DNA from: a virus
IMG/VR virus record: IMGVR_UViG_3300045988_043313
Location: 1-45,977 of that record
Direction: 5' to 3' (one strand)
Length of the DNA: 45,977 nucleotides
Shown here: positions 1 through 45,977 of the stretch, piece by piece
How the letters are laid out: the number at the start of each line of letters is the position of its first letter
Numbering within the stretch: position 1 is the first letter of the stretch
Notes under the pieces: generated by a model
The model's database searches: none
Seen by the model: the letters and a program-made list of their open reading frames with translations, nothing else
What the model was told of the DNA's origin: nothing
Made by a program: the position numbers and the translations under genes

Positions 1-77
1 TATAGTTATAGAAAGTCATAGAGTAAGTTATAGAAAGTCATAGAGTAAGTTATAGAAAGTCATAGAGTAAGTTATAG
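1..77. repeat. 22-bp tandem direct repeat array (GTTATAGAAAGTCATAGAGTAA x3 plus a 7-nt partial unit)
   Basis: Identical units at 5-26, 27-48 and 49-70, with a partial unit at 71-77. A TYATAGA core recurs about every 11 bp (6, 16, 28, 38, 50, 60, 72). The array sits between terminator 45881-45913 (across the circular junction) and the RBS of CDS 90. Confidence 0.95.
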
Positions 78-89
78 GAGGTGTGCAAG

Positions 90-560
90 ATGGCATTATA
101 TAACAATCCTTATCAATATAGTTTTGGCGTTCCAGGACAGATGAATCAGTTCCAGCAACAGCCTGTCCAGATTCCAGCTCAACCAGTACAGCAACCACAG
201 CAGAATAATAATGGTATTTTGTGGGTATCCGGCGAAGTTGGTGCAAAATCCTATCTGGTAGCACCCGGGACAAGTGTTTTACTAATGGATTCAGAATCAG
301 AGAAATTTTATATAAAATCCACAGACGTATCCGGCATGCCGCAGCCACTGCGAACGTTTGAATACAACGAGGTAGGCTCTCAGATGCCGCCTAAACAGAC
401 TGTTCAGAACATGGACAGTAAATACGTCACCAGACAGGAATACGACGATTTAAAGGGCAAATACGAAGCTATCATAAACCGATTAAATTCTTTTTCTGAA
501 CCTGTTAGGGCTAATACCGTGCAGGAATCAGCAAACAAGGGAGGAAATGCAGATGAGTAA
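90..560 (+). CDS. Hypothetical protein with a Gln/Pro-rich N-terminus, a beta-rich core and a C-terminal coiled-coil-like segment
   Basis: AGGAGG at 76-81 lies 8 nt before ATG 90. The ORF-track start at 81 is GTG and too close to the RBS. No recognisable catalytic motif. Confidence 0.7.
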   Translation: MALYNNPYQYSFGVPGQMNQFQQQPVQIPAQPVQQPQQNNNGILWVSGEVGAKSYLVAPGTSVLLMDSESEKFYIKSTDVSGMPQPLRTFEYNEVGSQMPPKQTVQNMDSKYVTRQEYDDLKGKYEAIINRLNSFSEPVRANTVQESANKGGNADE

Positions 561-774
561 TCCATTATTTAACACACTTGGCGGTGGGATGCCACAGGGA
601 AACGGACCAATGCAGATGATACAGCAGTTTATGCAGTTTAAGCAGAATTTTAAAGGAGATCCGAAAGCAGAAGTTGAGAAAATGCTACAGTCTGGAAGGA
701 TTTCACAGCAACAGCTTAATCAGGTTCAGCAGATGGCAGGGCAGTTCCAGCACATGCTGAAAGGAATGAAATAG
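553..774 (+). CDS. Small Gln/Met-rich hypothetical protein (73 aa)
   Basis: GGAGG at 540-544 lies 8 nt before ATG 553. The ORF overlaps the end of the upstream gene, suggesting coupling. Confidence 0.6.
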   Translation: MSNPLFNTLGGGMPQGNGPMQMIQQFMQFKQNFKGDPKAEVEKMLQSGRISQQQLNQVQQMAGQFQHMLKGMK

Positions 775-827
775 TACATTACAATCTGGCCAGATTGATG
801 TAAATATACAATAAAGGAGATTATATT

Positions 828-1607
828 ATGGATGGAAATTATAGCTTAGCAGATATTGCCGCTGCTACTGGAAACGGTAGAAATAATGACGGCATGTTTG
901 GTGGAGATGGTAGCTGGTGGATTATTGTTTTATTCATTTTTGCTTTCTTCGGATGGGGAAACAACGGCTGGGGCAATAATGGAAACGGCGGTGGATATGC
1001 AGCCACAGCAGCTACTCAGGCAGACATCCAGAGAGGATTTGACAATTCCGCTGTGATTAGCAAACTTGACGGAATCAATAACGGTCTCTGTGACGGATTC
1101 TATTCAATGAACAATGGTATGCTTACCGGATTCAACGGAATCAACACAAACATCATGCAGACTGGTTTCGGCATTCAGCAGGCTATTAACGCTGACACTG
1201 TAGCAAATATGCAGAATACCAATGCACTCCAGGCACAGCTTGCGAACTGTTGCTGCGAAACCAGAGAAGCAATTCAGGGCGTAAACTACAATATGGCGCA
1301 GAACACCTGTGCATTACAGAACACCATGAACAGCAACACAAGAGATATCATTGACAGCCAGAACGCTGGGACAAGAGCCATTCTCGACTATCTTTGCAAT
1401 GAAAAGATTTCTAACCTGCAGGCTGAAAATAACGACCTCAGACGTGCTGCTTCTCAGGACCGCCAGAGCGCACTTCTCACAACTGCAATGGCTTCACAGA
1501 CACAGCAGCTCATTAATGCGATTAATCCGGCACCGATTCCGGCATATCAGGTTCCTAATCCGAACACATTTTACGGATGCGGATGCAACACTGGATGTAA
1601 TTGCTGA
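828..1607 (+). CDS. Hypothetical membrane-anchored protein with a Gly/Asn-rich region, Asn/Gln-rich body, CCC motif and Cys-rich tail
   Basis: AAAGGAG RBS. Hydrophobic segment WWIIVLFIFAFFGW flanked by GWGNNGWGNNGNGGG. Internal ANCCCETRE. C-terminus YGCGCNTGCNC. Confidence 0.75.
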   Translation: MDGNYSLADIAAATGNGRNNDGMFGGDGSWWIIVLFIFAFFGWGNNGWGNNGNGGGYAATAATQADIQRGFDNSAVISKLDGINNGLCDGFYSMNNGMLTGFNGINTNIMQTGFGIQQAINADTVANMQNTNALQAQLANCCCETREAIQGVNYNMAQNTCALQNTMNSNTRDIIDSQNAGTRAILDYLCNEKISNLQAENNDLRRAASQDRQSALLTTAMASQTQQLINAINPAPIPAYQVPNPNTFYGCGCNTGCNC

Positions 1608-1670
1608 TAACTTCATATCGAGAGTATCTTTCGATTGATTCGGATGTCGGCTTATGCCGTATTACACAGA

Positions 1671-1694
1671 GGGCAGGCTGAGACCTGTCCTTTT
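1671..1694 (+). terminator. Rho-independent terminator/attenuator inside the accessory operon
   Basis: 7-bp stem GGGCAGG/CCTGTCC (one G.U pair), 6-nt loop, then TTTT. Confidence 0.6.
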
Positions 1695-1716
1695 GTGATA
1701 TGAAAGGAGTATTTTT

Positions 1717-2139
1717 ATGGCAGAATTTACAAATGTAGCTGCTCAGACTGTAGCAGCAAATGGAAACGTAGTATTTTCAAACACAGCAGTCAAAGGTTCT
1801 AACTGCATTCAACACAGGGAGGGAAGTGGAATCATTACGCTGAGAGGACTTACTAACCAGTGCAAGGCTAGATTTTTCGTGGACTTCTCTGGTAATATTG
1901 CAATTCCAACAGGTGGTACTGTCGGGGCTATCTCTCTGGCTATTGCAATATCTGGTGAGCCGGTTCTTTCTTCTCAGATGATTTCCACGCCGGCAGCAGT
2001 AGACCAGTACAACAATGTGTCCTCTGGCATCTATATTGATGTACCTCGTGGATGTTGCGTTAATATTGCAGTAGAGAACACAAGCGATCAGGCGATTTCT
2101 GTTGCGAACGCAAATATTGTTGTGACCAGAGAAGCGTAG
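1717..2139 (+). CDS. BclA-C-terminal-like (C1q/TNF-like jelly-roll) protein, putative
   Basis: 140 aa, AAAGGAG RBS. The beta-rich sequence pattern (NVAAQTVAANGNVVF...ITLRG...VDFSGNIAIP...IVVTR) resembles small exosporium BclA C-terminal-domain-like proteins of Firmicutes. Assignment is by eye only. Confidence 0.45.
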   Translation: MAEFTNVAAQTVAANGNVVFSNTAVKGSNCIQHREGSGIITLRGLTNQCKARFFVDFSGNIAIPTGGTVGAISLAIAISGEPVLSSQMISTPAAVDQYNNVSSGIYIDVPRGCCVNIAVENTSDQAISVANANIVVTREA

Positions 2140-2150
2140 GAGGTGTGATT

Positions 2151-2705
2151 ATGAGAGACATTAAGGATTTATGTGCAAGAATTGAAGACGAACTGTCCAA
2201 AATTGCTGACAGTGGACTGACTACCGGAAATCTGGAAATGACATACAAACTGATTGATATGTACAAAGATATCAAGAATACGTATTACTGGGACAAGAAA
2301 GTGGAATATTACAACACTGTCCTTGATGAGATGCGTAGCGGCTACAATGACGATTACAGCGAACGTGGAAGAAAGCGTGACAGCATGGGGAGATACAGCG
2401 CAAATGACGGCAGAATGATGCCAGATTACGACCGGGGCAGTTCTTATGCCAGACGTGGTGAGCATTATGTTAGAGGGCATTACAGCCGTTCTGACGGACG
2501 AGATGCTTATGACGACTACATGACGCAGAAACAAAGCTATCGTTCCGGCAAGTCTGAGGACTGCAAAAGAAAGATGCTCGCCGCTCTAGAAGAACATCTG
2601 GACGAACTCACTACAGAAATGAGCGATATGTCCAAGGACGCAGAGTGCCGGGAGGAACGTGATCTTGTCAAAAGATACGTGGAAAAACTCCGTGATATGC
2701 TCTAA
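2151..2705 (+). CDS. Hypothetical protein with helical ends and an Arg/Asp/Tyr/Ser-rich low-complexity centre
   Basis: AGGAGG at 2138-2143 lies 7 nt before ATG 2151. No recognisable domain. Confidence 0.65.
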   Translation: MRDIKDLCARIEDELSKIADSGLTTGNLEMTYKLIDMYKDIKNTYYWDKKVEYYNTVLDEMRSGYNDDYSERGRKRDSMGRYSANDGRMMPDYDRGSSYARRGEHYVRGHYSRSDGRDAYDDYMTQKQSYRSGKSEDCKRKMLAALEEHLDELTTEMSDMSKDAECREERDLVKRYVEKLRDML

Positions 2706-2709
2706 TTGG

Positions 2710-2754
2710 CTAAAACATGTACCACAACTTTTTGAAGGTTCTGTGATACAATAT
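2710..2754 (+). promoter_or_regulatory. Conserved box + extended -10 promoter, copy 1
   Basis: CTAAAACATGTACCACAACTTTT, then 11 nt, then TGATACAATAT (TG-n-TACAAT). The same architecture and spacing occur at 37968 and 43670. Confidence 0.65.
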
Positions 2755-2759
2755 ATTCG

Positions 2760-3072
2760 TAGGGAAGATTTGTAAGCAGAAATGCTTGACATAGACATTT
2801 TTATTGCTTTCCTCCTTTCTTTAAGCAGATGCGTGTCCTTAATAGAAACAGGTTCGGGGTGGAATCTGGAGGTTGAAAAGCGGATGCAATTTCCGACACG
2901 TATCATTGCCGCTAGTGCATGGCGGAATATCTCCTTGTGAGCATATAACTGAACAGTGAAATCCAACCCGTGCAGAGGTGCGCGACCGTATAGGCGGTGT
3001 TGACGTAGCCCGAACGTCCCGTGTTTAGGCATAGCACGTAAAATACCTTGCTAACCCGGGAATCCGGGTTAA
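2760..3072 (+). ncRNA. Candidate structured non-coding RNA / long structured leader
   Basis: No credible ORF or RBS. GAAA-tetraloop hairpin 2774-2787. Long-range helix 2806-2815 with 2868-2881. Hairpins at 2909-2925, 2985-2998, 3002-3018, 3020-3038 and a strong one at 3053-3070. Lies downstream of the promoter box and abuts a tRNA. Confidence 0.4.
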
Positions 3073-3144
3073 GGCAGGATGGAGAAGTGGAATCTCACAA
3101 GGTTCATACCCTTGAGAACGGCGGTTCGAATCCGTCTCCTGCAA
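3073..3144 (+). tRNA. tRNA with CAU anticodon (Met/fMet or Ile2 type), no encoded CCA
   Basis: Full hand-folded cloverleaf. Acceptor 3073-3079/3137-3143 with a G1.A72 mismatch. U8. D stem GAGA/TCTC with a GG loop. Anticodon stem CAAGG/CCTTG, loop TTCATAC. 5-nt variable loop. T arm GGCGG-TTCGAAT-CCGTC. Confidence 0.75.
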
Positions 3145-3262
3145 TTAATTTGGTCGGAATTACGCTGTCTGTATACAGGCGGTCTATGATTCGGCTGAAT
3201 TTATCTCATGAGAAAAGGTTATTGCTTATCCTGCTATCTGGTGTCCAGACCGAAAAGCATAA

Positions 3263-3336
3263 TGGAATGTAGCTCAGTTGGGAGAGCGGAGGACGCATAG
3301 TCCTTGACGTCGGTGGTTCGAGTCCACCCTTTCCGA
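3263..3336 (+). tRNA. Non-canonical tRNA-like gene, CAU anticodon
   Basis: D arm GCTC-AGTTGGGA-GAGC and T arm GGTGG-TTCGAGT-CCACC are canonical. The acceptor has U1.G72 and a U.U mismatch, the anticodon loop is CGCATAG (G at position 33), and the variable loop is 6 nt. Confidence 0.45.
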
Positions 3337-3414
3337 TTACCCTGCCAGTGGTCTAACTGGCTTAATCCACTTACCTGCGGCGGCAGGTCAATAAACACGA
3401 CCAGGAGGATGTAT

Positions 3415-4047
3415 ATGCAGAAACTTATTGACACATTAAAATCATTTGGAATTGAAATCCCGGAGGACAAACAGGCAGATGTGAAAAAGGCGCTCTCAGA
3501 ACATTATAAGAACGCCAAAGAAGTAGCGAAAACCCTGTCAAAAGTCGAGGGAGAACGCGATGACTGGAAAGAACGTGCTGAAACAGCAGAGGAGACCTTA
3601 AAAGGTTTTGACGGTATCGACCCGGCGAACATTCAGACAGAGCTTGCTAGATGGAAGAAAAAAGCTGAGGATGCAGAGAAAGAATTCAATGCAAAAATTT
3701 ACGACCGTGATTTCTCAGATGCTCTGAAAGCGGCACTCGATGATGTTAAGTTTTCCAGCGAAGCTGCAAAGAAATCAGTTATGGCAGACATTAAAGAAGC
3801 AGGATTGAAGCTGAAAGACGGTAAAATCCTTGGACTGAACGACCTGATTGAGCAGATGAAACAGTCTGACGCATCTGCTTTCGTGGACGAATCTCAGCAG
3901 CAGGCTCAGCAGAACCAGGCAAGATTTACCACTCACGTTGGACAGCAGCAGACACCGGGAAACATGACTAAAAAAGATATCGAAGCAATCAAAGACCCGT
4001 CCGAGAGACAGGCCGCAATCGCTCAGAATATCCAGTTATTCCAGTGA
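3415..4047 (+). CDS. Scaffolding protein (GP20-like minor structural protein)
   Basis: AGGAGG at 3403-3408 lies 6 nt before ATG 3415. Highly charged, helical, coiled-coil sequence directly upstream of the capsid gene. Confidence 0.75.
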   Translation: MQKLIDTLKSFGIEIPEDKQADVKKALSEHYKNAKEVAKTLSKVEGERDDWKERAETAEETLKGFDGIDPANIQTELARWKKKAEDAEKEFNAKIYDRDFSDALKAALDDVKFSSEAAKKSVMADIKEAGLKLKDGKILGLNDLIEQMKQSDASAFVDESQQQAQQNQARFTTHVGQQQTPGNMTKKDIEAIKDPSERQAAIAQNIQLFQ

Positions 4048-4123
4048 TTTTTTACACCGACTATACGTTAGAGTATAGCCGCTAACCCAATACCTTAACA
4101 ATTATGGGTAGAAAGGATTTTTT

Positions 4124-5293
4124 ATGCCAGCAAAAACAAATCTTATTATGACTAATGATATTCATGTCACAGCACGTGAGATTGACTTTGTTACCAGATT
4201 CGAAAGAAACTGGCAGCACTTACGTGATATTCTGGGTATCATGAGACCTATCAAAAAGCAGCCGGGTGCTGTACTCAAGTCCAAATACGCAGAGGGTACT
4301 TTACAGAGCGGAAAAGTTGGTGAGGGTGAGGAAATCCCTTACAGCAAATTCGTTGTAAAAGAAAAGGACTATGCGGAAATGACTATCGAGAAGTACGCAA
4401 AGGCTGTGTCTATCGAAGCAATCAAGGATCACGGTTACGAGAACGCTGTTCAGATGACCGATGATGAATTCCTTTTCCAGCTTCAGACTGATGTTACCGG
4501 CAGATTCTATGACTATCTGAAAACCGGTACACTTACTTCCACAGAAACAACATTCCAGATGGCTCTGGCAATGGCTAAGGGTCGAGTAGAAAACAAATTC
4601 AAGCAGATGCACAGAAATGTGACTGGTGTTGTTGGATTTGTGAATATTCTGGACGTATATGAATATCTCGGAGCAGCTGAGATTACTATTCAGAACCAGT
4701 TCGGATTCCAGTATATGAAGGATTTTATGGGATTCAACACAATCTTTTTACTGTCTGACAGCGAAATCCCGAGAGGACAGGTTATTGCTACTCCTGTTGA
4801 GAACATTGTCCTGTACTATGTAGACCCGAACGAATCTGACTTCGCAAGAGCAGGACTTGTATACACCGTATCTGGTGAGACAAACCTGATCGGATTCCAC
4901 ACTCAGGGCAACTACCACACAGCAGTGTCCGAAGCGTTTGCGGTTATGGGACTGACTCTTTTTGCAGAATACATTGACGCAATCGCAGTAATTACCATTG
5001 ATGAAACACCAACACTTGGTACCCTGACAGTAACATCTGCAGCTGGAACAGCAACTGGTGATACGAAAATCACTGTAAATCCGGCTAAGGAAAATGCTAA
5101 CAACGTATATAAATACAAAGTTGCAACAGACGCAGTAACTGTTGGATATGGACAGAATCTCAGAAACTGGAGTACTTGGGACGGAAAATCTGATATCACA
5201 GCGGCAACCGGACAGAAGATCACAGTGGTTGAGTGTGACGGAACATACAAAGCGCTGAATGCCGGAAGTGCAAGCGTAACAGCAAAATCATAA
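4124..5293 (+). CDS. Major capsid protein with C-terminal Ig-like (Big_2-like) domain
   Basis: 389 aa, positioned after the scaffold gene. The C-terminal ~95 aa (TLTVTSAAGTATGDTKITV...) look like a bacterial Ig-like domain. Confidence 0.85.
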   Translation: MPAKTNLIMTNDIHVTAREIDFVTRFERNWQHLRDILGIMRPIKKQPGAVLKSKYAEGTLQSGKVGEGEEIPYSKFVVKEKDYAEMTIEKYAKAVSIEAIKDHGYENAVQMTDDEFLFQLQTDVTGRFYDYLKTGTLTSTETTFQMALAMAKGRVENKFKQMHRNVTGVVGFVNILDVYEYLGAAEITIQNQFGFQYMKDFMGFNTIFLLSDSEIPRGQVIATPVENIVLYYVDPNESDFARAGLVYTVSGETNLIGFHTQGNYHTAVSEAFAVMGLTLFAEYIDAIAVITIDETPTLGTLTVTSAAGTATGDTKITVNPAKENANNVYKYKVATDAVTVGYGQNLRNWSTWDGKSDITAATGQKITVVECDGTYKALNAGSASVTAKS

Positions 5294-5311
5294 ATGTAGG
5301 AGGTAACTGGC

Positions 5312-5806
5312 ATGGCTTATGCAGATTATAAATTCTATACAGAATCATTCGGTAATGTCGTGCCAGAAACTGACTTTCCACGACTGGCAGAAAGAGCCAG
5401 TGATTTCGTGGACACAATGACATTTGACAGGTTGGTGGACGGACTGCCGACAAACGAACGTTCACAGAAGCGTATCAAAAAGGCAGTCTGTTCATTGGCT
5501 GAATTAATGTATCAGATTGAGCTTGCTGAGAAGAATGCTACCAATGCCGCTGTGAGCGGTACATCAACCGCAATCGGGTCTGGTGGTAGCACGACAGGAA
5601 TTGTAACATCTGTATCATCCGGCAGCGAATCCATCTCTTACGCAACGCCTCAGCAGAAAGCATCGGGCGCAAAGGAGTGGAGTGCGGTGTATGCCGCCAC
5701 CGGAGATGTACAGAAAACGAATGACTTACTTTACAAGACGGCTTTGCCGCTTCTGATGGGAGTAAGGACGGATGAAGGAGTACCAATTTTATATGCAGGA
5801 GTGTAA
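5312..5806 (+). CDS. Head-tail connector (gp6-like DNA-packaging/adaptor) protein
   Basis: The N-terminus YADYKFYTESF...ETDFPRLAERASDFVD is typical of this family, and the gene follows the capsid gene. Confidence 0.6.
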   Translation: MAYADYKFYTESFGNVVPETDFPRLAERASDFVDTMTFDRLVDGLPTNERSQKRIKKAVCSLAELMYQIELAEKNATNAAVSGTSTAIGSGGSTTGIVTSVSSGSESISYATPQQKASGAKEWSAVYAATGDVQKTNDLLYKTALPLLMGVRTDEGVPILYAGV

Positions 5807-5808
5807 CT

Positions 5809-6642
5809 ATGGCTAATTATGGCGTGCCGTATAAGGGCAGTAAAAATAAAATTGCAAAGCAAATTATTGATTTCTTACCTTCCGGCGGTACGTTATATGA
5901 TTTATTCGCAGGCGGTTGCGCAATCACACATTGCGCTATGGAATCTGGAAAATATGACAGGTATATCGTTAATGATATTGAACCAGGAATTACTCAACTT
6001 TTCATTGATGCAGTTAACGGGAAATATGCAAATGAAAAAAGATGGATTAGCCGAGAAGATTTTTTTAAATTAAAAGAATCAGATCCATATGTAAAATATT
6101 GTTGGAGTTTTGGAAACAATGGACGCGATTATCTTTATTCAAAAGCAATAGAACCATTAAAAAAACATCTTCACAATATATTTTTTGCAGAAAATTTGCA
6201 GGAAGCAAGGCTTGAATGGAAAGCGTTTATTAGAGATTTTTGCACAAGCAAACAAAGTCTGCAAAGTCTGCAAAGTTTGCAAAGTCTGCAAAGTTTGGAA
6301 AGGCTGCAAAGTTTGCAAAGTCTGCAAAGTTTGGAAAGGCTGGAAAGGCTTTGTACGGACTACGGAAATATAAGAATAGAGTCAGATGCTGTAATTTACT
6401 GTGATATTCCATATAAAAATACAAACAGATATGGAGATGAAAAAGCAGAATTTGACTATAACTCTTTTTATGACTGGGCTTGTTCACAGAACGTTCCTGT
6501 ATTTATATCGGAGTACGATATGCCAGAAGATAGATTTGAATGCGTACTTGAAATGAAAAAGCAATCTTGCATGGCTGCTACAAAAACGCTTTCAGTAACT
6601 GAGAAATTATATATTCCTAGGAAGAAAGGAAAGATAAAATGA
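5809..6642 (+). CDS. DNA N6-adenine methyltransferase (Dam-like, D12 class)
   Basis: N-terminal YKGSKNK, SAM motif DLFAGG, and catalytic DIPY (a DPPY variant) near residue 200. AT-rich compared with its neighbours. Confidence 0.8.
   Translation: MANYGVPYKGSKNKIAKQIIDFLPSGGTLYDLFAGGCAITHCAMESGKYDRYIVNDIEPGITQLFIDAVNGKYANEKRWISREDFFKLKESDPYVKYCWSFGNNGRDYLYSKAIEPLKKHLHNIFFAENLQEARLEWKAFIRDFCTSKQSLQSLQSLQSLQSLERLQSLQSLQSLERLERLCTDYGNIRIESDAVIYCDIPYKNTNRYGDEKAEFDYNSFYDWACSQNVPVFISEYDMPEDRFECVLEMKKQSCMAATKTLSVTEKLYIPRKKGKIK
6253..6351 (+). repeat. In-frame 9-bp tandem repeat tract (11 units) inside the methyltransferase gene
   Basis: Units are CAAAGTCTG/CAAAGTTTG (QSL) and GAAAGGCTG (ERL). They are in frame with the CDS and lie between the SAM motif and DIPY. 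Confidence 0.95.
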
Positions 6643-6662
6643 AAGCAGGAGGTACCTGAATA

Positions 6663-6932
6663 ATGGATATTTCAACATTAGGCTCATGCGTAGCAATCGT
6701 GATGATCTGTTACATCGTAGGAATGGGCTGTAAGGCATCAAAAAGAATCTCTGATGAATGGATTCCGGTAATCATGGCGATTATTGGTGGAATTCTCGGA
6801 GCAGTCGGAATGGGAATTATCCCGGATTTCCCGGCAACGGATTATATCACGGCGGTTGCAGTCGGTATGTTCAACGGATTGTCAGCAACTGGCGTGAATC
6901 AGGTTATTAAGCAGACAGTACAGAAAGAATAA
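6663..6932 (+). CDS. Holin-like small membrane protein
   Basis: 89 aa, 2-3 predicted TM helices, charged C-terminus. The sequence style (IPVIMAIIGGILGAVG...PDFPATDYITAVAVG...ATGVNQVIKQ) resembles phage holin family proteins of Firmicutes. Confidence 0.55.
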   Translation: MDISTLGSCVAIVMICYIVGMGCKASKRISDEWIPVIMAIIGGILGAVGMGIIPDFPATDYITAVAVGMFNGLSATGVNQVIKQTVQKE

Positions 6933-6948
6933 TTAAGGAGAGGGTATC

Positions 6949-7410
6949 ATGTACGAAAAAACTTTGACGATTTTCAATTATTATGAGAGTCCGACAACAA
7001 GAGATGCGTACTGGTATCCTCATGTACTATCTGGCGCTGACCTTATTACGGACAAAGGAGCAATCCTTAAAAAGTACGGACCAGACGCAACTGACAACGC
7101 ACAGTTACACATCCGATATACCGCCCAGAATGGCGATATAACCATTATTGACAATGATGGCAAGATTCTCCCATATGTACCGCCTAAGGAGTGGAAAAGG
7201 CAGATTAACAACGCTCTGGAAGACACTATCACATTCTCAGATGAATCGTTCTTCTGGGAGGGTGAGTGGACTGGTGGAACGATAACTGACAGTGATTACC
7301 GAAATGGATTCTATCAGTACATGAACGAGAACAGGGATAATGTGTTTAAGATTACCAGTGTAGGCGGTCCATATACACTGATTCCACACTTTGAAATTCT
7401 AGGTAAGTAA
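6949..7410 (+). CDS. Head-tail joining protein (minor capsid family 1-like)
   Basis: Called from position in the head-tail module and the AAGGAG RBS. No catalytic motifs. Confidence 0.45.
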   Translation: MYEKTLTIFNYYESPTTRDAYWYPHVLSGADLITDKGAILKKYGPDATDNAQLHIRYTAQNGDITIIDNDGKILPYVPPKEWKRQINNALEDTITFSDESFFWEGEWTGGTITDSDYRNGFYQYMNENRDNVFKITSVGGPYTLIPHFEILGK

Positions 7411-7411
7411 T

Positions 7412-7903
7412 ATGAGCAAGATTCATCATTTCAAAGGATTCTCCGTAGTTGATGGATATATGAAAATTAAACTGAATATGGATAGATTCTCCAGACAGTA
7501 TCAAGAAGCTCAGTATCTCCTTGATGGAATGGTCATGGACAGTATGGTGCCGTTTATGCCGATGATTACAGGGGACTTTATTAATAAGACAAGGGCAAGA
7601 AGCTCCTCTATGCAAGGCACAGGCTTTGTTTGTGCGGCGGCAGAACCATATGGACGTTTTCTTTATTTTGGAAAAACCATGGTAGACCCCGCAACAGGTA
7701 GTACATGGGCAAGACACGATGCGGAAAAGGTTCTTGTGAGCCAGTATTCCGGTAAAACGAATGCAAAAGAGAATCTTCAATATACAAAATCACCGCATAC
7801 TCAGGCGCAAGCTGAATGGTTTGATGCCGCAAAACGACAATACGGCAGCACATGGATTCGCAAAGTAAAAGCACAGGCAGGAGGTGGCAGACATGGCAGA
7901 TAA
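7412..7903 (+). CDS. Head-tail joining protein (minor capsid family 2-like)
   Basis: Called from position and size. Tightly packed with its neighbours. Confidence 0.45.
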   Translation: MSKIHHFKGFSVVDGYMKIKLNMDRFSRQYQEAQYLLDGMVMDSMVPFMPMITGDFINKTRARSSSMQGTGFVCAAAEPYGRFLYFGKTMVDPATGSTWARHDAEKVLVSQYSGKTNAKENLQYTKSPHTQAQAEWFDAAKRQYGSTWIRKVKAQAGGGRHGR

Positions 7904-8393
7904 ACCTATCGGAGTAGATGCAACCGGATATGACATTCTGACAGACGCCATGAAAGCACTTCTAAACCAGTATCCGGGACTACACGACAATGAAATAATC
8001 AAATTCGAGGAACTTGGCAAAGAATCGGGAATTGCGTTCTCAGCAGACAACGGGGCGCTGATCTATTCAGAAAAAAAAGATATTTGTGGCGTAATGCATC
8101 AGGTATGCCAGTATCCATTTTATGTGGTATACCGAACAGCATCCGACAAGGAGAGGCAGAAATTATCTGTTCAGAAATTTTTGGATAATCTCGGTAAATG
8201 GATATGCAGAGAACCAGTTGTCATAAATGGCACTGAGACACGTTTAAATGCGTTTCCAGAGCTTTCGCAAGGGCGAGTGATAAAACGTATAACCCGTGGA
8301 AACTCCTACGGTACAGATCCGCAGGAGAACGGCGTACAGGACTGGTTATTGCCATTGTCAGTACGCTACGAAAATACTTATGAAGTAGTATAA
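7893..8393 (+). CDS. Head-tail joining / tail terminator-like protein (minor capsid family 3-like)
   Basis: AGGAGG at 7879-7884 lies 8 nt before ATG 7893. Last gene before the major tail gene. Confidence 0.45.
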   Translation: MADKPIGVDATGYDILTDAMKALLNQYPGLHDNEIIKFEELGKESGIAFSADNGALIYSEKKDICGVMHQVCQYPFYVVYRTASDKERQKLSVQKFLDNLGKWICREPVVINGTETRLNAFPELSQGRVIKRITRGNSYGTDPQENGVQDWLLPLSVRYENTYEVV

Positions 8394-8395
8394 AT

Positions 8396-8479
8396 ATCGT
8401 CGGAGGTGGTAGATTTCGTTGCAACCACGCACCCTATGGGTTAAAAGAGATGCAGGAGCCGCAACGCCTGCCCGACGAT
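8396..8479 (+). promoter_or_regulatory. Structured intergenic element upstream of the major tail gene
   Basis: Closing helix ATCGTCGG (8396-8403) with CCGACGAT (8472-8479). Inner helix CGTTGC (8417-8422) with GCAACG (8461-8466). Hairpin ACCC-TAT-GGGT at 8431-8441. No T-run follows. Confidence 0.4.
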
Positions 8480-8563
8480 TAAATAGTAATAACCGGCTAT
8501 CAATTGGAGGTAGTCGCTAACTTACACAGCCTTTTAAAAGTTATAGGCAGAAAGGACATTTCT

Positions 8564-9064
8564 ATGGCAGTTACAGGAAAAATTGACCGTAAATATATGG
8601 CTCATTATATTGATGCAGGTTCCCTCTGCGAAGGGCTGACACCGAAATATGAGCGTCTTGGAAAGGATCTGGAAGAGTACAACATCGAACTCAACCCGGA
8701 TACCGAAACATCTAAAAACATTCTTGGAGAATCCACATTTAAGCATAACGGCTATGAGGTATCTTCTGATGCCGATCCATTTTATGCAGATACCACTTCT
8801 GACCTATTCACGGCGTTACAGAAGATTGTAGACGGACGCCTCAAAGACGATAACCTCAAGACAAAAGCAGTTGAAGTCCATCTCTGGACAGAAGCCACAG
8901 CAGGCAAGTATGAAGCATATCAGCAGGATTGCTACGTTGTGCCGACATCCTACGGTGGAGACACATCTGGCTATCAGATTCCATTTACTGTCAACTATGT
9001 TGGCGAACGTGTAAAAGGAAAATTTGATATCAGTTCCGGTACATTCACAGCTGACAGTGAATAA
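8564..9064 (+). CDS. Major tail protein
   Basis: ATG 8564 preceded by AAAGGA. Size, position before the chaperone and tape-measure genes, and sequence style are typical of siphovirus tail tube proteins. Confidence 0.75.
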   Translation: MAVTGKIDRKYMAHYIDAGSLCEGLTPKYERLGKDLEEYNIELNPDTETSKNILGESTFKHNGYEVSSDADPFYADTTSDLFTALQKIVDGRLKDDNLKTKAVEVHLWTEATAGKYEAYQQDCYVVPTSYGGDTSGYQIPFTVNYVGERVKGKFDISSGTFTADSE

Positions 9065-9090
9065 GCACATACACAAGGAGGATATGCTAA

Positions 9091-9516
9091 ATGGCAAAAG
9101 TAATTAATACCAAAATTGATGATGGAATTTTTACATTCACGTTTACCAACAACGAAGACGAAGTTTTTTCTTCTTTCAAGCTTAACCCGACTGATATCAA
9201 TGTAGCAGCACGTGCGGAGGAACTGGGAGAGTACTTTGACCAGCTTAAAAATTCTATTCAAAAAGTCACATCTGGTAAGGAAGTGGCAGAACTGAACAAA
9301 CAGATCGAAGACAAAATCAACTATCTGCTCGGATATGAAGCATCAAAAGACCTGTTCAAGGAGCCGATCACAGCGACTACTGTATTCGGCAATGGTCAGG
9401 TATTCGCCTACATCGTACTTGACAAGATCGCAGAAGCAATCGCACCGGAAATCGAAAAGAGAAAAAAGAAAATGAAGACGGCAGTCAATAAGTACGTGGA
9501 GAAATATACAAAATGA
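9091..9516 (+). CDS. Tail assembly chaperone
   Basis: Acidic 141-aa protein between the major tail and tape measure genes, with an AAGGAGG RBS. Confidence 0.6.
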   Translation: MAKVINTKIDDGIFTFTFTNNEDEVFSSFKLNPTDINVAARAEELGEYFDQLKNSIQKVTSGKEVAELNKQIEDKINYLLGYEASKDLFKEPITATTVFGNGQVFAYIVLDKIAEAIAPEIEKRKKKMKTAVNKYVEKYTK

Positions 9517-10085
9517 CCGCCTATGAGCTACCCACCTCACTAAATATCAGTGGGGTGGATTTTTCTATCAGAACGGATTTTCACGCGATTATTGATATTC
9601 TCATAGCTATGAATGATCCAGAACTGGACGAGCAGGCGAAAGCAGTTGTTATGTTACAGATTCTGTTTGAGGACTGGCAGAGTATACCGTCTGAGTGCCT
9701 GGACGAAGCTTGTCAGAAAGCATCAGAGTTCATCGACTGCGGACAGTTGGACGATAATCCGAACCGCCCAAAGCCCCGTTTGATGGATTGGGAACAGGAT
9801 GGAGACATGATTGTTCCGGCGGTAAACAAGGTTGCCGGTAAAGAAATCAGAGCCATACCTTATATGCACTGGTGGACGTTTTTTGGATACTTTATGGAAT
9901 CTGGCGAATGTCTTTTTAATACCGTAGTTGGAATTCGTTCAAAAAAGGCAAAGGGCGAAAAGCTCGATAAATGGGAAAAGAAATTCTATCAGGAAAATAA
10001 GAACATTATTGATATAAAAACACGTCTCAGCGAAGAGGAGCAAGCGTACAAGGATGCGCTGAATGAGATGTTAAACCTCAAATAG
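9513..10085 (+). CDS. Gp15-like tail assembly protein
   Basis: ATGA overlap with the upstream gene. Lies immediately before the tape measure gene. Confidence 0.5.
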   Translation: MTAYELPTSLNISGVDFSIRTDFHAIIDILIAMNDPELDEQAKAVVMLQILFEDWQSIPSECLDEACQKASEFIDCGQLDDNPNRPKPRLMDWEQDGDMIVPAVNKVAGKEIRAIPYMHWWTFFGYFMESGECLFNTVVGIRSKKAKGEKLDKWEKKFYQENKNIIDIKTRLSEEEQAYKDALNEMLNLK

Positions 10086-10100
10086 TTAGGAGGTGGACGC

Positions 10101-12812
10101 ATGGCTGCTGATGGCTCAGTCATTATTGATACCAGATTAGACACAACCGGTGTCCAAAAAGGTGTATCAGCGATTAAGCAGTCTTTTGATGGGCTAGGGA
10201 GCGCAGTAAAAAAAATAGGACTACTTATCGGCGGAGTATTTGCTGTTGGTAAGTTAGTACAGTTTGGAAAAGAGTGCGTGGAACTTGGCTCTGACCTCGC
10301 AGAAGTGCAAAACGTGGTTGATGTTACATTTACAACCATGTCGGATAAGGTCAATGAATTTGCAAAAAATGCTATGACCTCAGCCGGATTATCTGAAACT
10401 ATGGCAAAAAGGTATGTCGGCACGTTCGGAGCAATGTCTAAGTCGTTCGGATTCTCAGAAGCACAAGCTTACGATATGTCAACAGCTCTGACACAGCTGA
10501 CTGGTGATGTGGCATCATTCTACAACATCAGTCAGGACTTGGCTTATATCAAACTGAAATCAGTGTTTACGGGTGAAACGGAAACATTAAAAGATTTGGG
10601 CGTGGTAATGACCCAGTCGGCACTTGACCAATATGCACTTGCTAATGGATATGGCAAGACCACATCGGCAATGACTGAACAGGAGAAAGTTGCCCTCCGC
10701 TTTGCTTTTGTGCAGGAACAGTTATCAGCCGCATCTGGTGACTTCATTCGTACTTCTGACAGCTGGGCGAACCAGGTGCGAGTGATGCAGTTGCAGTTGC
10801 AGTCCCTCAAGGCAACAGTCGGACAGGGGCTGATTAATATTTTTACACCTGTTCTGAAAGTAATCAATATTCTTCTCGGTAAACTGGCGACTCTGGCAAA
10901 CGCATTTAAGTCATTCACGGAGCTTATTACTGGCAAGAAATCTTCCGGTCAAACGAGCGGAAGTGGAGCGGGCCTTGCCGGAACAGACGCGATCGCAGAT
11001 ACAGCGGACCAGTATGGACAGGCGGCAGATAATGCAAAGAAACTGGCGGATGCCACTAACGACAATGCAAAAGCAACAAAAAAAGCGAATAAGGAAACAA
11101 AAAACTATCTTTCGTCACTTGATGAAGTTCACAAAGTCACATCTACTGGCAGCAATTCATCTTCCACACCATCTTCATCTGGTGGAAGTGGTGGAGCAGG
11201 TAACAGTGGCCTTCCGAGTTCAGTTGGTAATGTGGACTACGGCAATCTTGCAGAGGGTGAAACTGCACTTGACAAGATTAGCGATTCTGCAAAGAAACTT
11301 GCTGATCTGCTCAAGAAGCTCTGGAAGCCATTTCAGGACGCATGGAAAAAAGAGGGCAAGAATACCATCAACGCGGCAAACATTGCTTTGTCGGGAATTG
11401 CAAAGCTCGCTAAGAGTGTAGGCAAAAGCCTTGTTGAAGTCTGGACAAACGGCACAGGCACAACGATGCTCACAACCATGCTGAGGATCGCTCAGAACGT
11501 GCTTAAAACTATCGGGAATATTGCATCCGGTTTTGCCGATGCTTGGAATAAGAACAACGTCGGGACACAGATTATACAGAACATTGCAGATGCTCTTGTG
11601 GTAGTCATGCAGTTCGTTGAAAGAATTGCAGAGGATACAGCGACATGGGCGGCAAACCTTAATTTCTATCCGCTGTTGGAATCTATCAGTAATCTGACAA
11701 GTACATTTGCACCAATTCTGGAATCCATCGGAAATGTTCTTGAATGGATCTATAACAATATCGTTCTCCCGATGCTGAAATGGCTGATTGAAACAGGAAT
11801 TCCGACAGTGATTAACCTAGTGTCTGATTTGGCTGGATTCTTTGCGGATCATCAATCAATTATTGAAGCATTCGGTGCAGCTCTAATCGGAGCGTTCGCG
11901 GCGGCGAAAATTGCAGGGCTAGCATCAAGAATATCAGGAAGTATAACGACAGTAGCGAGTTTTATAAAAGGCCTTATTGCACTTATGACTGGTTCTAGTG
12001 GCATTATGGGAGGAATTAAAGCTATTGCAACGGCTATCGGACCGGGTGGAATTTTTATAGCAGCAATAACGGCTTGCATTGCGATTGGTGTATTACTGTA
12101 CAAAAACTGGGACAAAATTAAAGAAGTTGCAGGTGCGGTATGGAGTTGGATTAAAGACAAAACCATAGCTTTCGTCGATGGAATAAAATCAAAATTAAGT
12201 AATTTGGCAGAAAAGATTGTTTCTATCTGGAATGGAATAAAATCAAGTGCAAAAGAAAAGTGGAGTGCTATATGGTCCACTATAAAAGAAGTTGTAAAGA
12301 GGATAGTTGATGGAATCGTTGATAAATTCAAAGGTGCAAGAGACAAGGTTGTTGATACGTTCGAGGGAATTAAAAACAAAGTCAAAGAAATATTCAATAA
12401 AGTTATCGGTATCGTAAATGGTGCAATTGGTACGGTGAACGGTGCAATCAGTGGAATTGAATCCGCGTTTTCTTTCGGACCGTGGGAAGTGCCTACTCCA
12501 TTTGGTAAGAAAACAATAGGATTCAGTGCTACATTTCCGCGAGTTCCAACTATTCCATATCTTGCAAAAGGTGCTGTTATTCCTCCAAGATCAGAATTTC
12601 TCGCTGTGTTAGGAGATCAGAAGCAAGGAAACAACATCGAGACACCAGAAGCACTGCTCAGAAAAATCGTGCGTGAGGAATCAGGTCAGCAGAGTGGTGG
12701 TGATTACAGATTCACAGCTCAGATTAATAGACGGACTATTTTTGACGAAATTATAGACGAAGCAAAATTAAGACGCAGCACAAGCGGAAGAAATCCGTTT
12801 GAACTGGCATAG
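10101..12812 (+). CDS. Tail tape measure protein
   Basis: 903 aa, helical and Ala/Gly-rich, with hydrophobic central segments. It is the longest helical gene in the tail module. Confidence 0.9.
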   Translation: MAADGSVIIDTRLDTTGVQKGVSAIKQSFDGLGSAVKKIGLLIGGVFAVGKLVQFGKECVELGSDLAEVQNVVDVTFTTMSDKVNEFAKNAMTSAGLSETMAKRYVGTFGAMSKSFGFSEAQAYDMSTALTQLTGDVASFYNISQDLAYIKLKSVFTGETETLKDLGVVMTQSALDQYALANGYGKTTSAMTEQEKVALRFAFVQEQLSAASGDFIRTSDSWANQVRVMQLQLQSLKATVGQGLINIFTPVLKVINILLGKLATLANAFKSFTELITGKKSSGQTSGSGAGLAGTDAIADTADQYGQAADNAKKLADATNDNAKATKKANKETKNYLSSLDEVHKVTSTGSNSSSTPSSSGGSGGAGNSGLPSSVGNVDYGNLAEGETALDKISDSAKKLADLLKKLWKPFQDAWKKEGKNTINAANIALSGIAKLAKSVGKSLVEVWTNGTGTTMLTTMLRIAQNVLKTIGNIASGFADAWNKNNVGTQIIQNIADALVVVMQFVERIAEDTATWAANLNFYPLLESISNLTSTFAPILESIGNVLEWIYNNIVLPMLKWLIETGIPTVINLVSDLAGFFADHQSIIEAFGAALIGAFAAAKIAGLASRISGSITTVASFIKGLIALMTGSSGIMGGIKAIATAIGPGGIFIAAITACIAIGVLLYKNWDKIKEVAGAVWSWIKDKTIAFVDGIKSKLSNLAEKIVSIWNGIKSSAKEKWSAIWSTIKEVVKRIVDGIVDKFKGARDKVVDTFEGIKNKVKEIFNKVIGIVNGAIGTVNGAISGIESAFSFGPWEVPTPFGKKTIGFSATFPRVPTIPYLAKGAVIPPRSEFLAVLGDQKQGNNIETPEALLRKIVREESGQQSGGDYRFTAQINRRTIFDEIIDEAKLRRSTSGRNPFELA

Positions 12813-12823
12813 GAGGTGGAAGC

Positions 12824-13222
12824 GTGGCAACGATTCCAAAAAACATAACGGAACGATACAAAATGAATGGGGCTTCCATCTATCAGCCGGACAAAGATAT
12901 GGGTTACAACCTTGAAACAACTTATTCAGAAGGTAGTAACCGTACGCAGTTTGGAAAAGCATTACTGACTCCACTATTTACAGTTGAACAATATAGTTAT
13001 GAAGCATCAAACGTTCCAGTTGTAGAAGCAAACAAAATTCTCAAAATTATCGCAAAGGGAAAAACTTTCAATTTGTACCATTGGTCGCTTTACCACATGG
13101 CATGGAGAACTGACCCGTTTTATGTCGGAAAAGCAAGCCTAACTATTGGAGAAATTTCGCCAGACTTAAAATTTGTATCAAAAATATCTTTTAACATGCA
13201 GGGGGTGAATCCACTTGATTAA
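12824..13222 (+). CDS. Putative distal tail component
   Basis: GTG start 7-8 nt after GGAGGTGG. Called from its position between the tape measure and the tail tip protein. At 132 aa it is small for a Dit. Confidence 0.4.
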   Translation: MATIPKNITERYKMNGASIYQPDKDMGYNLETTYSEGSNRTQFGKALLTPLFTVEQYSYEASNVPVVEANKILKIIAKGKTFNLYHWSLYHMAWRTDPFYVGKASLTIGEISPDLKFVSKISFNMQGVNPLD

Positions 13223-16200
13223 TGTATCTGATACATTTAAGCAGAAATTAGCAGATGGCGAACCTGTCTGGGAGGTGGTGGATATCACCTTTCCTGATGG
13301 GAGAACCAAAACCGTACAGAACGAGATTATGAGCAGCAACAACTCATTTTCTGACTGTGCAGAAAGCAGCAGCTTTCCGATTGGCTGCGTTGTTTGTAAA
13401 TCCATGACATTGGAGTTGGACAACACTTCTGATCAGTGGAAAAACTATAATTTCTATATGGCAAAAGTTCATGCGTATCTTAAAATGCAGACCTCCGTAG
13501 CAAGTCCGGCTGCAACAGATGAATTGCTGGATGAAAACTATGACCCAATTCTTGACCAGAGTGGCGGTGCGATTCTGGCAACAAAAGCAGCGACAGAAGA
13601 CAGAGTCGAAACCATTGATAAAGGTATTTATACAATTACGACACCAGAACAATATGGCGAAATCCTTAGTTTTACCGCTTTGGACGATATGTATAAAACG
13701 AACGCAACTTATATATCTCATCTGGTTCTGCCACAGTCAATAGAGACTCTTGTTAGAGATGCGTGTGAGACTCTTGGTATTCCGTCAGAAGTCTCCATGG
13801 CTCATGGAAATCTGATCGTGTCAGAGATTCCGGAAAACATGACGTTTCGTCAGTTGTTCGGATGGGCAGCAATGCTTGAGACTGCGAACGCTCGCCTGGA
13901 CAGCAGAGGATACTTGCGATTTATCAGATGGGATTTTTCCAATGTACAAGAAGATTACAACGCAGTAGTGGACGCTGATGGAAATGTAACATTTAAAGGC
14001 GGCGCAAGTATTGACTCAGAAAGTTTTATCAGTCCGACAGGGAACTGGACAATTGATAGTGATGGATTCTTGACACTGATCGAATCAGTAGCTGACACAT
14101 CCGAAAAGCTCAAAGACTTTTTTACAAGTCCAACCGTTTCTAGTGATGATATTGTGATTACTGGAATCAAGCTAAAAAATAGAGAAAATGAAGCCATGTA
14201 CGGAATCACAGGATATGTTCTTGAATTGGAAAACGACCTTGTTGCGGATTCGGACTTGGACACGGTAGCTGCTCAAATCGGTGATTCCATAATTGGAGCT
14301 AAATTCCGTAACATGTCGGGAGAACTTGCATATAATCCACTCATTGAGTTTGGAGATATGGCATATACTTACGACCGCAAGTGGAATAGGTATATCACTC
14401 CACTGACAGACGTTTCCTGTTTCGTTAATGGAAAGACCACTGTAAAAACTCAAGCCGACGACCCTATCAGAGGGCAGAGCAAGTTCCAGTCAGAATCCAC
14501 TAAGGCAATCGTAGAGGCAAGACGACTTGTTAAAAAAGAACAATCAGCTAGAGAAAAAGCAGTAAAGAAATTAGAAGAAACCTTAAAAAATTCTTCTGGA
14601 TTATATGAAACATCAGTCGCACAGGAAGATGGCAGTACTATTACATATCTGCATGACAAGCCTACACTTGCAGAATCAAAAAATGTAATTAAATTCACAG
14701 CAGAAGCCATTGGCGTATCCAATGATGGTGGCAAAACATATCCTTACGGTTTCTTTCTGACAGGCGATTTGATAGCAAAAATTCTGTACGCACATGGTAT
14801 CAATGCTGATTATATTGACACAGGCGCACTGACTGTCAGAGATAGTGATGGAAACATAATCTTCCAGGTTGATATGGACACCAAAAAATTAATCATCAGT
14901 GGTGATAATGTTGTAATTGGTGGTAGTTCTTTGCCGGATAAACTGACAAAAATGGACAACAATATTGCATCTGCCAAGAATATGACATTCCAGCTGTCGA
15001 ACGATATGCAGACGATCACATCTGACGCAGACGGAAACATTCCGGTATTTCCAACAGTGACAACTACAGCGAAAGTTATGTACGGCTCGTCAGATATCAC
15101 AAATGATTGTAGCTATACCATTACAAAATCAGACAGTGTAACCGGCTCTTGGGATGTAGATACGCATACTTACACTGTCACAGGCTTGAGTGCAGACAAT
15201 GGATGGGTGGATATTAAGGCAACGTACCTGATTAATCTTTCTATAACGAAGAGATTTACGATTTCCAAGCAGAAATCAGGGAAAAACGGAAAGCAGCTTT
15301 ATACATGGAGAAAATACGCATCCATGCCGGATGGCTCTGATATGAGTGATAGCCCAGATTATGTAAAACTTCTGGACAGCACCGAAAGTCCCATACTGGA
15401 CAGTACCGGGGATGAAATCTATACAGTCACAGAAGCAATCTATGTTGGAATTGCGGATAATAAAACTACAGAAACACCGTCTGATAATCCGAAAGATTAC
15501 ATTTGGAGCCGTTTTCGCGGCGAAGACGGAGCGGATGGAATTGGCATTCCGGGAGAGAACGGAGAAACTTCTTACATCCATACCGCTTATGCAAATAGTA
15601 TTGACGGAACTGTGGATTTTTCCACAACTGATACAGATAGAATTTACATTGGTCATTATTCCGATTTCGAAAAGACGGACAGTGCAGACCCAGCGAAATA
15701 TACATGGGCGAGAATGCGTGGAGAAGACGGGCCTCCAGGAAGAACGTATTACCTGAGAGCCAACGCAGGAGTCCTGATGATGGGACAGGATAAGAAAATA
15801 ACTCCTAATCCATTCAAGGTTCATGCGTATTACAGAGATGGACAGGGTGACGAAGCAACTTTTAAAACCTGGTGGGTAGTAGAATACAGCAAAGATTCCG
15901 GAAAAACATGGACAAAACTGGCCTTTAATGTACAGACCAGTGGAATAACTATTAATCCAGATAACTATTCTCTTGGTGCTGACGGAATGATACGTGCAAC
16001 AATTTATACGGATTCCGGAAGAACTAAAATCGCCGATCAGCAGACATGGCAGGTTGCTGTTGACGTTGGCATGCTTACGCAGGAGCAGATTGTTGAGATA
16101 TTGTCCAATGGCGGAGAATTTAAAGGCTTCTACTATCTGAATGGACATCTGTACATCAGTTTAGACGCATTGATGGGAAACGCCGCAATTCTAGGTGGAG

Positions 16201-16961
16201 CCAAAAACGGCAACGGATACCTAAAGATTAAAGATAAAAAAGGCACCGTGAAGGGACTGATAGATTACTCAGGCTACACTGCATTTACAAGCTATGAAGA
16301 AAATTCTACGCGCATGAAATATACAGGAATTTGTTTTTCAGATACTGGAATAAATCCTGTTAGTGCCGAGAAATACTTTAGCAGCACTGCGGACATTGAA
16401 TACGTTGAAACGGCGTGGGGAATCGACTGGACTGCCGAAGAGCTTAATATTAGTGCAACAGAAGTATCGGCTGATACCGGTACATTTGGAGATTTAACTG
16501 TTACTAATTCTGCATCTTTTGCAAAATCGCCAAAGATAGAAAACATGGAGTATACGACATCATCAAATACTATTTGTTGGGATGGACGTACAGGATACAA
16601 ACAGCTGATGCTGAAATCTTCATCTTCAAAGCGCTATAAAGATATTGGAAACAATATTGCAGAACAAGAAATTGAAGAATGGTACAATATTGAACCAACG
16701 TGGGCGAAATATAAAGAGGGATATCTAGTTGAAGGGGACGAGAATGAAGGCAGATATATCCCGATGTTTATTGCCGAGAATGTAGAAGCATTCTTTCCAG
16801 AAGCTACTCGGCATCAAAACGGACTTGTCGAGGACTGGAACGAACGTATCATGATACCCGCAATGTTTGCGATGATTAAAAGACAGAAAGAACAGCTTGA
16901 CCGACAGGAGAAACTAATTAATCAGCTCTATGAAAAGTTCAATATAGAAAAGGAGAATTAA
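13215..16961 (+). CDS. Tail tip/fibre protein with C-terminal intramolecular chaperone (peptidase S74) domain
   Basis: 1248 aa with a TTG start after GGGGGTG. N-terminus is prophage-tail-endopeptidase-like. Repeated Y.W.R.RGEDG motifs with short collagen-like G-X-Y runs. The C-terminus SSSSKRYKDI...IPMFIAENVEAFFPEA...LVEDWNERIMIPAMFAMIK matches the S74 auto-cleaving chaperone pattern. Confidence 0.8.
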   Translation: MINVSDTFKQKLADGEPVWEVVDITFPDGRTKTVQNEIMSSNNSFSDCAESSSFPIGCVVCKSMTLELDNTSDQWKNYNFYMAKVHAYLKMQTSVASPAATDELLDENYDPILDQSGGAILATKAATEDRVETIDKGIYTITTPEQYGEILSFTALDDMYKTNATYISHLVLPQSIETLVRDACETLGIPSEVSMAHGNLIVSEIPENMTFRQLFGWAAMLETANARLDSRGYLRFIRWDFSNVQEDYNAVVDADGNVTFKGGASIDSESFISPTGNWTIDSDGFLTLIESVADTSEKLKDFFTSPTVSSDDIVITGIKLKNRENEAMYGITGYVLELENDLVADSDLDTVAAQIGDSIIGAKFRNMSGELAYNPLIEFGDMAYTYDRKWNRYITPLTDVSCFVNGKTTVKTQADDPIRGQSKFQSESTKAIVEARRLVKKEQSAREKAVKKLEETLKNSSGLYETSVAQEDGSTITYLHDKPTLAESKNVIKFTAEAIGVSNDGGKTYPYGFFLTGDLIAKILYAHGINADYIDTGALTVRDSDGNIIFQVDMDTKKLIISGDNVVIGGSSLPDKLTKMDNNIASAKNMTFQLSNDMQTITSDADGNIPVFPTVTTTAKVMYGSSDITNDCSYTITKSDSVTGSWDVDTHTYTVTGLSADNGWVDIKATYLINLSITKRFTISKQKSGKNGKQLYTWRKYASMPDGSDMSDSPDYVKLLDSTESPILDSTGDEIYTVTEAIYVGIADNKTTETPSDNPKDYIWSRFRGEDGADGIGIPGENGETSYIHTAYANSIDGTVDFSTTDTDRIYIGHYSDFEKTDSADPAKYTWARMRGEDGPPGRTYYLRANAGVLMMGQDKKITPNPFKVHAYYRDGQGDEATFKTWWVVEYSKDSGKTWTKLAFNVQTSGITINPDNYSLGADGMIRATIYTDSGRTKIADQQTWQVAVDVGMLTQEQIVEILSNGGEFKGFYYLNGHLYISLDALMGNAAILGGAKNGNGYLKIKDKKGTVKGLIDYSGYTAFTSYEENSTRMKYTGICFSDTGINPVSAEKYFSSTADIEYVETAWGIDWTAEELNISATEVSADTGTFGDLTVTNSASFAKSPKIENMEYTTSSNTICWDGRTGYKQLMLKSSSSKRYKDIGNNIAEQEIEEWYNIEPTWAKYKEGYLVEGDENEGRYIPMFIAENVEAFFPEATRHQNGLVEDWNERIMIPAMFAMIKRQKEQLDRQEKLINQLYEKFNIEKEN

Positions 16962-16962
16962 T

Positions 16963-17418
16963 ATGGCAAAATTTAATGAATACACAGTAAAGGCAACTCC
17001 AGAAGATGCAGATACCTTAATGCTCTATGATGCTGCATCAAAAGCAAACAAACTTTCACCATTCAGCGGAATCTGGAACTGGATTGTTGGAAAGCTGACC
17101 AATGCGGTCATCAGCAACTTGCAGACGAACAACAAGACGGTACTGGAGGCGATTAATGAATTAAATAGTAAGGCTCTGATGACTTATGTTGGCAAAAAAG
17201 CAACAAATGAAGATGGTGTAATTCCCATAAATAATATAATTTCTGGAGTGTCAATAAAAAACGTTATTAATGCAAAAGCATATATTTCCGATGGAAATAA
17301 AAATATTTACTCAAGGCTATACTCGTACAACTCTTATGCTTATATATTGGTCACTGACTACGAAGGCAATCGATTTAAAAACACAGAATTAAATGTTGTA
17401 GTGCTTTATACAAAATAG
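16963..17418 (+). CDS. Small tail fibre/receptor-binding-like protein, putative
   Basis: Its N-terminus is conserved-looking in style and its C-terminal half is very AT-rich. It follows the tip protein. Confidence 0.4.
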   Translation: MAKFNEYTVKATPEDADTLMLYDAASKANKLSPFSGIWNWIVGKLTNAVISNLQTNNKTVLEAINELNSKALMTYVGKKATNEDGVIPINNIISGVSIKNVINAKAYISDGNKNIYSRLYSYNSYAYILVTDYEGNRFKNTELNVVVLYTK

Positions 17419-17637
17419 TAACTGCCTGGTATCCGTCGATGCTGATTCAGAGAATATAAATTTGAGGATCAAAAAAATTTACTATTGAAATAGTGGAAGT
17501 AAACTCGTTGCCGTTTGTGAAGATAAAGATGGAAATATAGAAAATAAGTTTATTTAAACCTACTCCTGTTTAGTTAACTAAGGACTTTGAAAATTTCATA
17601 AAAATGTTTCATGATTTCATGAAAGGAGCTGATAAAT

Positions 17638-19059
17638 ATGGAAATTAAAGGAATTGACGTATCATCTTATCAAGGAAACCCAGATTGGGCGAAAGTATCG
17701 AATTCTGGAATTAAGTTTGCAATTTTGAGAATTCATCAGAAATCCGGCACAGATGCATCATTCGAACACAACTACAAGGGCTGTAAATCCAATGGAATTC
17801 TTATTGGTGGATATAAATACAGTTATGCTTTAACACCGGCACAGGCAATTGACGAAGCTGAGAACTTAATTTCCGTTCTTGGTGGACGCGGATTGGATTT
17901 CCCAGTATTCTATGACCTCGAATGGAAACAGCAGAGAAGTCTTGGAAAACAGGCTATTGAGAATATTGCAGTAGCATTTCTGACCAGAATCAAGAAAGCC
18001 GGTTATAAGGCAGGCATCTATTGCAATCTTGATTGGCACAATAACGTTTTGTCAGATGCGCTGAAACAGTATGATTGTTGGATTGCTCGTTATCCGGCTA
18101 ACGACAACGGCTCTGCACAGGAAAGATTACGTCCGAACGTCGGTGTAGGCTGGCAGTATTCCAGTAAAGGAAAAGTTCCAGGAATTAATGGAAATGTTGA
18201 TATGGATGTGTTTTACAAGGATTATAGAGATTCTGACCAGAAAGGAGAAACTAAAATGGTAAAAATCAGTAACTGCGGACATGATGAAAGAGGAAGATAT
18301 GCAGGTGGGAAAGCAGGAGATCAGACTGGTACAGAATATCAGATCATGAACTGGTACAGTAGACCGTGGCTCTGTGTCCTAAGATTCAATGACGCCAAAA
18401 TCGCAACCATGATTGCAGACATGGCGACAAAAGCGGCACAGAACAATCTCATCGGATACGATCAGGGCACTGCCGGAAACAGCAATGACCGGTATTCGTT
18501 CTGGCGGCACTTAAAGGCAAGCAACTACGATCCGGCGCAGATCACGGTAGCTTGCGAATCTGATTGCAGCGCAAGTACAGCAGCTATCGTCAAGGGAGCT
18601 GGGTATCGCTTAAATAACGCAAGACTCAAAGCGGTCAGCATCTATCTGACGACACGAAACATGAGAGCTGCAATGAAGATTGCCGGTGCGAAAGTACTGA
18701 CGGATAGAAAGTATCTGACATCCGGCGACTATCTAAAGGCAGGAGATATCCTCCTGAATGATAACCACCACGTGGCTATCGCTGTTACCACCGGCGCAAA
18801 AGCAAATACGCTTTCAGCGTCAACTATTCTGTCTAAAACTCCGAAGTGGGTGGGAAAGGTAACTGCAAATACACTTAATGTCCGCACATGGGCAGGAACA
18901 GAGTATGCACAGCTTAAAAGCTATCCTACACTTGCAAAAGGCAATTTAGTTGATGTATGCGATACCATTAAAGCCAAAGATGGAGCATCTTGGTACTATA
19001 TCCGCATTGCCGGAAAATATTTTGGATTTGTTTCTGCAAAATACATCAAAAAGGTATAA
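17638..19059 (+). CDS. Endolysin: GH25 muramidase + Cys/His amidase/peptidase-like domain + SH3 domain
   Basis: N-terminus GIDVSSYQGNPDW...FYDLEW (GH25). Middle domain has ESDCSASTAAIV and NHHVAIAV (candidate Cys-His pair). C-terminus KWVGKVTANTLNVRTWAG...YYIRIAGKYFGFVSAKYI is SH3-like. Confidence 0.85.
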   Translation: MEIKGIDVSSYQGNPDWAKVSNSGIKFAILRIHQKSGTDASFEHNYKGCKSNGILIGGYKYSYALTPAQAIDEAENLISVLGGRGLDFPVFYDLEWKQQRSLGKQAIENIAVAFLTRIKKAGYKAGIYCNLDWHNNVLSDALKQYDCWIARYPANDNGSAQERLRPNVGVGWQYSSKGKVPGINGNVDMDVFYKDYRDSDQKGETKMVKISNCGHDERGRYAGGKAGDQTGTEYQIMNWYSRPWLCVLRFNDAKIATMIADMATKAAQNNLIGYDQGTAGNSNDRYSFWRHLKASNYDPAQITVACESDCSASTAAIVKGAGYRLNNARLKAVSIYLTTRNMRAAMKIAGAKVLTDRKYLTSGDYLKAGDILLNDNHHVAIAVTTGAKANTLSASTILSKTPKWVGKVTANTLNVRTWAGTEYAQLKSYPTLAKGNLVDVCDTIKAKDGASWYYIRIAGKYFGFVSAKYIKKV

Positions 19060-19065
19060 AACTTA

Positions 19066-19100
19066 AGCCCCTTGGAGGTTACTCCTTGGGGCTGTTTTTT
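19066..19100 (+). terminator. Rho-independent terminator after the endolysin gene
   Basis: Stem AGCCCCTTGGA/TCCTTGGGGCT with two internal mismatches, followed by T6. Confidence 0.8.
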
Positions 19101-19117
19101 ACATATTGTATCAAATT

Positions 19118-19141
19118 CGTGTTGCATTTCGTGTTGCATAG
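19118..19141. repeat. Doubled CGTGTTGCAT motif, candidate integrase arm-type site (P arm)
   Basis: CGTGTTGCATTTCGTGTTGCATAG is near-identical (22/23) to 19335-19357 on the other side of the core. Confidence 0.5.
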
Positions 19142-19264
19142 TTCTTCTTTTTTATGCCCAAAATGGCAAAATAACATATTTTATGAGCTAATTTGAAATT
19201 GCCGAAACCATTGAAAACACTACGTTCTTTGCGAGAACCAGTGAATACAAGATTTTCATAAAAA

Positions 19265-19292
19265 TGCGGATGACAGGACTTGAACCTGCAAG
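19265..19292 (-). other. attP core: tRNA 3'-end mimic (T arm + acceptor strand)
   Basis: The minus strand reads GCAGG-TTCAAGT-CCTGT-CATCCGC-A, i.e. T stem/loop, 3' acceptor strand and discriminator. It lies 18 nt beyond the integrase stop codon. Confidence 0.7.
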
Positions 19293-19309
19293 AAAAATCC
19301 TAATATACG

Positions 19310-20419
19310 CTATTTTTCAGCACTTTCTTTTTTTGTGTTGCATTCCGTGTTGCATAGCTTTGAAAAATAATCATTCCCAATTTCATTCATCTCTTTTTCT
19401 CGATCAACCAGAACGTGCCGATATACATTTTTTAATGTGGTATCATCCTCCCAACCGCCGCGCTGCATAATATATACATCTGGAATTCCAAGAGTATGCA
19501 ACTCAGATGCGCAATAATGACGCAAATCATGGAATCGAAAATGATGAATCTGATTGTCATCTAACAGATCTGAAAATCTGTCGGATATTTGCGATGGGTT
19601 CAAATTTGTTATTTTCCCATGTATTCCTTTTAATTTATCTGCAACAAAATCTGGATATGAAATGAATCTGTCACCAGCAAAAGATTTTGGTCTTTTGATA
19701 ACCCAACCATGAGAATCATTCATAACCATAGCATATTCGACATGTACTATGTTCTGCTTGATATGATCAGAATTAAGCGCACAGATTTCTGACCGCCTCA
19801 TCGGACCGAACGCTGCCAGAAGAACAGGTATCTCTAATTCACTACCTACAGTACATTCAATTACCTTTTTGACTTCGGCAGATGTAGGTACATAGATTTT
19901 CGGTCTTACCTTTTTAGGTAAGGAAGTTCTTAAGATGAAATCCGAACGATAAGTCTTCAAGACAGTAGAAAGAAAGCCATGCATATTGTACACAGTTTTT
20001 GGCGAATGAGTAAGTGCTTCACGATTCATTTCAGCTTGAACATCCTCTTGAGTGATTTCCATTATATTTAATGACATAAGTTTAGCCATGTCTCTTTTGA
20101 CAGATCGCTTATATTCTCTAATAGTTCCAGGGGATAAAACACCTGTTCTGCTTTCTATGTATTTATTACATGCCTCTTTTAATGTCATATCTTCTGGTGG
20201 AACATATCGCGCAGTCAATACTTCACTTTCTTTTTTTGCTGCCCATTCGGCAGCCATTTGCTCACAGATTCGCTTCCCTTTTTTGCTAGGATCTGAACAT
20301 GTAAAAGATTTATAAACCCTTTTCTTTTTGATAGTCCCGTCTGATAACGGGATTTCTTCGATGTGACTGAATACCTGACATCTCCATGAGCCAGATGGCA
20401 GTTTTTTTGCAGTTGCCAT
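19310..20419 (-). CDS. int: Tyrosine recombinase (phage integrase)
   Basis: The C-terminal catalytic region HDLRHYCASE...GGW...YRHV gives the R-H-R-Y signature. N-terminus is KLPSGSWRCQV type. Adjacent to the attP core. Confidence 0.92.
   Translation of the reverse strand: MATAKKLPSGSWRCQVFSHIEEIPLSDGTIKKKRVYKSFTCSDPSKKGKRICEQMAAEWAAKKESEVLTARYVPPEDMTLKEACNKYIESRTGVLSPGTIREYKRSVKRDMAKLMSLNIMEITQEDVQAEMNREALTHSPKTVYNMHGFLSTVLKTYRSDFILRTSLPKKVRPKIYVPTSAEVKKVIECTVGSELEIPVLLAAFGPMRRSEICALNSDHIKQNIVHVEYAMVMNDSHGWVIKRPKSFAGDRFISYPDFVADKLKGIHGKITNLNPSQISDRFSDLLDDNQIHHFRFHDLRHYCASELHTLGIPDVYIMQRGGWEDDTTLKNVYRHVLVDREKEMNEIGNDYFSKLCNTECNTKKESAEK
19334..19357. repeat. Doubled (T/C)GTGTTGCAT motif, candidate arm-type site (P' arm), inside the integrase 3' end
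   Basis: TGTGTTGCATTCCGTGTTGCATAG encodes CNTECNT at the integrase C-terminus. It is a direct repeat of 19118-19141. Confidence 0.5.
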
Positions 20420-20554
20420 TTCTTTTCCTCCTTATTAACCGAACAAACTTTCTGACTTGTCCGAACACACCGAAGATGATACAATATGACTTGTCAGGCG
20501 ATACGTTTCACTTCGTTATGCTTTGCGGAACGTAAAAATATTTTTCTTTTTTTT

Positions 20555-20594
20555 AAAAACCGGTTCCCGTTGGTAGCAGGAGCCGGTTCTTTTT
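20555..20594 (-). terminator. Terminator downstream of the response-regulator/SHOCT operon
   Basis: 10-bp stem AACCGGTTCC/GGAGCCGGTT (one G.U pair), 11-nt loop, flanked by A/T runs. Confidence 0.7.
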
Positions 20595-21471
20595 ATAAAA
20601 GTTCTGATTTTTTCTGGTCAAATTCTTCTTGAGTAATAATACCGCTATCTAAAAGCTCTTTGTAATCCTTCAGTAGTTCAACGGATGTTTTCTGATTTCG
20701 AACATTTTCAACAGCATCAGAGCTTTTGGAAATATTGAAACTCTTTAACTGCATATCTATATTTGAACTACAGCGGAATCCAATAGTATTTATTTGATTG
20801 GTTTCGATATTCCGCATTTTCATAGATGCATAAGAATCCACTTCAATGTTATCACTTGTTGTGGTAGCAGTTCCAGTAGTAGTGGAATTATTCTTTCCTT
20901 TGGTTTTCTTTCCAGTTCCAACAGCTGCACCGACTATAGTTCCAACTCCCGGAGCAATAGCGGTTCCAACAACGGCTCCTGCTAAATGCCCTCTTCGTTT
21001 CGTTTTTTCTTTACTTTTCCCTTTAGTGTGAGATGTTGTAGTTGTCTTTTCTACTGTTCTGTATTCCGGCCCGTTCCATTCATAGTCGAAAAGTTCATAT
21101 TTGGTTGGAGCATCTGACACTGTAACAGACCCATCTTTCCATTGCTTCAAATCAAATCTTGCGTGTTTGGAACCAAGCTCAAAATCCTCCTTACCGGATA
21201 TAACTCTCAGATTCAATACTCGAACAGGTTTTTCTACAACCGCTGGCTGGGTTGCTACGGAATTATTTGATATTGCAGGTTTTTGAACCTTATTTTTAAT
21301 AGACAGCAAAAGTGCAAAAATAAGATACAAAACAGCAATTCCAAATGTCTCAAGTACAACAACGACCATAATATTGTCCGATGAAAGATCGTTTGAACTC
21401 ATCAAAGCCACAATCATCAGCACAATGAATGCAGTCCAAATAATCATCAACACATTTCGTATCTTTTTCAT
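20593..21471 (-). CDS. Membrane protein with glycine-zipper segment and C-terminal SHOCT domain
   Basis: The likely start is the 7th codon of the ORF (AAGGGGG RBS upstream). Two N-terminal TM helices. GAVVGTAIAPGVGTIVGAAVGTG glycine zipper. The C-terminus ELLKDYKELLDSGIITQEEFDQKKSELL matches the SHOCT motif. Confidence 0.75.
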   Translation of the reverse strand: MKKIRNVLMIIWTAFIVLMIVALMSSNDLSSDNIMVVVVLETFGIAVLYLIFALLLSIKNKVQKPAISNNSVATQPAVVEKPVRVLNLRVISGKEDFELGSKHARFDLKQWKDGSVTVSDAPTKYELFDYEWNGPEYRTVEKTTTTSHTKGKSKEKTKRRGHLAGAVVGTAIAPGVGTIVGAAVGTGKKTKGKNNSTTTGTATTTSDNIEVDSYASMKMRNIETNQINTIGFRCSSNIDMQLKSFNISKSSDAVENVRNQKTSVELLKDYKELLDSGIITQEEFDQKKSELL

Positions 21472-21491
21472 AGTTTCCCCCTTTGACACGA

Positions 21492-22196
21492 TTACTCAAA
21501 ATTTTCGATATAATTCTTATATAGATTCCTTATTTTTGCAGCCTCCCTCTGCCTGATCGGAACGATATCCCCTGATATCATTTCGAAATGATCTGACGCA
21601 TCTTTGATTTCATCCATGTTTACGATGTAGCTCTGATGACAACGGAGAAATCTTCCGTCAAGGCGAGGCTCTATATCTGACAGCTTTCCACGTACTACAT
21701 GTATGATACCGCAGGTACAGTGGACAAGAATTGATTTATTTCGGCTTTCTATGTATTCGATGTGACGGAATTCTACCCGATGGAAGTGATCTCGGTTTTT
21801 GATAGTCAAGGCTTTCTCACGGATATCTTCCAATGTGTGTGCTACGACAGAATACATGCGTCCATGCTCAGAGCCTTTGATGATGTAATGCACTGGCAAG
21901 ACGTCCAATGCGTCAAATACATAGTTTTTGTATGCTGTCCAGAAGGCAATGTTGCCATTATATCCATTTTTCCTGAGCTGTCTTGCAACATTTATGCCAT
22001 TCTCATTATCAAGGACCACATCCAACACGACTATATCGTACCATTGACCGTCTGCTATATCATCAATCAGCGGCTTTCCACTACTATAAGTGTTTAGCGT
22101 GTAACTCTTGTCTCCGCGCTTTTTCAAAAACTCATCAATATGAGCCTTAAAAAAATCAATCTGTAAAGAATTATCGTCACAAATCGCAATTTTCAT
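21492..22196 (-). CDS. LytTR-family response regulator (receiver + LytTR DNA-binding domain), orphan
   Basis: The receiver has the acidic pair CDDN, a phospho-acceptor candidate in IVVLDVVLD, and downstream T and K residues. The C-terminal half (FRHIEYIESRNKSILVHC...FLRCHQSYIVNMDEI) is LytTR-like. No histidine kinase gene is present in the genome. Confidence 0.85.
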   Translation of the reverse strand: MKIAICDDNSLQIDFFKAHIDEFLKKRGDKSYTLNTYSSGKPLIDDIADGQWYDIVVLDVVLDNENGINVARQLRKNGYNGNIAFWTAYKNYVFDALDVLPVHYIIKGSEHGRMYSVVAHTLEDIREKALTIKNRDHFHRVEFRHIEYIESRNKSILVHCTCGIIHVVRGKLSDIEPRLDGRFLRCHQSYIVNMDEIKDASDHFEMISGDIVPIRQREAAKIRNLYKNYIENFE

Positions 22197-22250
22197 GCAA
22201 ATCAGTCCTTTAAATTGTCATTTTCGCCATTTGCGTTAAATAAGAATTCT

Positions 22251-22298
22251 ATATGTTATAGTTGATTATAGCATCATGCAATATAGTTGTAAATAGAC
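22251..22298. promoter_or_regulatory. Cluster of phased (T/A)TATAG motifs in the divergent intergenic region
   Basis: TTATAG at 22256 and 22266, ATATAG at 22281, AAATAG at 22291 (spacings 10, 15, 10 bp). TATAGTTG occurs twice (22257, 22282). The cluster lies between the regulator operon and CDS 22318. Confidence 0.35.
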
Positions 22299-22317
22299 GT
22301 TTGTAGGTGATTTTAGA

Positions 22318-22650
22318 ATGAAAAGAGTCAAAAAAGTACTAATTTTGATATCGGTTATAGTTTTTGTCAATTATATAATCCATCTTCCAATGTGCGTGGA
22401 TGATTATGTACACAAGGATTCTGACATATACTCTGCTCAACACATGTGCAGGCATTCGACCTTGACCAGGAACGCGAAGGGAATTTTGAAAACAGACGGT
22501 ATTATAGAAACAATAAAAATTCCACTCAAAGCGAACTTCCTTTTTGCAAAAGTAAAAATTATATTCGATATTACGAATGTTCCGGTCTATCATTGGCAAC
22601 TAGCGAGGGGTGATTTGTCCGCCGATGCCACTTTATCGTACCAAAGATAA
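22318..22650 (+). CDS. Hypothetical secreted/membrane-anchored protein (lysogeny-side moron)
   Basis: AGGTGA RBS, N-terminal hydrophobic anchor KKVLILISVIVFVNYII, AT-rich. Confidence 0.55.
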   Translation: MKRVKKVLILISVIVFVNYIIHLPMCVDDYVHKDSDIYSAQHMCRHSTLTRNAKGILKTDGIIETIKIPLKANFLFAKVKIIFDITNVPVYHWQLARGDLSADATLSYQR

Positions 22651-22697
22651 TGCAATGTAAAAGAGAGCAAGTGTTTTTGTGCGGTAGGAGGTATAAT

Positions 22698-22814
22698 ATG
22701 GATTACAAGAAAGAAATTATTGAAATGATAGAGAATACTGAAAATGAGGGCAAATTAAAATTTGTCTATACAATTCTTATTAAATATCTAAAATCAAAGA
22801 AGCAAGGGGATTAA
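22698..22814 (+). CDS. Small hypothetical protein (38 aa)
   Basis: Strong AGGAGG 6 nt before the ATG. Not in the ORF track (<60 aa). Its end lies in the hairpin GCAAGGGGATTAACCCTTGC shared with the convergent repressor gene. Confidence 0.45.
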   Translation: MDYKKEIIEMIENTENEGKLKFVYTILIKYLKSKKQGD

Positions 22815-23155
22815 CCCTTGCTCCTTTTGTTTAGTGATGAAACTATTTGTTTTATTGCTTTCTTATCTTCTTTATCGAGTGCTTTGTATTCCTCGATAAA
22901 ATCTAAGATGTCAGGTTCCGACATAAGATTTCCAATTATGGTTGCATAATCGTCATCGCTTTTAGAACCCATGAGGTATGTTGGTGTTACTTCCAGAACA
23001 CCGCATAGAAGTTCAATAGTGTCCATATCTGGCTTACACTTATCTTTTTCCCAGTCACTAATTGAATTGTGCTTTGCATTGATTTTTTCTGCAAGTTGTT
23101 TCTGGGTCAGCTTCTTTGCCGTTCTGGCTTGTTTGATTTTCTCACCAAATGTCAT
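22811..23155 (-). CDS. CI-like repressor (XRE-family HTH)
   Basis: N-terminal HTH_3 pattern GEKIKQARTAKKLTQKQLAEKINAKHNSISDWE. Divergent from a Cro-like gene. Confidence 0.85.
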   Translation of the reverse strand: MTFGEKIKQARTAKKLTQKQLAEKINAKHNSISDWEKDKCKPDMDTIELLCGVLEVTPTYLMGSKSDDDYATIIGNLMSEPDILDFIEEYKALDKEDKKAIKQIVSSLNKRSKG

Positions 23156-23190
23156 TATCGTTTCCTCCCTTCATAGCTAATAATAATATA

Positions 23191-23269
23191 GAAATTTCGA
23201 ACTGTCAATAAAATAATTTCGATTTACTCGAAATTTCTTCTTGACATTCGAGTAATTCGAAGTTATACT
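23191..23269. promoter_or_regulatory. Immunity switch: operators and early rightward promoter
   Basis: Perfect inverted repeat AATTTCGA-N5-TCGAAATT at 23215-23235, with further TTCGA half-sites at 23195, 23247 and 23256. TTGACA (23241-23246), a 17-nt spacer, then TATACT (23264-23269). Confidence 0.7.
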
Positions 23270-23316
23270 GTAATTGTTCGATAGGAACGAAATTAAATAG
23301 AAAGGAGAAATGAAGA

Positions 23317-23523
23317 ATGTGCGTTGGTAAAAAGATTAAGTCGTACCTTGAAAACAACGGTATAACGCAGACATTTGTCGCCAACAAAACTGGCATTCCT
23401 GTTCAGAAACTCAATCTTTCTCTCAATGGAAATCGCAGATTAGATTTCGATGAATACGAATTAATTTGTGGGGCGTTATCTGTTGGAACAGACAAGTTTC
23501 TTGAACCAAAGTTACCGGAATAG
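23317..23523 (+). CDS. Cro-like XRE-family HTH regulator
   Basis: HTH pattern KKIKSYLENNGITQTFVANKTGIPVQKLN. It is the first rightward gene. Confidence 0.8.
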   Translation: MCVGKKIKSYLENNGITQTFVANKTGIPVQKLNLSLNGNRRLDFDEYELICGALSVGTDKFLEPKLPE

Positions 23524-23538
23524 AAAGGAGCAAATTTT

Positions 23539-23658
23539 ATGAGTAAAAAGAAGAAAAAGGAAAAGGCTTCTAAGATGGTGCGAACATCAAAGAAACCTAT
23601 TTCCTTAACATGTTTGATTAATAAGAAGCCTATTTGCCGGATGGATATTTTTCGTTGA
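23539..23658 (+). CDS. Possible small Lys-rich protein (39 aa)
   Basis: AAAGGAG 8 nt upstream. Its 3' end overlaps the convergent gene 23630-23818. Confidence 0.3.
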   Translation: MSKKKKKEKASKMVRTSKKPISLTCLINKKPICRMDIFR

Positions 23659-23818
23659 ATGCTTCTAATGCGGATTCATAAGCATTTATGTATTCTTCGA
23701 AATAATCGATGGTTACATGAGTTTTGCCAGCATCAACTTGAGATTGACGTTTTAAATGGCAAACATCAGTGCAAACTGCAATGGCTAAATCATGTGCGCG
23801 TTTTTCATTATCCGTCAT
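23630..23818 (-). CDS. Small acidic helical hypothetical protein (62 aa), leftward within the rightward early region
   Basis: AAAGGAGG RBS before the ATG (MTDNEKRAHD...). Its own extended -10 candidate, TGTTATACT, lies upstream on the minus strand. Confidence 0.55.
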   Translation of the reverse strand: MTDNEKRAHDLAIAVCTDVCHLKRQSQVDAGKTHVTIDYFEEYINAYESALEAFNEKYPSGK

Positions 23819-23950
23819 TATTACACCTCCTTTCACAGGAGAGTATAACACAAAATTCAAAAGACGAAACAAAGAAAGGAAAAATAGTTGACTGGAGCAA
23901 AAATCAGATAAGAAAGAAACTGCAATTTCACAGTAATTAAGGAGGAAAAC

Positions 23951-24013
23951 ATGAAGAAATTTGAACGATACCTTATGATTGCTGACCTTATGGAAAAACA
24001 TTTTGAAAAATAA
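23951..24013 (+). CDS. Possible micro-ORF (20 aa)
   Basis: Strong AAGGAGG RBS 6 nt upstream. Followed by the GC-rich hairpin 24017-24052. Confidence 0.25.
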   Translation: MKKFERYLMIADLMEKHFEK

Positions 24014-24136
24014 AGTGCTCCGAAGGAGAGCCGAAACCTCTCGCCTCGGAGCTGTAAACCACTAACCACACTAGCGGATTACAGGATAATCATATCATTT
24101 CTTCCTGTATTTCGCAAGAGAACAGGAGGATTTTTT

Positions 24137-24307
24137 ATGAAGAAAACCGAGGATAAAAAAGTGACAAATTTTGAAGAGTTCGAAACTTTCTATGCAGTTG
24201 AGGTTGTAAGAGAGGCAAAAAAGCAGACTCACAAATGGTTCTGCGCATGGATTGTAACCATGATTGCATTAATTCTTTCAAACGCTGCATGGATGTTTAT
24301 CAAGTAA
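24137..24307 (+). CDS. Small protein with C-terminal TM helix (56 aa)
   Basis: AGGAGG RBS. C-terminus WFCAWIVTMIALILSNAAWMFI. Confidence 0.5.
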   Translation: MKKTEDKKVTNFEEFETFYAVEVVREAKKQTHKWFCAWIVTMIALILSNAAWMFIK

Positions 24308-24323
24308 GAAAGGAGGAAAGACT

Positions 24324-24560
24324 GTGGCAATCAGATATACCACAGAACAAAAGAAATACATCCTTTTGAAAGGCAATATTGCAAAAAGGATGGAGGCCGA
24401 GCGAGTAAGTGATGCACAGATGGCAGCAATTACCGGAATGGCAGAAAACACTTTCCGTAAAAAGCGAAATAAGCCAGAAACATTCACGTATCCGGAACTG
24501 CGGCATATTTTTATTCGATTGAACTTCCCTAACGAGGAAATATTGGAGGCTTTGACATGA
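24324..24560 (+). CDS. Small putative DNA-binding (HTH-like) protein
   Basis: GTG start 7 nt after AGGAGG. The segment SDAQMAAITGMAENTFRKKRN is HTH-like. Confidence 0.5.
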   Translation: MAIRYTTEQKKYILLKGNIAKRMEAERVSDAQMAAITGMAENTFRKKRNKPETFTYPELRHIFIRLNFPNEEILEALT

Positions 24561-24709
24561 AAGATTGGATAGACTCCATTCTGATTGGAGGGATAGCAAC
24601 GTATCTTCCGTTCTGGACCTGGGACAACAGCCGTGACCAGATCATGGGAGCGTTGGGACTGATCGGAGCTGTGTACATAGCAAGGACGTGGAAAGAATGG
24701 ACATGCTAG
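24557..24709 (+). CDS. Small membrane protein (50 aa)
   Basis: ATGA coupling to the upstream gene. Two hydrophobic segments. Confidence 0.45.
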   Translation: MKDWIDSILIGGIATYLPFWTWDNSRDQIMGALGLIGAVYIARTWKEWTC

Positions 24710-24824
24710 ACATGCCAACTAAAAAAGGATCCTCAGAGCTGCAACTCAAATAAGGATCCAAGACAATATATCTCTTCTCCATTGTAGAAGGAAAGAAACC
24801 AAAAGTCAATACAAGGAGGAAATT

Positions 24825-25091
24825 ATGAACGAAGAGAAAATCAGAGAAATATTTGATTTGTGTCTGAGAGTTTCAAGTGAAACAACGGCGCATGTGAATT
24901 TTGACTATACGGCGTGTGACGACATATCCAGAGTTTATATTTATGTATTTAATGATGCAAGGGAGATCGTAAAACATTTTTCATTGTGCCAGTTTTACGA
25001 CTTTAAGTTTGAATCTCAGAATTATGAAGATGCAAAGAAATGTCTTCTGGAACTGCTTATTAATGGGAGGTGTCCGTTAAATGAATCTTGA
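24825..25091 (+). CDS. Hypothetical protein
   Basis: AAGGAGG RBS, 88-aa ORF. Confidence 0.6.
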   Translation: MNEEKIREIFDLCLRVSSETTAHVNFDYTACDDISRVYIYVFNDAREIVKHFSLCQFYDFKFESQNYEDAKKCLLELLINGRCPLNES

Positions 25092-25359
25092 AGAATTAAG
25101 ACTCCTCCCGAAGTGGGATATGGTTCTTGCAGTGAATATCTTGTTGGAGGAACTGAACAAGCGAAACGCTCCTATTGTTGATTGGGAGAATCCAGATATG
25201 TACGTGGATCATCTTGAATATCATGCCGCTGATTCCATTCAGAACGGTAAGACGGTTCCGGGCATGGGGGATAAGTCAGACGCAATCTATTGTTTTTTTA
25301 AGCAGTTAAAGGAGCCTGTCTATGAACGAGAGGATACAGGAAGTCTTGAGACTGATTGA
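25081..25359 (+). CDS. Hypothetical protein
   Basis: GGGAGGTG RBS, 92-aa ORF. Confidence 0.6.
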   Translation: MNLEELRLLPKWDMVLAVNILLEELNKRNAPIVDWENPDMYVDHLEYHAADSIQNGKTVPGMGDKSDAIYCFFKQLKEPVYEREDTGSLETD

Positions 25360-25492
25360 TGTTCAGCTTGCACTTGCTCCAGATAATCCAATAGAGGAGC
25401 AGTATAAGGCGAGAACATTGGCAAGTTACACGCAAGCACTAAATGGGCTTTTAGCGGCTCAGAAAGCATATAAGGAGAACGCTCATGAGTGA
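25322..25492 (+). CDS. Small helical hypothetical protein (56 aa)
   Basis: AAGGAG RBS. It bridges the two neighbouring genes with short overlaps. Confidence 0.45.
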   Translation: MNERIQEVLRLIDVQLALAPDNPIEEQYKARTLASYTQALNGLLAAQKAYKENAHE

Positions 25493-25685
25493 TTTTGAAA
25501 TCCGTATTCCAGCGAGAAAGAAACAGCCTGCAACTGATAAGGATAACCCGGTCGTGAAAGTATCATCGGAAGCATACAACGCACTGGTTGAGATCTATAA
25601 CGAATCAACCATATCAATGAAAGATATCGCAAGTTTGCTGATCGTTGAGGGCAGCAAGCATGTAGTTTATGACAAGGAGGATTGA
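25485..25685 (+). CDS. Hypothetical protein
   Basis: AAGGAG RBS, 66 aa. Confidence 0.55.
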   Translation: MSDFEIRIPARKKQPATDKDNPVVKVSSEAYNALVEIYNESTISMKDIASLLIVEGSKHVVYDKED

Positions 25686-25687
25686 AA

Positions 25688-26320
25688 TTGAATATCTATG
25701 AAAAATTAGGAGTTATTCAGTCAAAGCTGAAAGCCCCAAAAGGGCAGTATAACTCATTCGGGAAATATAAATATAGAAGCTGTGAGGACATTCTGGAAGC
25801 AGTAAAGCCGCTTCTGGCAGAAACAAAGACAGTATTATGTATCACTGATCAGATGGAAGTGGTCGGGGACAGAATCTATGTAAGAGCAGAAACACATTTA
25901 AAAGATGCAGAGGATTCTTCTTCTGAAATCGTAACAGTTGCTTATGCAAGGGAAGAAGAGTCAAAAAAAGGCATGGATTCTTCCCAGGTTACAGGCGCAG
26001 CGTCATCTTATGCAAGAAAGTATGCCCTGAATGGTTTGTTCTGCATTGATGACAACAAAGACAGTGATTCTACTAATACAGGTAGCAGTGGAAAAACAGC
26101 AGCTAAAAAGTCAGAATCAAAAGGACCTGTTGAGATGATTACTTCAGAAAATGTAATGAGTATCCAGAACATCATTGACAAATATCCGAGTTCTAACTTG
26201 TTTGAACAGATTAAAACTCGTTTCAAGGTAGACGAAGTGAAAGGACTCACAAAAGAAAAAGGGCAAAAATGTCTCAAAATGTTGATTGAGTACGATAAAC
26301 AGCATAGTGGAAAGGAATAA
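25688..26320 (+). CDS. ERF-family single-strand annealing recombinase
   Basis: LNIYEKL..IQSKLKAPKGQYNSFGKYKYRSCEDILEAVKPLL...GAASSYARKYALNGLF is characteristic of ERF. TTG start at 25688 (or 25682). Confidence 0.8.
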   Translation: MNIYEKLGVIQSKLKAPKGQYNSFGKYKYRSCEDILEAVKPLLAETKTVLCITDQMEVVGDRIYVRAETHLKDAEDSSSEIVTVAYAREEESKKGMDSSQVTGAASSYARKYALNGLFCIDDNKDSDSTNTGSSGKTAAKKSESKGPVEMITSENVMSIQNIIDKYPSSNLFEQIKTRFKVDEVKGLTKEKGQKCLKMLIEYDKQHSGKE

Positions 26321-26323
26321 AAA

Positions 26324-26746
26324 ATGAACAAAGTTATTCTTACAGGAAGATTTACACGCGATCCAGAAATCAAGTACACCAATGATGGAACATCTATTGC
26401 AAGATTTTCTATTGCGGTAAATAGAAGATTTGTGAAAGAGGGTTCTGATCAGAAAGCAGATTTCTTAAATTGCATCGCTTTCGGAAAGTCAGCGGAATTT
26501 ATTGAGAAATATTTTTTCAAGGGTATGAAAGCAGATTTATCTGGAAGAATCCAGACAGGATCCTATACGAATAAAGACGGCGTGAAGGTATATACAACAG
26601 ATATTGTTGTCGAGGAAATCGAATTCGGCGAAAGCAAAGGTTCTTCACAGGCACAGACAGCATCACCTACACCGAATCCAGAAGCCGACCCGGACGGCTT
26701 TATGAGCATTCCTGATGGTATCGACGAGGAGATGCCATTTAATTGA
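26324..26746 (+). CDS. ssb: Single-stranded DNA-binding protein
   Basis: OB-fold N-terminus MNKVILTGRFTRDPE... and an acidic tail ending DEEMPFN. Confidence 0.92.
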   Translation: MNKVILTGRFTRDPEIKYTNDGTSIARFSIAVNRRFVKEGSDQKADFLNCIAFGKSAEFIEKYFFKGMKADLSGRIQTGSYTNKDGVKVYTTDIVVEEIEFGESKGSSQAQTASPTPNPEADPDGFMSIPDGIDEEMPFN

Positions 26747-27243
26747 TACAGATTGATAGCAGAGAACATCAGAAAGTTATTGATGGCATTAAAAAGGCAT
26801 TTGACGAGGCAGGGGAAAAATGGTTCGTGTCAAAGCTGTATGTAGGTGATTACATGAATTATGATAACCCGCGTTTGGTAGTTGATAGAAAACAGAACCT
26901 TGCAGAGTTATGCGGAAATGTATGCCAGCAGCATGAAAGATTCCGATCTGAAATTATCCGGGCAAATGAAGCAGGAATAAAACTTGTCTTCTTATGCGAA
27001 CACGGGAAAGGGATCGAAAAGCTGGACGATGTTCTCTGGTGGGAGAATCCCAGGGCGAAGAAGCGGGTTAAGAAAAATGGTATCTGGATTGAGCAAGAAC
27101 AGAAAGTTATGCACGGCGATACGCTGTACAAAATTCTATGCACAATGCAGAGAAAATATGGAGTTGAGTTCCTATTTTGTGACAAGAAAAATACTGGAAA
27201 ACGAATAATGGAGATTCTGTCGGATGGACAAAGAAACAATTAA
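26743..27243 (+). CDS. ERCC4/XPF-type nuclease (putative junction resolvase)
   Basis: YVGDY...RLVVDRKQNLAELCGN matches the GDY...ERK..DL nuclease motif. TTG start overlaps the ssb stop. Confidence 0.6.
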   Translation: MIQIDSREHQKVIDGIKKAFDEAGEKWFVSKLYVGDYMNYDNPRLVVDRKQNLAELCGNVCQQHERFRSEIIRANEAGIKLVFLCEHGKGIEKLDDVLWWENPRAKKRVKKNGIWIEQEQKVMHGDTLYKILCTMQRKYGVEFLFCDKKNTGKRIMEILSDGQRNN

Positions 27244-27715
27244 ACAGCAGAACAGCATGAGAGATGTTCTTTCCAGATACGGAATGATTCCGAACAGAGC
27301 TGGCTTTATCAGTTGCCCATTTCATCCCAGTGACCGTACTGCTTCATTGAAAATTTACAAAGACAGCTACTATTGCTTCGGATGTGGCGCGTCAGGAGAT
27401 ATTTTTACTTTCGTTCAGAATATGGATAATTGCGATTTTAAGACAGCTTTTCAGATTCTTGGCGGAACTTACCAGAAACCAGATTTTTCTTCCAGAATGG
27501 CAATATATCACCATCAAAAACAGATGGAAATGCAGCAGAAGGAAGAACAGAAGAAAAAGACCGAGTTGCAAGAATGCATGTCTGATATAGATTTCTACCG
27601 GGCTATCCTCGACAGAGTGAAACCATTGTCTGACGGATGGTGTGAAGCATGGAACAGGTTGCAACTTGCACTATATCACCATGGATTCATAACAGGACTG
27701 GAAGAAGGTGATTAA
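27224..27715 (+). CDS. CHC2 zinc-finger (DnaG primase N-terminal-like) protein
   Basis: CPFHPSDRTASLKIY...YYCFGCGASGDIFTF is the zf-CHC2 signature. No TOPRIM domain is evident. Confidence 0.75.
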   Translation: MDKETIKQQNSMRDVLSRYGMIPNRAGFISCPFHPSDRTASLKIYKDSYYCFGCGASGDIFTFVQNMDNCDFKTAFQILGGTYQKPDFSSRMAIYHHQKQMEMQQKEEQKKKTELQECMSDIDFYRAILDRVKPLSDGWCEAWNRLQLALYHHGFITGLEEGD

Positions 27716-27717
27716 AA

Positions 27718-29619
27718 GTGGAAATGATAAGCAAGCTCACGAAGGACTCTATTCTGGATGAAGAAGTGTTTGACGAGATATTCAAGCAGGAAGATGAGAT
27801 TTACAAGGCACGTTTGACATTGACTCTTCTGGACAGAGCCAAGGAGCTTGGCGTAAAGAAAAAATTTGAGGATTTGCTTAAGGCTTACACGAAAGTACAG
27901 AAGCAAATGATCGAGAAAGAGAAAAACAATAGGACGTTGTCTATGCTGAACCAGTGGACTAATTTCTCTGATTGTGAATATGACAGAATGAAGTGTCTTA
28001 ACTGGGTGGCGGACGATGATGGAATCAGAATATCGAATACTAATCCAGGATCGCCGGATATCATAGCTTGTTATCACCCTATACTTCCAATAGAGCGAAT
28101 GAAGAATCTGGAGACTGGAGAAGAACAGATAAAGCTAATCTATAAGAGAAATAATAAATGGTCCGAGGTTATTGTACCGAAAACCATGGTTGCATCATCT
28201 ACTAAAATCGTTGGCTTGTCTGCGCTTGGAATTTCAGTAACATCTGAGAATGCGAAGTTTCTTGTGCGGTATCTGTCAGATGTCGAGAATGCAAATGACG
28301 ATTATATCAACATTCAGTATTCATCCAGCAAAATCGGGTGGATCAGGGATTATTTTCTTCCTTATGACAAAGACATTGTATTCGATGGAGATATGCGGTT
28401 CCGACAACTGTATGAAAGTATCAGTGTAGGCGGCAGCAGAACAGAATGGTATGAACATGTAAAAAAGGTTCGTGCTACTGGAAGAATAGAGCCGAAAATC
28501 ATGTTGGCTGCAAGTTTTGCCAGTATTCTGATTAAGCTTGTTGGCGCACTTCCGTTCTTTGTAGACCTCTGGGGAGAAACTGAAGGCGGCAAGACTGTGA
28601 CGCTTATGTTGGGAGCTTCCGTCTGGGCGAATCCGGGTGAATCTAGGTACATAGGAGATTTCAAGACAACAGATGTGGCTCTGGAAGCAAAGTCTGATAT
28701 GCTTAACAATCTTCCACTAATTCTGGATGATACTTCCAAGGTATCTGCCAAAATCAGGGATAACTTTGAAGGGATTGTATACGATTTATGCTCAGGCAAA
28801 GGAAAAAGTCGTTCTAATAAGGAATTGGGAGTCAACCGGGAGAACCGCTGGCAGAACTGCATTCTGACCAATGGTGAACGTCCGCTTGCAGGATATGTCA
28901 GTCAAGGTGGAGCAATTAACCGAATTATTGAGGTTGAGTGTTCTGAAAAGATTTTTGATGATCCACAGCTTACCGCAGATACCCTTAAAAAGAACTACGG
29001 ATATGCAGGAATCGACTTTGTGAACGCAGTCAAGGAAATGTCCATTGATGATATAAAAGCCCTGCAAAAGCACTATCAGGAGCTTATACAGGACGATGAC
29101 AAGATGCAAAAACAAAGTATATCTATGAGTATCATTCTGGCAGCAGATAAAATCGCAACAGATCAGCTGTTCCATGATGGTCAGTACATTGACATTGAGA
29201 CGGCTAAGAATCTTCTGACAGAGAAAGAAATGGTATCTGAAAACGAACGTGCTTACTGGTTCGTGCTTGATAAGATTGCCATGAACGGAATTAAATTCGA
29301 TGATAACCCAGATATAAAAACAGAAAGGTGGGGAATTATCGACAATGATCCGGTAGAGAAAACATCAACTGCAATAATCTATAGCGCAGCGTTTGATGAT
29401 TTATGCAAAATCGGAAGATTCTCCAGAAAAGCATTTTTGTCATGGGCTGTTAAGAAGGGACTTGTGGAAACCGACAGCAGAGGTTATCCGACCAAAGCAA
29501 AGAAACTGGACGGAATTGTCACCAAATGTGTGTTTTTGAAAATTGTAGATGAAATTCCGAAAGGATTCGTGAATTGCAATGATGATTTTGAGATTACAGA
29601 CGATATTGTGTTTGATTAA
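27718..29619 (+). CDS. DUF927-type P-loop replicative helicase (primase-helicase-like)
   Basis: Walker A GETEGGKT and Walker B LPLILDDTS. 633 aa, adjacent to the iteron origin. Confidence 0.75.
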   Translation: MEMISKLTKDSILDEEVFDEIFKQEDEIYKARLTLTLLDRAKELGVKKKFEDLLKAYTKVQKQMIEKEKNNRTLSMLNQWTNFSDCEYDRMKCLNWVADDDGIRISNTNPGSPDIIACYHPILPIERMKNLETGEEQIKLIYKRNNKWSEVIVPKTMVASSTKIVGLSALGISVTSENAKFLVRYLSDVENANDDYINIQYSSSKIGWIRDYFLPYDKDIVFDGDMRFRQLYESISVGGSRTEWYEHVKKVRATGRIEPKIMLAASFASILIKLVGALPFFVDLWGETEGGKTVTLMLGASVWANPGESRYIGDFKTTDVALEAKSDMLNNLPLILDDTSKVSAKIRDNFEGIVYDLCSGKGKSRSNKELGVNRENRWQNCILTNGERPLAGYVSQGGAINRIIEVECSEKIFDDPQLTADTLKKNYGYAGIDFVNAVKEMSIDDIKALQKHYQELIQDDDKMQKQSISMSIILAADKIATDQLFHDGQYIDIETAKNLLTEKEMVSENERAYWFVLDKIAMNGIKFDDNPDIKTERWGIIDNDPVEKTSTAIIYSAAFDDLCKIGRFSRKAFLSWAVKKGLVETDSRGYPTKAKKLDGIVTKCVFLKIVDEIPKGFVNCNDDFEITDDIVFD

Positions 29620-29638
29620 CAAACAATTCGTTCAAAAG

Positions 29639-29824
29639 GTAACCGGGTAACCTAGGTAACCTTTGATTCTGCATATATATATTTGAGTATTTATATGCAC
29701 ATATTGAGTATAAAAGTTTCCCTATATGAGAAAGTCAGGGTTACTCGGTTACTCGGTTACCATGCAGTAAAATCAATGGTTTGCGGATTTTTGAACGGTT
29801 ACGTTTCGGTTACTATCGGTTACT
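29639..29824. other. Candidate origin of replication: inverted iterons flanking an AT-rich unwinding region
   Basis: GGTAACC x3 (29639, 29647, 29656). AT-rich 29668-29735 containing TTGAGTAT x2. GGTTAC x6 in the opposite orientation (29740, 29748, 29756, 29798, 29809, 29819). Confidence 0.7.
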
Positions 29825-29841
29825 CATAAAGAAGGTGAATA

Positions 29842-30069
29842 ATGAAAGTAGAAGCTAAAGATATTCCGGTCATGCACAAGTTCATGCCAGAGTTTTGGAA
29901 CGCAATAAAAGAATTTTACAATGTGAAAAACGATGATGAATATTTTGATGCATTACATAAAAAAATCGAGGATTTATATGAAATCTATCCAGACAGTTTG
30001 GCAAGGTATCTGTCTTTGGCCTTTTACAAATGGGCTGAGGATGTGTCAACAGGGAAATGCAAAATATAA
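29842..30069 (+). CDS. Hypothetical protein
   Basis: GAAGGTG RBS, 75 aa. Confidence 0.6.
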   Translation: MKVEAKDIPVMHKFMPEFWNAIKEFYNVKNDDEYFDALHKKIEDLYEIYPDSLARYLSLAFYKWAEDVSTGKCKI

Positions 30070-30103
30070 GAAACATGGAAAAGAATGTCGTATAAGCACA
30101 GCA

Positions 30104-30556
30104 ATGGAAGTGCAAGGAGTGATTGAGAAATCCATGACCGTATTCCCGAGAGATAACGGTGTACCAATTTACTGGGATTACCAGATTAAGGGCTTTTTCA
30201 AAGATGCTTGTGGAATGCTGAGAAAGGTAACTGGTTCAAAATCTTCCAAAATCAAGGCTTACAAAAAAGAAATTGACGGTCTAATTTTCGTTGAAGAACG
30301 TAAAATTCCGATTCATTTTGATGGAGAAATGGGAACCTGCCAGAGGCCACTGAGAGGACAAACACCGCAGGGTGAAAGAATTGCACTGGCAAATAGTGAG
30401 ACAATACCTGCCGGAAGTTGGATTGAGTTCACAATCAAGTGCTTATGCGATAGCCATGAAGCAGCAGTCAGAGAATGGCTTGACTATGGAGAACTGAGAG
30501 GCATCGGACAGTGGCGTAATTCAGGTAAGGGCCGCTTCAAATGGGAAGAAATATAA
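30104..30556 (+). CDS. Hypothetical protein with C-terminal glycine-rich loop GIGQWRNSGKG
   Basis: First in-frame ATG after the upstream stop; the RBS is weak, so the start is uncertain. The ORF-track start at 29933 overlaps the upstream gene. Confidence 0.55.
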   Translation: MEVQGVIEKSMTVFPRDNGVPIYWDYQIKGFFKDACGMLRKVTGSKSSKIKAYKKEIDGLIFVEERKIPIHFDGEMGTCQRPLRGQTPQGERIALANSETIPAGSWIEFTIKCLCDSHEAAVREWLDYGELRGIGQWRNSGKGRFKWEEI

Positions 30557-30578
30557 AAGCATGACAGGAGTGATAGAA

Positions 30579-30842
30579 ATGCCATATAACACAGCAAGAA
30601 AGTACTATGAGGGTATCCAGACAAGGAAAGACATATATCTGTACATCATAAGATACTTGAAAGAACACAATTATCCGCCAAGTATTCCAGAAATTGCAGC
30701 AGGACTGAGCATATCTAGCCATACCGTGCAGAATCATTTCGGCAAATTATTGGAAAGTGGCTTACTTGAGACGGACAACCCCGGAACGCCACGAGCGTAC
30801 CGAGTGACAGGATATAAGTTCAGAAAGGTGAAGGAAAAATGA
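30579..30842 (+). CDS. LexA N-terminal DNA-binding-domain-only (winged-helix) protein
   Basis: IYLYIIRYLKEHNYPPSIPEIAAGLSISSHTVQNHFGKLLESGLLE matches the LexA_DNA_bind pattern. No S24 peptidase part is present. Confidence 0.65.
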   Translation: MPYNTARKYYEGIQTRKDIYLYIIRYLKEHNYPPSIPEIAAGLSISSHTVQNHFGKLLESGLLETDNPGTPRAYRVTGYKFRKVKEK

Positions 30843-31222
30843 GTAGCAAGTTAAAAGTCAAGAAAAAGACCAGATTTCCTGTTCAGACTTCTAATCAGGC
30901 AGCTCAGGCATTCGGGCGTTCAATGCAGATCTGTTATAGACAGATAAAAGACGTAGAGCAGCAAGCCTACGAGGATGGATTCACTGTTGGTGAAGATTGG
31001 AGTAATACGATCAATACCGTTACAACTATGATGGCTCTAAGACGTTTATATGGCTTTTCTACGAAGCGTTTACTCACAGTAGTACAAACTGCCAATGAGT
31101 ACGTTGAAATGGCAAACAGGGGTGAAATGAGCGTTCTGAGCATGATACAAGACATTGAAGAGAACACAGATGTAAGATTCGATGAGATGAATAAGAATCT
31201 GGTTAAGAAGATGGGAGTTTAA
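30839..31222 (+). CDS. Hypothetical protein
   Basis: ATGA coupling, 127 aa. Confidence 0.6.
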   Translation: MSSKLKVKKKTRFPVQTSNQAAQAFGRSMQICYRQIKDVEQQAYEDGFTVGEDWSNTINTVTTMMALRRLYGFSTKRLLTVVQTANEYVEMANRGEMSVLSMIQDIEENTDVRFDEMNKNLVKKMGV

Positions 31223-31223
31223 A

Positions 31224-32942
31224 ATGAAATTTATAGATTTTTTCGCAGGAATCGGAGGATTTCGTAGGGGAATGGAATTGGCAGGGCATGAATGCGTTGG
31301 TTTTTGCGAATTTGATAAATTTGCTACTGCGAGTTACATCTCAATGCACTTGCTGACAGACGAGCAGCGAAAGGCATTGGAAGATATTCCTATCAAGAAA
31401 AGACAGAAGGAAATATTAAAGGAGGAATACAGAAATGGAGAATGGTACGCAAATGACATTAGAAGAGTGTATGCCGGAGACATTCCAAAAGCCGACTGCT
31501 GGTGCTTTGGATTCCCTTGTCAGGACATATCCATTGCAGGAAAGCAAGTCGGATTTCAAGGAAACCGTTCAAGCCTGTTTTTCAGAGTTATGTACCTTAT
31601 CGGACAGCTCAAAGAAGAAGATAAACCCACTTACCTTTTCATTGAGAACGTTAAAAATCTGCTTAGTGTTAATGGAGGATGGGATTTCGCCAGACTGCTC
31701 ATTGAAATGGATAGGGCAGGGTATGATGCAGAATGGCAAGTGCTCAACTCCAAAGATTTTGGAGTGCCACAAAACCGGGAAAGATGTTTTATTATCGGAC
31801 ATCTTAGAAGCAGAAGTACCGCAAAAATATTTCCTGTCGAAAGAGCAGACAGAGAAAATAGTATTCAAATAATTGGACACAGGAACGGATATAAAAGAAA
31901 TACGCAGGTATTCGTACAAGATGGAATTACAGAAGCATTAAGCACCTGTCAAGGCGAAGAAAGGGGACACCACACTGCCTTACCATGTTTCATAGATTTA
32001 TGTTACCAGGGATCGCAAATGACGGACACTGCAAGATGCTTAAAAGCAAGATACTACAAAGGCGTAGCGAACCACGCCGGACAGGATAGTGGAATTGCAA
32101 TAAAAGTCATAGGAGAAGTTAATTCGTCACAAGATGGGAAAGTGCTTGGAATTGATGGAATCGCAAAATGCCATTCGGCAGGACATAACAACAATCCGAA
32201 GATAGCACTTCCGGTTCTGACACCGGATCGAGTAGAAAAGCGTCAGAATGGGAGAAGATTCAAAGACAATGGCGAGCCAATGTTTACACTTACAAGAGCA
32301 GATATACATGGCGTAGCGATTGAACCTACTGGATTTAATTGTATGCCAGATGGAACATGCAGAACATTGAAAAATCAATACCAGAAAAACAGTGGAGTAA
32401 ATTTCGCTTGCCAAACAGACAGAGGTGCTACGGCTGTTGCTGTTAAGTTCAAAAACATTACAGCAAGCACAATCAGGAAAGTTGCTCCTAGAAATAAAGT
32501 TTCGATACTTAGAGGACAATCGCAAGAAAATAATTTAGATATTTGCGTAAAGGTAGCAGAAGCAACAAAACAAGGATATTCAGAGTGCAGAGTTGGTGTC
32601 GATGCTGTGAATTTATCAGTTCGAGGTAGTAAGACAAGAAGAGGAAGAGTTGGGAAAGAGATTGCAAACACACTAGACACAAGCTGCAATCAAGGGATAT
32701 TTGTTCAAGTGTCGGAAGAATTGGTTGTATATGCAGTCTGGTATGAAAAATATCAGTGTTACATAGCAATCCGGAAGCTGACACCGAAAGAATGTTTTCG
32801 GCTGCAAGGTTGGTCGGATGATTATTTTAAAAAGGCTCAGTTTGTTAATTCTGACAGCCAGTTATACAAACAGGCAGGAAACGGCGTAACAGTGACAGTT
32901 ATAGAAGCTATAGCAAGGAAAATGAACGTAAATCTAAATTGA
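31224..32942 (+). CDS. DNA (cytosine-5) methyltransferase with oversized variable region (probably multispecific)
   Basis: Motif I FFAGIGG, IV GFPCQDIS, VI ENVKNL, VIII QNRERCFIIG, IX LTPKECFRLQGW, X AGNGVTV. About 325 aa lie between motifs VIII and IX. Confidence 0.9.
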   Translation: MKFIDFFAGIGGFRRGMELAGHECVGFCEFDKFATASYISMHLLTDEQRKALEDIPIKKRQKEILKEEYRNGEWYANDIRRVYAGDIPKADCWCFGFPCQDISIAGKQVGFQGNRSSLFFRVMYLIGQLKEEDKPTYLFIENVKNLLSVNGGWDFARLLIEMDRAGYDAEWQVLNSKDFGVPQNRERCFIIGHLRSRSTAKIFPVERADRENSIQIIGHRNGYKRNTQVFVQDGITEALSTCQGEERGHHTALPCFIDLCYQGSQMTDTARCLKARYYKGVANHAGQDSGIAIKVIGEVNSSQDGKVLGIDGIAKCHSAGHNNNPKIALPVLTPDRVEKRQNGRRFKDNGEPMFTLTRADIHGVAIEPTGFNCMPDGTCRTLKNQYQKNSGVNFACQTDRGATAVAVKFKNITASTIRKVAPRNKVSILRGQSQENNLDICVKVAEATKQGYSECRVGVDAVNLSVRGSKTRRGRVGKEIANTLDTSCNQGIFVQVSEELVVYAVWYEKYQCYIAIRKLTPKECFRLQGWSDDYFKKAQFVNSDSQLYKQAGNGVTVTVIEAIARKMNVNLN

Positions 32943-32983
32943 TAGCGTGTCAGTTGCTTACATGGGGAAAGTGAGGATGTGAA

Positions 32984-33340
32984 ATGACAGAACAGGAAAA
33001 GAAGGAACTTCTGGACGAACTGGAAAAGCGCATTGACGAAAAATACAAAGGTTGCCTTACCAGAGAAGATGTTGCAACCACATTAAAAGCGCCGAGAGAA
33101 AAGTGGTTCAGAGACGACAACGGAAGCGGAAGAGATTCTCTGATGACGGATGCTTTTGATTCTACCATTATCGCATGGCAGGTTTGGGAAACAATCAGAA
33201 AATTAACTTGCGTCGTGTGCGGTAAACAGTACGTCAGACATCTTGCAAATGTAGAGAATGCAGACGAGATTGCAGAGGAACTTTGCCAGTTTATTTATGA
33301 CTTGAAGATGGATTTTAAGAAACAGGAGGACACGAAATGA
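32984..33340 (+). CDS. Hypothetical protein
   Basis: GAGGA RBS, 118 aa. Confidence 0.6.
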   Translation: MTEQEKKELLDELEKRIDEKYKGCLTREDVATTLKAPREKWFRDDNGSGRDSLMTDAFDSTIIAWQVWETIRKLTCVVCGKQYVRHLANVENADEIAEELCQFIYDLKMDFKKQEDTK

Positions 33341-33783
33341 GAAAATACACAATAAATCTTCCAAGAGGACTGGAAGTAGATATTTCTAATTTGCCAGAGG
33401 ACTTCAAAGAACAGATCGAGCAGGCGTTCAGAGAGTATACATCTGGAACAGCAAAAGCGTATATGTACGTTGACAAGTTGGGATTCATTGACCGTTGCGT
33501 AGAATATTTAAACGGTAATAAGGATTCAGATGATACTGTAAATTCGTTGGTTGAAGAAGCAATGATTGCTGAGTGGAAAAACAACGGTGAAATCATCAAG
33601 GAAGACGATATATACAACATTGATTTTATGGAAGATTGCTACATAAAAGGCAAGGAAGATGCAAAGCTGAACTCTCATTTCGGAACTGATGATCATCACA
33701 TTTACGACCAGATTCAAAAAGTTCTGGTGAAGATAATTACCGTTGTTATGAATTATAGAGACGAGGAGGACACAAAATGTTAA
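33337..33783 (+). CDS. Hypothetical protein
   Basis: ATGA coupling, 148 aa. Confidence 0.6.
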   Translation: MRKYTINLPRGLEVDISNLPEDFKEQIEQAFREYTSGTAKAYMYVDKLGFIDRCVEYLNGNKDSDDTVNSLVEEAMIAEWKNNGEIIKEDDIYNIDFMEDCYIKGKEDAKLNSHFGTDDHHIYDQIQKVLVKIITVVMNYRDEEDTKC

Positions 33784-34016
33784 TCAGAAGTCAGAATAAA
33801 GCAATTTTATTAAACTTTAGCAATTCGACTGTAGTTTATATTGCGAAAAATGACAAGGATTTTGTTATTTCAAGCCTAGGGAACGAAAACAGATATAGAC
33901 TTGGTAAATATTCTTCAGAAGCGAAAGCTATGAAAGTACTGGATATGATTCAGGAAGCCTGCATAAACGGACATATTGATTTCCAGATGCCAGAAGATTC
34001 GGAGGTAGAAGTATGA
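33777..34016 (+). CDS. Hypothetical protein
   Basis: AGGAGGA RBS, 79 aa. Confidence 0.55.
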   Translation: MLIRSQNKAILLNFSNSTVVYIAKNDKDFVISSLGNENRYRLGKYSSEAKAMKVLDMIQEACINGHIDFQMPEDSEVEV

Positions 34017-34189
34017 ACAAGACCAATATTGGCTTTTTGAAACATGGAGATGTTTTCCGATATAAATGTGAAATGTATAGAGCTGGACATGTAATCGAAA
34101 ATACAGATGGATATGTTTCTTGCACAAATATCAAAACACGCAAAGTTGAAAGGCTTTACATAGATACAGAAGTGGAGGTGGAAGTATGA
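34013..34189 (+). CDS. Small hypothetical protein (58 aa)
   Basis: ATGA coupling at both ends. It fills an otherwise non-coding gap. Confidence 0.45.
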   Translation: MNKTNIGFLKHGDVFRYKCEMYRAGHVIENTDGYVSCTNIKTRKVERLYIDTEVEVEV

Positions 34190-34518
34190 GCCATATCAAA
34201 GACAGATTATCGGATTATCATGATTTCATGAAGAAACTTGTGGATGACCACCAGATGGTTTTGGCAAGCGATGTTATGGATATGATAGAACAGCTTCTGG
34301 CTGATCTGGAGCAGGACGAGAAAGAAAATGGTTGGATTCCAGTCAGTGAGAGATTACCGGAAGACGGAACATATATCACTACTTTAGACGGAGAGCTTGT
34401 CGGACAGGAAGAACCATTCACGGGAATGCACGGTATCGAAAATGGAAAATGGGATGATGAAGACTGTGTTATTGCCTGGATGCCACTACCAGAACCATAT
34501 AAGGAGGACGAGCCATGA
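34186..34518 (+). CDS. DUF551-like phage protein
   Basis: NGWIPVSERLPEDGTYI is the typical W-I-x-V-x-x-x-LP motif. Confidence 0.55.
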   Translation: MSHIKDRLSDYHDFMKKLVDDHQMVLASDVMDMIEQLLADLEQDEKENGWIPVSERLPEDGTYITTLDGELVGQEEPFTGMHGIENGKWDDEDCVIAWMPLPEPYKEDEP

Positions 34519-34616
34519 TTACATTCTTATTAGGATTCACCCTTGGAATCATATTCGGAGTAATTAGTCTTGTATGCGTAGCAATCATGTACGACAAGCA
34601 CCACCCAGACGATTAG
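34515..34616 (+). CDS. Small single-TM protein (33 aa)
   Basis: ATGA coupling. ITFLLGFTLGIIFGVISLVCVAIMY. Confidence 0.4.
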   Translation: MITFLLGFTLGIIFGVISLVCVAIMYDKHHPDD

Positions 34617-34629
34617 AAAGGAGAACGGT

Positions 34630-34944
34630 ATGCTGACAAGGAACAAAAAGCTGAAAGACTACGGTATTCCGGCAGAAGACATAGAAAAACTGAATGCGAT
34701 GCTGAAAGACTTCCCGGCAGAGTACGGATACCTGCTTTCCAGTGCCGCCTTGTCAGCTTGCCCGAAAAACACGGTGATAGCGGATATGGTTATCGAGAAT
34801 ATCTTGCACCGGAAAAGTTACAGGAAGATCAGCAAAGAAAGATATATCCCGATGAATCCAAAAGACTTCTACGGATACAGACGCAAGACCGTCGCTGTAC
34901 TGTATGAGAGGATGCGGTTGTTGGGAGTGTGGGAGGAAAAATAA
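34630..34944 (+). CDS. Putative late transcriptional regulator (sigma region-4/ArpU-RinA-like), tentative
   Basis: AAAGGAG RBS. The C-terminal segment ILHRKSYRKISKERYIPMNPKDFYGYRRKTVAVLYERM resembles an HTH of sigma-r4 type. Assignment is by eye only. Confidence 0.35.
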   Translation: MLTRNKKLKDYGIPAEDIEKLNAMLKDFPAEYGYLLSSAALSACPKNTVIADMVIENILHRKSYRKISKERYIPMNPKDFYGYRRKTVAVLYERMRLLGVWEEK

Positions 34945-35325
34945 ATGAAAGAATATAAATGTCCAAAGTGCAATAGTAAAAACCTTTTTGTCAAGAAAGT
35001 TGGGAATAATACGGGATTGTATTGCGGGGATTGCGGTGCATGGATTAAATGGGTCGGAAAAAATGAGCTGAGAATATTTGAATATTTAAACAGACAGAAA
35101 TACGTAGACGATGCTAATAGTAAACAAGACGATATTGCAAACATCATTTATAGCACTCTCAATCATATGTATTGCGATAATTGCAGATTCAATAGCGAAA
35201 TTAAAGAAAGTGATAGTGATGAATGGAACTGTGATGAATGCCACAGAAAATATAATGGATGGGGAGTTTCCATGCAGGAAAGTAATAAAATTGCAAAAGA
35301 AATTTTAAAACAGTTAGGAGAATAG
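34945..35325 (+). CDS. Zinc-ribbon protein
   Basis: CPKC...CGDC near the N-terminus and CDNC...CDEC later in the sequence. Confidence 0.6.
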   Translation: MKEYKCPKCNSKNLFVKKVGNNTGLYCGDCGAWIKWVGKNELRIFEYLNRQKYVDDANSKQDDIANIIYSTLNHMYCDNCRFNSEIKESDSDEWNCDECHRKYNGWGVSMQESNKIAKEILKQLGE

Positions 35326-35328
35326 GAT

Positions 35329-35559
35329 ATGAGCCGATTGATTGATGCAGACGAATTAATTAAATATATCAAAATTTGGGAAATTGGCACAAGTATTAGC
35401 TCTGACCAGAAAGAGTTTATTGATTGTGTTAATGAACAGTGGACAGCTTTTGATGCGGATAAGGTTGTTGAACAGTTGGAAGATTATTTATTTGAAAAAT
35501 ATTGCATAGAAGGGGATACAACAATTGATGAAATCGTGAAAGGCGGTGGAGTTGAATGA
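35329..35559 (+). CDS. Hypothetical protein
   Basis: AGGAG RBS, 76 aa. Confidence 0.55.
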   Translation: MSRLIDADELIKYIKIWEIGTSISSDQKEFIDCVNEQWTAFDADKVVEQLEDYLFEKYCIEGDTTIDEIVKGGGVE

Positions 35560-36053
35560 GAGAAATTCTTTTCAAGGCAAAGCAGATTGATAATGGTGAA
35601 TGGATAGAAGGAAGCCTCATAGATTTAGACATTGACAACGGATATTGTTATATTGTTCCACCGTATAAAAAAGCGAGTATATTGCCAATCATCTTTTTAA
35701 TAACAGACAGAATGAAATTGGTTGATCCAGAAACCCTCTGCCGGTTTACAGGACTTTGCGACAAGAACGGAAATAAGATTTGGAAGAACGACATTTTGAT
35801 GTGTCATGGAAACCCAAAAGACCTTGTAAAAGCGGCATTTGGAGAATTTGGTGTAAGAAATATTGAAACCGGCTCCATAGTAGACAAAGTTGTCGGATGG
35901 CATTATGAGGTTGTTCCGACAGATGCAATCAGCAGATGTGAACCATTCTGCTGGCCAATGCCATTGACAGAATATTATATCGAAAGATGCGAAATGGAAG
36001 TAGTTGGAAATATTTTCGATAATAAAGAACTATTACAGGAGGTGCCGGAATGA
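35556..36053 (+). CDS. YopX-family protein
   Basis: The N-terminus MREILFKAKQIDNGEWIEG and the C-terminus EVVGNIFDN are typical of YopX. Confidence 0.65.
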   Translation: MREILFKAKQIDNGEWIEGSLIDLDIDNGYCYIVPPYKKASILPIIFLITDRMKLVDPETLCRFTGLCDKNGNKIWKNDILMCHGNPKDLVKAAFGEFGVRNIETGSIVDKVVGWHYEVVPTDAISRCEPFCWPMPLTEYYIERCEMEVVGNIFDNKELLQEVPE

Positions 36054-36283
36054 GTAAATCAGTATTAGTGATTGATACACCGGAGAATTGCGGAAAATGT
36101 AAATTTATAAGCGGATTTTGGTGCAGAGCAATGGATGGTAGGAGAGTTCCAAACAATGATGTAATCCCTAATTGGTGTCCATTGAAGCCACTGCCGGAGA
36201 AAAGTACTACCGAGAATGATATGACGGATTATCAGCGCGGGATGGTCGATGGTCGAAATCAGTGCATTGATGAGATTGTATGA
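36050..36283 (+). CDS. Cys-rich hypothetical protein
   Basis: ATGA coupling. CGKC...C...C pattern. Confidence 0.55.
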   Translation: MSKSVLVIDTPENCGKCKFISGFWCRAMDGRRVPNNDVIPNWCPLKPLPEKSTTENDMTDYQRGMVDGRNQCIDEIV

Positions 36284-36295
36284 GAGGTAGAGCAG

Positions 36296-36634
36296 ATGAG
36301 CAAGAAAGTAAAGTGTTGTGAATGCGATTCTTTTATGGGATGGGCTTTGCCAAGAGGGGTAGATAAAGACAATTACGAATATGCGAAAGAAGTTTTGAAG
36401 TTAGCATCTACTACAGGAATATGTGAATATACCATGAAAACCAAGGCAAGGTCGCATGAGCAGTATTGCAGAAAATTTAAAAAAGACAAGTTTTTAGAAC
36501 GACATAACGATTTTTTTAAAGATGAAATTTTAAAACTTGAAAACATGATCAAGGAATATGAAAAAGAAAATTTTGTGGAAGTAGACGAATCATGGAAAGC
36601 TCATTTTATGAGAAGATTTCAAGAGGTGAAGTAG
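36296..36634 (+). CDS. Cys-rich hypothetical protein
   Basis: GAGAGG RBS. N-terminal KCCECDSF. Confidence 0.55.
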   Translation: MSKKVKCCECDSFMGWALPRGVDKDNYEYAKEVLKLASTTGICEYTMKTKARSHEQYCRKFKKDKFLERHNDFFKDEILKLENMIKEYEKENFVEVDESWKAHFMRRFQEVK

Positions 36635-36976
36635 ATGGAGAGATTAACAGAAAGATATGATATTACGCCAGACGGAGAATCAGATGTCTGGGTTAAACAG
36701 CACGATTATATTTCAGCGGCGCGAAAGCTTTGTGATTACGAAGACTTAGAAGAACAGGGCTTGCTTGTGAGATTGCCGTGTCCTATTGGCACAACTGTAT
36801 GGGACATATGCGGCATGGATATTCGGGAAAACGTGTTAAGTGGAATTGAATGCGGCAAAGATGGTAAACAGTTTTTGTGGGCAAACCATGATGAATGGCT
36901 CGGAGAATTAAATGATTTGGTATTCCTCACTCGTGAAGAAGCTGAGAAGAAGTTGGAGGAGATGAAGAATGGCTGA
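36635..36976 (+). CDS. Hypothetical protein
   Basis: AGAGGTG RBS, 113 aa. Confidence 0.55.
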   Translation: MERLTERYDITPDGESDVWVKQHDYISAARKLCDYEDLEEQGLLVRLPCPIGTTVWDICGMDIRENVLSGIECGKDGKQFLWANHDEWLGELNDLVFLTREEAEKKLEEMKNG

Positions 36977-37136
36977 ATATGTTAAAAAGTCAGATGTAAT
37001 AAAAATCATGGAAAATAATTCTCACATGATAGAGGTATTTGGAGTTAAAAAGAAAATGATTGACGGATTCGCAATGGGTTGTGATTTCGAAGATCTGGAA
37101 ACTGTCAGTATTGAGGAGGACGATAAGGAGGATTAA
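36969..37136 (+). CDS. Small acidic hypothetical protein (55 aa)
   Basis: Overlaps the upstream stop and fills the gap before 37138. Confidence 0.4.
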   Translation: MAEYVKKSDVIKIMENNSHMIEVFGVKKKMIDGFAMGCDFEDLETVSIEEDDKED

Positions 37137-37137
37137 C

Positions 37138-37443
37138 ATGAAACCAGAAGAAGCAAAAGACATATTATCCGATATGAGAGACCAGCATTTATGTTTCCTT
37201 GAAAGTTCTGAAAACAAAGATGAATGGAAGAAAAAATATCTCAAGGAAGCATGGGCGTGTGATTCCGGAGCAAAAGCATTGGAAAAGCAGATTCCATGCA
37301 AACCTGAAGAATATGTTCCAGATTTTCCGTACAATATATTTTCCACTCAAAAATGTGCGAAATGCGGAACACCTGTTATTGGTAAAAAAATAAGCAAGTA
37401 CTGTTCTGAATGCGGGCAGAAAATTGACTGGGGAGAGGAGTGA
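37138..37443 (+). CDS. Zinc-ribbon protein
   Basis: AAGGAGG RBS before ATG 37138. C-terminal CAKC...CSEC. Confidence 0.55.
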   Translation: MKPEEAKDILSDMRDQHLCFLESSENKDEWKKKYLKEAWACDSGAKALEKQIPCKPEEYVPDFPYNIFSTQKCAKCGTPVIGKKISKYCSECGQKIDWGEE

Positions 37444-37447
37444 TTAA

Positions 37448-37591
37448 ATGGATTTTAATACAGCAATGGCGAAATCAGTAGCATGGGCCAGTACATCATT
37501 TGCCTTAATAGCGGCACTCAGTTATACAAAAGAACCATTATGCTTAATGGCATTAGTTCTTCCGCTGTTTGTTGGATTACTTGCACATTAA
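37448..37591 (+). CDS. Small membrane protein (47 aa)
   Basis: Two hydrophobic segments. The start lies 5 nt after the upstream stop. Confidence 0.35.
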   Translation: MDFNTAMAKSVAWASTSFALIAALSYTKEPLCLMALVLPLFVGLLAH

Positions 37592-37610
37592 TGAGAAGGA
37601 GTTGATAATC

Positions 37611-37742
37611 ATGTTGGACAATCCTACACTTGAAATTGACAGAGAAAAGAACGAAGTTACGATAAAATGTAATGGGGATACTATAAAGTTCAAAGATGAT
37701 AATGTGGAAGTGACCAGGGCGAGCAAAAAACATGATGTTTAA
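37611..37742 (+). CDS. Small hypothetical protein (43 aa)
   Basis: GAAGGAG RBS 9 nt upstream. Confidence 0.4.
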   Translation: MLDNPTLEIDREKNEVTIKCNGDTIKFKDDNVEVTRASKKHDV

Positions 37743-37923
37743 GTCACCAGACATAACCCCGCAACTCGCCATATCAGCATTCACAGTACTACATCAATAT
37801 TGCAGCTCAATCAGTCCACATGACTGCATCAGATGCGCATTTTACGAACATTGCCCGGAGTGTTTCATGGGGTGCCCGGGAGATCAGGGCGAGACGATCA
37901 GAAAATTACAAAGCAATGAATAA
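37732..37923 (+). CDS. Cys-rich hypothetical protein
   Basis: 63 aa, CIRCAFYEHCPECFMGC. Last early gene before the terminator. Confidence 0.5.
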   Translation: MMFKSPDITPQLAISAFTVLHQYCSSISPHDCIRCAFYEHCPECFMGCPGDQGETIRKLQSNE

Positions 37924-37930
37924 AATTAGA

Positions 37931-37955
37931 GAGTCGGTATTTACCGGCTCTTTTT
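37931..37955 (+). terminator. Rho-independent terminator ending the early region
   Basis: 8-bp stem GAGTCGGT/ACCGGCTC (one G.U pair), 4-nt loop, then T5. Confidence 0.8.
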
Positions 37956-37967
37956 ATTGCAAAATTC

Positions 37968-38012
37968 CTCAAACATGTACCACAACTTTTCCGCCAACCT
38001 ATGATAGAATAT
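37968..38012 (+). promoter_or_regulatory. Conserved box + extended -10 promoter, copy 2 (upstream of terS)
   Basis: CTCAAACATGTACCACAACTTTT, then 11 nt, then TGATAGAATAT. Confidence 0.7.
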
Positions 38013-38060
38013 ACTCAGAAGTGTTACTATGGGGTTTTATAGACAGTTGGAGGTGAGAAC

Positions 38061-38498
38061 GTGGGAATGACGCCAAAGTACACAAGCGTTGAAGAGATTG
38101 AGAGCAAAATAGAACAGTATTTCGAAGATTGCAAAGGTTATCCATTAACCGATGAAAAAGGGAAACAAATATTTAACAAGTTTGGATCCCCTATTTTCAT
38201 AGATGTTCACCCTCCGACCGTTACAGGACTTGCCTTGGCCCTTGGATTTACGAGCAGACAGGCACTTTTAAATTATCAGGCAAAGCCGGCATTTGTTGAC
38301 ACGATTACGCGCGCGAAAGCCAGAGTGGAACAGTACGCAGAGGAAAGGCTATTTGATCGTGACGGTTCAAATGGCGCTCAGTTCAGCTTGAGAAATAATT
38401 TTAAGGGATGGGATGCTGATAAGAAAAATGATGATTCTGGAGATGGAAAGATTACGATTGTGAATAATATTCCAAGGCCGGAGAAGCAGAATGAATGA
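38061..38498 (+). CDS. terS: Terminase small subunit
   Basis: GGAGGTG RBS. HTH-like PPTVTGLALALGFTSRQALLNY. Directly upstream of and overlapping terL. Confidence 0.8.
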   Translation: MGMTPKYTSVEEIESKIEQYFEDCKGYPLTDEKGKQIFNKFGSPIFIDVHPPTVTGLALALGFTSRQALLNYQAKPAFVDTITRAKARVEQYAEERLFDRDGSNGAQFSLRNNFKGWDADKKNDDSGDGKITIVNNIPRPEKQNE

Positions 38499-39747
38499 GA
38501 ATCCGATTAATCTGAATGAAATTATAGCTCCGGCTTTTTACAATGTATTCTGGGACATTATGGACGGAAAACACACCTATTATGATTTGTATGGTGGGCG
38601 TGGATCTACTAAATCATCTTTTGTGGGTGTCATGATTCCTTTCCTGATGATGCAGGACGCAGAGAACGGCATAATGTCAAATACCGTTATTTTCCGTAAA
38701 GTTGGAAACACACTTCGAGAATCCGTTTATGAACAGATAGCATGGGGAATTGACGCGCTCGGAGCCAATGAACTATGGGACACCAGTGTAAGCCCTATGC
38801 AGTACACTTATAAGCCTACCGGACAGAAAATCATATTCAGAGGACTGGACAAGGCAAAAAAGACTAAATCTATTAAAGCAAGCAAGGGATACTTCAAGTA
38901 TCTCTGGTTCGAGGAACTTGACGAATTTTCGGGCATTGAAGAAATTCGTACAGTGCAGCAGTCAGTCCTTCGAGGTGGCAGTAAGTTTATTGTATTTAAG
39001 ACATTCAATCCGCCAATTAGCCGGAGCAACTGGGCGAATGTGTATGTAGAAGAGCCACGAGACGACAGCTACAGGCATAAGAGTGATTACAGATCAGTTC
39101 CTGTTGAATGGCTTGGTCAACAATTCCTTGATGATGCGGAACATCTCAAAAAGACAAATCCAAGAGCTTACGACCATGAATATTTAGGACTTCCGGTTGG
39201 ACTCGGTACAAATATCTTTGAGCTGTTGGAAATCCGAACGATTCCAGACGAAGAAATTCAGAAGTATCAAAGTATCTATCAGGGACAAGACTGGGGATGG
39301 TATCCGGATCCCAAAGCGTTTATTCGTGTGGCTTATGTACCTAATCAGGACAAAGTTATCCTGCTGGATGAGCTTGGCGGTTGTAAAATCCGTAATACGG
39401 CAATGGCTGACCAGATCAAGGCAAAACAGTATGATGATTATTCTATCTATTGCGGAGTTGACGAAGAGGAAAGTATTATTGACTTCCGAGATGCAGGGCT
39501 TCCAGCACGTAGGGCCATTGTTACACCGGGAAGCCGCAAATATACTTTTGAGTGGTTACAGTGCCGAACATTAGTCATTGATCCGGCACGAACGCCTAGA
39601 GCATACAAGGAAATTATCAATTACGAGCATGAAGTAGATAACAATGGAGAAGTGATTGCAGATTATCCAGATGGCAACGATCACTGGATAGATTCTCTCA
39701 GATACGCAACCAGTCCATTGTCCATGAGAAGGGGGAACAGTGCATAA
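38491..39747 (+). CDS. terL: Terminase large subunit (PBSX-like)
   Basis: Walker A YGGRGSTKS and Walker B-like LWFEELDE, with a C-terminal nuclease region. Confidence 0.92.
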   Translation: MNENPINLNEIIAPAFYNVFWDIMDGKHTYYDLYGGRGSTKSSFVGVMIPFLMMQDAENGIMSNTVIFRKVGNTLRESVYEQIAWGIDALGANELWDTSVSPMQYTYKPTGQKIIFRGLDKAKKTKSIKASKGYFKYLWFEELDEFSGIEEIRTVQQSVLRGGSKFIVFKTFNPPISRSNWANVYVEEPRDDSYRHKSDYRSVPVEWLGQQFLDDAEHLKKTNPRAYDHEYLGLPVGLGTNIFELLEIRTIPDEEIQKYQSIYQGQDWGWYPDPKAFIRVAYVPNQDKVILLDELGGCKIRNTAMADQIKAKQYDDYSIYCGVDEEESIIDFRDAGLPARRAIVTPGSRKYTFEWLQCRTLVIDPARTPRAYKEIINYEHEVDNNGEVIADYPDGNDHWIDSLRYATSPLSMRRGNSA

Positions 39748-39748
39748 A

Positions 39749-39907
39749 ATGTTAGATAGGTACTTTTCAGATAAAATAAATAAATTCTTAAGCATCGGTT
39801 TAAAAATATATGGATCATCTGACATTAACGAAATCTTAAAAGTTGTAGAATATGAAGACATTATTGTGCGAGATACTTCTGTAAGGTGGATGGATTTTAA
39901 AAGGTAG
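39749..39907 (+). CDS. Possible small AT-rich ORF (52 aa)
   Basis: It fills the terL-portal gap, but the RBS is weak. Confidence 0.25.
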   Translation: MLDRYFSDKINKFLSIGLKIYGSSDINEILKVVEYEDIIVRDTSVRWMDFKR

Positions 39908-39912
39908 ATTAA

Positions 39913-41358
39913 ATGGGACTTATAACAACACTAAAAAGGTGGTTTAACATGATATTCAAAAAACAAGCCGAAGAGGACTTTAATATCCAGGCGGCAGAGT
40001 TCCCAGAGATGGAATCGTTGATTAATAAATGTGCAAACATATATCGAGGCGTTCCATACTGGTTAGATGATAAAAATAACATCAAGACGATTAATTTTGC
40101 TAAATCCGTCTGCTCCGAGACTGCCAGACTTGCAACATTGGCGATCGGTATTCAGATTGACGGCTCTGCAAGGGCGGCATGGTTACAGGAGCAGATCGAT
40201 AAAGTATATTTCCAGATACGTCACTGGGTAGAATACGGCTGTGCTTATGGAACGGTATTTATCAAACCAAACGGTGAGAGCCTTGACGTATTCACTCCGG
40301 CAGATGTGATGATTGTGGATTACGATAATCAGGAAATCAAAGGGATTATATTTAAGGACTCTTATACTGTTGGTAGAAAATACTACACAAGGCTCGAATA
40401 TCACAGGTTTGTTGAGACAACAGTGGACGGAGTGACAACCTATCCGTATTATGTTTCTAACAGAGCCTATGTATCAAAATCTCCTCAAAGCATCGGAGAC
40501 AAGATTGACCTTAAACAGACAAAGTGGGCTGACCTAATGGCAGATACGCCGCCGATACTCAAGGCAAACGGCGAGAAACTGGACGGACCTTTGTACGGAG
40601 TACTGCGGACACCACAGGCGAATAACGTGGATATCAGTACACCGCTTGGATTGCCGATATTTGCAGAAGCAATTGAGGAATTAAAGGATTTAGACATTGC
40701 ATACAGCCGAAACGCAAAAGAAATCCTTGATTCTAAGCGGACTGTTCTGGCAGATGACAGATTGTTGATGCCGAGTGGTTCACCTGTCTCCGCTATGACA
40801 CCACAGGCAATGGAACATAGATGCTTAGAAATGAGTTTACCAGATTATGTGAAAAACGTATTCGGACAGGACGAGAAAGAGTTCTATCAAGAAATCAACC
40901 CGATTCTAAACACAGATACCCGTATAAGTGGCATAAACGCCATTTTAAGCCAGTTAGGGTACAAGATTGGATTCTCCAACGGATACTTCGTTTTTAACGA
41001 ATCCAGCGGCATTCAGACAGCTACAGGAGTAGAAGCGGAACAGCAGAGGACAGTGCAGTTCATCAAGGATGTAAGGGATAAGTTAGAGTCTTGCCTAGAT
41101 GAAGTTATTTACGCATTGAACGTTTACGCTGATCTGTACGGGCTTGCACCGGTTGGGGCTTATGAAGTCAATTATGATTTCGGAGACATCCTATATGTGC
41201 GTGAAAACGACCGTGCAAGATGGTGGCAGTATGTGACCACTGGCAAAGTTCCGGCATGGTTGTATTTCGTGAAATTTGAAGGAATGACCGAGGAAGAAGC
41301 GAAAGCAATGGTCAAAGAAGCTCAACCAGACGAACCAACATTATTCGGAGAGGAGTAA
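39913..41358 (+). CDS. Portal protein (SPP1 gp6-like)
   Basis: 481 aa, follows terL, and the sequence style is typical of the SPP1 portal family. Confidence 0.88.
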   Translation: MGLITTLKRWFNMIFKKQAEEDFNIQAAEFPEMESLINKCANIYRGVPYWLDDKNNIKTINFAKSVCSETARLATLAIGIQIDGSARAAWLQEQIDKVYFQIRHWVEYGCAYGTVFIKPNGESLDVFTPADVMIVDYDNQEIKGIIFKDSYTVGRKYYTRLEYHRFVETTVDGVTTYPYYVSNRAYVSKSPQSIGDKIDLKQTKWADLMADTPPILKANGEKLDGPLYGVLRTPQANNVDISTPLGLPIFAEAIEELKDLDIAYSRNAKEILDSKRTVLADDRLLMPSGSPVSAMTPQAMEHRCLEMSLPDYVKNVFGQDEKEFYQEINPILNTDTRISGINAILSQLGYKIGFSNGYFVFNESSGIQTATGVEAEQQRTVQFIKDVRDKLESCLDEVIYALNVYADLYGLAPVGAYEVNYDFGDILYVRENDRARWWQYVTTGKVPAWLYFVKFEGMTEEEAKAMVKEAQPDEPTLFGEE

Positions 41359-41362
41359 GAAG

Positions 41363-43654
41363 ATGGCTGATACATTCAAGGGAATAATCACAGCAGATGG
41401 AAAGAAGAGACAGTTGCCTTATAGAAATGTTATCGAAACGCCCGTGTCTGATGAAACATTGTCCATACAGGGAGCATTTGCCGACTCCAAAGCCGTAGGC
41501 GACAAATTCAAAGAAGTAAAGACAGAAACTGATTCACTAAAGGAAGATTTAGTTAAATATAATTGTTCTGAATTGTTATATTCAGACGCAGTATATAAAA
41601 GTGGAACGTCTCAAGGAATAACTTACACATGGAATGCTGATAAAACAATATGTGAAGTAAAAGGAACAGCAACAGGATATGCAGCATCTAATAATATTTT
41701 TTACAATGTTAGTGATTTGCCTAAAAATCTAAATGCTGGTGAAAAATATTATACCAAGTTTAAATCAAATGATTTAAAAATTGCATTACAAGTTGGATTT
41801 TTCAAAGATGGAGCAACAAGTAATGCTGAAACAGCTTTATACATTAACAACTTCATACTTGATATTCCCAGTAATTGTACAGGTATGTATATCAGATTAT
41901 ATATTCAGAATGGATATACAGTGGATGGAACTTGTACCAATATTGGTGTTTTTAATACTGTATCTAACAAAGAACTAAAAGAAAAAATGGATATATTAGA
42001 AGAAGATGCAGTATCCCTTGCAAATTCAGTTGAAAATCCAGAGTTATTTCTAATTGATGCAACTTTCACAGATGGAATTTCTAATGGTATAACATACAAA
42101 TGGAATGAGTCAAAAAGAGAATGTGCTGTTAGTGGTATAGCAAATAACTTGTCACTTAGAAACATTTATTATAGTGAAACTTCGCTTCCAAGAAATATTA
42201 AAGCTGGTTACAAATATTCTTTGAAATATAAAACAACAAATAAAAATATAAGACTGGTTATAGGTTGTTTTTTAAATGGTGCAACAAGTGGTGCTGATCG
42301 TACAATCATTACAGATGATACAATTATTAGTATTCCTGGTAATTGCACAGGTATGTATATCAGATATGAAGTTTCTAACGGTCTTGAAGCAAACGGTAGT
42401 ATCACAAACGTTAGAATTTTTAAAAACAACAACTCGCATTCTCTAAGTGGACCCACTACTATTGTGAAAACAACAAGCACTGATACCAATATAGCAGGTA
42501 GATCGTTTTCATTAATTCCTAAAAAATACAATAGAAAACCAATTCTCACAATTATTGACGATGATGGAAGAAATTCATTTTATACAGTTTATAAGTCTTT
42601 AATTCAAAAGGGGTATCCTATCGTATGTTGTATAGACCCTGTAAACTGGACAGGGAAGACTGACCGATTTATGTCATGGGAACAAGTTCATGAACTTGAA
42701 GAAATTGGGTGTGAATTTATAGTTCATGGCGCTTATCCATTTATGATTGGTGATAATCAACATTATAAAACAGCAGACGAATTAAGATTGTATTTTGAAG
42801 AAGCACAAGCTGAATTTAAAAAGCAGAAACTTTCTGACTGGGATTTAGCTGTTTATCCACAGAGTGACCATACTCATGAAACAAGACTTATTCTTTCTGA
42901 ATACTTTAGAGGTGCTTTTGCTAGTAAAGAACATGACGATATTTATTACAGCACACCACCTATTTCACAGTACAGAATTGCGAGATGGTTCTTTAACTAT
43001 GATGATTTATCAAGTGGGTTTGAAACAGCTAAGTTACAGATAGATGGTGCTATCGCAAATAATGGTTGGTTTGTTATTTGCACTCATTCAGAAATGTTTG
43101 ATACAGATGGAAAAGCAATTCAAACACTTGAGTCTATCATAAACTATGCAGAACAAAATGGTATGAGCATTGTTAATGCTAGAGATGGTATAGATATGTT
43201 CTCAAATCTTTTACAAATTGGTGATTTTAGTAACACAGGAAGTAATTATGGCTATCCTTGCAGAGTTATTGGATGCGATGGTACTGAATTTATTAGTCCA
43301 CAGTTTGAAAACAATCATATTAGTATTTCAGATGGGGAAAACACCATACAAAAGATAGCTAATATCTCTAATATTGGAAACGGATTTTGTATTGTAACGA
43401 TAGATGCAGGTATTAGCGAATTGAAAGCTGTATCAACTTTACTAAAAATTACAGGATTGAATAGTAAACCTATTATTCAGAGTTTTCCAGCAGTTATAAG
43501 AATTAATGCAAACAAGTACAAAAATGTTGTTGCTGTTAGAAGTGGAAATGATATTTTATTCAAAGAATCAAATGGGGATAATATGTTGATTTCATCTTCT
43601 GATATGACTACATATACAAGCATTGAATTAAGCTACATAGCACAAATGCTTTAG
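41363..43654 (+). CDS. Fibre-like protein: N-terminal anchor/coiled coil, two tandem beta-sandwich repeats, polysaccharide-deacetylase-like domain
   Basis: Repeats at roughly residues 66-198 and 226-354 share GITY.WN...C.V.G...NCTGMYIR...G...TN. ILTIIDDDGRNSF is a NodB-like DD motif, with ICTHSEMF later in the sequence. Markedly AT-rich. Confidence 0.6.
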   Translation: MADTFKGIITADGKKRQLPYRNVIETPVSDETLSIQGAFADSKAVGDKFKEVKTETDSLKEDLVKYNCSELLYSDAVYKSGTSQGITYTWNADKTICEVKGTATGYAASNNIFYNVSDLPKNLNAGEKYYTKFKSNDLKIALQVGFFKDGATSNAETALYINNFILDIPSNCTGMYIRLYIQNGYTVDGTCTNIGVFNTVSNKELKEKMDILEEDAVSLANSVENPELFLIDATFTDGISNGITYKWNESKRECAVSGIANNLSLRNIYYSETSLPRNIKAGYKYSLKYKTTNKNIRLVIGCFLNGATSGADRTIITDDTIISIPGNCTGMYIRYEVSNGLEANGSITNVRIFKNNNSHSLSGPTTIVKTTSTDTNIAGRSFSLIPKKYNRKPILTIIDDDGRNSFYTVYKSLIQKGYPIVCCIDPVNWTGKTDRFMSWEQVHELEEIGCEFIVHGAYPFMIGDNQHYKTADELRLYFEEAQAEFKKQKLSDWDLAVYPQSDHTHETRLILSEYFRGAFASKEHDDIYYSTPPISQYRIARWFFNYDDLSSGFETAKLQIDGAIANNGWFVICTHSEMFDTDGKAIQTLESIINYAEQNGMSIVNARDGIDMFSNLLQIGDFSNTGSNYGYPCRVIGCDGTEFISPQFENNHISISDGENTIQKIANISNIGNGFCIVTIDAGISELKAVSTLLKITGLNSKPIIQSFPAVIRINANKYKNVVAVRSGNDILFKESNGDNMLISSSDMTTYTSIELSYIAQML

Positions 43655-43669
43655 TTAACCAGCAAAAAA

Positions 43670-43714
43670 CTAAAACATGTACCACGACTTTTGACGAAAG
43701 AGGTGATATAGTAT
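43670..43714 (+). promoter_or_regulatory. Conserved box + extended -10, copy 3 (overlaps the RBS/ATG of the MuF-like gene)
   Basis: CTAAAACATGTACCACGACTTTT, then 11 nt, then TGATATAGTAT. The final AT are the first two bases of ATG 43713. Confidence 0.5.
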
Positions 43715-44942
43715 GCTTAGTCCTGAATATTTACGGCAAATTACAGAGGGCAGTGAACAGATAGCAGAAGAACTGCATCAGTACATCATCTCTGAGATTG
43801 TGTCGAGAATGATAACAAGAATTGGAAGAGGCGAAGATTATATCCTGACCAATGCCGATGCGTGGAGAATCAGAACACTACAGGAATCTGGTGAACTGCT
43901 AGAGGATATTCTGGCGGAACTATCCAAATACACCAAACGCGAACAGCAGGAACTTCTTGAAGCGTTTGAAGATGCCGGAATCACTGCTCTCGATTATGAT
44001 GATAAGATATACAAGGCGGCAGGATTAAGCCCTGTACCGCTCGAACAGTCCCCAACTATGATAAGACTCATGGAGCGAAATATGCTTGCGACTATGGGAG
44101 AGTGGAAGAATTTCACAAGAACAACTGCGAGTGCCGCTCAGAGACTCTATATCGAACAATGTGACCTTGCATATAACCATGTGATGACTGGAGCAGTTGG
44201 CTATACGCAAGCCATCAAAGAGGCGGTTAATAACGTTGTGAGTGATGGTGTTACGGTCACATATCCATCTGGCAGAAAAGACACGATCGAAACAGCAGTC
44301 GCACGTTCTGTCAGAACTGGCGTGGCTCAGGCTACTGGAGATATATCCCTCAAACGCATGGAAGAGATGGGCTGGGATTTAGTTCTGGTCAGTGCTCACA
44401 TGGGAGCCAGAACAGGTGACGGTGGTGAGAACCCGGGAAATCACGCATGGTGGCAAGGAAAGATATACTCTCGTTCTGGCAAGAGCAAGAAATTTCCACC
44501 GTTCTCATTGACCGGATATGGAACGGCGAGTGGATTGTCAGGGGTCAACTGTCGGCATAGTTTTGGAGCCAGTGATGGAGAATTTAATCCCTATACAGAA
44601 CTATCAGCACAGGATAAAGCCGACAAAGGCAAACAGTACGAAAAAGAACAGCGGCAACGTGCTTATGAGCGAAGAATCCGCAAAACGAAGAGAGAAGTCC
44701 TTGGAATGCAAACGGCGGTTGACAACTGCAAGGACGAACAGACGAGATTTGCACTCCAGCAAGACCTTGACCGGAAGTCTTATCTTTTGCAGAAGCAAAA
44801 TGCTGCATACAAGGCTTACTGCAAGCAGAACGACCTGAGGGAGCTACAAGACCGACTCATGATTGCTAAGTGGAACCGCCAGAATGCCGCAAAAGCCAGA
44901 GGAGCGGCAAAGAGATATAAAACAGCAAAGGGGATTGACTGA
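43713..44942 (+). CDS. Minor head protein (Mu F / SPP1 gp7-like)
   Basis: 409 aa in the usual post-portal position, with a basic coiled-coil C-terminus. Confidence 0.8.
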   Translation: MLSPEYLRQITEGSEQIAEELHQYIISEIVSRMITRIGRGEDYILTNADAWRIRTLQESGELLEDILAELSKYTKREQQELLEAFEDAGITALDYDDKIYKAAGLSPVPLEQSPTMIRLMERNMLATMGEWKNFTRTTASAAQRLYIEQCDLAYNHVMTGAVGYTQAIKEAVNNVVSDGVTVTYPSGRKDTIETAVARSVRTGVAQATGDISLKRMEEMGWDLVLVSAHMGARTGDGGENPGNHAWWQGKIYSRSGKSKKFPPFSLTGYGTASGLSGVNCRHSFGASDGEFNPYTELSAQDKADKGKQYEKEQRQRAYERRIRKTKREVLGMQTAVDNCKDEQTRFALQQDLDRKSYLLQKQNAAYKAYCKQNDLRELQDRLMIAKWNRQNAAKARGAAKRYKTAKGID

Positions 44943-45328
44943 TGGATGATAGATGGGAATATTATAATCCGAATCCCGTTAAGGATAAGAGAACAGGAGA
45001 CTGCGTTGTCCGGGCAATATGCAAGGCAACCGGTTTTGACTGGGAAACGGTATTTGCCGGATTAATGATACAGGCGTGCGCTCTATCAGATATGCCAAGC
45101 GCAAATTATGTCTGGGGAGCGTACCTCTATAAACGTGGGTACAGACGCAAACTGATTGAGCAATCAGAACGGTATATCTATACAGTCAACGACTTTTGTG
45201 CAGACCATCCGACAGGTACGTATATCCTCTGCATAGATGGTCATGTGGTGACGGTACAGAACGGCAAATATTACGATACATGGGATAGTGGCAATGAGAT
45301 CCCGGTATACTACTGGGAAAAGGAGTAG
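44942..45328 (+). CDS. Putative papain-fold cysteine peptidase
   Basis: Candidate triad Cys21 (TGDCVVRAI), His101 (IDGHVVTV), Asp112/115 (YYDTWDS). ATGA-type coupling to the MuF-like gene. Confidence 0.4.
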   Translation: MDDRWEYYNPNPVKDKRTGDCVVRAICKATGFDWETVFAGLMIQACALSDMPSANYVWGAYLYKRGYRRKLIEQSERYIYTVNDFCADHPTGTYILCIDGHVVTVQNGKYYDTWDSGNEIPVYYWEKE

Positions 45329-45332
45329 CTAA

Positions 45333-45638
45333 ATGAGCATATCAGAATTTGTACAAGTATTCCTCTCAATTTGCGGAGGAGTGTCTATTGTCGGAGGAGC
45401 GGTGGCCGTAATTCTTAAGTGGATTACTCCGGCATTTCGACTCAACAAGCGAGTTGAGACACTGGAAGAACATGATAAGCGAGATTACGAGAGTCTTCAG
45501 AGGATTGCGGAACGTGATTCATTGATTCTGGAAGTATTGTCAACAATGTTGGACAGTCAGATTAGTGGAAATAACGTCGAGGAATTAAAAAAAACAAAAC
45601 AGAAGCTTACAAATTATCTTGCACAGAATCAACGTTAG
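45333..45638 (+). CDS. Single-pass membrane protein with coiled-coil C-terminus
   Basis: AAGGAG RBS. N-terminal TM segment VFLSICGGVSIVGGAVAVIL. Confidence 0.6.
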   Translation: MSISEFVQVFLSICGGVSIVGGAVAVILKWITPAFRLNKRVETLEEHDKRDYESLQRIAERDSLILEVLSTMLDSQISGNNVEELKKTKQKLTNYLAQNQR

Positions 45639-45658
45639 CATTAGTAAGGGGTATGCTC

Positions 45659-45859
45659 ATGAAATTATATGTGTTCACGAAAAAAGATATAGACAGGTTC
45701 TTGATAGAGTGCAATTTCACACCGGACGAAGAAAGACTGTTCCGGTTGAGATGCCAGGAACGCACTCTCGAATACTGTGCTGAGCAGATGAATGTGAGCA
45801 TATCAACAGCAAAGCGGTTAAGCCGGAGGGTAAATAATAAAATAATCAAAGTGTGCTGA
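45659..45859 (+). CDS. Small sigma-70 region-4-like HTH protein
   Basis: LTPDEERLFRLRCQERTLEYCAEQMNVSISTAKRLSRRV resembles a region-4/LuxR-type HTH. AAGGGG RBS 8 nt before ATG 45659. Confidence 0.5.
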   Translation: MKLYVFTKKDIDRFLIECNFTPDEERLFRLRCQERTLEYCAEQMNVSISTAKRLSRRVNNKIIKVC

Positions 45860-45880
45860 TACTTTTTGGATACTAATTAG

Positions 45881-45913
45881 AGCCAGAAACGACCTGTTTC
45901 CGGTTCTTTTTTT
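45881..45913 (+). terminator. Rho-independent terminator
   Basis: Stem AGCCAGAAAC/GTTTCCGGTT (one mismatch, one G.U pair), 5-nt loop, then a T-run. Confidence 0.7.
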
Positions 45914-45922
45914 ATGCAAAAA

Positions 45923-45977
45923 TATAGTTATAGAAAGTCATAGAGTAAGTTATAGAAAGTCATAGAGTAAGTTATAG
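45923..45977. repeat. Terminal duplication of nt 1-55 (circular-closure overlap)
   Basis: The last 55 nt are identical to the first 55 nt. Because the overlap lies in the 22-bp array, the true repeat copy number is uncertain. Confidence 0.9.

Follow-up and report, generated by a model that had tools for sequence, protein, structure and literature searches.

Jelly-roll proteins of the TNF/C1q-like fold are known from the exosporium of the Bacillus cereus group, where ExsFA/BxpB is a small, stand-alone protein that lacks a signal peptide and is encoded beside the gene of a Cys-rich partner, and where the same fold forms the C-terminal domains of BclA and F-BclA. The viral attachment fibres of the reovirus sigma-1 and adenovirus type are trimers that have a stalk and a distinct knob. 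Papain-like clan CA peptidases, such as Josephin deubiquitinases and NlpC/P60-type amidases (e.g. Tae4), have their catalytic residues in the order Cys-His-Asp/Asn together with an upstream Gln or Asn of the oxyanion hole, and the papain-like fold is also that of transglutaminases, e.g. the spore-coat enzyme Tgl. Finally, phage morons are present or absent among related phages, occupy hotspots, are bounded by terminators, and are unrelated to the adjacent essential genes.

Here we describe a gene module in a window of 45,977 nucleotides, the whole stretch of viral DNA analysed (IMG/VR record IMGVR_UViG_3300045988_043313), which is a circularly permuted genome. Like ExsFA/BxpB, the module protein g4 is small, stand-alone, without a signal peptide, and encoded beside the gene of a Cys-rich protein, g3, and its predicted fold is that of ExsFA/BxpB and of the C-terminal domains of BclA and F-BclA (Foldseek probability 1.0, E 8e-7 to 4e-5, TM 0.67-0.79). 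However, g4 differs from BclA and ExsFA in having no detectable sequence homology to them and no collagen-like stalk, and the hosts of the carrier viruses are mostly non-sporulating. As in the sigma-1 and adenovirus fibre type, g3 has a long amphipathic helical region and a TNF-like knob-type domain is encoded next door, but here stalk and knob would be separate polypeptides, the g3 stalk has a hydrophobic membrane-type anchor, and no link of the module to any particular capsid or tail was found. The upstream protein u1 shares the Cys-His-Asp order and the upstream Asn with clan CA peptidases, although its structural scores are weak (E 0.23, TM 0.53) and it matches no curated family. Like morons, the module is present or absent among related phages, sits at hotspots (after lysis genes or in the gap between MuF and scaffold genes), and is unrelated to its essential neighbours; a terminator-like hairpin precedes it. 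Unlike them, it is unusually large (6-8 genes) with an internal structure and conserved functional slots, it occurs in crAss-like phages, with g3 alone in archaeal viruses, and it is oriented as late genes and paired with a phage-type regulator.

Results

The first-pass annotation had placed five ORFs, here g1 to g5, at 90-2705, and all five are present there on the + strand, between a Phage_min_cap2/MuF-like gene (43713-44942) and the genes for scaffold (about 3415-4047) and capsid (4124-5293). Besides g1-g5, this MuF-scaffold gap of 4.45 kb holds three further genes (u1, u2, and u3), a RAGATH-21 RNA, and two tRNA-Met genes, whereas a holin gene (Hol44, 6663-6932) and an endolysin gene (GH25, 17638-19059) are distant from the module. 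Each of g1-g5 matches one PHROG family (E 1e-26 to 1e-62), and pN/pS values computed against 63-80 close relatives are 0.015-0.098 for g1-g5 as compared to 0.094 for the capsid gene. Purifying selection on g1-g5 is as strong as on the capsid gene and, because of the PHROG matches and the low pN/pS, g1-g5 are genes rather than chance ORFs. Residue counts agreed with the compositions previously described for the five proteins.

The core partner of g3 is g1 (90..560, 156 aa; phrog_21718, E 3e-39; pN/pS 0.098), which is rich in Gln (12%) and Pro (8%), and consists of a Gln/Pro-rich disordered N-terminus, a conserved beta-rich domain of ~50 aa with the motif WVxGExGAK...DS...FYxKSxDxxGxP, and a short helix. 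It is present in 28/34 loci, and 2590 clusters (50% identity) match it at E<=1e-3. The small-gene slot between g1 and g3 is occupied by g2 (547 or 553 to 774, 75 or 73 aa; phrog_22984, E 1e-26; pN/pS 0.076), a small helical protein with 21% Gln and 12% Met whose start overlaps the end of g1. The last gene, g5 (2145 or 2151 to 2705, 186 or 184 aa; phrog_28802, E 2e-62; pN/pS 0.028), encodes a protein with 13% Asp, 11% Arg, and 9% Tyr, in which helical N- and C-terminal parts are connected by an Arg/Asp/Tyr/Ser/Gly-rich low-complexity linker; g5 and the 216-aa variant of other loci belong to one family. By eye, no signal-peptide-like N-terminus was seen on g1, g2, g4, g5, or u1.

The signature gene of the module is g3 (828..1607, + strand, 259 aa; phrog_16490, E 1e-57; pN/pS 0.043), with more than 7900 database relatives. 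The protein contains 15% Asn, 11% Gly, and 10 Cys residues, and its acidic N-tail is followed by a Gly/Trp-flanked hydrophobic anchor (residues 28-44) and then by about 175 aa of amphipathic helical sequence, in which a CCC motif is invariant and hydrophobicity has a period of 3.6 residues (z = 3.3). Next come a Pro-rich motif, PxPxPAY, and, at the C-terminus, a cluster of Cys residues (GCGCNTGCNC). W31, G47, G49, C141-C143, P236, and P238 are invariant, and the anchor together with its acidic N-flank is conserved across the g3 family. Membrane insertion and topology of g3 are predicted from hydrophobicity. The hydrophobic core is short (12-14 residues) and lacks flanking positive charges. Searches of g3 against PDB sequences gave nothing better than E 0.35, and none of the Pfam holin families matched; with a Hol44 holin encoded elsewhere in the window, g3 is unlikely to be a holin or spanin. 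In PADLOC-DB g3 weakly matched the tail of ZorA (E 0.0047, 13.8 bits), while the other six proteins searched had no match there and no nuclease, NTPase, or other usual defence effector was found. Depositors have labelled some g3 homologues as 'outer capsid protein/viral fiber' or 'spike', and g3 homologues occur alone in archaeal viruses, including viruses of methanogens.

The g4 gene (1717..2139, + strand, 140 aa; phrog_20016) has the lowest pN/pS of the module genes (0.015) and encodes a protein with a conserved GCC motif. Its AlphaFold model (pLDDT 90.4) is a stand-alone jelly roll spanning residues 2 to 138, and Foldseek matched this model to 85 PDB entries at E<=1e-3. Matches with probability 1.0 and TM up to 0.79 are the F-BclA C-terminal domain (9h38, E 8e-7, TM 0.72-0.79), BclA (1wck), BxpB (8d02), ExsFA (7r1m), EDA-A1 (1rj7), and C1q, and there are also hits to proteins of cyanophages A-1(L) and A4. 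The ten-strand jelly roll superposes on solved TNF/C1q-like members. Thus, as judged from the model, g4 has a TNF/C1q-like fold nearest to BclA and ExsFA, and the earlier description of g4 as similar to the BclA C-terminus holds at the level of fold. At the sequence level, no BclA, C1q, TNF, or ExsF family match was found in Pfam, NCBIfam, or PDB, and a match to 5e3e (E 0.015) was lost on using a profile. We also rejected g4 as a BclA-type exosporium nap protein, since it is all jelly roll, with no visible GXX repeats and no exosporium-targeting N-terminus.

Of the three upstream genes, all on the + strand, u1 (44942..45328, 128 aa; pN/pS 0.070) accompanies g1-g5 and is directly upstream of g1 in eight of the compared loci (L004, L005, L092-L094, L101, L108, and L113). 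Among 14 diverse and 57 database homologues, N9, N11, D20, C21, R24, A25, H101, and D112 are invariant, so that Cys, His, and Asp are in papain-like (clan CA) order (C21, H101, D112) with Asn upstream (N9, N11). Pfam, NCBIfam, and sequence or profile searches of PDB gave no match. The AlphaFold model of u1 (pLDDT 93.9) has a fold common across phages. Its best interpretable PDB match is Josephin-2 (6pgv; probability 0.72, TM 0.53, E 0.23), with lower structural scores for Tae4 and an NlpC/P60 endopeptidase, and in BFVD it weakly matches a Josephin-domain protein of Orpheovirus (E 0.36). These residues and models suggest that u1 is probably a papain-like cysteine peptidase, a call for which the structural matches are weak, and its reaction may be that of a protease, an amidase, or a transglutaminase. 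The second gene, u2 (45333..45638, 101 aa; pN/pS 0.060), has no match in Pfam or PHROG and encodes a protein in which a hydrophobic N-terminal segment is combined with a helical tail; its homologues occur only in closely related arrangements (L103 and L104), and its membership in the module is doubtful. The third gene, u3 (45659..45859, 66 aa; pN/pS 0.046), lies just upstream of the cassette and encodes a putative helix-turn-helix regulator resembling sigma-70 region 4, with a weak match to Sigma70_r4 (E 0.0057) under the Pfam cut-off. A homologous small gene is found upstream of g1 in 7/34 loci, and u3-type regulators are upstream of the module in 16 of 59 dereplicated lineages.

Between u3 and g1, direct reading of a stretch outside the terminator scan revealed a terminator-like hairpin (45883..45913, + strand; CCAGAAAC-GACCT-GTTTCCGG, then TTCTTTTTTT), which is kept in u3-carrying relatives. 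It is followed at 45914..45977 (+ strand) by the motif ATGCAAAAATATA, a candidate promoter -10 region kept in 58/58 distinct upstream variants regardless of the upstream gene, and by the first part of a 22-bp tandem repeat detected with Tandem Repeats Finder. The second part of the repeat (4..77, + strand; unit AGTTATAGAAAGTCATAGAGTA) runs into the ribosome-binding site of g1 (AGGAGG, 76-81). The repeat phase is broken at the window junction, and because both window ends fall within the array its copy number here is uncertain. Close relatives contain from 0 to about 7 eleven-base units, and most of the 58 distinct upstream variants contain none; thus the array, which had been taken for a control region, is real but is a variable-number tandem repeat rather than a conserved control element. 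A promoter scan found no sigma-70 consensus promoter, and a terminator scan found no terminator after g5.

The g3-g4 intergenic region (1608..1716, + strand) is structured (MFE -39 kcal/mol, z = -5.0), with a hairpin at 1671-1690, a TTTT run at 1691-1694, and an extended stem at about 1660-1702. The hairpin with its T-run is almost invariant in 44 distinct relatives, as compared to a synonymous divergence of about 0.3 in the flanking genes, and it shows compensatory changes: the arms are swapped in one relative (L012) and a G.T pair has become G-C in two others (L065 and L057). An internal attenuator structure had been noted at this position, and the hairpin, which lies shortly ahead of the ribosome-binding site of g4, is a candidate attenuator or partial terminator.

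The comparison of 59 dereplicated lineages covered phages of Firmicutes, Negativicutes, and Bacteroidota, crAss-like phages, and, for g3 homologues on their own, archaeal viruses. The module is confined to viruses and prophages. By sequence comparison, the unit exceeds the five-gene operon that had been proposed and includes u1 and u3, which travel with the cassette. The same slots recur across the lineages. One is for a membrane-anchored protein that is helical and Cys-rich, and another for its partner, which combines a disordered tail with a beta domain; the others take a small helical protein, a beta sandwich, a protein rich in Arg, Asp, and Tyr, and a small peptidase. Several slots are filled by unrelated, mutually exclusive families. 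While g1 or an analogue is present in 51/59 lineages, the small-protein slot is occupied by g2 or g2b in 37/59, never by both, and a beta protein follows g3 in 52/59 (g4 in 33, g4b in 14, and another family in 5), g4 and g4b never co-occurring. Likewise, the g5 family (28/59) and the family C7 (15/59) exclude each other, as do the peptidases found in 34/59 lineages (u1 in 14, the HExxH protein y107 in 14, and another HExxH family in 6). Versions in phages of Bacteroidota have the same kinds of parts with sequences beyond alignment. The genes therefore co-occur in other genomes, as had been anticipated, and the earlier statement that no enzymatic motif is recognisable stands for g1-g5 but not for the module, which has a peptidase slot.

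The same gene set and order in the MuF-scaffold gap is found in this window, in Dulem virus 35, and in two further loci (L103 and L104). In other genomes the module follows holin/endolysin genes (Butyrivibrio virus Ceridwen, Dulem virus 33, Bajarodcaudo virus 5, Dulem virus 40, L108, L109, L111, and a Vescimonas prophage) or tail genes (Dulem virus 36), or lies among early or recombination genes (C. perfringens phages and Bacteroides phage C3_41T2LP). Flavonifractor phage Chenonceau and Dorea phage DO134P1, with capsids 59% and 54% identical, lack the module, whereas in MT835551, Dulem virus 33, and Ceridwen more than 10 kb separates the cassette from the homologous capsid gene; in related-capsid phages that carry the module elsewhere, it lies after the lysis genes. 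Moreover, g1-g5 have no match in Pfam and match only 'unknown function' families in PHROGs, while the same searches did identify their MuF, scaffold, and capsid neighbours, and no homology of the module to any known decoration, fibre, or ejection protein was found. Thus, g1-g5, u1, and u3 together make up an accessory module that is self-contained and is passed horizontally among unrelated gut viruses. This module is outside the head-building machinery and dispensable for heads, given that phages with related capsids do without it or have it at a distance of more than 10 kb. This confirms the view of an accessory unit inserted in the head block. It also shows the presence and absence among related genomes and the varied insertion sites that are typical of morons.

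Discussion

Our results leave standing part of the first-pass interpretation, namely the accessory unit, the co-occurrence of its genes, the g4 fold, and the hairpin, but not the five-gene extent, the control by the array, or the role at the spore. What we tentatively favour, at somewhat less than an even chance, is that the module forms a membrane-anchored assembly in the infected cell, whose final function is a guess. The module would be its own transcription unit, behind a terminator and starting at the conserved ATGCAAAAATATA element; in this lineage the adjacent sigma-region-4-like u3 probably switches it on, and the hairpin and T-run after g3 probably lower the output of g4 and g5 compared with that of g1-g3. 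The hydrophobic segment of g3 would insert into the host cytoplasmic membrane, with the acidic N-tail probably outside and the long helical Cys-rich part in the cytoplasm, an orientation suggested by the fact that no partner has a signal peptide. There, g3 could serve as a stalk or platform for g4 (presumably a trimer), g1, g2, and g5, and the adjacent cysteines (CCC and the C-terminal CxC of g3, and GCC of g4) could hold the assembly together by binding metal ions or by forming disulfide bonds. A component may be matured, or a host target cut, by the small peptidase, which is u1 in this window and an HExxH metallopeptidase in other versions. Since the membrane is the one structure common to all hosts, i.e. 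one- and two-membrane bacteria and archaea, it is reasonable to speculate that this is where the complex acts on the infected cell, possibly in blocking the entry of competing viruses or in preparing egress.

It is conceivable, although somewhat unlikely, that the proteins are instead carried by the virion, either as a trimeric helical g3 fibre with g4 as its TNF-like knob, displayed on head or neck and binding, for example, gut mucus or glycans, or as internal proteins packed in the head and ejected with the DNA, g3 going into the host membrane and the peptidase acting against host defences. The structural neighbours of g4, which include phage fibre or receptor-binding domains and BclA-type fibre tips, are consistent with this, as are the depositor labels of g3 homologues, the module's frequent location within the structural/late block or at its end (here it immediately follows the MuF-like gene), and the presence of g3 in viruses, archaeal ones among them, that share a habitat but infect very different hosts, which fits a role facing the environment. 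A neighbouring gene in C3_41T2LP is annotated as a PolyVal-type metallopeptidase, a family proposed to be injected along with DNA. However, the module moves between unrelated capsids and tails (siphoviruses, crAss-like podoviruses, and archaeal viruses), phages with a capsid of this family assemble in its absence, no signal for capsid binding or packaging can be seen, no known decoration, fibre, or ejection protein is homologous, the C. perfringens phages and C3_41T2LP have it among early or recombination genes, and a conserved hydrophobic anchor is hard to fit on a protein shell. An unlikely alternative is a lysogenic-conversion cassette, i.e. a membrane-anchored defence or superinfection exclusion expressed from the prophage and protecting the lysogen. 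Moron positions point in this direction: in Dulem virus 33 and the Vescimonas prophage the module separates the endolysin gene from the integrase or attachment site, and in Ceridwen it comes after the lysis genes. The same holds for the terminator-like hairpin ahead, the own conserved upstream element, the presence or absence among otherwise related phages, and the combination of membrane anchor and peptidase, as in several defence systems, with the weak g3-ZorA tail match (E 0.005). Nevertheless, there is neither a convincing PADLOC family nor a usual defence effector, the genes always have late orientation, here within the head block beside a phage-type sigma-r4-like activator, and the module is common in crAss-like phages, for which no temperate member is known.

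An accessory role in lysis, with g3 as a large single-pass membrane protein of the holin, antiholin, or spanin type and the remaining genes adjusting lysis timing, seems quite unlikely. There are at least eight independent contexts where the module does come directly after holin/endolysin genes (L004, L005, L087, L089, L108, L109, L111, and L114), it is within 1.2 kb of lysis genes in crAss-like cr116_1, and the layout of g3, with its short N-tail, one hydrophobic segment, and large C-terminal domain with cysteines, recalls T4-type holins and i-spanins. But the late-operon end is the usual landing site for any accessory gene, and recognisable holins are already encoded, both here, where Hol44 and GH25 are far from the module, and in the genomes where it adjoins lysis genes; moreover, Dulem virus 40 appears from its sequence to have its own unimolecular spanin-like gene, and spanins would be pointless in single-membrane hosts. 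By analogy with Bacillus BclA, ExsFA, and the Cys-rich ExsY, an exosporium- or spore-coat-like layer with a cross-linking enzyme might remodel the host cell or spore surface, considering that BclA, F-BclA, BxpB, and ExsFA are the closest structures to g4, that Cys-rich g3, Gln-rich g1 and g2, and Tyr-rich g5 resemble coat proteins in composition, and that u1 would share its papain-like fold with transglutaminases. We regard this as highly improbable, and with it the previously suggested modification of the spore surface, since the carrier viruses infect, among others, Butyrivibrio, Lachnospira, Selenomonas, Anaerovibrio, and Bacteroides, none of which sporulates, and g3 is also found in methanogen viruses; g4 has neither collagen-like repeats nor a BclA/ExsF sequence match, and no module protein carries a secretion signal. 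As for the membrane-anchored assembly that we favour, several observations count against it. No homologue of known function points to a cellular role, the hydrophobic core of g3 is short and has no positive charges beside it, the structural matches of u1 are weak, the scan found no sigma-70 consensus promoter, and other annotators labelled g3 homologues as fibre or spike. Moreover, most TNF/C1q-like domains of phages serve as the heads of virion fibres or of receptor-binding proteins, and many genomes have the module in or beside the structural genes, oriented as late genes.

A portable module in the head region

Genes lying between the MuF-like and scaffold genes of the window belong to a portable, strongly conserved, multi-gene module with defined slots, which is restricted to viruses and independent of head assembly. 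The window represents a temperate, circularly permuted siphophage genome of ~46 kb with a 22-bp tandem repeat common to both ends, and its genes include those for a terminase, for a minor capsid protein of MuF-like type at 43713-44942, for the scaffold at about 3415-4047 and for the major capsid protein at 4124-5293. The gap between the MuF-like and scaffold genes, measured across the window junction, is 4.45 kb. All five ORFs that the first-pass annotation had assigned to an operon were found there on the + strand (g1, 90-560; g2, 547-774; g3, 828-1607; g4, 1717-2139; g5, 2151-2705), and the protein compositions it had described match the computed ones. The gap also contains three ORFs upstream of g1 (u1, 44942-45328; u2, 45333-45638; u3, 45659-45859), a RAGATH-21 RNA (2828-2904; 86.9 bits, gathering score 70.3) and a pair of tRNA-Met genes with anticodon CAT (3073-3144 and 3263-3336), the RNA and tRNA genes together occupying the non-coding stretch from g5 to the scaffold gene. 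Since the longest scaffold ORF, with a TTG start at 3304, overlaps the second tRNA-Met gene, the scaffold protein probably starts at an ATG near 3409-3415. A Hol44-family holin gene (6663-6932) is embedded in the head-tail block, and about 10.7 kb separate it from the GH25 endolysin gene (17638-19059); the latter directly abuts the integrase gene (19310-20419, reverse strand), leaving the usual post-lysis site without room for accessory genes.

For a survey of the module by tblastn and local profile searches, 16 records of diverse phages were combined with 17 loci from GTDB genomes. The five-gene unit proposed earlier turned out to be too small: u1 accompanies g1-g5, in most cases immediately 5' of g1 and in some 3' of g3, and a small sigma-region-4-like gene such as u3 often lies 5' of the cassette. 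The module is located between the MuF and scaffold genes in the window, Dulem virus 35 and two other loci (L103 and L104). It lies directly 3' of holin/endolysin genes in Butyrivibrio virus Ceridwen, Dulem viruses 33 and 40, Bajarodcaudo virus 5, three further loci (L108, L109 and L111) and a Vescimonas fastidiosa prophage, in which it is the final block ahead of host genes. In Dulem virus 36 it follows tail/receptor-binding genes, and in Dulem virus 39, C. perfringens phages and Bacteroides phage C3_41T2LP it follows replication/recombination genes.

Comparison with phages carrying a homologous capsid gene is informative about this placement. The module is absent from Flavonifractor phage Chenonceau and Dorea phage DO134P1 (capsid identity 59% and 54%, respectively), where the MuF-scaffold gap is occupied by other small genes, and it lies >10 kb from the head genes in MT835551, Dulem virus 33 and Ceridwen. 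It follows that the module is an accessory insertion in a hotspot, in agreement with the accessory system proposed in the first-pass annotation, and not a part of head morphogenesis. No copy was found outside viruses and prophages in searches of genome collections.

Phages of Firmicutes, Negativicutes and Bacteroidota exchange the full module, and g3 is also found in viruses of methanogenic archaea; the module crosses host phyla and its signature gene crosses domains. The g3 of a Lachnospira intestinalis prophage is 79% identical to that of the window, so the host of the window lineage is probably Lachnospira or another member of Lachnospiraceae. This prophage, Butyrivibrio virus Ceridwen, Bacteroides phage C3_41T2LP and several C. 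perfringens phages are cultured carriers, which makes the module directly testable. In Dulem virus 40, the product of the gene between the amidase and holin genes (4209-4775) combines a lipobox-like LLCGC with a coiled coil and has a hydrophobic segment at the C-terminus. It has the appearance of a unimolecular spanin, in which case the host of this virus would be expected to have two membranes.

Abundance and selection

Genes g1-g5 are genuine genes. Each of them matches one PHROG family, all of 'unknown function', with E values of 1e-26 to 1e-62. The module is very common: more than 7900 g3 relatives are present in the database, and the g1 family comprises 2590 clusters at 50% identity. The first IMG/VR scan recovered near-identical relatives only and was used for selection and repeat analysis, not for diversity. 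Among these close relatives (n=63-80 for g1-g5, n=34-72 for u1 and u2), with synonymous divergence of 0.27-0.46, the pN/pS of module genes ranged from 0.015 (g4) to 0.098 (g1), as compared with 0.094 for the capsid gene, and that of u3 was 0.046. The module is among the most conserved parts of these very abundant human-gut phages. The product of u2 (101 aa, with an N-terminal hydrophobic segment and a coiled-coil-like tail) is also under purifying selection (pN/pS 0.060); because all occurrences found for u2 are in closely related arrangements, u2 may be a passenger gene separate from the module.

Conserved slots filled by unrelated families

Three further IMG/VR scans seeded with divergent g3 proteins gave 271 loci with full-length g3, which fell into 72 g3 lineages at <=75% identity; the 59 lineages with >=2.6 kb of flank on both sides were used for counting. 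An upstream g1-type partner, either g1 or its Bacteroidota-phage analogue, was present in 51 of the 59, and a beta protein directly followed g3 in 52 (g4 in 33, the Cys-rich family g4b in 14 and another family in 5), g4 and g4b never occurring together. The interval between g1 and g3 contained a small helical gene in 37/59 lineages, always g2 or the alternative family g2b and never both. Likewise, 43 lineages had an Arg/Asp/Tyr-rich protein, from either the g5 family (28) or C7 (15, a family placed in this slot on the basis of one example sequence), never together. A small peptidase was encoded in 34, namely u1 (14), the HExxH protein y107 (14) or another HExxH family (6), again mutually exclusive, and a sigma-r4-like regulator lay upstream in 16/59. 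Weak but consistent matches relate y107 to the M78/IrrE, SprT-like and DUF6782 metallopeptidase families. As hhalign linked neither g2 with g2b nor g4 with g4b, these pairs are treated as analogues and not homologues.

In Bacteroidota phages (crAss-like cr116_1, Dulem virus 40 and C3_41T2LP), g3 is flanked by genes whose products are not alignable to g1, g4 or g5 but are proteins of the same kinds: one beta-rich, one with a beta domain plus a coiled coil, and one short and rich in Arg/Asp/Tyr/Glu. An HExxH peptidase also lies beside g3 in cr116_1 and C3_41T2LP. Co-occurrence of the operon genes in other genomes, the lack of which would have spoken against the earlier proposal, is found among the 59 lineages, for a module of six to eight genes in conserved slots in which unrelated families substitute for one another. 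Such mutual exclusion between unrelated families in one position is what a single functional system with replaceable components would be expected to show, and the arrangement of slots is that of a genuine molecular machine.

Two viruses assigned to Methanomassiliicoccales contain g3 alone, without other module genes. In one of them, virus vir215 (NC_092586.1), the g3 homologue (5878-6759) has two CCC motifs and lacks the C-terminal Cys cluster; it lies just 3' of a DGR-type reverse transcriptase gene and 5' of an integrase gene.

Predicted properties of the module proteins

The g3 protein has an acidic N-tail, then a short hydrophobic segment with Gly, Trp and Asn on its flanks, and a long region whose hydrophobicity repeats every 3.6 residues (z = 3.3), as in an amphipathic alpha-helix, along with an invariant CCC, a PxPxPAY motif and a C-terminal Cys cluster. 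For g4, a confident model (pLDDT 90.4) predicts a TNF/C1q-like jelly roll, whose best structural matches are F-BclA, BclA, BxpB, ExsFA and EDA-A1, followed by phage tail-fibre domains. The resemblance to the BclA C-terminus noted in the first-pass annotation holds at the level of fold, at which g4 belongs with BclA, ExsFA and TNF/C1q domains, but a sequence-level match and a collagen stalk are both absent. The u1 model is also confident (pLDDT 93.9), and Cys21, His101 and Asp112, plus Asn9 and Asn11, are invariant. Its only interpretable matches to PDB structures are weak ones to the papain-like enzymes Josephin-2, Tae4 and NlpC/P60, to which u1 probably belongs at the fold level; the fold is common among uncharacterised phage proteins. 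In g1, a disordered head rich in Gln, Pro and Tyr precedes a conserved, beta-rich domain of ~50 residues and a short helix, g2 is a small helical protein of ~73 residues, and g5 has a low-complexity linker between helical ends. No signal-peptide-like N-terminus was seen by eye on any of these proteins.

None of the seven proteins had a usable match in Pfam, NCBIfam or PADLOC, 14 diverse g3 homologues and ten neighbouring proteins were likewise without a Pfam match, and single-sequence and profile searches of the PDB with g1, g3, g4, g5 and u1 gave nothing significant. A match of g4 to the CdiA toxin 5e3e (E 0.015) disappeared once a profile was used and is attributed to chance. That of g1 to a 2103-aa protein, P0468 (E 1e-22), was rejected because its score is a single 11-bit match repeated over identical Ig-like repeats. 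The GG motifs of g2 (NPLFNxLGGG) and g3 (FGGDG) were considered as double-glycine cleavage sites for u1 and set aside, as many modules lack u1.

Possible function and relation to known systems

We infer that the module encodes a multi-protein assembly built around g3, most likely anchored in the host cytoplasmic membrane with its partners on the cytoplasmic side. Its parts would include a TNF-like component, presumably trimeric, and a processing peptidase. Such an assembly may act on the cell at the membrane, for example by excluding competing viruses or preparing egress. We favour this role, tentatively, because the module operates in hosts whose envelopes differ considerably and passes freely from one virion type to another, unrelated one. 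The main rival, which we consider possible but less likely, is that the products are carried on the virion as a fibre or ejected as cargo, a reading supported by the fibre-like features of g3 and g4, by the frequent location of the module beside structural genes and by the gut habitat common to its carriers. Below this we rank a defence system expressed from the prophage, which seems rather unlikely, then an accessory to lysis, which we regard as improbable, and finally an exosporium-like surface layer, which is very improbable. Beyond the fold of one protein, none of the defining features of head-decoration proteins, prohead proteases, holins/spanins, known defence systems or the BclA nap was found in the module.

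Clear homology to known structural proteins, which would have spoken against the earlier proposal, was not found: no feature of head decoration or of a prohead protease was detected, and g1-g5 match only PHROGs of unknown function. In its genomic behaviour the module resembles a large moron. Literature searches on RAGATH-21, the crAss 'spike' annotation and BclA-like phage proteins yielded no description of it, and the F-ENA paper, which describes the nearest structures of g4, contains no related operon (PMC12357932). As no known system's defining feature was found and no description appeared in the literature searched, we provisionally regard the module as a new kind of system, newness here referring to those defining features and implying no claim of a new mechanism.

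Returning to the membrane assembly, it is conceivable, though doubtful, that it represents a previously unrecognised supramolecular structure built by viruses inside infected non-sporulating gut microbes. This would be a membrane-anchored, Cys-linked stalk-and-knob or coat-like structure in which a TNF-like trimer, a maturation peptidase and proteins of low complexity would join a helical Cys-rich anchor, with a role tied to the gut habitat or to the universal cell membrane and not to any one host envelope. A solved function would give a role to several large 'hypothetical' protein families of the gut virome, and could reveal a new viral action on the cell membrane or the gut environment.

Regulatory sequences

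A hairpin followed by a T-run lies 3' of u3 (45883-45913), and the ATGCAAAAATATA element after it is kept in all 58 distinct variants of the upstream region in relatives, including those in which the preceding gene is a different one in opposite orientation. Between this element and the ribosome-binding site of g1 is the 22-bp repeat array (45926-45977 and 4-77). In near-identical relatives the array consists of an 11-bp unit in variable number (0 to ~7 copies), most relatives having none, so the array, which the first-pass annotation had taken for a control region, is not a conserved one. It seems to have been derived by duplication of the stretch between a TATAAT-like box and the ribosome-binding site, and could tune expression. 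Since both window ends fall inside the array and the repeat phase breaks at the junction, the copy number in the window is uncertain and may be an assembly artefact.

The internal attenuator proposed at 1671-1694 fared better. The g3-g4 spacer folds strongly (-39 kcal/mol, z = -5.0) and is nearly invariant among 44 distinct relatives, and its hairpin at 1671-1690, followed by TTTT, is maintained in one relative through an exchange of its arms and in others through replacement of G.T by G-C. Conservation of the hairpin, these structure-preserving changes and the TTTT support a candidate partial terminator or attenuator, by which the amounts of g4 and g5 would be reduced in comparison with those of g1-g3. 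The first half of the spacer (1608-1668) has two further small hairpins (TCGAGAG...CTTTCGA and CGGC...GCCG), conserved like the main one.

Other features of the window

Between the MuF-like gene and a 481-aa ORF (39913-41358), which is the portal by position only and has no Pfam match, lies a 763-aa ORF (41363-43654), likewise without a Pfam match; a 497-aa hypothetical gene occupies the same position in Dulem virus 35. The head-tail block includes a D12-class N6-adenine DNA methyltransferase gene (5809-6642), in which an in-frame 9-bp tandem repeat of ~10.6 copies (6253-6347) encodes SLQ/SLE repeats that could make the enzyme length-variable. A skipping-rope RNA motif (8396-8479; 59.9 bits against a gathering score of 36.7) is located between two head-tail genes. 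Next to the integrase gene, the reverse strand (20593-22196) encodes a SHOCT-domain protein (20593-21489) and a response regulator of LytTR type (21492-22196); such a pair of regulators is unusual in the lysogeny region of a prophage.

Follow-up and report, generated by a model that had tools for sequence, protein, structure and literature searches.

RAGATH-21 (Rfam RF03097) is an orphan family of structured RNAs, and the type given to it in Rfam is 'Gene; sRNA', not ribozyme. The RAGATH name denotes RNAs found near genes linked to twister and hammerhead ribozymes, according to wording quoted in PMC13346280. Its accession places it in the Weinberg et al. 2017 batch of Rfam 14.1, from which we infer that the family originated there, and the name RAGATH-21 is absent from the main text of that paper. 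No paper returned by our literature search names RAGATH-21.

tRNA punctuation is known from mitochondria and from MALAT1-mascRNA, where tRNA or tRNA-like units separate functional RNAs, whose ends are set by RNase P and RNase Z. GOLLD and ROOL RNAs are several hundred nucleotides long. Like the locus described here, they are found in a phage or prophage context near tRNA genes (PMC5737381). Theta (HDV-like) ribozymes are linked to tRNA genes in gut Caudoviricetes, and a role in the maturation of tRNAs or transcripts has been proposed for them (PMC10879173). GP20-b (RF03003) is situated immediately upstream of the start of a phage scaffold gene in Ruminococcus phage RG-TP1 and in numerous contigs of gut phages.

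In this study, we analysed positions 2706-3414 of the window, which is the whole 45,977-nucleotide stretch (positions 1 to 45,977) of the IMG/VR virus record IMGVR_UViG_3300045988_043313, and compared this segment with related loci. All features of the segment described below lie on the plus strand. A sequence-only reading had pictured it as a candidate structured non-coding RNA with two embedded tRNA-like modules, which might be transcribed with the late genes and belong to GOLLD, ROOL or a new large class. A conserved structured RNA is indeed present beside tRNA genes, in the late-gene direction of a Firmicutes (Lachnospiraceae) phage, but this RNA is RAGATH-21, of 77 nt, and neither GOLLD or ROOL nor a new large RNA. 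The island is, as we partly infer, best read as a modular leader, untranslated and promoter-proximal, in front of the genes for the scaffold and the major capsid protein in a temperate Lachnospiraceae gut phage.

Composition of the island and its RAGATH-21 RNA

The segment 2706-3414 is the gap between the stop codon of ORF 2145-2705 and the scaffold ATG at 3415, and these borders confirm the 709-base non-coding island that had been claimed before the scaffold gene. Its lack of a coding ORF was likewise upheld, none being conserved and the frames differing among relatives. Two candidate genes were considered and rejected. For a minus-strand gene beginning at GAAAGGAGG (the complement of CCUCCUUUC), the ATG lies anywhere from 2 to 12 nt away, the window and the related locus L002 have different reading frames, and an ATG is missing from L014-type loci. 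For a leader peptide read from GGAGG-N11-AUG in RAGATH-21, the conserved codons are the first four only, which coincide with the RNA core, the stop positions vary, and the L014 frame runs through a tRNA.

Rfam models were applied to the window at the gathering threshold and to positions 2600-3500 at E<=10. No GOLLD or ROOL match was obtained at either level, the suggested check with covariance models for ROOL, GOLLD, tmRNA, group I intron and riboswitches yielded no match, HDV-like models had no match at either level, and ARAGORN found no tmRNA in the window. The weak matches in 2600-3500 at E<=10 were at chance level only (E=0.41-6.4). RAGATH-21 was identified at 2828-2904 (77 nt) with 86.9 bits against a cut-off of 70.3; the match is full length (model positions 1-76 of 76, E=9e-16), and 14 diverse homologues also score above the Rfam cut-off. 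The RNA consists of P1 (2828-2837/2895-2904), the junction CUUAAUAGAAA (2838-2848), P2 (2849-2855/2862-2868), GAG (2869-2871), P3 with a GAAA loop (2872-2874/2879-2881) and P4 with the loop UGCAAUU (2882-2884/2892-2894). The invariant segments CCUUAA.AGAAA and GAGG.UGAAAA.CGG.UGCAAUU.CCG are all present, at 2836-2848 and 2869-2895. RAGATH-21 here is a member of a known orphan Rfam family, with no differences in its core.

Single-sequence folding energies are ordinary (z = -1.6, -1.5 and -1.5), and therefore the evidence for structure is comparative, not thermodynamic. Among 92 distinct homologues of RAGATH-21, 97.4% of cells are paired, 9 of the 10 P1 pairs and 4 of the 4 P2 pairs changed on both sides, and none of 500 shuffles reached the score; P3 and P4 are nearly invariant. 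The four-helix junction, in which P1 closes P2, P3 and P4, is thus kept by compensatory changes, and the covariation that had been proposed as a check was found both in P1 and P2 and in the hairpins of the scaffold 5'UTR. Where an ORF is annotated across RAGATH-21, as in Dulem virus 35, the call is probably spurious.

A pyrimidine-rich tract (2794-2827) precedes P1 and contains the anti-Shine-Dalgarno-like CCUCCUUUC at 2811-2819, which we take to match the 16S rRNA 3' end CCUCCUUUCU. CCUCC is located 3-15 nt 5' of P1 in 21 of the 24 flank families (0.8% expected), or in 23 of the 24 if a 4-mer is accepted, and CCTCC has only 14 copies on the plus strand of the whole window. A second, weaker anti-SD-like element, UCUCCUUG (2930-2937), follows the variable hairpin after P1; many relatives have (CA)CCUCCUUG at this site, and exact CCUCC within 120 nt 3' of P1 is restricted to 6 of the 24 families. 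The '10-bp long-range helix' previously drawn at 2806-2815/2868-2881 corresponds to CCUCC (2811-2815) against GGAGG (2868-2872) of the RAGATH-21 core. Its CCUCC half is the part that is conserved, whereas its GCUUU/AAAGC half is not conserved and competes with P3. When the viral collection was scanned twice for variants of GAGG, a single sequence was obtained, uncompensated with respect to CCUCC:GGAGG, and single CCUCC variants are mostly uncompensated as well.

Promoter-like region, tRNAs and scaffold 5'UTR

Upstream of the tract, a promoter-like extended -10 (TGaTACAAT, 2744-2752) was read from the sequence, with the conserved box AAACATGTACCACAACTTTTT (2713-2733) on its 5' side, and transcription putatively starts near 2760. 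A -10-like element with a 'TGTGGGGACAA/ACATGTACCACAA' box, 55-100 nt 5' of P1, is found in most families. The sigma-70 scan called no promoter at 2744-2752, because there is no -35. A repeated late promoter was considered, and a 29-mer search of the window with up to 3 mismatches found only the box itself. The 'conserved promoter box' is therefore right in so far as it is kept among relatives, and it is neither repeated in the window nor called by the sigma-70 scan. The 5' leader hairpin AAGCA-GAAA-UGCUU follows at 2774-2787 and appears in relatives as AAGUGG...CCACUU, UGUAAC-GAAA-GUUACA or AAACC-GAAA-GGUUU.

This hairpin and those that had been listed at 2909-2925, 3053-3070 and 3374-3389 are real, as compensated changes in relatives attest. 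The variable hairpin after P1 (2909-2925) has a different stem in each family and pairs in every family that has it. It is followed, beyond the second anti-SD-like element, by a lineage-specific spacer (2938-3019) with small hairpins at 2985-2998 and 3002-3018, which is present in the window and in the L001, L024, L133 and L134 types and is replaced by other sequence in L002, L004 and L005. The candidate hairpins at 2985-2998, 3002-3018 and 3237-3249 belong to spacers of some sub-lineages only, and their stems are invariant. A pre-tRNA leader motif of two hairpins (3020-3072), which ends 3 nt before the tRNA, was represented by 75 distinct copies among the loci and is kept in several families; it has no Rfam match. 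Its hairpin A (3020-3038) has the loop ..AGGCAUA and is followed by (A/U)AAA..UUGCUAAC, and its hairpin B (3054-3069) has the stem CCCGG/CCGGG or CCGGC/GCCGG in relatives, with variable loops.

The two 'tRNA-like modules' of the sequence-only reading proved to be tRNA genes, called by ARAGORN and scoring 54.4 and 41.1 bits with the Rfam tRNA model (RF00005; cut-off 29). The former, at 3073-3144, is an initiator-like tRNA(CAU) with a G1xA72 mismatch, A11:U24 and G30G31:C39C40. No Watson-Crick pair forms at 1:72, which is an initiator feature, and 17 homologues have G, C or A as N1 and, without exception, A as N72; of the three consecutive G:C pairs (29-31:39-41) that mark the anticodon stem of bacterial initiators, two are present (30:40 and 31:39), 29:41 being A:U. 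The spacer between the tRNAs (3145-3262) folds, at minimum energy, into a hairpin at 3164-3183 followed by GGUCUAUG, and in relatives this hairpin reads GUCUG-CGUG-CAGGU or AUCUG-UUUA-CAGAU. The latter tRNA(CAU), at 3263-3336, is atypical, with a U1-G72 wobble, a U6xU67 mismatch and the anticodon loop C-G-C-A-U-A-G, in which G33 stands in place of U33 and C32 can pair with G38, so that the U33 and open 7-nt loop of canonical decoding are missing. In relatives, anticodon arms of many kinds are found on this same tRNA body.

Directly after it begins, with UUACC, the structured 5'UTR of the scaffold gene (3337-3414). It comprises hairpin 1 (3344-3361), the linker AAUCCA (3364-3369), hairpin 2 (3374-3387) followed by UCAAUAAA, and the scaffold SD GGAGG (3404-3408). 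In 15 diverse scaffold UTRs, 98.7% of cells are paired and 6 of the 10 pairs changed on both sides, a score reached by none of 500 shuffles. No Rfam family matches these hairpins; GP20-b is absent from the window, and this different two-hairpin motif stands in its place. The head scaffolding protein gene (PF06810, formerly Phage_GP20; 81.8 bits) occupies 3415-4047 on the plus strand, and the major head protein gene follows at 4124-5293, the two being annotated by phrog_194 and phrog_544.

RAGATH-21 and its replacement in related phages

A scaffold PF06810 homologue was located 71-1230 nt 3' of RAGATH-21 on the same strand in 132 of the 140 loci, the other 8 being truncated. The distance varies so widely because of inserted tRNAs: from 0 to 3 interchangeable tRNA cassettes lie between RAGATH-21 and the scaffold gene, in minimal loci just some 71-115 nt separate RAGATH-21 from the start codon, and near-identical phages tolerate tRNA insertions of 70-650 nt at this place. 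According to ARAGORN, tRNAs lie 3' of RAGATH-21 on the same strand in 95 of 126 loci, and none lies upstream or antisense. RAGATH-21 ends 1 nt before a tRNA in L129 and 4 nt before one in L014, so an RNase P cut there would define its 3' end. The trailer after the tRNAs, and after P1 in most families, is 'A|UU', typically 'AUUACC'. Among close relatives, tRNA cassettes and spacers are gained, lost or swapped between constant flanks, and this modularity refutes the proposed single RNA of 300-650 nt; the island is a mosaic of small modules.

RAGATH-21 is present within 1.2 kb upstream in 46 of the 80 closest scaffold relatives and absent there in 34. In all 13 of these 34 that were inspected, a 49-nt tRNA-like element (18.6 bits with the tRNA model, E=0.21) lies between the same flanks, and in a MAFFT alignment the P4 of RAGATH-21, CGGAUGCAAUUUCCG, is matched with the T arm of this element, CAGGUUCGAAUCCUG. 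The replacement is confined to one closely related lineage, and the element may have been derived by deletion instead of being equivalent in function. The Rfam tRNA model gave no hit to RAGATH-21 (2828-2904) at E<=10, and ARAGORN in relaxed and mitochondrial modes returned nothing on the sense strand, with only spurious antisense calls. The analogy with tRNA is therefore topological and positional only: RAGATH-21 resembles a tRNA in its cloverleaf-like topology, its position and the alignment of P4 with a T arm, but tRNA models do not recognise it.

At 20 distant scaffold loci, a tRNA was found 60-160 nt 5' of the scaffold start in 9 and GP20-b in 8. Among the tRNA loci read, most have a hairpin UTR directly 3' of the tRNA, and four (L224, L291, L295 and L297) have a terminator-like hairpin directly 5' of it. 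Hammerhead or twister ribozymes were sought in the RAGATH-21 slot of 24 more distant scaffold loci, where only tRNAs and GP20-b were present.

Proposed processing model, alternatives and known systems

The explanation that we prefer, with a probability of roughly 55%, is a processed modular leader made up of RAGATH-21, tRNAs and the structured 5' end of the scaffold-capsid mRNA. The identity of its parts is established, their structures follow from covariation, and RAGATH-21 invariably lies upstream of PF06810; the promoter is putative, a consensus-like match only. Host RNase P and RNase Z would cut the primary transcript at the tRNAs, giving (i) a leader RNA of about 140 nt or longer with the 5' hairpin, CCUCC and RAGATH-21, (ii) released tRNAs and (iii) a scaffold-capsid mRNA starting at 'UUACC', just 5' of two protective hairpins. 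Such cutting would uncouple the abundance or stability of the most-needed head-protein mRNA from the upstream RNA.

Within this processed leader, RAGATH-21 is most likely a tRNA-like, nuclease-defined structural module or a stable small RNA and not a classical cis riboswitch, because a tRNA-like element takes its place, tRNAs fill the slot in distant phages, the topology is that of a cloverleaf and P4 corresponds to the T arm. It usually co-occurs with real tRNAs and would be redundant if processing were its sole role, and its extreme conservation (GAGG) points to a biochemical function more specific than that of a nuclease substrate. Both the invariance of its junction nucleotides and the linkage of CCUCC point to an additional specific interaction, which would be either a pseudoknot formed with the internal GGAGG or base pairing with SD sequences.

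It is possible, though unlikely, that RAGATH-21 and its 5' CCUCC act as a cis-regulatory leader, whether a riboswitch, a protein-binding element or a processive antiterminator, the last modifying polymerase near the promoter with an effect on transcription independent of distance. Such a role would suit an RNA that always lies upstream of one gene family, in sense orientation and close to a promoter-like element; its compact junction with invariant nucleotides is typical of ligand- or protein-binding RNAs, GP20-b, typed 'Cis-reg' in Rfam, adjoins it in some phages, and a polymerase-modifying RNA would tolerate inserted tRNAs. However, we found no expression platform. With a UTR that stays constant and a P1 that changes freely, a conserved alternative pairing is impossible, and positions 2400-3700 contain no convincing stem with a U run 3' of RAGATH-21; terminator-like sites in the late operon show no excess (16, against 12.4 by chance in shuffles), and in several families a terminator-like hairpin is situated upstream of RAGATH-21, not downstream. 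A riboswitch combines an aptamer with an adjacent expression platform, either a terminator or a helix that sequesters the SD, at a conserved distance, whereas here the distance is 71-1230 nt and no terminator-like site lies 3'. Insertions of 70-650 nt disfavour any distance-dependent cis switch, and the intervening tRNAs would sever RAGATH-21 from the mRNA.

More doubtful is a trans-acting phage sRNA, in which the single-stranded CCUCC(UUUC) copies of the leader RNA, as mimics of the 16S 3' end, would pair with SD sequences and repress or reprogram late translation, with RAGATH-21 as its structured, stabilising or protein-binding body. The likeness of CCUCCUUUC to what we take to be the 16S 3' terminus, in 21 of the 24 families and at a fixed distance from P1, speaks for pairing of this kind, as do the C to U changes of L134, which at both copies still permit G-U pairing; a 5' hairpin followed by a seed and then by a structured 3' domain is an arrangement that recalls Firmicutes sRNAs with C-rich seeds, and the Rfam type is also that of an sRNA. 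A bare CCUCC seed would nevertheless have no target specificity, the second copy is limited to 6 of the 24 families, and the invariant GGAGG of the RAGATH-21 core could just as well be the partner of CCUCC. Slightly more doubtful again is the notion that RAGATH-21 and the linked CCUCC(UUUC) form a tRNA-derived RNA of cloverleaf topology, released by RNase P/Z-type cleavage, that mimics the anti-SD of the 16S 3' end. This RNA would have replaced a tRNA heading the scaffold-capsid transcription unit and would act late, on translation initiation or on factors recognising the 16S 3' end; if true, it would be a phage-encoded anti-SD mimic.

It is improbable that RAGATH-21 acts as a ribozyme that cleaves itself, or as a processing element resembling one, and so cuts the late transcript before the tRNAs and the scaffold gene. 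The tie of the family name to twister- and hammerhead-associated genes, as quoted in PMC13346280, and a small junction with invariant nucleotides would be in keeping with it; gut phages use small ribozymes adjoining tRNAs, namely theta ribozymes (PMC10879173), and the processing of polycistronic RNA is a proposed role of bacterial ribozymes (PMC6765202). Against this, our literature search found no report of cleavage, Rfam lists an sRNA, the 24 more distant loci have neither hammerhead nor twister in the slot, and RNase P at the adjacent tRNA already supplies the cut. One large ornate RNA over most of 2760-3414, of the GOLLD/ROOL kind or a new class, was suggested by a long gap with many local hairpins and adjoining tRNAs in a Firmicutes phage. 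Neither the gathering threshold nor E<=10 gave a match to GOLLD or ROOL, folding energies are ordinary, and modules are inserted, deleted and swapped between near-identical phages; the single large RNA is effectively excluded, because the cassettes swap and RAGATH-21 itself is replaced in sister phages.

RAGATH-21 is a highly conserved orphan that looks biochemically sophisticated, and its setting is precisely defined by this locus and 140 related ones: a fixed position in the scaffold leader of Lachnospiraceae phages, where it stands at the head of an exchangeable series of tRNAs, is accompanied by an anti-SD-like CCUCC and is replaced by a tRNA-like element in sister phages. This setting narrows the hypotheses to testable ones; Enterocloster hominis CLA-SR-H021 (contig NZ_JBBMFM010000014) and Blautia sp. 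MSJ-19 (NZ_JAHLQA010000034) are cultured hosts with such prophages. It bears on the means by which phages, through RNA, set scaffold and capsid to a high stoichiometry, and for annotation the 'gap' is ordinary in kind, consisting of known RNA genes.

Compared with the RAGATH-21 family, the RNA of this island has the same four helices, the invariant CCUUAAnAGAAA and GAGGuUGAAAAgCGGaUGCAAUUuCCG, and a phage or prophage context in Clostridia; outside the 76-nt model, we found no description of the 5' CCUCC(UUUC), the position before PF06810, the tRNA cassettes or the tRNA-like replacement. With GOLLD and ROOL it shares the setting and not the size, RAGATH-21 having 77 nt and the island no large conserved unit. 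Theta ribozymes reportedly lie directly 3' of tRNAs and process their 3' trailers, whereas RAGATH-21 is upstream of tRNAs, heads the array and has a different fold. GP20-b is found in the leader of the same scaffold gene family, directly before the start codon. It and RAGATH-21 do not exclude each other, the two occurring a few nucleotides apart in L045, L127, L128 and L141 (5 nt in the first three). From tRNA punctuation the present case differs in that RAGATH-21 is unseen by tRNA models; the likeness lies in the degenerate, non-decoding tRNA-like units that are kept here in the slot before the scaffold gene.

The gap ahead of the scaffold gene

The gap at 2706-3414 is bounded by the stop of ORF 2145-2705, which lies directly 5' and belongs to a PHROG of unknown function (phrog_28802), and by the start of the head scaffolding gene (+ strand; phrog_194, Pfam PF06810; ATG at 3415, Shine-Dalgarno (SD) GGAGG at 3404-3408). 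The major head protein gene (4124-5293) comes next, and the genes for the portal (39913-41358) and minor head protein (43713-44942) are near the opposite end of the window. In a circular or permuted genome these last two would precede the accessory genes 5' of the gap, so the gap would lie within the late morphogenesis region. The accessory block includes a gene at 828-1607 (+) for a 259-aa Gly/Asn/Cys-rich protein of unknown-function phrog_16490 with C-terminal CGCNTGCNC. On the other side, a 277-aa ORF (5809-6642, +) carries a run of short protein repeats (QSLQSLQSLQSLERLQSLQSLQSLERLERL), hence tandem 9-nt-type DNA repeats whose length might vary, and the late operon holds a skipping-rope RNA at 8396-8479 (+), flanked by ORFs 7884-8393 and 8504-9064 (Rfam RF02924; 59.9 bits against a cut-off of 36.7). 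Skipping-rope is another orphan motif, from the set of 224 published in 2017; that paper (PMC5737381) reports that a terminator usually follows it and that it did not self-cleave.

Rfam was run at curated thresholds, and 2600-3500 was scanned again permissively at E<=10. RAGATH-21 (RF03097) was found at 2828-2904 (+) with 86.9 bits (cut-off 70.3), and two tRNA genes with anticodon CAU, at 3073-3144 and 3263-3336, were detected by both Rfam and ARAGORN; the latter correspond to the two tRNA-like modules noticed in the sequence-only reading, and both are ordinary in kind. The permissive scan added matches at chance level only, and neither scan matched GOLLD, ROOL, tmRNA, group I intron or riboswitch models. 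The proposed structured-RNA island was thus confirmed in part, as a non-coding stretch without a conserved ORF and with known RNAs inside; its interpretation is likewise supported in part, since a structured RNA is there (RAGATH-21, with covariation) but GOLLD or ROOL membership falls. Folding energies were ordinary in the three non-tRNA segments (z about -1.5), so that claims of structure must rest on comparison with relatives.

RAGATH-21 and its 5' flank

On 92 distinct sequences among the matches listed, 97.4% of cells were paired in the Rfam structure, and changes on both sides were found in 9/10 pairs of P1 and 4/4 of P2, which supports both helices by covariation; no shuffled or slid control came near this score. 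All 14 diverse members tested passed the Rfam cut-off. Given the score, the covariation and these members, assignment of the element at 2828-2904 to this known orphan family is secure. An exact-pattern scan recovered the core from at least 120 viral contigs and from 14 bacterial contigs. Scans for GAGG variants of the invariant junction yielded a single one in the viral collection. Most of the bacterial contigs are of Lachnospiraceae, among them those of Enterocloster hominis CLA-SR-H021 and Blautia sp. MSJ-19, both isolates, so the carriers there are prophages of Lachnospiraceae. The window is from a human-gut phage, and its near matches among GenBank phage records are solely unannotated faecal contigs. 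In Dulem virus 35 (L223 1844-1975; PP511522.1 10501-10632; L numbers denote homologous loci), GenBank places a 43-aa hypothetical protein exactly over RAGATH-21 (83.9 bits), probably a spurious call. No paper naming RAGATH-21 was found in a literature search, and the name does not occur in the main text of the 2017 paper (PMC5737381).

In most families a -10-like element, often TGnTAnAAT, lies 55-100 nt 5' of P1 and is followed by a hairpin and a U/C-rich tract; the window has TGaTACAAT at 2744-2752 and a GAAA hairpin at 2774-2787. Some families have a terminator-like hairpin with a U run instead. Of 24 flank families, 21 have a CCUCC 3-15 nt 5' of P1 (23 if a 4-mer is counted), against a chance expectation of 0.8% per family; the + strand of the window holds only 14 CCTCC versus 51 GGAGG. 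The motif usually takes the form CCUCCUUUC, which matches the 16S rRNA 3' end. Some families repeat it as (CA)CCUCCUUG behind a variable hairpin 3' of P1 (exact CCUCC in 6/24); the counterpart of this repeat in the window is the weaker UCUCCUUG at 2930-2937. The CCUCC could pair as a pseudoknot with the invariant GGAGG at 2868-2872, the long-range helix of the sequence-only reading, or stay unpaired as an anti-SD-like seed; since both motifs are invariant, covariation cannot choose between these options. In the families of L014, L045, L048, L074, L086 and L130, the product of the gene 5' of RAGATH-21 is a small protein resembling a zinc ribbon (...CPxCNNKTR...VFCPKCKN...). Behind this gene come direct repeats (GCCAGAC GCCAGAC GCAGAGCC) and, just 5' of CCUCC, a terminator-like hairpin.

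tRNAs, replacements and the scaffold 5'UTR

Among the matches listed, a same-strand scaffold homologue lies 3' of RAGATH-21 in 132 of 140 loci, at 71-1230 nt (median 319), and the remaining eight loci end early. The stretch from RAGATH-21 to the scaffold 5'UTR holds 0-3 tRNA genes, all oriented alike; a tRNA begins 1 nt past RAGATH-21 in L129 and 4 nt past it in L014. ARAGORN detected tRNAs in 95 of 126 loci among the matches listed, with further degenerate ones found by Rfam; L131, Dulem virus 35 and the L045/L128 type have none. Anticodons vary among near-identical phages (CAU, UAU, GUA, GUU, UUG, UGU, UAC, UAA and others) with constant flanks.

Initiator-like marks of the tRNA at 3073-3144 are the mismatch G1xA72, A11:U24 and two of the three G:C pairs that characterise initiator tRNAs. 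Across 17 homologues N1 varies (G, C or A) but N72 is A throughout, so the mismatch itself is conserved, and by the established bacterial initiator identity rules this tRNA may be read as initiator-type. In the tRNA at 3263-3336, G occupies position 33, C32 and G38 can pair, U1-G72 is a wobble pair and U6xU67 a mismatch. Its body (UGGAAUGUAGCUCAG...CAUUCCGA) bears varied, sometimes broken anticodon arms in relatives (L002 1392-1465; L003 1401-1468; L181, L191, L209 and L212 near 1050-1125). Near-identical phages show CAU, UAU, GUU, UGU, UAC, GCA, GUA or CUG on this body, some without U33 or with a broken stem, a pattern that resembles cassette-style diversification of this arm. Units of the form GUGGAAUGUACGUUAAUGGUAGACUGACAGGG-CCGCU-CCCUGG... 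(L001 1426-1497; equivalent places in L015, L107, L113, L144, L153, L167) have an 'anticodon' hairpin of variable sequence with a mere 5-nt loop; they are unable to decode, yet are kept in the array. In several families a two-hairpin motif (3020-3072 in the window), without an Rfam match, directly precedes the first tRNA, stopping 2-4 nt short of it. It consists of an AGGCAUA-loop hairpin, UUGCUAAC and a CCCGG-loop-CCGGG hairpin, with 75 distinct copies in the loci examined (e.g. L006 1273-1341).

The 80 closest scaffold relatives were picked by protein, not by RNA. RAGATH-21 was present in 46 (45 by exact pattern, and L221 by the Rfam model), and its pattern was absent within 1.2 kb upstream in 34. 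In all 13 inspected of these 34, another element stood in its place, with the same flanks and both CCUCC motifs kept. This 49-nt element has a 7-bp acceptor stem, a D-like arm and a canonical T arm (CAGGUUCGAAUCCUG), lacks an anticodon arm, and matches the tRNA model over its full length (18.6 bits, E=0.21); MAFFT aligned the P4 hairpin of RAGATH-21 (CGGAUGCAAUUUCCG) onto its T arm. It occurs at L146 853-901 and in L144, L148, L153, L167, L178, L181, L191, L209 and L212, and its P1 covaries (GGUGCGCACG/CGUGCGUAU versus GGUACACACG/CGUGUGUAU). The slot of 20 more distant scaffold loci holds a tRNA (9), the Rfam RNA GP20-b (8) or nothing (3); among GenBank phages, GP20-b is found in RG-TP1, a tRNA in two contigs and RAGATH-21 in Dulem virus 35. 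The tRNA stands right behind a terminator-like hairpin in the distant loci L224, L291, L295 and L297, and is followed in most distant tRNA loci by 'UUNCCCA', a hairpin, UUAAUAAA and SD. No CCUCC was found 5' of slot tRNAs in the distant loci, so this motif is tied to RAGATH-21 rather than to the slot.

The scaffold 5'UTR (3337-3414) carries a conserved motif of UUACC, hairpin 1 (loop GGUYUA), AAUCCA, hairpin 2, UCAAUAAA and SD. In 15 diverse sequences (the window and 14 loci), 98.7% of cells were paired and 6/10 pairs changed on both sides, so covariation is good.

A putative processing cassette

The slot occupants, namely tRNAs of any identity, non-decoding tRNA-like units and a truncated tRNA-like element, would share the property of being RNase P/RNase Z substrates, on which the leader is read as a processing cassette. 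Three products would result: a leader RNA bearing RAGATH-21, the tRNAs, and a scaffold-capsid mRNA starting at UUACC, just 5' of the two hairpins. Processing of this kind would set the amount of the most abundant head proteins independently of upstream RNA.

RAGATH-21 itself may, tentatively, act as a tRNA-like module, as suggested by its cloverleaf-like topology with three hairpins closed by P1, a stack of P1 (9 well-supported pairs) and P4 (3 pairs) capped by a 7-nt U...A loop adjoining the 3' strand, and a tRNA-resembling 'A|UU' trailer after P1 in most families. However, tRNA models and ARAGORN do not recognise it, real tRNAs usually co-occur with it, and its invariant junction implies a more specific interaction. 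Alternatively, RAGATH-21 could be a cis regulator or antiterminator that acts regardless of distance, or a self-cleaving ribozyme, or the leader could act in trans as an anti-SD sRNA. A cis riboswitch of the classical type is unlikely: among near-identical phages the spacing to the start codon shifts by hundreds of bases, tRNA processing would sever RAGATH-21 from the mRNA, no terminator-like site lies 3' of it, and P1 is variable and the UTR constant, so that there is no conserved alternative pairing.

Four features appear to go beyond the Rfam model: the CCUCC on the 5' side, the strict association with PF06810 scaffold leaders, the trailing tRNA array and the tRNA-like replacement. The two-hairpin UTR motif belongs to no Rfam family; in another phage group its position is held by GP20-b, which lies 5 nt past RAGATH-21 in 3 of 4 loci.

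Follow-up and report, generated by a model that had tools for sequence, protein, structure and literature searches.

A receiver-LytTR response regulator and a SHOCT membrane protein as neighbouring cargo in the lysogeny module of a Blautia phage

[quoted passage not shown] Comparison of related phages shows that the two genes are independent cargo on a common predicted transcript and that the position behind the regulator can hold different cargo or stay empty. On balance, we lean towards reading the segment as a self-contained accessory (moron) operon comprising promoter, regulator, SHOCT gene, and terminator, in which regulator and SHOCT gene are two independent morons.

Genome and lysogeny module

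The window, i.e. the whole stretch of 45,977 nucleotides analyzed here, is a circular genome, as bases 1-55 equal 45923-45977. It encodes a terminase, a scaffold protein, a minor capsid protein, a GH25 endolysin, ERF, and a primase. The phage is a temperate siphovirus of the gut bacterium Blautia. As the sequence-only reading had described, the integrase and the XRE-type repressor flank the regulator and the SHOCT gene, with all four genes on one strand. The features of the region are as follows:

19310-20419 (-): tyrosine integrase (Phage_integrase, E 1e-12)
20439-20470 (-): direct repeat GTGTGTTCGG-N12-GTTTGTTCGG, two 10-bp copies separated by 12 bp, immediately 5' of the ribosome-binding site of the integrase
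20556-20592 (-): predicted intrinsic terminator ending the two-gene operon, a hairpin followed by a T-run
20593-21471 (-): 292-aa membrane protein, starting with two TM helices and ending in a SHOCT domain, with a putative PH-like beta domain between them that is split by a basic-flanked glycine-zipper hairpin (aa ~160-187)
21492-22196 (-): orphan response regulator of 234 aa, with a receiver (aa 3-116) and a LytTR DNA-binding domain (aa ~136-230)
22221-22233 (-): conserved leader box CAAATGGCGAAAA, a putative operator, ~33 nt upstream of the regulator ATG
22265-22293 (-): predicted operon promoter, with -35 TTTACA, a 17-nt spacer, and TGn-TATAAT
22318-22650 (+): divergent gene for a small protein of 110 aa with an N-terminal membrane anchor
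22698-22814 (+): conserved 38-aa ORF (MDYKKEIIEMI...), convergent with the repressor
22796-22827: predicted bidirectional terminator hairpin between the 38-aa ORF and the repressor
22811-23155 (-): XRE-type immunity repressor (HTH_3, E 1.4e-12)

Operator-like inverted repeats lie near the repressor at 23179-23266. The 38-aa ORF is present too in phages L009 and L190, which lack the regulator. The hairpin at its end, as a predicted bidirectional terminator, would keep transcription of the repressor apart from the regulator operon.

Organization of the operon

The predicted promoter is of the sigma-70 type; it agrees with the consensus at 11 of 12 positions and has an extended -10 element. Its -35 and -10 sequences recur unchanged in the clades with regulators of at least 95%, 72%, and 65% identity, and their flanks differ. 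The membrane protein is encoded directly downstream of the regulator, with one predicted promoter and one predicted terminator for both genes. Between the regulator stop codon (21492-21494) and the SHOCT ATG lie 20 nt that include a strong ribosome-binding site, so that the ATG begins 21 nt downstream, in agreement with the spacing originally reported. This ATG at 21471, not the GTG at 21489 of the mechanically called ORF, is the start of the SHOCT gene; AAAGGGGGAA precedes it, and database proteins 100% identical across the 292 aa (P0085) are also 292 aa long.

Both genes had been proposed to be expressed from the prophage. The lysogeny-module position underlying this proposal holds and, together with the near-consensus sigma-70-type promoter, makes expression in lysogens plausible; the expression step itself is a prediction from promoter consensus.

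In keeping with an accessory operon, the segment has its own predicted promoter and terminator, and it is variably present among otherwise collinear relatives. Phage L190 has the same module order with the regulator absent. Phage L438 has a clean deletion of the regulator and its cargo, and the endpoint of this deletion coincides with the A/T run that follows the terminator hairpin. Judging from these natural variants, the regulator is dispensable for phage propagation.

Independence of the two genes

The SHOCT gene stands behind the regulator in all 52 loci that encode a regulator of at least 95% identity, and in none of the 28 sampled loci with a regulator of ~72% identity. In these 28 loci, a tRNA_anti-like membrane protein with Zn-ribbon, TM, and OB-fold parts is encoded 4 nt downstream instead. 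The clades with 65% and 51% regulators have no downstream cargo. Conversely, SHOCT homologues of 40-60% identity stand alone in prophages L009-L018, which encode no regulator or LytTR gene, and are sometimes tandem paralogues. Proteins of the SHOCT family hold the same integrase-proximal position in these regulator-less prophages. Nucleotide divergence is also discordant inside the operon: in L062, for example, the regulator is 95.2% and the SHOCT gene 99.8% identical. On the other hand, in each of two clades a membrane protein is encoded behind the regulator, and these two proteins are unrelated; this could point to a functional connection between the regulator and membrane proteins.

Such a link had been sought in the LytTR regulatory systems (LRS) HdrRM and BrsRM of Streptococcus mutans. 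These are two-gene operons of a LytTR regulator without a receiver and a membrane protein encoded downstream, with 9-bp direct repeats (11-13 bp spacer) situated 4-11 bp upstream of the -35 element (PMC6193735). By analogy, the SHOCT protein would sequester or inhibit the regulator until an envelope signal frees the latter to activate transcription. The operon studied here does share the order of regulator and then membrane protein, and the alternative membrane protein at a 4-nt gap in the 72% clade can be read in the same way, given that the sequences of LRS inhibitors are poorly conserved. However, the present regulator has a complete and conserved receiver. Direct repeats of 9 bp are likewise missing upstream of the -35 element: a scan of the 200 bp upstream at offsets of 20-23 bp gave no hit with at least 7/9 matches (shuffled mean 2.8). 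In addition, regulators of the 65% and 51% clades lack a membrane partner, SHOCT homologues occur without a LytTR gene, and the two genes recombine independently rather than being conserved as a pair. The analogy is therefore not supported, and we consider an LRS-like pair very unlikely. The pairing with the regulator appears attractive but wrong; the SHOCT/glycine-zipper protein is better regarded as an autonomous and widespread family of prophage cargo.

An orphan response regulator

The regulator matches the Pfam families Response_reg (residues 3-116, E 2.6e-10) and LytTR (residues 138-204, E 2.8e-14). In an alignment of 25 sequences with identities down to 28%, residues D7, D8, D59, T87, and K107 are invariant, as is the LytTR motif F183-x-R185-C-H-x-S189-Y-x-x-N193. 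These matches bear out the initial description of a receiver, with its acidic pocket and its Asp, Thr, and Lys positions, fused to a LytTR domain. The gene is under strong purifying selection, with a dN/dS of 0.04-0.07. We infer that the regulator is a functional, phosphorylation-dependent transcription factor, because both its receiver pocket and LytTR core are invariant and its dN/dS is low.

The phage appears to encode no partner for this protein. No HATPase domain was found in any ORF of at least 200 aa in the genome, and neither three AgrC-type kinase seeds nor a kinase profile gave a match at E<=10 among 159 stop-to-stop ORFs of at least 80 aa. These searches uphold the observation that the 46-kb genome contains no histidine kinase. 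AgrB, AgrD, and AgrC were likewise not found within the window. Kinases are also absent from 97 loci of the phage regulator clade, and we hence classify the regulator as an orphan. Orphan status does not exclude membership of the LytTR-family response regulators. For cellular relatives, an iterative kinase profile picked up the receiver domains of hybrid kinases and was replaced by Pfam scans of ten neighbouring genes; by this approach, a kinase is adjacent in only 2 of the 10 nearest cellular relatives, so many of these are orphans too. As the phage encodes no kinase, phosphorylation of the regulator would depend on a host kinase or on a small donor such as acetyl phosphate.

A relative of the regulator is encoded on 450 IMG/VR contigs; for the near-identical protein, 828 contigs are on record. 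In a set of 185,579 species-representative genomes, that of Blautia fusiformis is the only one with a member of the clade. The next-best cellular matches in this set are at most 40% identical and derive from Oscillospirales, not Blautia; therefore, there is no sign of mimicry of a host regulator. All homologues of at least 51% identity for which context was read are located in a prophage lysogeny module. By this distribution, the clade is specific to phages, resides in Blautia prophages, and keeps its position beside the repressor module.

It has been suggested that phages use such regulators to follow their hosts. For this clade, a host kinase of the peptide-sensing (AgrC/ComD) or envelope-sensing type would phosphorylate the regulator, with the prophage thereby reading cell density or membrane status and adjusting induction, excision, or its membrane cargo. 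We regard this as unlikely. Two distant relatives, one cellular (P0049, 37% identity) and one from phage NatCom_29429 (28% identity), are paired with HATPase_c_5 kinases, and the invariance of the phospho-acceptor residues also argues in its favour. Against it, there is no close host paralogue that would hint at a common kinase specificity.

Candidate binding sites and targets

LytTR-family regulators bind paired direct repeats of 9-10 bp, spaced 12-13 bp apart, near their target promoters. No such pair was found within 200 bp upstream of the regulator. The best candidate site is instead the leader box CAAATGGCGAAAA. Its core, AAATGGCGAAA, occurs in nearly every leader of regulators with at least 65% identity, although the surrounding sequence differs, and a single substitution is seen in one locus (L109). 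The box is kept whichever repressor the phage carries. It is present in a single copy here and is duplicated at a 21-bp phase in the 65% clade. The leader has no Rfam match and no significant RNA fold. On these grounds, the regulator would act at the CAAATGGCGAAAA box in its own leader, possibly by autoregulation, and would thus tune its own operon together with the co-transcribed membrane cargo. LytTR dimers usually need two repeats, and positive feedback is typical of the family; the position of the box downstream of the predicted promoter would fit repression rather than this family-typical feedback.

Other uses of the box were considered. A short ORF starting from the ATG inside it (ATG GCG AAA...) has no ribosome-binding site in any clade, and its translation is unlikely. 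The heptamer TGGCGAA occurs nine times in the window, mostly inside genes. A search of IMG/VR for the double box TGGCGAA-N14-TGGCGAA was uninformative, with the matches listed being mostly in unrelated contigs.

An array of 22-bp repeats had been put forward as a target of the regulator. This proposal did not survive comparison, since relatives that carry the regulator lack the array at the homologous junction. The array is a repeat expansion private to this lineage; in IMG/VR, a single contig contains even 1.4 units, and a few contigs contain a 12-bp variant array. A motif found by eye, GTTATAG-N4-TNATAG, is restricted to the array and one occurrence in the regulator promoter region. This single occurrence is the -10 element of the promoter itself, read from the opposite strand, and the associated statistic is circular.

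A more specific form of the listening hypothesis is that a host AgrC/ComD-type kinase phosphorylates the regulator, which then acts on the immunity region, the operon at 22318, or the integrase to provide an input into the lysis-lysogeny or excision decision. The regulator lies beside the repressor module in all contexts read, and natural HTH_3::LytTR fusions are found at the repressor position in a related phage. The 10-bp direct repeat with a 12-bp spacer upstream of the integrase has a LytTR-like geometry. However, this repeat accompanies the integrase in L434, L438, and L475, all of which lack the regulator; it was rejected as a regulator-specific site and, judged by its distribution, belongs to the integrase module. 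Similarly, the 22318 gene (dN/dS 0.05-0.14) adjoins the regulator in three clades but persists in the regulator-less L190 and L438. The repressor-cro region contains no LytTR-type repeats beyond the repressor's own operators, and the dispensability of the regulator in L190 and L438 also counts against a role in this decision. Such an input is, in our view, improbable.

It is also conceivable that the targets lie in the host. As a lysogenic-conversion regulator, the protein would bind host promoters, for example those of LytTR regulons for bacteriocins or cell-density behaviour; as a decoy, it would drain phosphate from a host kinase. In either case, the behaviour of the host would be rewired, and not the genes of the phage. 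The phage genome contains no convincing paired site besides the private array, the repressor operators, and the integrase-linked repeat. Furthermore, purifying selection on the clade is strong even though phages can propagate without it, a combination typical of factors that benefit the fitness of lysogens. The conserved leader box nevertheless argues for at least one phage-borne site, and we think a host-directed regulator or decoy quite unlikely. We retain autoregulation at the leader box as a possible mode of action.

The SHOCT membrane protein

Hydropathy analysis of the SHOCT protein identifies segments at residues 3-29, 32-62, and 163-185, the last of which is the glycine zipper. The SHOCT domain (PF09851) matches residues 273-298 of the ORF (E 3.5e-9), and the motif KELLDxGxITxEEFxxKK is invariant throughout the family. 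The architecture of two TM helices, a glycine zipper, and a SHOCT tail given by the sequence-only reading is thereby confirmed. PF27000 (PH_gly_zipper) is precomputed as a weak match for the identical protein P0085, although the Pfam scan performed here gave no match to it. The AF2 model comprises two TM helices, C-terminal helices, and 7-8 strands with a helix around a disordered Gly-rich insert. This hydrophobic insert is flanked by KRR/KK, with beta strands on both sides. Foldseek matches of the model to PH/PTB folds are non-significant, and nothing was retrieved from PDB or BFVD at E <0.001. The gene has a dN/dS of 0.11-0.21.

The N-terminal TM helices are missing in many members of the family, suggesting that the core is a cytoplasmic, membrane-dipping unit. 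The protein would work alone at the cytoplasmic face of the membrane, with its PH-like domain and SHOCT tail directed inward and its glycine-zipper hairpin dipping into the bilayer. Its probable role would be to protect the lysogen through superinfection exclusion or abortive infection. The lactococcal Sie2009 and the Ltp of S. thermophilus phage TP-J34 are prophage membrane proteins for superinfection exclusion that are likewise encoded between integrase and repressor. Like them, the SHOCT protein is membrane-associated, is encoded at this genomic position, and is predicted to be expressed from the prophage. It differs in having no sequence or fold similarity to either, and its globular part is predicted to be cytoplasmic, whereas Ltp is an extracellular lipoprotein. 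Searches of PADLOC, PHROG, and Foldseek against PDB and BFVD revealed no homologue among characterised exclusion and defence proteins: PADLOC gave no match, and the matching PHROG families are of unknown function. A literature search found no functional study of PH-glycine-zipper-SHOCT proteins.

Relationship to known systems

The regulator is built like AgrA/ComE/LytR-type proteins: a receiver (acidic pocket, phospho-Asp, Thr, and Lys) precedes a C-terminal LytTR domain, whose core is RCHxSxxVN. A profile of its family matches the AgrA LytTR domain (3bs1), the LytR receiver (6m8o), and full-length ComE (4cbv), aligning with the last end to end. Unlike these proteins, it is phage-encoded and has no cognate kinase, peptide-signal genes, or AgrB/AgrD, and K107 is followed in the phage clade by Gly in place of the usual Pro seen in relatives. 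Its NCBIfam scores, at 40-51 bits, come nowhere near the equivalog cut-offs (375-400).

Among orphan regulators, CdtR from the binary-toxin locus of Clostridioides difficile provides a close parallel in organization: it has a conserved phospho-acceptor Asp that matters for its function, and no kinase has been assigned to it (PMC12482169). Both are orphan receiver-LytTR regulators on accessory loci. CdtR, however, is chromosomal, regulates known toxin genes, and shows no autoregulation (PMC12482169), and the phage-borne regulator has no detectable close sequence relationship to it.

The regulator is another case of the receiver-LytTR genes already present in phage databases, and not the first. 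The regulator matches phrog_8810 (E 2e-34). Receiver-LytTR genes are found in the C. difficile phages LIBA2945 and LIBA6276; that of LIBA2945 is an orphan and is annotated 'two-component response regulator'. The Ruminococcus phage NatCom_29429 encodes a receiver-LytTR regulator together with an AgrC-type kinase. These phage-borne proteins are of the same kind as the present regulator but share 24-29% identity with it and occupy different genome contexts. Phage phiCDHM1 is a mirror image, as its agrBDC genes provide a kinase and signal genes with no regulator. The idea that LytTR genes of phages might serve to 'listen in' was put forward by Hargreaves et al. in 2014 (PMC3901668). Our literature search turned up no functional work on a receiver-LytTR regulator from a phage.

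To our knowledge, phages described as listening to their hosts do so through ligand-binding receptors, namely VqmA-phi, LuxR-type receptors, and arbitrium. If the present regulator were to plug into a host phosphorelay, this would be a different route, namely eavesdropping through a stolen response regulator. The clade offers a tractable case, being abundant in the human gut, strongly constrained, and present in sequenced Blautia obeum genomes (GCA_003464105.1, GCA_003458635.1), and natural variants without the regulator or with swapped cargo can serve as controls.

A kinase-less LytTR response regulator encoded by prophages

The window is the circular genome of a temperate phage, with positions 1-55 repeated at 45923-45977, and encodes a terminase, scaffold, minor capsid protein, GH25 endolysin, ERF recombinase and primase. 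Its lysogeny genes include a tyrosine integrase, an XRE repressor and the repressor's cro-like partner. The region between integrase and repressor contains the following features.

19310-20419, minus strand: integrase
about 20556-20592: hairpin and T-run after the SHOCT gene
20593-21471, minus strand: SHOCT gene, encoding a membrane protein; start ATG 21471, preceded by a AAAGGGGGAA ribosome-binding site
21492-22196, minus strand: regulator, 234 aa, Pfam Response_reg and LytTR
22221-22233, minus strand: leader box
22293-22265, minus strand: predicted promoter, TTTACA, 17 nt, TGn-TATAAT, matching 11 of 12 consensus positions
22318-22650, plus strand: divergent 110-aa gene (22318 gene)
22796-22827: bidirectional terminator between the repressor transcript and the regulator region
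22811-23155, minus strand: repressor

As a phage gene the regulator is genuine, abundant and well conserved; its kind has been catalogued before but never characterized. Pfam places Response_reg at residues 3-116 (E 2.6e-10) and LytTR at residues 138-204 (E 2.8e-14). In an alignment of 25 homologues, down to 28% identity, D7, D8, D59, T87 and K107 do not vary, and neither does the LytTR core F183-x-R-C-H-x-S-Y-x-x-N193. The family profile aligns end-to-end with ComE (4cbv), as well as with the LytTR domain of AgrA and the receiver of LytR. The regulator is strongly constrained, as indicated by its dN/dS of 0.04-0.07. No histidine kinase was detected by Pfam in any window ORF of at least 200 aa, nor did kinase seeds or a kinase profile match any of the 159 stop-to-stop ORFs of at least 80 aa. 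The sequence-only reading was thus correct in describing an intact receiver fused to LytTR in a genome lacking a kinase, and in placing a membrane SHOCT gene next in the operon.

Relatives of the regulator are encoded on 450 IMG/VR contigs. A protein 98% identical to it, named in NCBI from Blautia obeum, is recorded on 828 contigs. Eight long contigs of this protein carry it inside an integrated prophage in the order repressor, divergent small gene, regulator, SHOCT protein, integrase and host genes. Both tyrosine integrases and large serine recombinases fill the integrase position, and the repressor and replication modules likewise differ; this variation is classical mosaicism. Homologues with 72%, 65% and 51% identity (the 72%, 65% and 51% clades) all lie at the same place in related prophages. 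Blautia fusiformis is the only GTDB species representative with a member of the clade. The next matches reach at most 40% identity and come from Oscillospirales, with the first Blautia cellular regulator in the list (B. wexlerae) at 32%. The clade is old and phage-resident, and is no recent copy of a host gene. One distant cellular relative is paired with an AgrC-type (HATPase_c_5) kinase. Since only two of the ten nearest cellular relatives have an adjacent kinase, orphan status is common in the subfamily.

The regulator matches phrog_8810 (E 2e-34), whose function is not annotated, and tblastn located receiver-LytTR regulators in 55 deposited phage records. Those of the C. difficile phages LIBA2945 and LIBA6276 are also orphans, annotated as ‘two-component response regulator’ and located beside antirepressors; in contrast to the window phage, Ruminococcus phage NatCom_29429 encodes its regulator together with an AgrC-type kinase. 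It has already been suggested that phage LytTR genes might ‘listen in’ (Hargreaves et al. 2014; PMC3901668). A chromosomal precedent for an orphan LytTR regulator is CdtR, which requires its phospho-Asp and whose kinase is not known (PMC12482169). Our literature search found no functional study of a phage-encoded receiver-LytTR regulator. It is a reasonable hypothesis that a host kinase phosphorylates the phage protein, and rather unlikely that such phosphotransfer serves as an eavesdropping channel.

Several variants of the regulator were observed. In all phage-clade regulators the conserved Lys107 is followed by Gly at residue 108 (IIKGSE; window about 21873-21875), whereas the usual Lys-Pro is found in cellular relatives. 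In one homologue, P0023, a receiver N-terminus identical to that of the window regulator is joined to a divergent LytTR domain, a sign of within-gene recombination. Two others, P0047 (L309:3567-4037) and P0038, are natural fusions of an XRE (HTH_3) N-terminus with a LytTR domain 55-59% identical to the window regulator's, each found on one contig only and hence possibly an assembly artefact. The L309 fusion occupies the repressor position of a 65%-clade phage and looks like the product of losing the repressor C-terminus, the small divergent gene and the receiver domain.

Exchangeable membrane cargo

The SHOCT protein is not an obligate partner of the regulator. The downstream gene was examined in 80 IMG/VR loci: it is the SHOCT gene in all 52 with a regulator of at least 95% identity, and a different gene, 4 nt past the stop codon, in all 28 with a regulator of about 72%. 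The latter encodes a 184-aa protein with a Zn-ribbon, a single TM helix and a tRNA_anti-like (PF12869) OB-fold, and represents another family of exchangeable membrane cargo of prophages (examples are at L102:3253-3807 and L190:28414-28959). In the 65% and 51% clades there is no downstream cargo, and the regulator faces a convergent endolysin gene. Conversely, SHOCT-family relatives of 60%, 55% and 40% identity lie between repressor and integrase in prophages without a LytTR gene, one of which has two tandem SHOCT paralogues. The two genes also recombine independently, as indicated by their discordant nucleotide identities (regulator 95.2% and SHOCT gene 99.8% in L062; 92.6% and 98.4% in L061). 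MT835739.1 is collinear and has the same neighbourhood without the regulator: a 110-aa-type gene diverges from that of the Zn-ribbon protein, which stands alone ahead of a serine integrase. In L438, regulator and cargo are cleanly deleted and the regulator promoter is joined to the A-run past the terminator.

The pair had been likened to HdrRM and BrsRM, the LytTR regulatory systems of Streptococcus mutans. These are defined by a regulator without a receiver domain, direct repeats shortly before the -35 element and a conserved pair (PMC6193735). The window regulator, in contrast, has a receiver, no such repeats were found at that position in its operon, and the pair is not so conserved; the analogy fails on all three features as well as on comparison with relatives. 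Because membrane proteins of two unrelated kinds are repeatedly found right after the regulator, we retain functional coupling of cargo and regulator as an alternative, albeit an improbable one, to the non-obligate association favoured here.

The start at ATG 21471 is preferred over GTG 21489, proposed by the ORF lister, which has no such ribosome-binding site; database proteins 100% identical over the 292 aa have this same length. The SHOCT protein comprises two N-terminal TM helices (absent from many family members), a beta-rich domain, a Gly-rich hydrophobic segment (LAGAVVGTAIAPGVGTIVGAAVGTG) with KRR and KK clusters on either side, a second beta segment and a SHOCT tail (Pfam E 3.5e-9). 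Its AF2 model (pLDDT 69) shows the two TM helices, confident strands at 84-149 and 198-234 around a disordered insert (150-200), then a helix and the SHOCT helices. An identical protein has a weak precomputed match to PF27000 ‘PH_gly_zipper’. The flanking basic clusters and a beta domain built from both flanks argue that the Gly-zipper would form a re-entrant hairpin, with the globular parts cytoplasmic.

Searches of PADLOC, annotated PHROGs, PDB and BFVD gave no match to the SHOCT protein. For SHOCT itself, oligomerization was proposed but gained no experimental support (PMC3581485); inner-leaflet membrane anchoring is another proposal (PMC11237479). Glycine zippers have been reported in membrane-depolarising toxins. 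With modest confidence, the most likely role of the protein is to protect the lysogen by exclusion or abortive infection. Gram-positive siphoviruses carry exclusion genes in this integrase-proximal, prophage-expressed position.

Operon and candidate targets

Given the predicted promoter, the hairpin with T-run and the bidirectional terminator, the regulator and SHOCT genes appear to form a transcription unit of their own, driven by a strong promoter of the constitutive type, and would be expressed in the lysogen. Only one element follows the regulator itself, namely the leader box (CAAATGGCGAAAA) about 33 nt upstream of its ATG. The core is present in nearly all leader variants with unrelated flanks (one locus has a single substitution), irrespective of repressor type, and is doubled in 21-bp phase in the 65% clade. 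No Rfam element or significant RNA structure was found at the box, which may be an autoregulatory operator of the regulator.

The targets proposed earlier fared less well. The first was a repeat array with a terminator on one side and the ribosome-binding site of gene 90-560 on the other.

1-77 and 45926-45977: 22-bp array, 3.4 perfect AGTTATAGAAAGTCATAGAGTA copies, a number made uncertain by the 55-nt assembly overlap inside the array

In most of about 80 relatives, including regulator-carrying contigs, the homologous junction reads AAAAATATAATCAGAAAGGCGGTG...ATG and lacks the repeat; 1.4 units occur in a single contig, and a 12-bp AGTCATAGAATA unit is present in 1-3 copies in a few. This array is a hypervariable, private micro-expansion and no conserved target. 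It lies downstream of a small sigma-like ORF (45659-45859; phrog_1190) and just ahead of gene 90-560, which belongs to the structural module.

The 22318 gene is real (dN/dS 0.05-0.14) and encodes a small membrane-anchored product. In three clades the regulator has a homologue of this gene (25-100% identity) at its flank, yet the gene persists in L190 and L438, both without the regulator; it is a possible target, though not a dedicated one. The repressor-cro region showed nothing beyond the repressor's own operators. A direct repeat of LytTR-like geometry, GTGTGTTCGG-N12-GTTTGTTCGG (20439-20470, minus strand; 10 bp with a 12-bp spacer), stops 5 nt short of the ribosome-binding site of the integrase gene. 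The repeat is kept with the integrase in 51 IMG/VR contigs, regulator present or absent, and was rejected as a regulator-specific site because it stays with the integrase in three regulator-less loci. It may regulate the integrase.

Other features of the phage

A 38-aa ORF (MDYKKEIIEMIEN...) at 22698-22814 on the plus strand has a strong ribosome-binding site and is convergent with the repressor, with which it has a common terminator. Beside unrelated repressors it is kept at 41-100% identity, also where a phage lacks the regulator. The window also encodes two DNA methyltransferases, a D12-class N6-adenine enzyme in the structural module (5809-6642) and a C5-cytosine enzyme in the early region (31224-32942), which probably guard against restriction. 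Intervening elements interrupt the sporulation-coat gene cotJC in other spore formers. Serine-recombinase variants of the phage (L002, L004, L006 and L007; about 11327-12160) adjoin a 72-aa Mn_catalase (CotJC-like) fragment neighbouring cotJB and cotJA, and this fragment at the prophage edge suggests that they interrupt cotJC.

Follow-up and report, generated by a model that had tools for sequence, protein, structure and literature searches.

Introduction

Several described phage systems place a phage-specific element where a -35 would be expected. In the Gram-negative hosts of phages Mu and P2, the activators Mu C/Mor and P2 Ogr/P4 Delta each serve several late promoters, which have a recognisable -10 element, no -35 element and a shared activator site at or upstream of the -35 position, the sites having clear dyad symmetry at about -43.5 or -55. 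In the middle promoters of phage T4 a MotA box at -30 replaces the -35 element and host sigma-70, acting with AsiA, reads the -10 element. Extended -10 promoters of the Bacillota (TRTGn) and the late promoters of Thermus phage P23-45 carry TG one base 5' of the hexamer and are -35-independent. The late activators of Gram-positive phages form the Ltr superfamily of phage late transcription regulators, comprising RinA, ArpU, LtrA/Sigma70_r4, LtrB/DUF1492 and LtrC (Quiles-Puchalt 2013, PMC3753634). A gene position just 5' of terS is classic for these activators, and the phages that they control have a single late promoter and processed 5' ends (PMC3753634).

Here we analyse a 45,977-nt viral contig from IMG/VR (IMGVR_UViG_3300045988_043313; the whole stretch is hereafter called the window), in which a sequence-only reading had noticed a 23-nt box with an extended -10 element repeated three times at constant spacing. 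That reading had proposed late promoters dependent on a phage factor, for which two small sigma-region-4-like proteins encoded in the same contig were put forward as candidates. Comparison with close and distant relatives points to one of these two proteins, a member of an uncharacterised family of ~100-aa proteins, as the probable reader of the box.

Results

Bases 1-55 of the window repeat bases 45923-45977, which marks it as a complete, circular contig of a phage, and the late genes therefore continue across the contig junction. They are ordered terS, terL, portal, a 763-aa ORF, a MuF-like gene and three small genes, followed beyond the junction by five ORFs, a RAGATH-21 RNA, two tRNAs and the scaffold and capsid genes. 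This temperate, siphovirus-like gut phage probably has Blautia or a related member of the Lachnospiraceae as its host: a prophage with a 96%-identical regulator adjoins a coaD gene sharing 82-88% identity with that of Blautia, and among isolated phages Blautia phage Montmirail comes nearest. A search for the box in GTDB (one genome per species) gave 20 scattered single matches in unrelated taxa, which is chance level, and no prophage. Nothing was found in the literature on RAGATH-21 or on late promoters of Blautia phages.

Three copies of an element consisting of a 23-nt box, an 11-nt spacer and TGATAnAnTAT are present at 2710, 37968 and 43670, all on the plus strand (copies 1 to 3, here P1, P2 and P3; Table 1), and their sequences read exactly as originally described, with two substitutions in the box and a spacer of constant length. 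We searched the window with a 20-nt core, allowing up to three mismatches, and obtained these three sites in all against 0.02 expected from shuffled sequences; a repeat finder grouped the same sites as one family (D3). A near-match at 34586 (CATGTACGAC) lies within a small ORF and lacks a -10 element, and was treated as a chance occurrence rather than as a fourth copy. TGA precedes the hexamer in all three copies, placing TG at -15/-14, one base 5' of the -10 hexamers TACAAT, TAGAAT and TATAGT, and the hexamer located 17 bp upstream of the -10 is ACAACT or ACGACT, unlike a sigma-A -35. The description of these sites as extended -10 elements lacking a sigma-A-like -35 therefore holds. A generic consensus promoter scan called none of the three sites, because they have no -35 element.

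Table 1. Promoter elements, terminators and associated genes in the window, with predicted features marked as such
Feature	Position	Strand	Sequence or remark
P1 (copy 1), box	2710-2732	+	CTAAAACATGTACCACAACTTTT
P1, spacer	2733-2743	+	
P1, -10 region	2744-2754	+	TGATACAATAT
P1, extended -10	2744-2752 (hexamer 2747-2752)	+	TGATACAAT; predicted start ~2759
RAGATH-21 RNA	2828-2904	+	First product 3' of P1; 86.9 bits (gathering threshold 70.3)
104-aa protein gene	34630-34944	+	Proposed box-specific late activator
Intrinsic terminator	37928-37953, with U-run to 37960	+	11-bp stem, -15.1 kcal/mol, z -4.79, then UUUUUAUU
P2 (copy 2), box	37968-37990	+	CTCAAACATGTACCACAACTTTT
P2, -10 region	38002-38012	+	TGATAGAATAT
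P2, extended -10	38002-38010 (hexamer 38005-38010)	+	TGATAGAAT; predicted start ~A38017
terS	38061-38498	+	First gene 3' of P2
P3 (copy 3), box	43670-43692	+	CTAAAACATGTACCACGACTTTT
P3, -10 region	43704-43714	+	TGATATAGTAT
P3, extended -10	43704-43712 (hexamer 43707-43712)	+	TGATATAGT; predicted start ~43719, within MuF codon 3
MuF-like minor capsid gene	43713-44942	+	Pfam minor-capsid-2 profile
68-aa protein gene	45653-45859	+	Sigma-region-4/LuxR-type helix-turn-helix protein; last gene of the P3 unit
Terminator after 68-aa gene	45879-45912	+	End of the P3 unit; -12.7 kcal/mol, z -2.85, then U7 run

The surroundings of the three copies were also as first reported. P2 follows the terminator that closes the early/middle operon and precedes terS, P1 precedes the RAGATH-21 RNA with the two tRNAs and the scaffold and major capsid genes downstream of it, and P3 precedes the MuF-like gene. 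Dulem virus 35 and the related contigs L140 and L208 likewise have the promoter ahead of RAGATH-21. Neither P1 nor P3, both of them within the array of late genes, has a terminator ahead of it. The P3 box begins 15 nt past the stop codon of the 763-aa ORF, and the P3 -10 element overlaps the ribosome-binding site and ATG of the MuF gene, a caveat that had been raised at the outset and that is correct. We take ATG 43713 to be the true MuF N-terminus, because the Pfam minor-capsid-2 profile aligns from its position 1 at MuF residue 2. The terminator that ends the P3 unit is kept in the distant relatives L206, L207 and L208.

An exact search of IMG/VR with the core matched at least 119 stretches, and the same three orthologous sites carry the element in more than 100 related phage contigs, so that the search of related phages suggested with the original reading bears out conservation of the box. 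The exceptions to these orthologous sites among the matches listed are L070 and L101/L108; L070 is a single match and apparently unrelated. A comparison of contexts anchored on the 10-nt core alone comprised 38 distinct contexts for P1, 47 for P2 and 60 to 64 for P3. The box is invariant in the distinct P1 and P2 contexts and conserved in those of P3, and at all three sites the spacer has a constant length while its first bases vary freely. Within the extended -10, TG is invariant (38 P1, 47 P2 and 64 P3 contexts) and T-12, A-11 and T-7 are kept, with exceptions in two of the 64 P3 contexts, and positions -13, -10 and -9/-8 vary. The P3 hexamer of the relatives is TATACT, TATATT, TATGCT or TATAGT in 62 of 64 contexts, the others being one TGTATT and one TACATT, and is preceded by TGA in all 64; their P1 extended -10 is TGTGRTAMAAT. 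Fixation of TG, T-12, A-11 and T-7 together with free variation elsewhere indicates that the extended -10 is read as DNA.

Some relatives are recombinant at these sites. In L007/L109 the flank of P2 continues into the spacer and -10 of P1. In L101/L108 a lysin-like gene comes after the flank and box of P3, with no -10 element at the canonical spacing, and in L280 a different gene follows the entire P3 module. A role of the box as a recombination junction at module borders, which had been offered as an alternative, is thus borne out as a side effect, since these contigs break at the box, but not as its primary role.

Boxes of different sequence and the same layout were found in distant relatives, ahead of terS and ahead of RAGATH-21/scaffold. 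The general layout is AAAnrTG with a lineage-specific part of ~9 nt, then 21-24 nt to TGnTAnnnT, the TG of AAAnrTG and that of the extended -10 being 22-25 nt apart, and the box copies inside one genome agree with each other. Dulem virus 35 (syntenic, ~70% identity) carries AAAGGTGTATACAAAAA twice, before terS and before RAGATH-21/scaffold, each box being 21 nt from TGnTAnnAT. The boxes of L206 (AAATGTGTAYAYAAA), L207 (GTGTACACAAAAT, three copies), L208 (AAATGTGCGYATAG, two copies) and L202/L205 (CAACATGTCACCTC) stand at the same distance from their -10 elements. In L206 and L207 the third promoter comes after MuF and a terminator, directly 5' of homologues of the 128-aa, 101-aa and 68-aa genes, and is the equivalent of P3 in these more distant phages. 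There are three box promoters in the window and two or three per genome in its relatives.

The first of the two proteins put forward as the phage factor, of 104 aa, belongs to a family of ~100-aa proteins with at least 266 clusters at 50% identity. Its residues M75-N76-P77-K78 stand directly before a near-invariant DFYGYRRK helix, and these four pre-DFY residues are hypervariable in the family, 74 members showing at least 55 variants of them. For the window protein, Pfam, NCBIfam and PHROG gave no match even at E<=1. None of 74 diverse family members matches the RinA, ArpU, Sigma70_r4, DUF1492 or LtrC Pfam families or has a sequence relative in the PDB, and tblastn of the family against 50,697 phage records gave two matches, neither of them functionally annotated. 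Foldseek searches of the PDB and BFVD with the 104-aa model returned no significant match and otherwise only uncharacterised phage proteins, the best relevant fold match being ECF sigma L (6dv9_F; TM 0.43, probability 0.30, E 3.6). The AlphaFold model (pLDDT 88) has a helix at residues 64-71 and then a long C-terminal helix at 77-98, whose N-cap is formed by the variable residues 75-78, and the modelled arrangement of helices 64-98 resembles a helix-turn-helix. As no similarity to a known DNA-binding family was detected, DNA binding by these proteins is a property that we infer.

In many relatives the gene for this protein is directly 5' of the terS promoter (Dulem virus 35, L208, L229, L254, L256, L257-L308, L317 and L318), with a gap of 15 nt between gene and promoter where measured (L229, L257-type loci and L256). 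The window is an exception in that its 104-aa gene is 3 kb from P2.

When proteins and promoters are compared, the lineage-specific half of the box changes together with the four pre-DFY residues. Proteins with xK(R/K)D, where x is A, I, V or M, go with a TGGGGAC box (seven independent proteins, 37-53% identical), those with ISK(N/T), 30% identical, with GTGTATACAAA, those with xTK(A/V) with (T/C)CACCA, ATEN with GTGGTAGAGAGC, STPE with TGTGCGYATAG, and MNPK and INRR with AACATGT(A)C. The box paired with INRR-type proteins is not uniform, being CATGTCACCTC in L202 and the somewhat different CATGTACCAC in L309. AKRD and TTKA proteins are 51% identical and yet have different boxes, indicating that the link follows the motif and not overall relatedness. 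Close relatives with an extra AKRD paralogue beside terS (L140, L145, L134, L167, L280 and L309) carry GGGGAC boxes both at terS and, 10 kb off, at P1, and retain the window-type box (A box) at P3; covariation is thus also seen at sites unlinked to the regulator gene.

A simple covariation statistic is inflated by the relatedness of the sequences. In a blind test, six family members were picked by protein motif alone and their DNA was inspected afterwards; four of the six predictions held and none was contradicted. L315, L317 and L318, with xK(R/K)D, have a GGGGAC box 18-19 nt from TGnTAnnnT, and L319, with VTKA, has a CCACCA box (AAATGTGCCACCAT) at the expected spacing. The late operon lies outside the locus in the two remaining members, L316 and L320. 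No box was identifiable in L303 and L310. With box type following the protein in this way, the 104-aa protein is strongly favoured of the two candidates, and the comparisons suggest that its family probably reads the box; the sigma-region-4 resemblance first ascribed to it is, however, unconfirmed by profiles and by Foldseek.

The second candidate, of 68 aa, does have the sigma-region-4/LuxR-type fold that was proposed for it, but is probably not the reader of the box. Its AlphaFold model (pLDDT 90) is a four-helix fold that Foldseek matched to 2h27, 4g6d, 2o8x and 8jzt (TM 0.64-0.74, probability ~1), among them SigE region 4 on -35 DNA and SigA region 4. The Pfam Sigma70_r4 score is 16.5 bits, below the cut-off of 24.1, and there are weak matches to an ECF sigma model and to the PHROG 'sigma factor' family, with coverage of region 4 only (positions 117-162 of the 165 in the ECF profile). 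As a query it gave at least 598 IMG/VR stretches, and the protein was found in every lineage with this promoter type. The recognition helix, MNVSISTAKR(L/I)S(R/K)RVNNKII, is near-identical in the window, L206, L207 and L309, and the P1/P2 boxes of these phages differ (CATGTACCAC, GTGTAYAYAAA, GTGTACACAAAAT and TGGGGAC). L309 (MT835739.1), a 46-kb relative, has the window-type helix and yet carries GGGGAC boxes at both P1 and P2, and Dulem virus 35 has a different helix and a box that is nearly that of L206. Covariation between this protein and the box was consequently absent in the window, L206, L207, L309 and Dulem virus 35, and we disfavour it as the reader because changes of box are not matched by changes in its recognition helix. 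Two related possibilities were rejected. A phage alternative sigma factor does not fit a protein without region 2 and a -10 of sigma-A type, and a split sigma factor made of the 101-aa ORF (45333-45638) and the 68-aa protein does not fit the 101-aa product, a membrane/coiled-coil protein with no region-2 signal.

Discussion

The sequence features, conservation, gene-promoter linkage and covariation observed here point to the three elements as phage-specific late promoters, which we regard as very likely. For the reading as a whole, that host sigma-A uses them as extended -10 late promoters lacking a -35 and that small phage activators switch them on, our estimate of the probability is roughly 0.7. 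The earlier idea of late promoters needing a phage factor gains support, at the level of comparative genomics, from conservation in more than 100 relatives, from the lineage-specific boxes and from their linkage with a protein. The binding, activation, start sites and timing described below are predicted from these comparisons.

Host sigma-A RNA polymerase would read the extended -10, TRTGnTAnnnT, and in place of a usable -35 there would be the 23-nt box at about -49 to -27. The 104-aa protein would be produced from the early/middle operon, which the 37928 terminator closes, and would bind this box and recruit or stabilise the polymerase, in the manner of activators that overlap the -35 or take its place. 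The box is envisaged as bipartite, with a family-wide AAAnrTG and a part of ~9 nt that would be read by the four hypervariable residues with which the C-terminal helix begins. P2 would then restart transcription past the early terminator into terS, terL and portal, P1 would boost RAGATH-21, the tRNAs, scaffold and capsid together with the genes past them, and P3 would serve the 128-aa, 101-aa and 68-aa genes as far as the terminator at 45879-45912. Because the predicted P3 start lies inside the first MuF codons, its transcript could not encode MuF but only the three genes that follow. Such a role for P3 agrees with where its equivalent lies in L206 and L207; it is awkward in that the transcript would carry a MuF leader of ~1.2 kb that cannot be translated, which counts against it.

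The same box could be read by the 68-aa protein, alone or standing in for region 4 of sigma-A, and several properties are in keeping with such a role: a true region-4/LuxR-type four-helix fold, the weak Sigma70_r4, ECF and PHROG 'sigma factor' matches, presence in every lineage with this promoter type, a gene in the P3 unit that would make self-regulation possible, and a TGTAC(C)A core common to the A box and the L206/L207 boxes in phages whose helix is constant. We nonetheless consider it unlikely, given that a near-identical helix coexists with differing P1/P2 boxes (window, L206, L207 and L309), that the helix of Dulem virus 35 differs when its box is nearly that of L206, and that the protein is encoded inside the late region, so that the circuit would need another starter. 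A model in which the boxes are not promoters but RNA processing or stabilising sites in one long late transcript meets a difficulty at P2, which comes directly after a strong terminator and would therefore rarely be transcribed. Nor does it account for a DNA-level -10 signature (TG, T-12, A-11 and T-7) kept at a fixed spacer length, for a box type that changes along with a protein gene, or for folding that gives no significant structure. We judge it very improbable, even though P1 and P3 lie within the late array without a terminator before them and processed 5' ends have been taken for multiple starts in other Gram-positive phages (PMC3753634).

Equally improbable, in our view, is a host factor, whether an alternative sigma or an activator, that would read the box, with the differences between lineages reflecting differences between hosts. 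Most of the contigs have no known host, and the GTATA or GCATA in some boxes presumably resembles forespore sigma -35 elements, both of which leave room for such a factor. Against it, very close relatives of the window (~85-95% nucleotide identity), whose host range is presumably the same, exchange the P1/P2 box along with a phage regulator gene, and the -10 is of sigma-A type. The sporulation sigma factors sigma-F and sigma-G were rejected, as the spacing from GTATA to the -10 is unfit (judged by eye in the Dulem virus 35 comparison sequences). Finally, the recombinants that break at the box (L007/L109, L101/L108 and L280) are what would be seen if it were a homology patch for module exchange with no regulatory role. 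Recombination at a conserved regulatory sequence is, however, an expected by-product in mosaic phages, and a homology patch would leave unexplained the fixed distance to an extended -10, the orientation shared with the late genes and the covariation with a protein; we attach hardly any weight to it.

Box-specific activation by the 104-aa family, if true, would be the late-gene switch of a very abundant group of phages that infect Lachnospiraceae of the human gut, and would give a function to an unannotated and unstudied protein family of at least 266 clusters. It would also supply a simple protein-DNA recognition rule, of four residues against about nine bases, and orthogonal activator-promoter pairs that could serve as genetic parts for gut bacteria of the class Clostridia, and would help to predict the timing of prophage-borne gene expression. 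A more speculative extension, which we put forward tentatively, is that the ~100-aa proteins are a new class of detachable '-35 readers' for the host polymerase, in which a four-residue head sets the ~9-nt box, and that many mutually orthogonal pairs are swapped as cassettes, two or three per genome, so that the late genes are divided into groups under separate control. An A-box unit with the 68-aa protein, beside GGGGAC-box packaging and capsid units, would be an example of such a division.

Compared with described systems, the 104-aa protein is, like the Ltr activators, the small product of a phage gene that closes the early region and in most cases adjoins terS on its 5' side; it also resembles them in its apparent specificity for its own terS control region, which is judged here by comparison only (box-residue covariation and blind predictions). 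Its proposed role as a switch for packaging, morphogenesis and lysis genes is likewise that of an Ltr protein. Unlike the Ltr proteins, the family has no sequence or profile similarity to RinA, ArpU, Sigma70_r4, DUF1492 or LtrC; there are two or three box promoters per genome rather than a single terS promoter, and in some genomes two box types accompany two paralogous regulators. T4 middle promoters are similar in that a phage-specific box would take the place of the -35 and the host primary sigma would act on the -10, but no AsiA-like co-factor was identified here, and the box is longer and further upstream. As in Bacillota TRTGn and P23-45 promoters, TG stands one base 5' of the hexamer, often as TRTG. 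Here, by contrast, the extended -10 is always accompanied by a conserved box at constant distance, and this implies that an activator is involved instead of plain -35 independence. With Mu C/Mor and P2 Ogr the window shares several late promoters that have a common site in place of the -35. It differs from them in that the 104-aa family has no Pfam match, in contrast to the helix-turn-helix of Mor/C and the zinc finger of Ogr/Delta, and in that a short palindrome is present in only some boxes and the site extends to -27. By analogy, and as a member by sequence of none of these systems, the locus would appear to combine the logic of the Ltr activators with a multi-promoter, -35-less design like that of Mu C/Mor or P2 Ogr.

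Paired regulators and promoter boxes

Some close relatives of the window (L257-L308, L309, L001 and L176) carry two paralogous members of the proposed box-reading regulator family, one of the MNPK/INRR type and one of the AKRD/ATEN type (named for the four residues preceding DFYGYRRK), and two box types likewise co-occur in each genome. This sharing of one genome by two regulators and two box types suggests that groups of late genes are under separate control. The A box, which in the window lies upstream of an extended -10, was also found with a P3-type upstream flank in front of a lysin-like gene in two related stretches, L101 (6127) and L108, where no -10 occurs at the usual spacing. Read by eye from its translation, this gene apparently encodes CHAP and SH3-like domains.

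Start codon of MuF and features downstream of P1

At P3, the proposed late promoter overlapping the start of MuF, the first MuF codon (window 43713-43715) is ATA rather than ATG in 34 of the 64 distinct relatives with P3 sites in L001-L201. The ribosome-binding site is intact in these ATA-start relatives and the 19 residues following the first codon are conserved; either translation starts weakly at ATA, or the -10 is under stronger constraint than the start codon. Two tRNA genes with the anticodon CAT are located shortly 3' of P1, the proposed late promoter whose box begins at 2710. A tRNA with this anticodon can serve as initiator, as elongator Met tRNA or, once lysidine-modified, as an AUA-reading Ile tRNA, and the two genes may be connected with the ATA start codons of MuF. 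About 70 nt separate a RAGATH-21 RNA from the predicted P1 start upstream of it, and the order promoter, RAGATH-21, scaffold is retained in the distant lineages Dulem virus 35, L140 and L208.

Tabulated genes and RNAs of the window
Feature	Position	Score (bits)	Remarks
RAGATH-21 RNA	2828-2904	86.9	
tRNA gene, anticodon CAT	3073-3144		G1-A72 mismatch
tRNA gene, anticodon CAT	3263-3336		position 33 is G instead of U
Skipping-rope RNA (Rfam RF02924)	8396-8479	59.9	flanked by head/tail genes
763-aa ORF	41363-43654		between portal and MuF

Candidate regulatory sequences

From lineage to lineage, the leader that separates terS from its promoter is conserved (window 38011-38060, L202 14490-14530, L206 ~800-850), in pieces such as ACTCAGAAGTGTTACTATGG and ATTGAGAAACTATAG. 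Folding of this leader gave no significant structure; its role could be regulatory or related to pac. The terminator of the gene for the 68-aa HTH protein is followed by a stretch (window 45913-45977 running on into 1-99) that carries TTATGCAAAAATATAG and, 3' of it, ~3.5 tandem copies of the 22-nt unit GTAAGTTATAGAAAGTCATAGA, which immediately precede ORF 81-560. The stretch may represent a second regulatory site, perhaps targeted by the 68-aa protein; its beginning is shared with L206, L207 and L208 as a conserved sequence.

Other genes and repeats

No significant match to the 763-aa ORF was obtained with Pfam, PHROG or NCBIfam. It contains a 35-nt direct repeat, with copies at 41863 and 42331, and its place is taken by quite different genes in relatives. 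Within ORF 5809-6642, about twelve tandem copies of the 9-nt unit CAAAGTCTG (6235-6356) code for a tripeptide repeat, and the major capsid protein (4124-5293) has an S-layer SbsC-type domain at its C-terminus (Pfam PF18316, E 1.4e-16). In L311, where a Blautia-like contig contains a related prophage, a reverse transcriptase gene (RVT_1) adjoins a 23S_rRNA_IVP-like gene in the region 613-1632, a pair that may constitute a diversity-generating retroelement.
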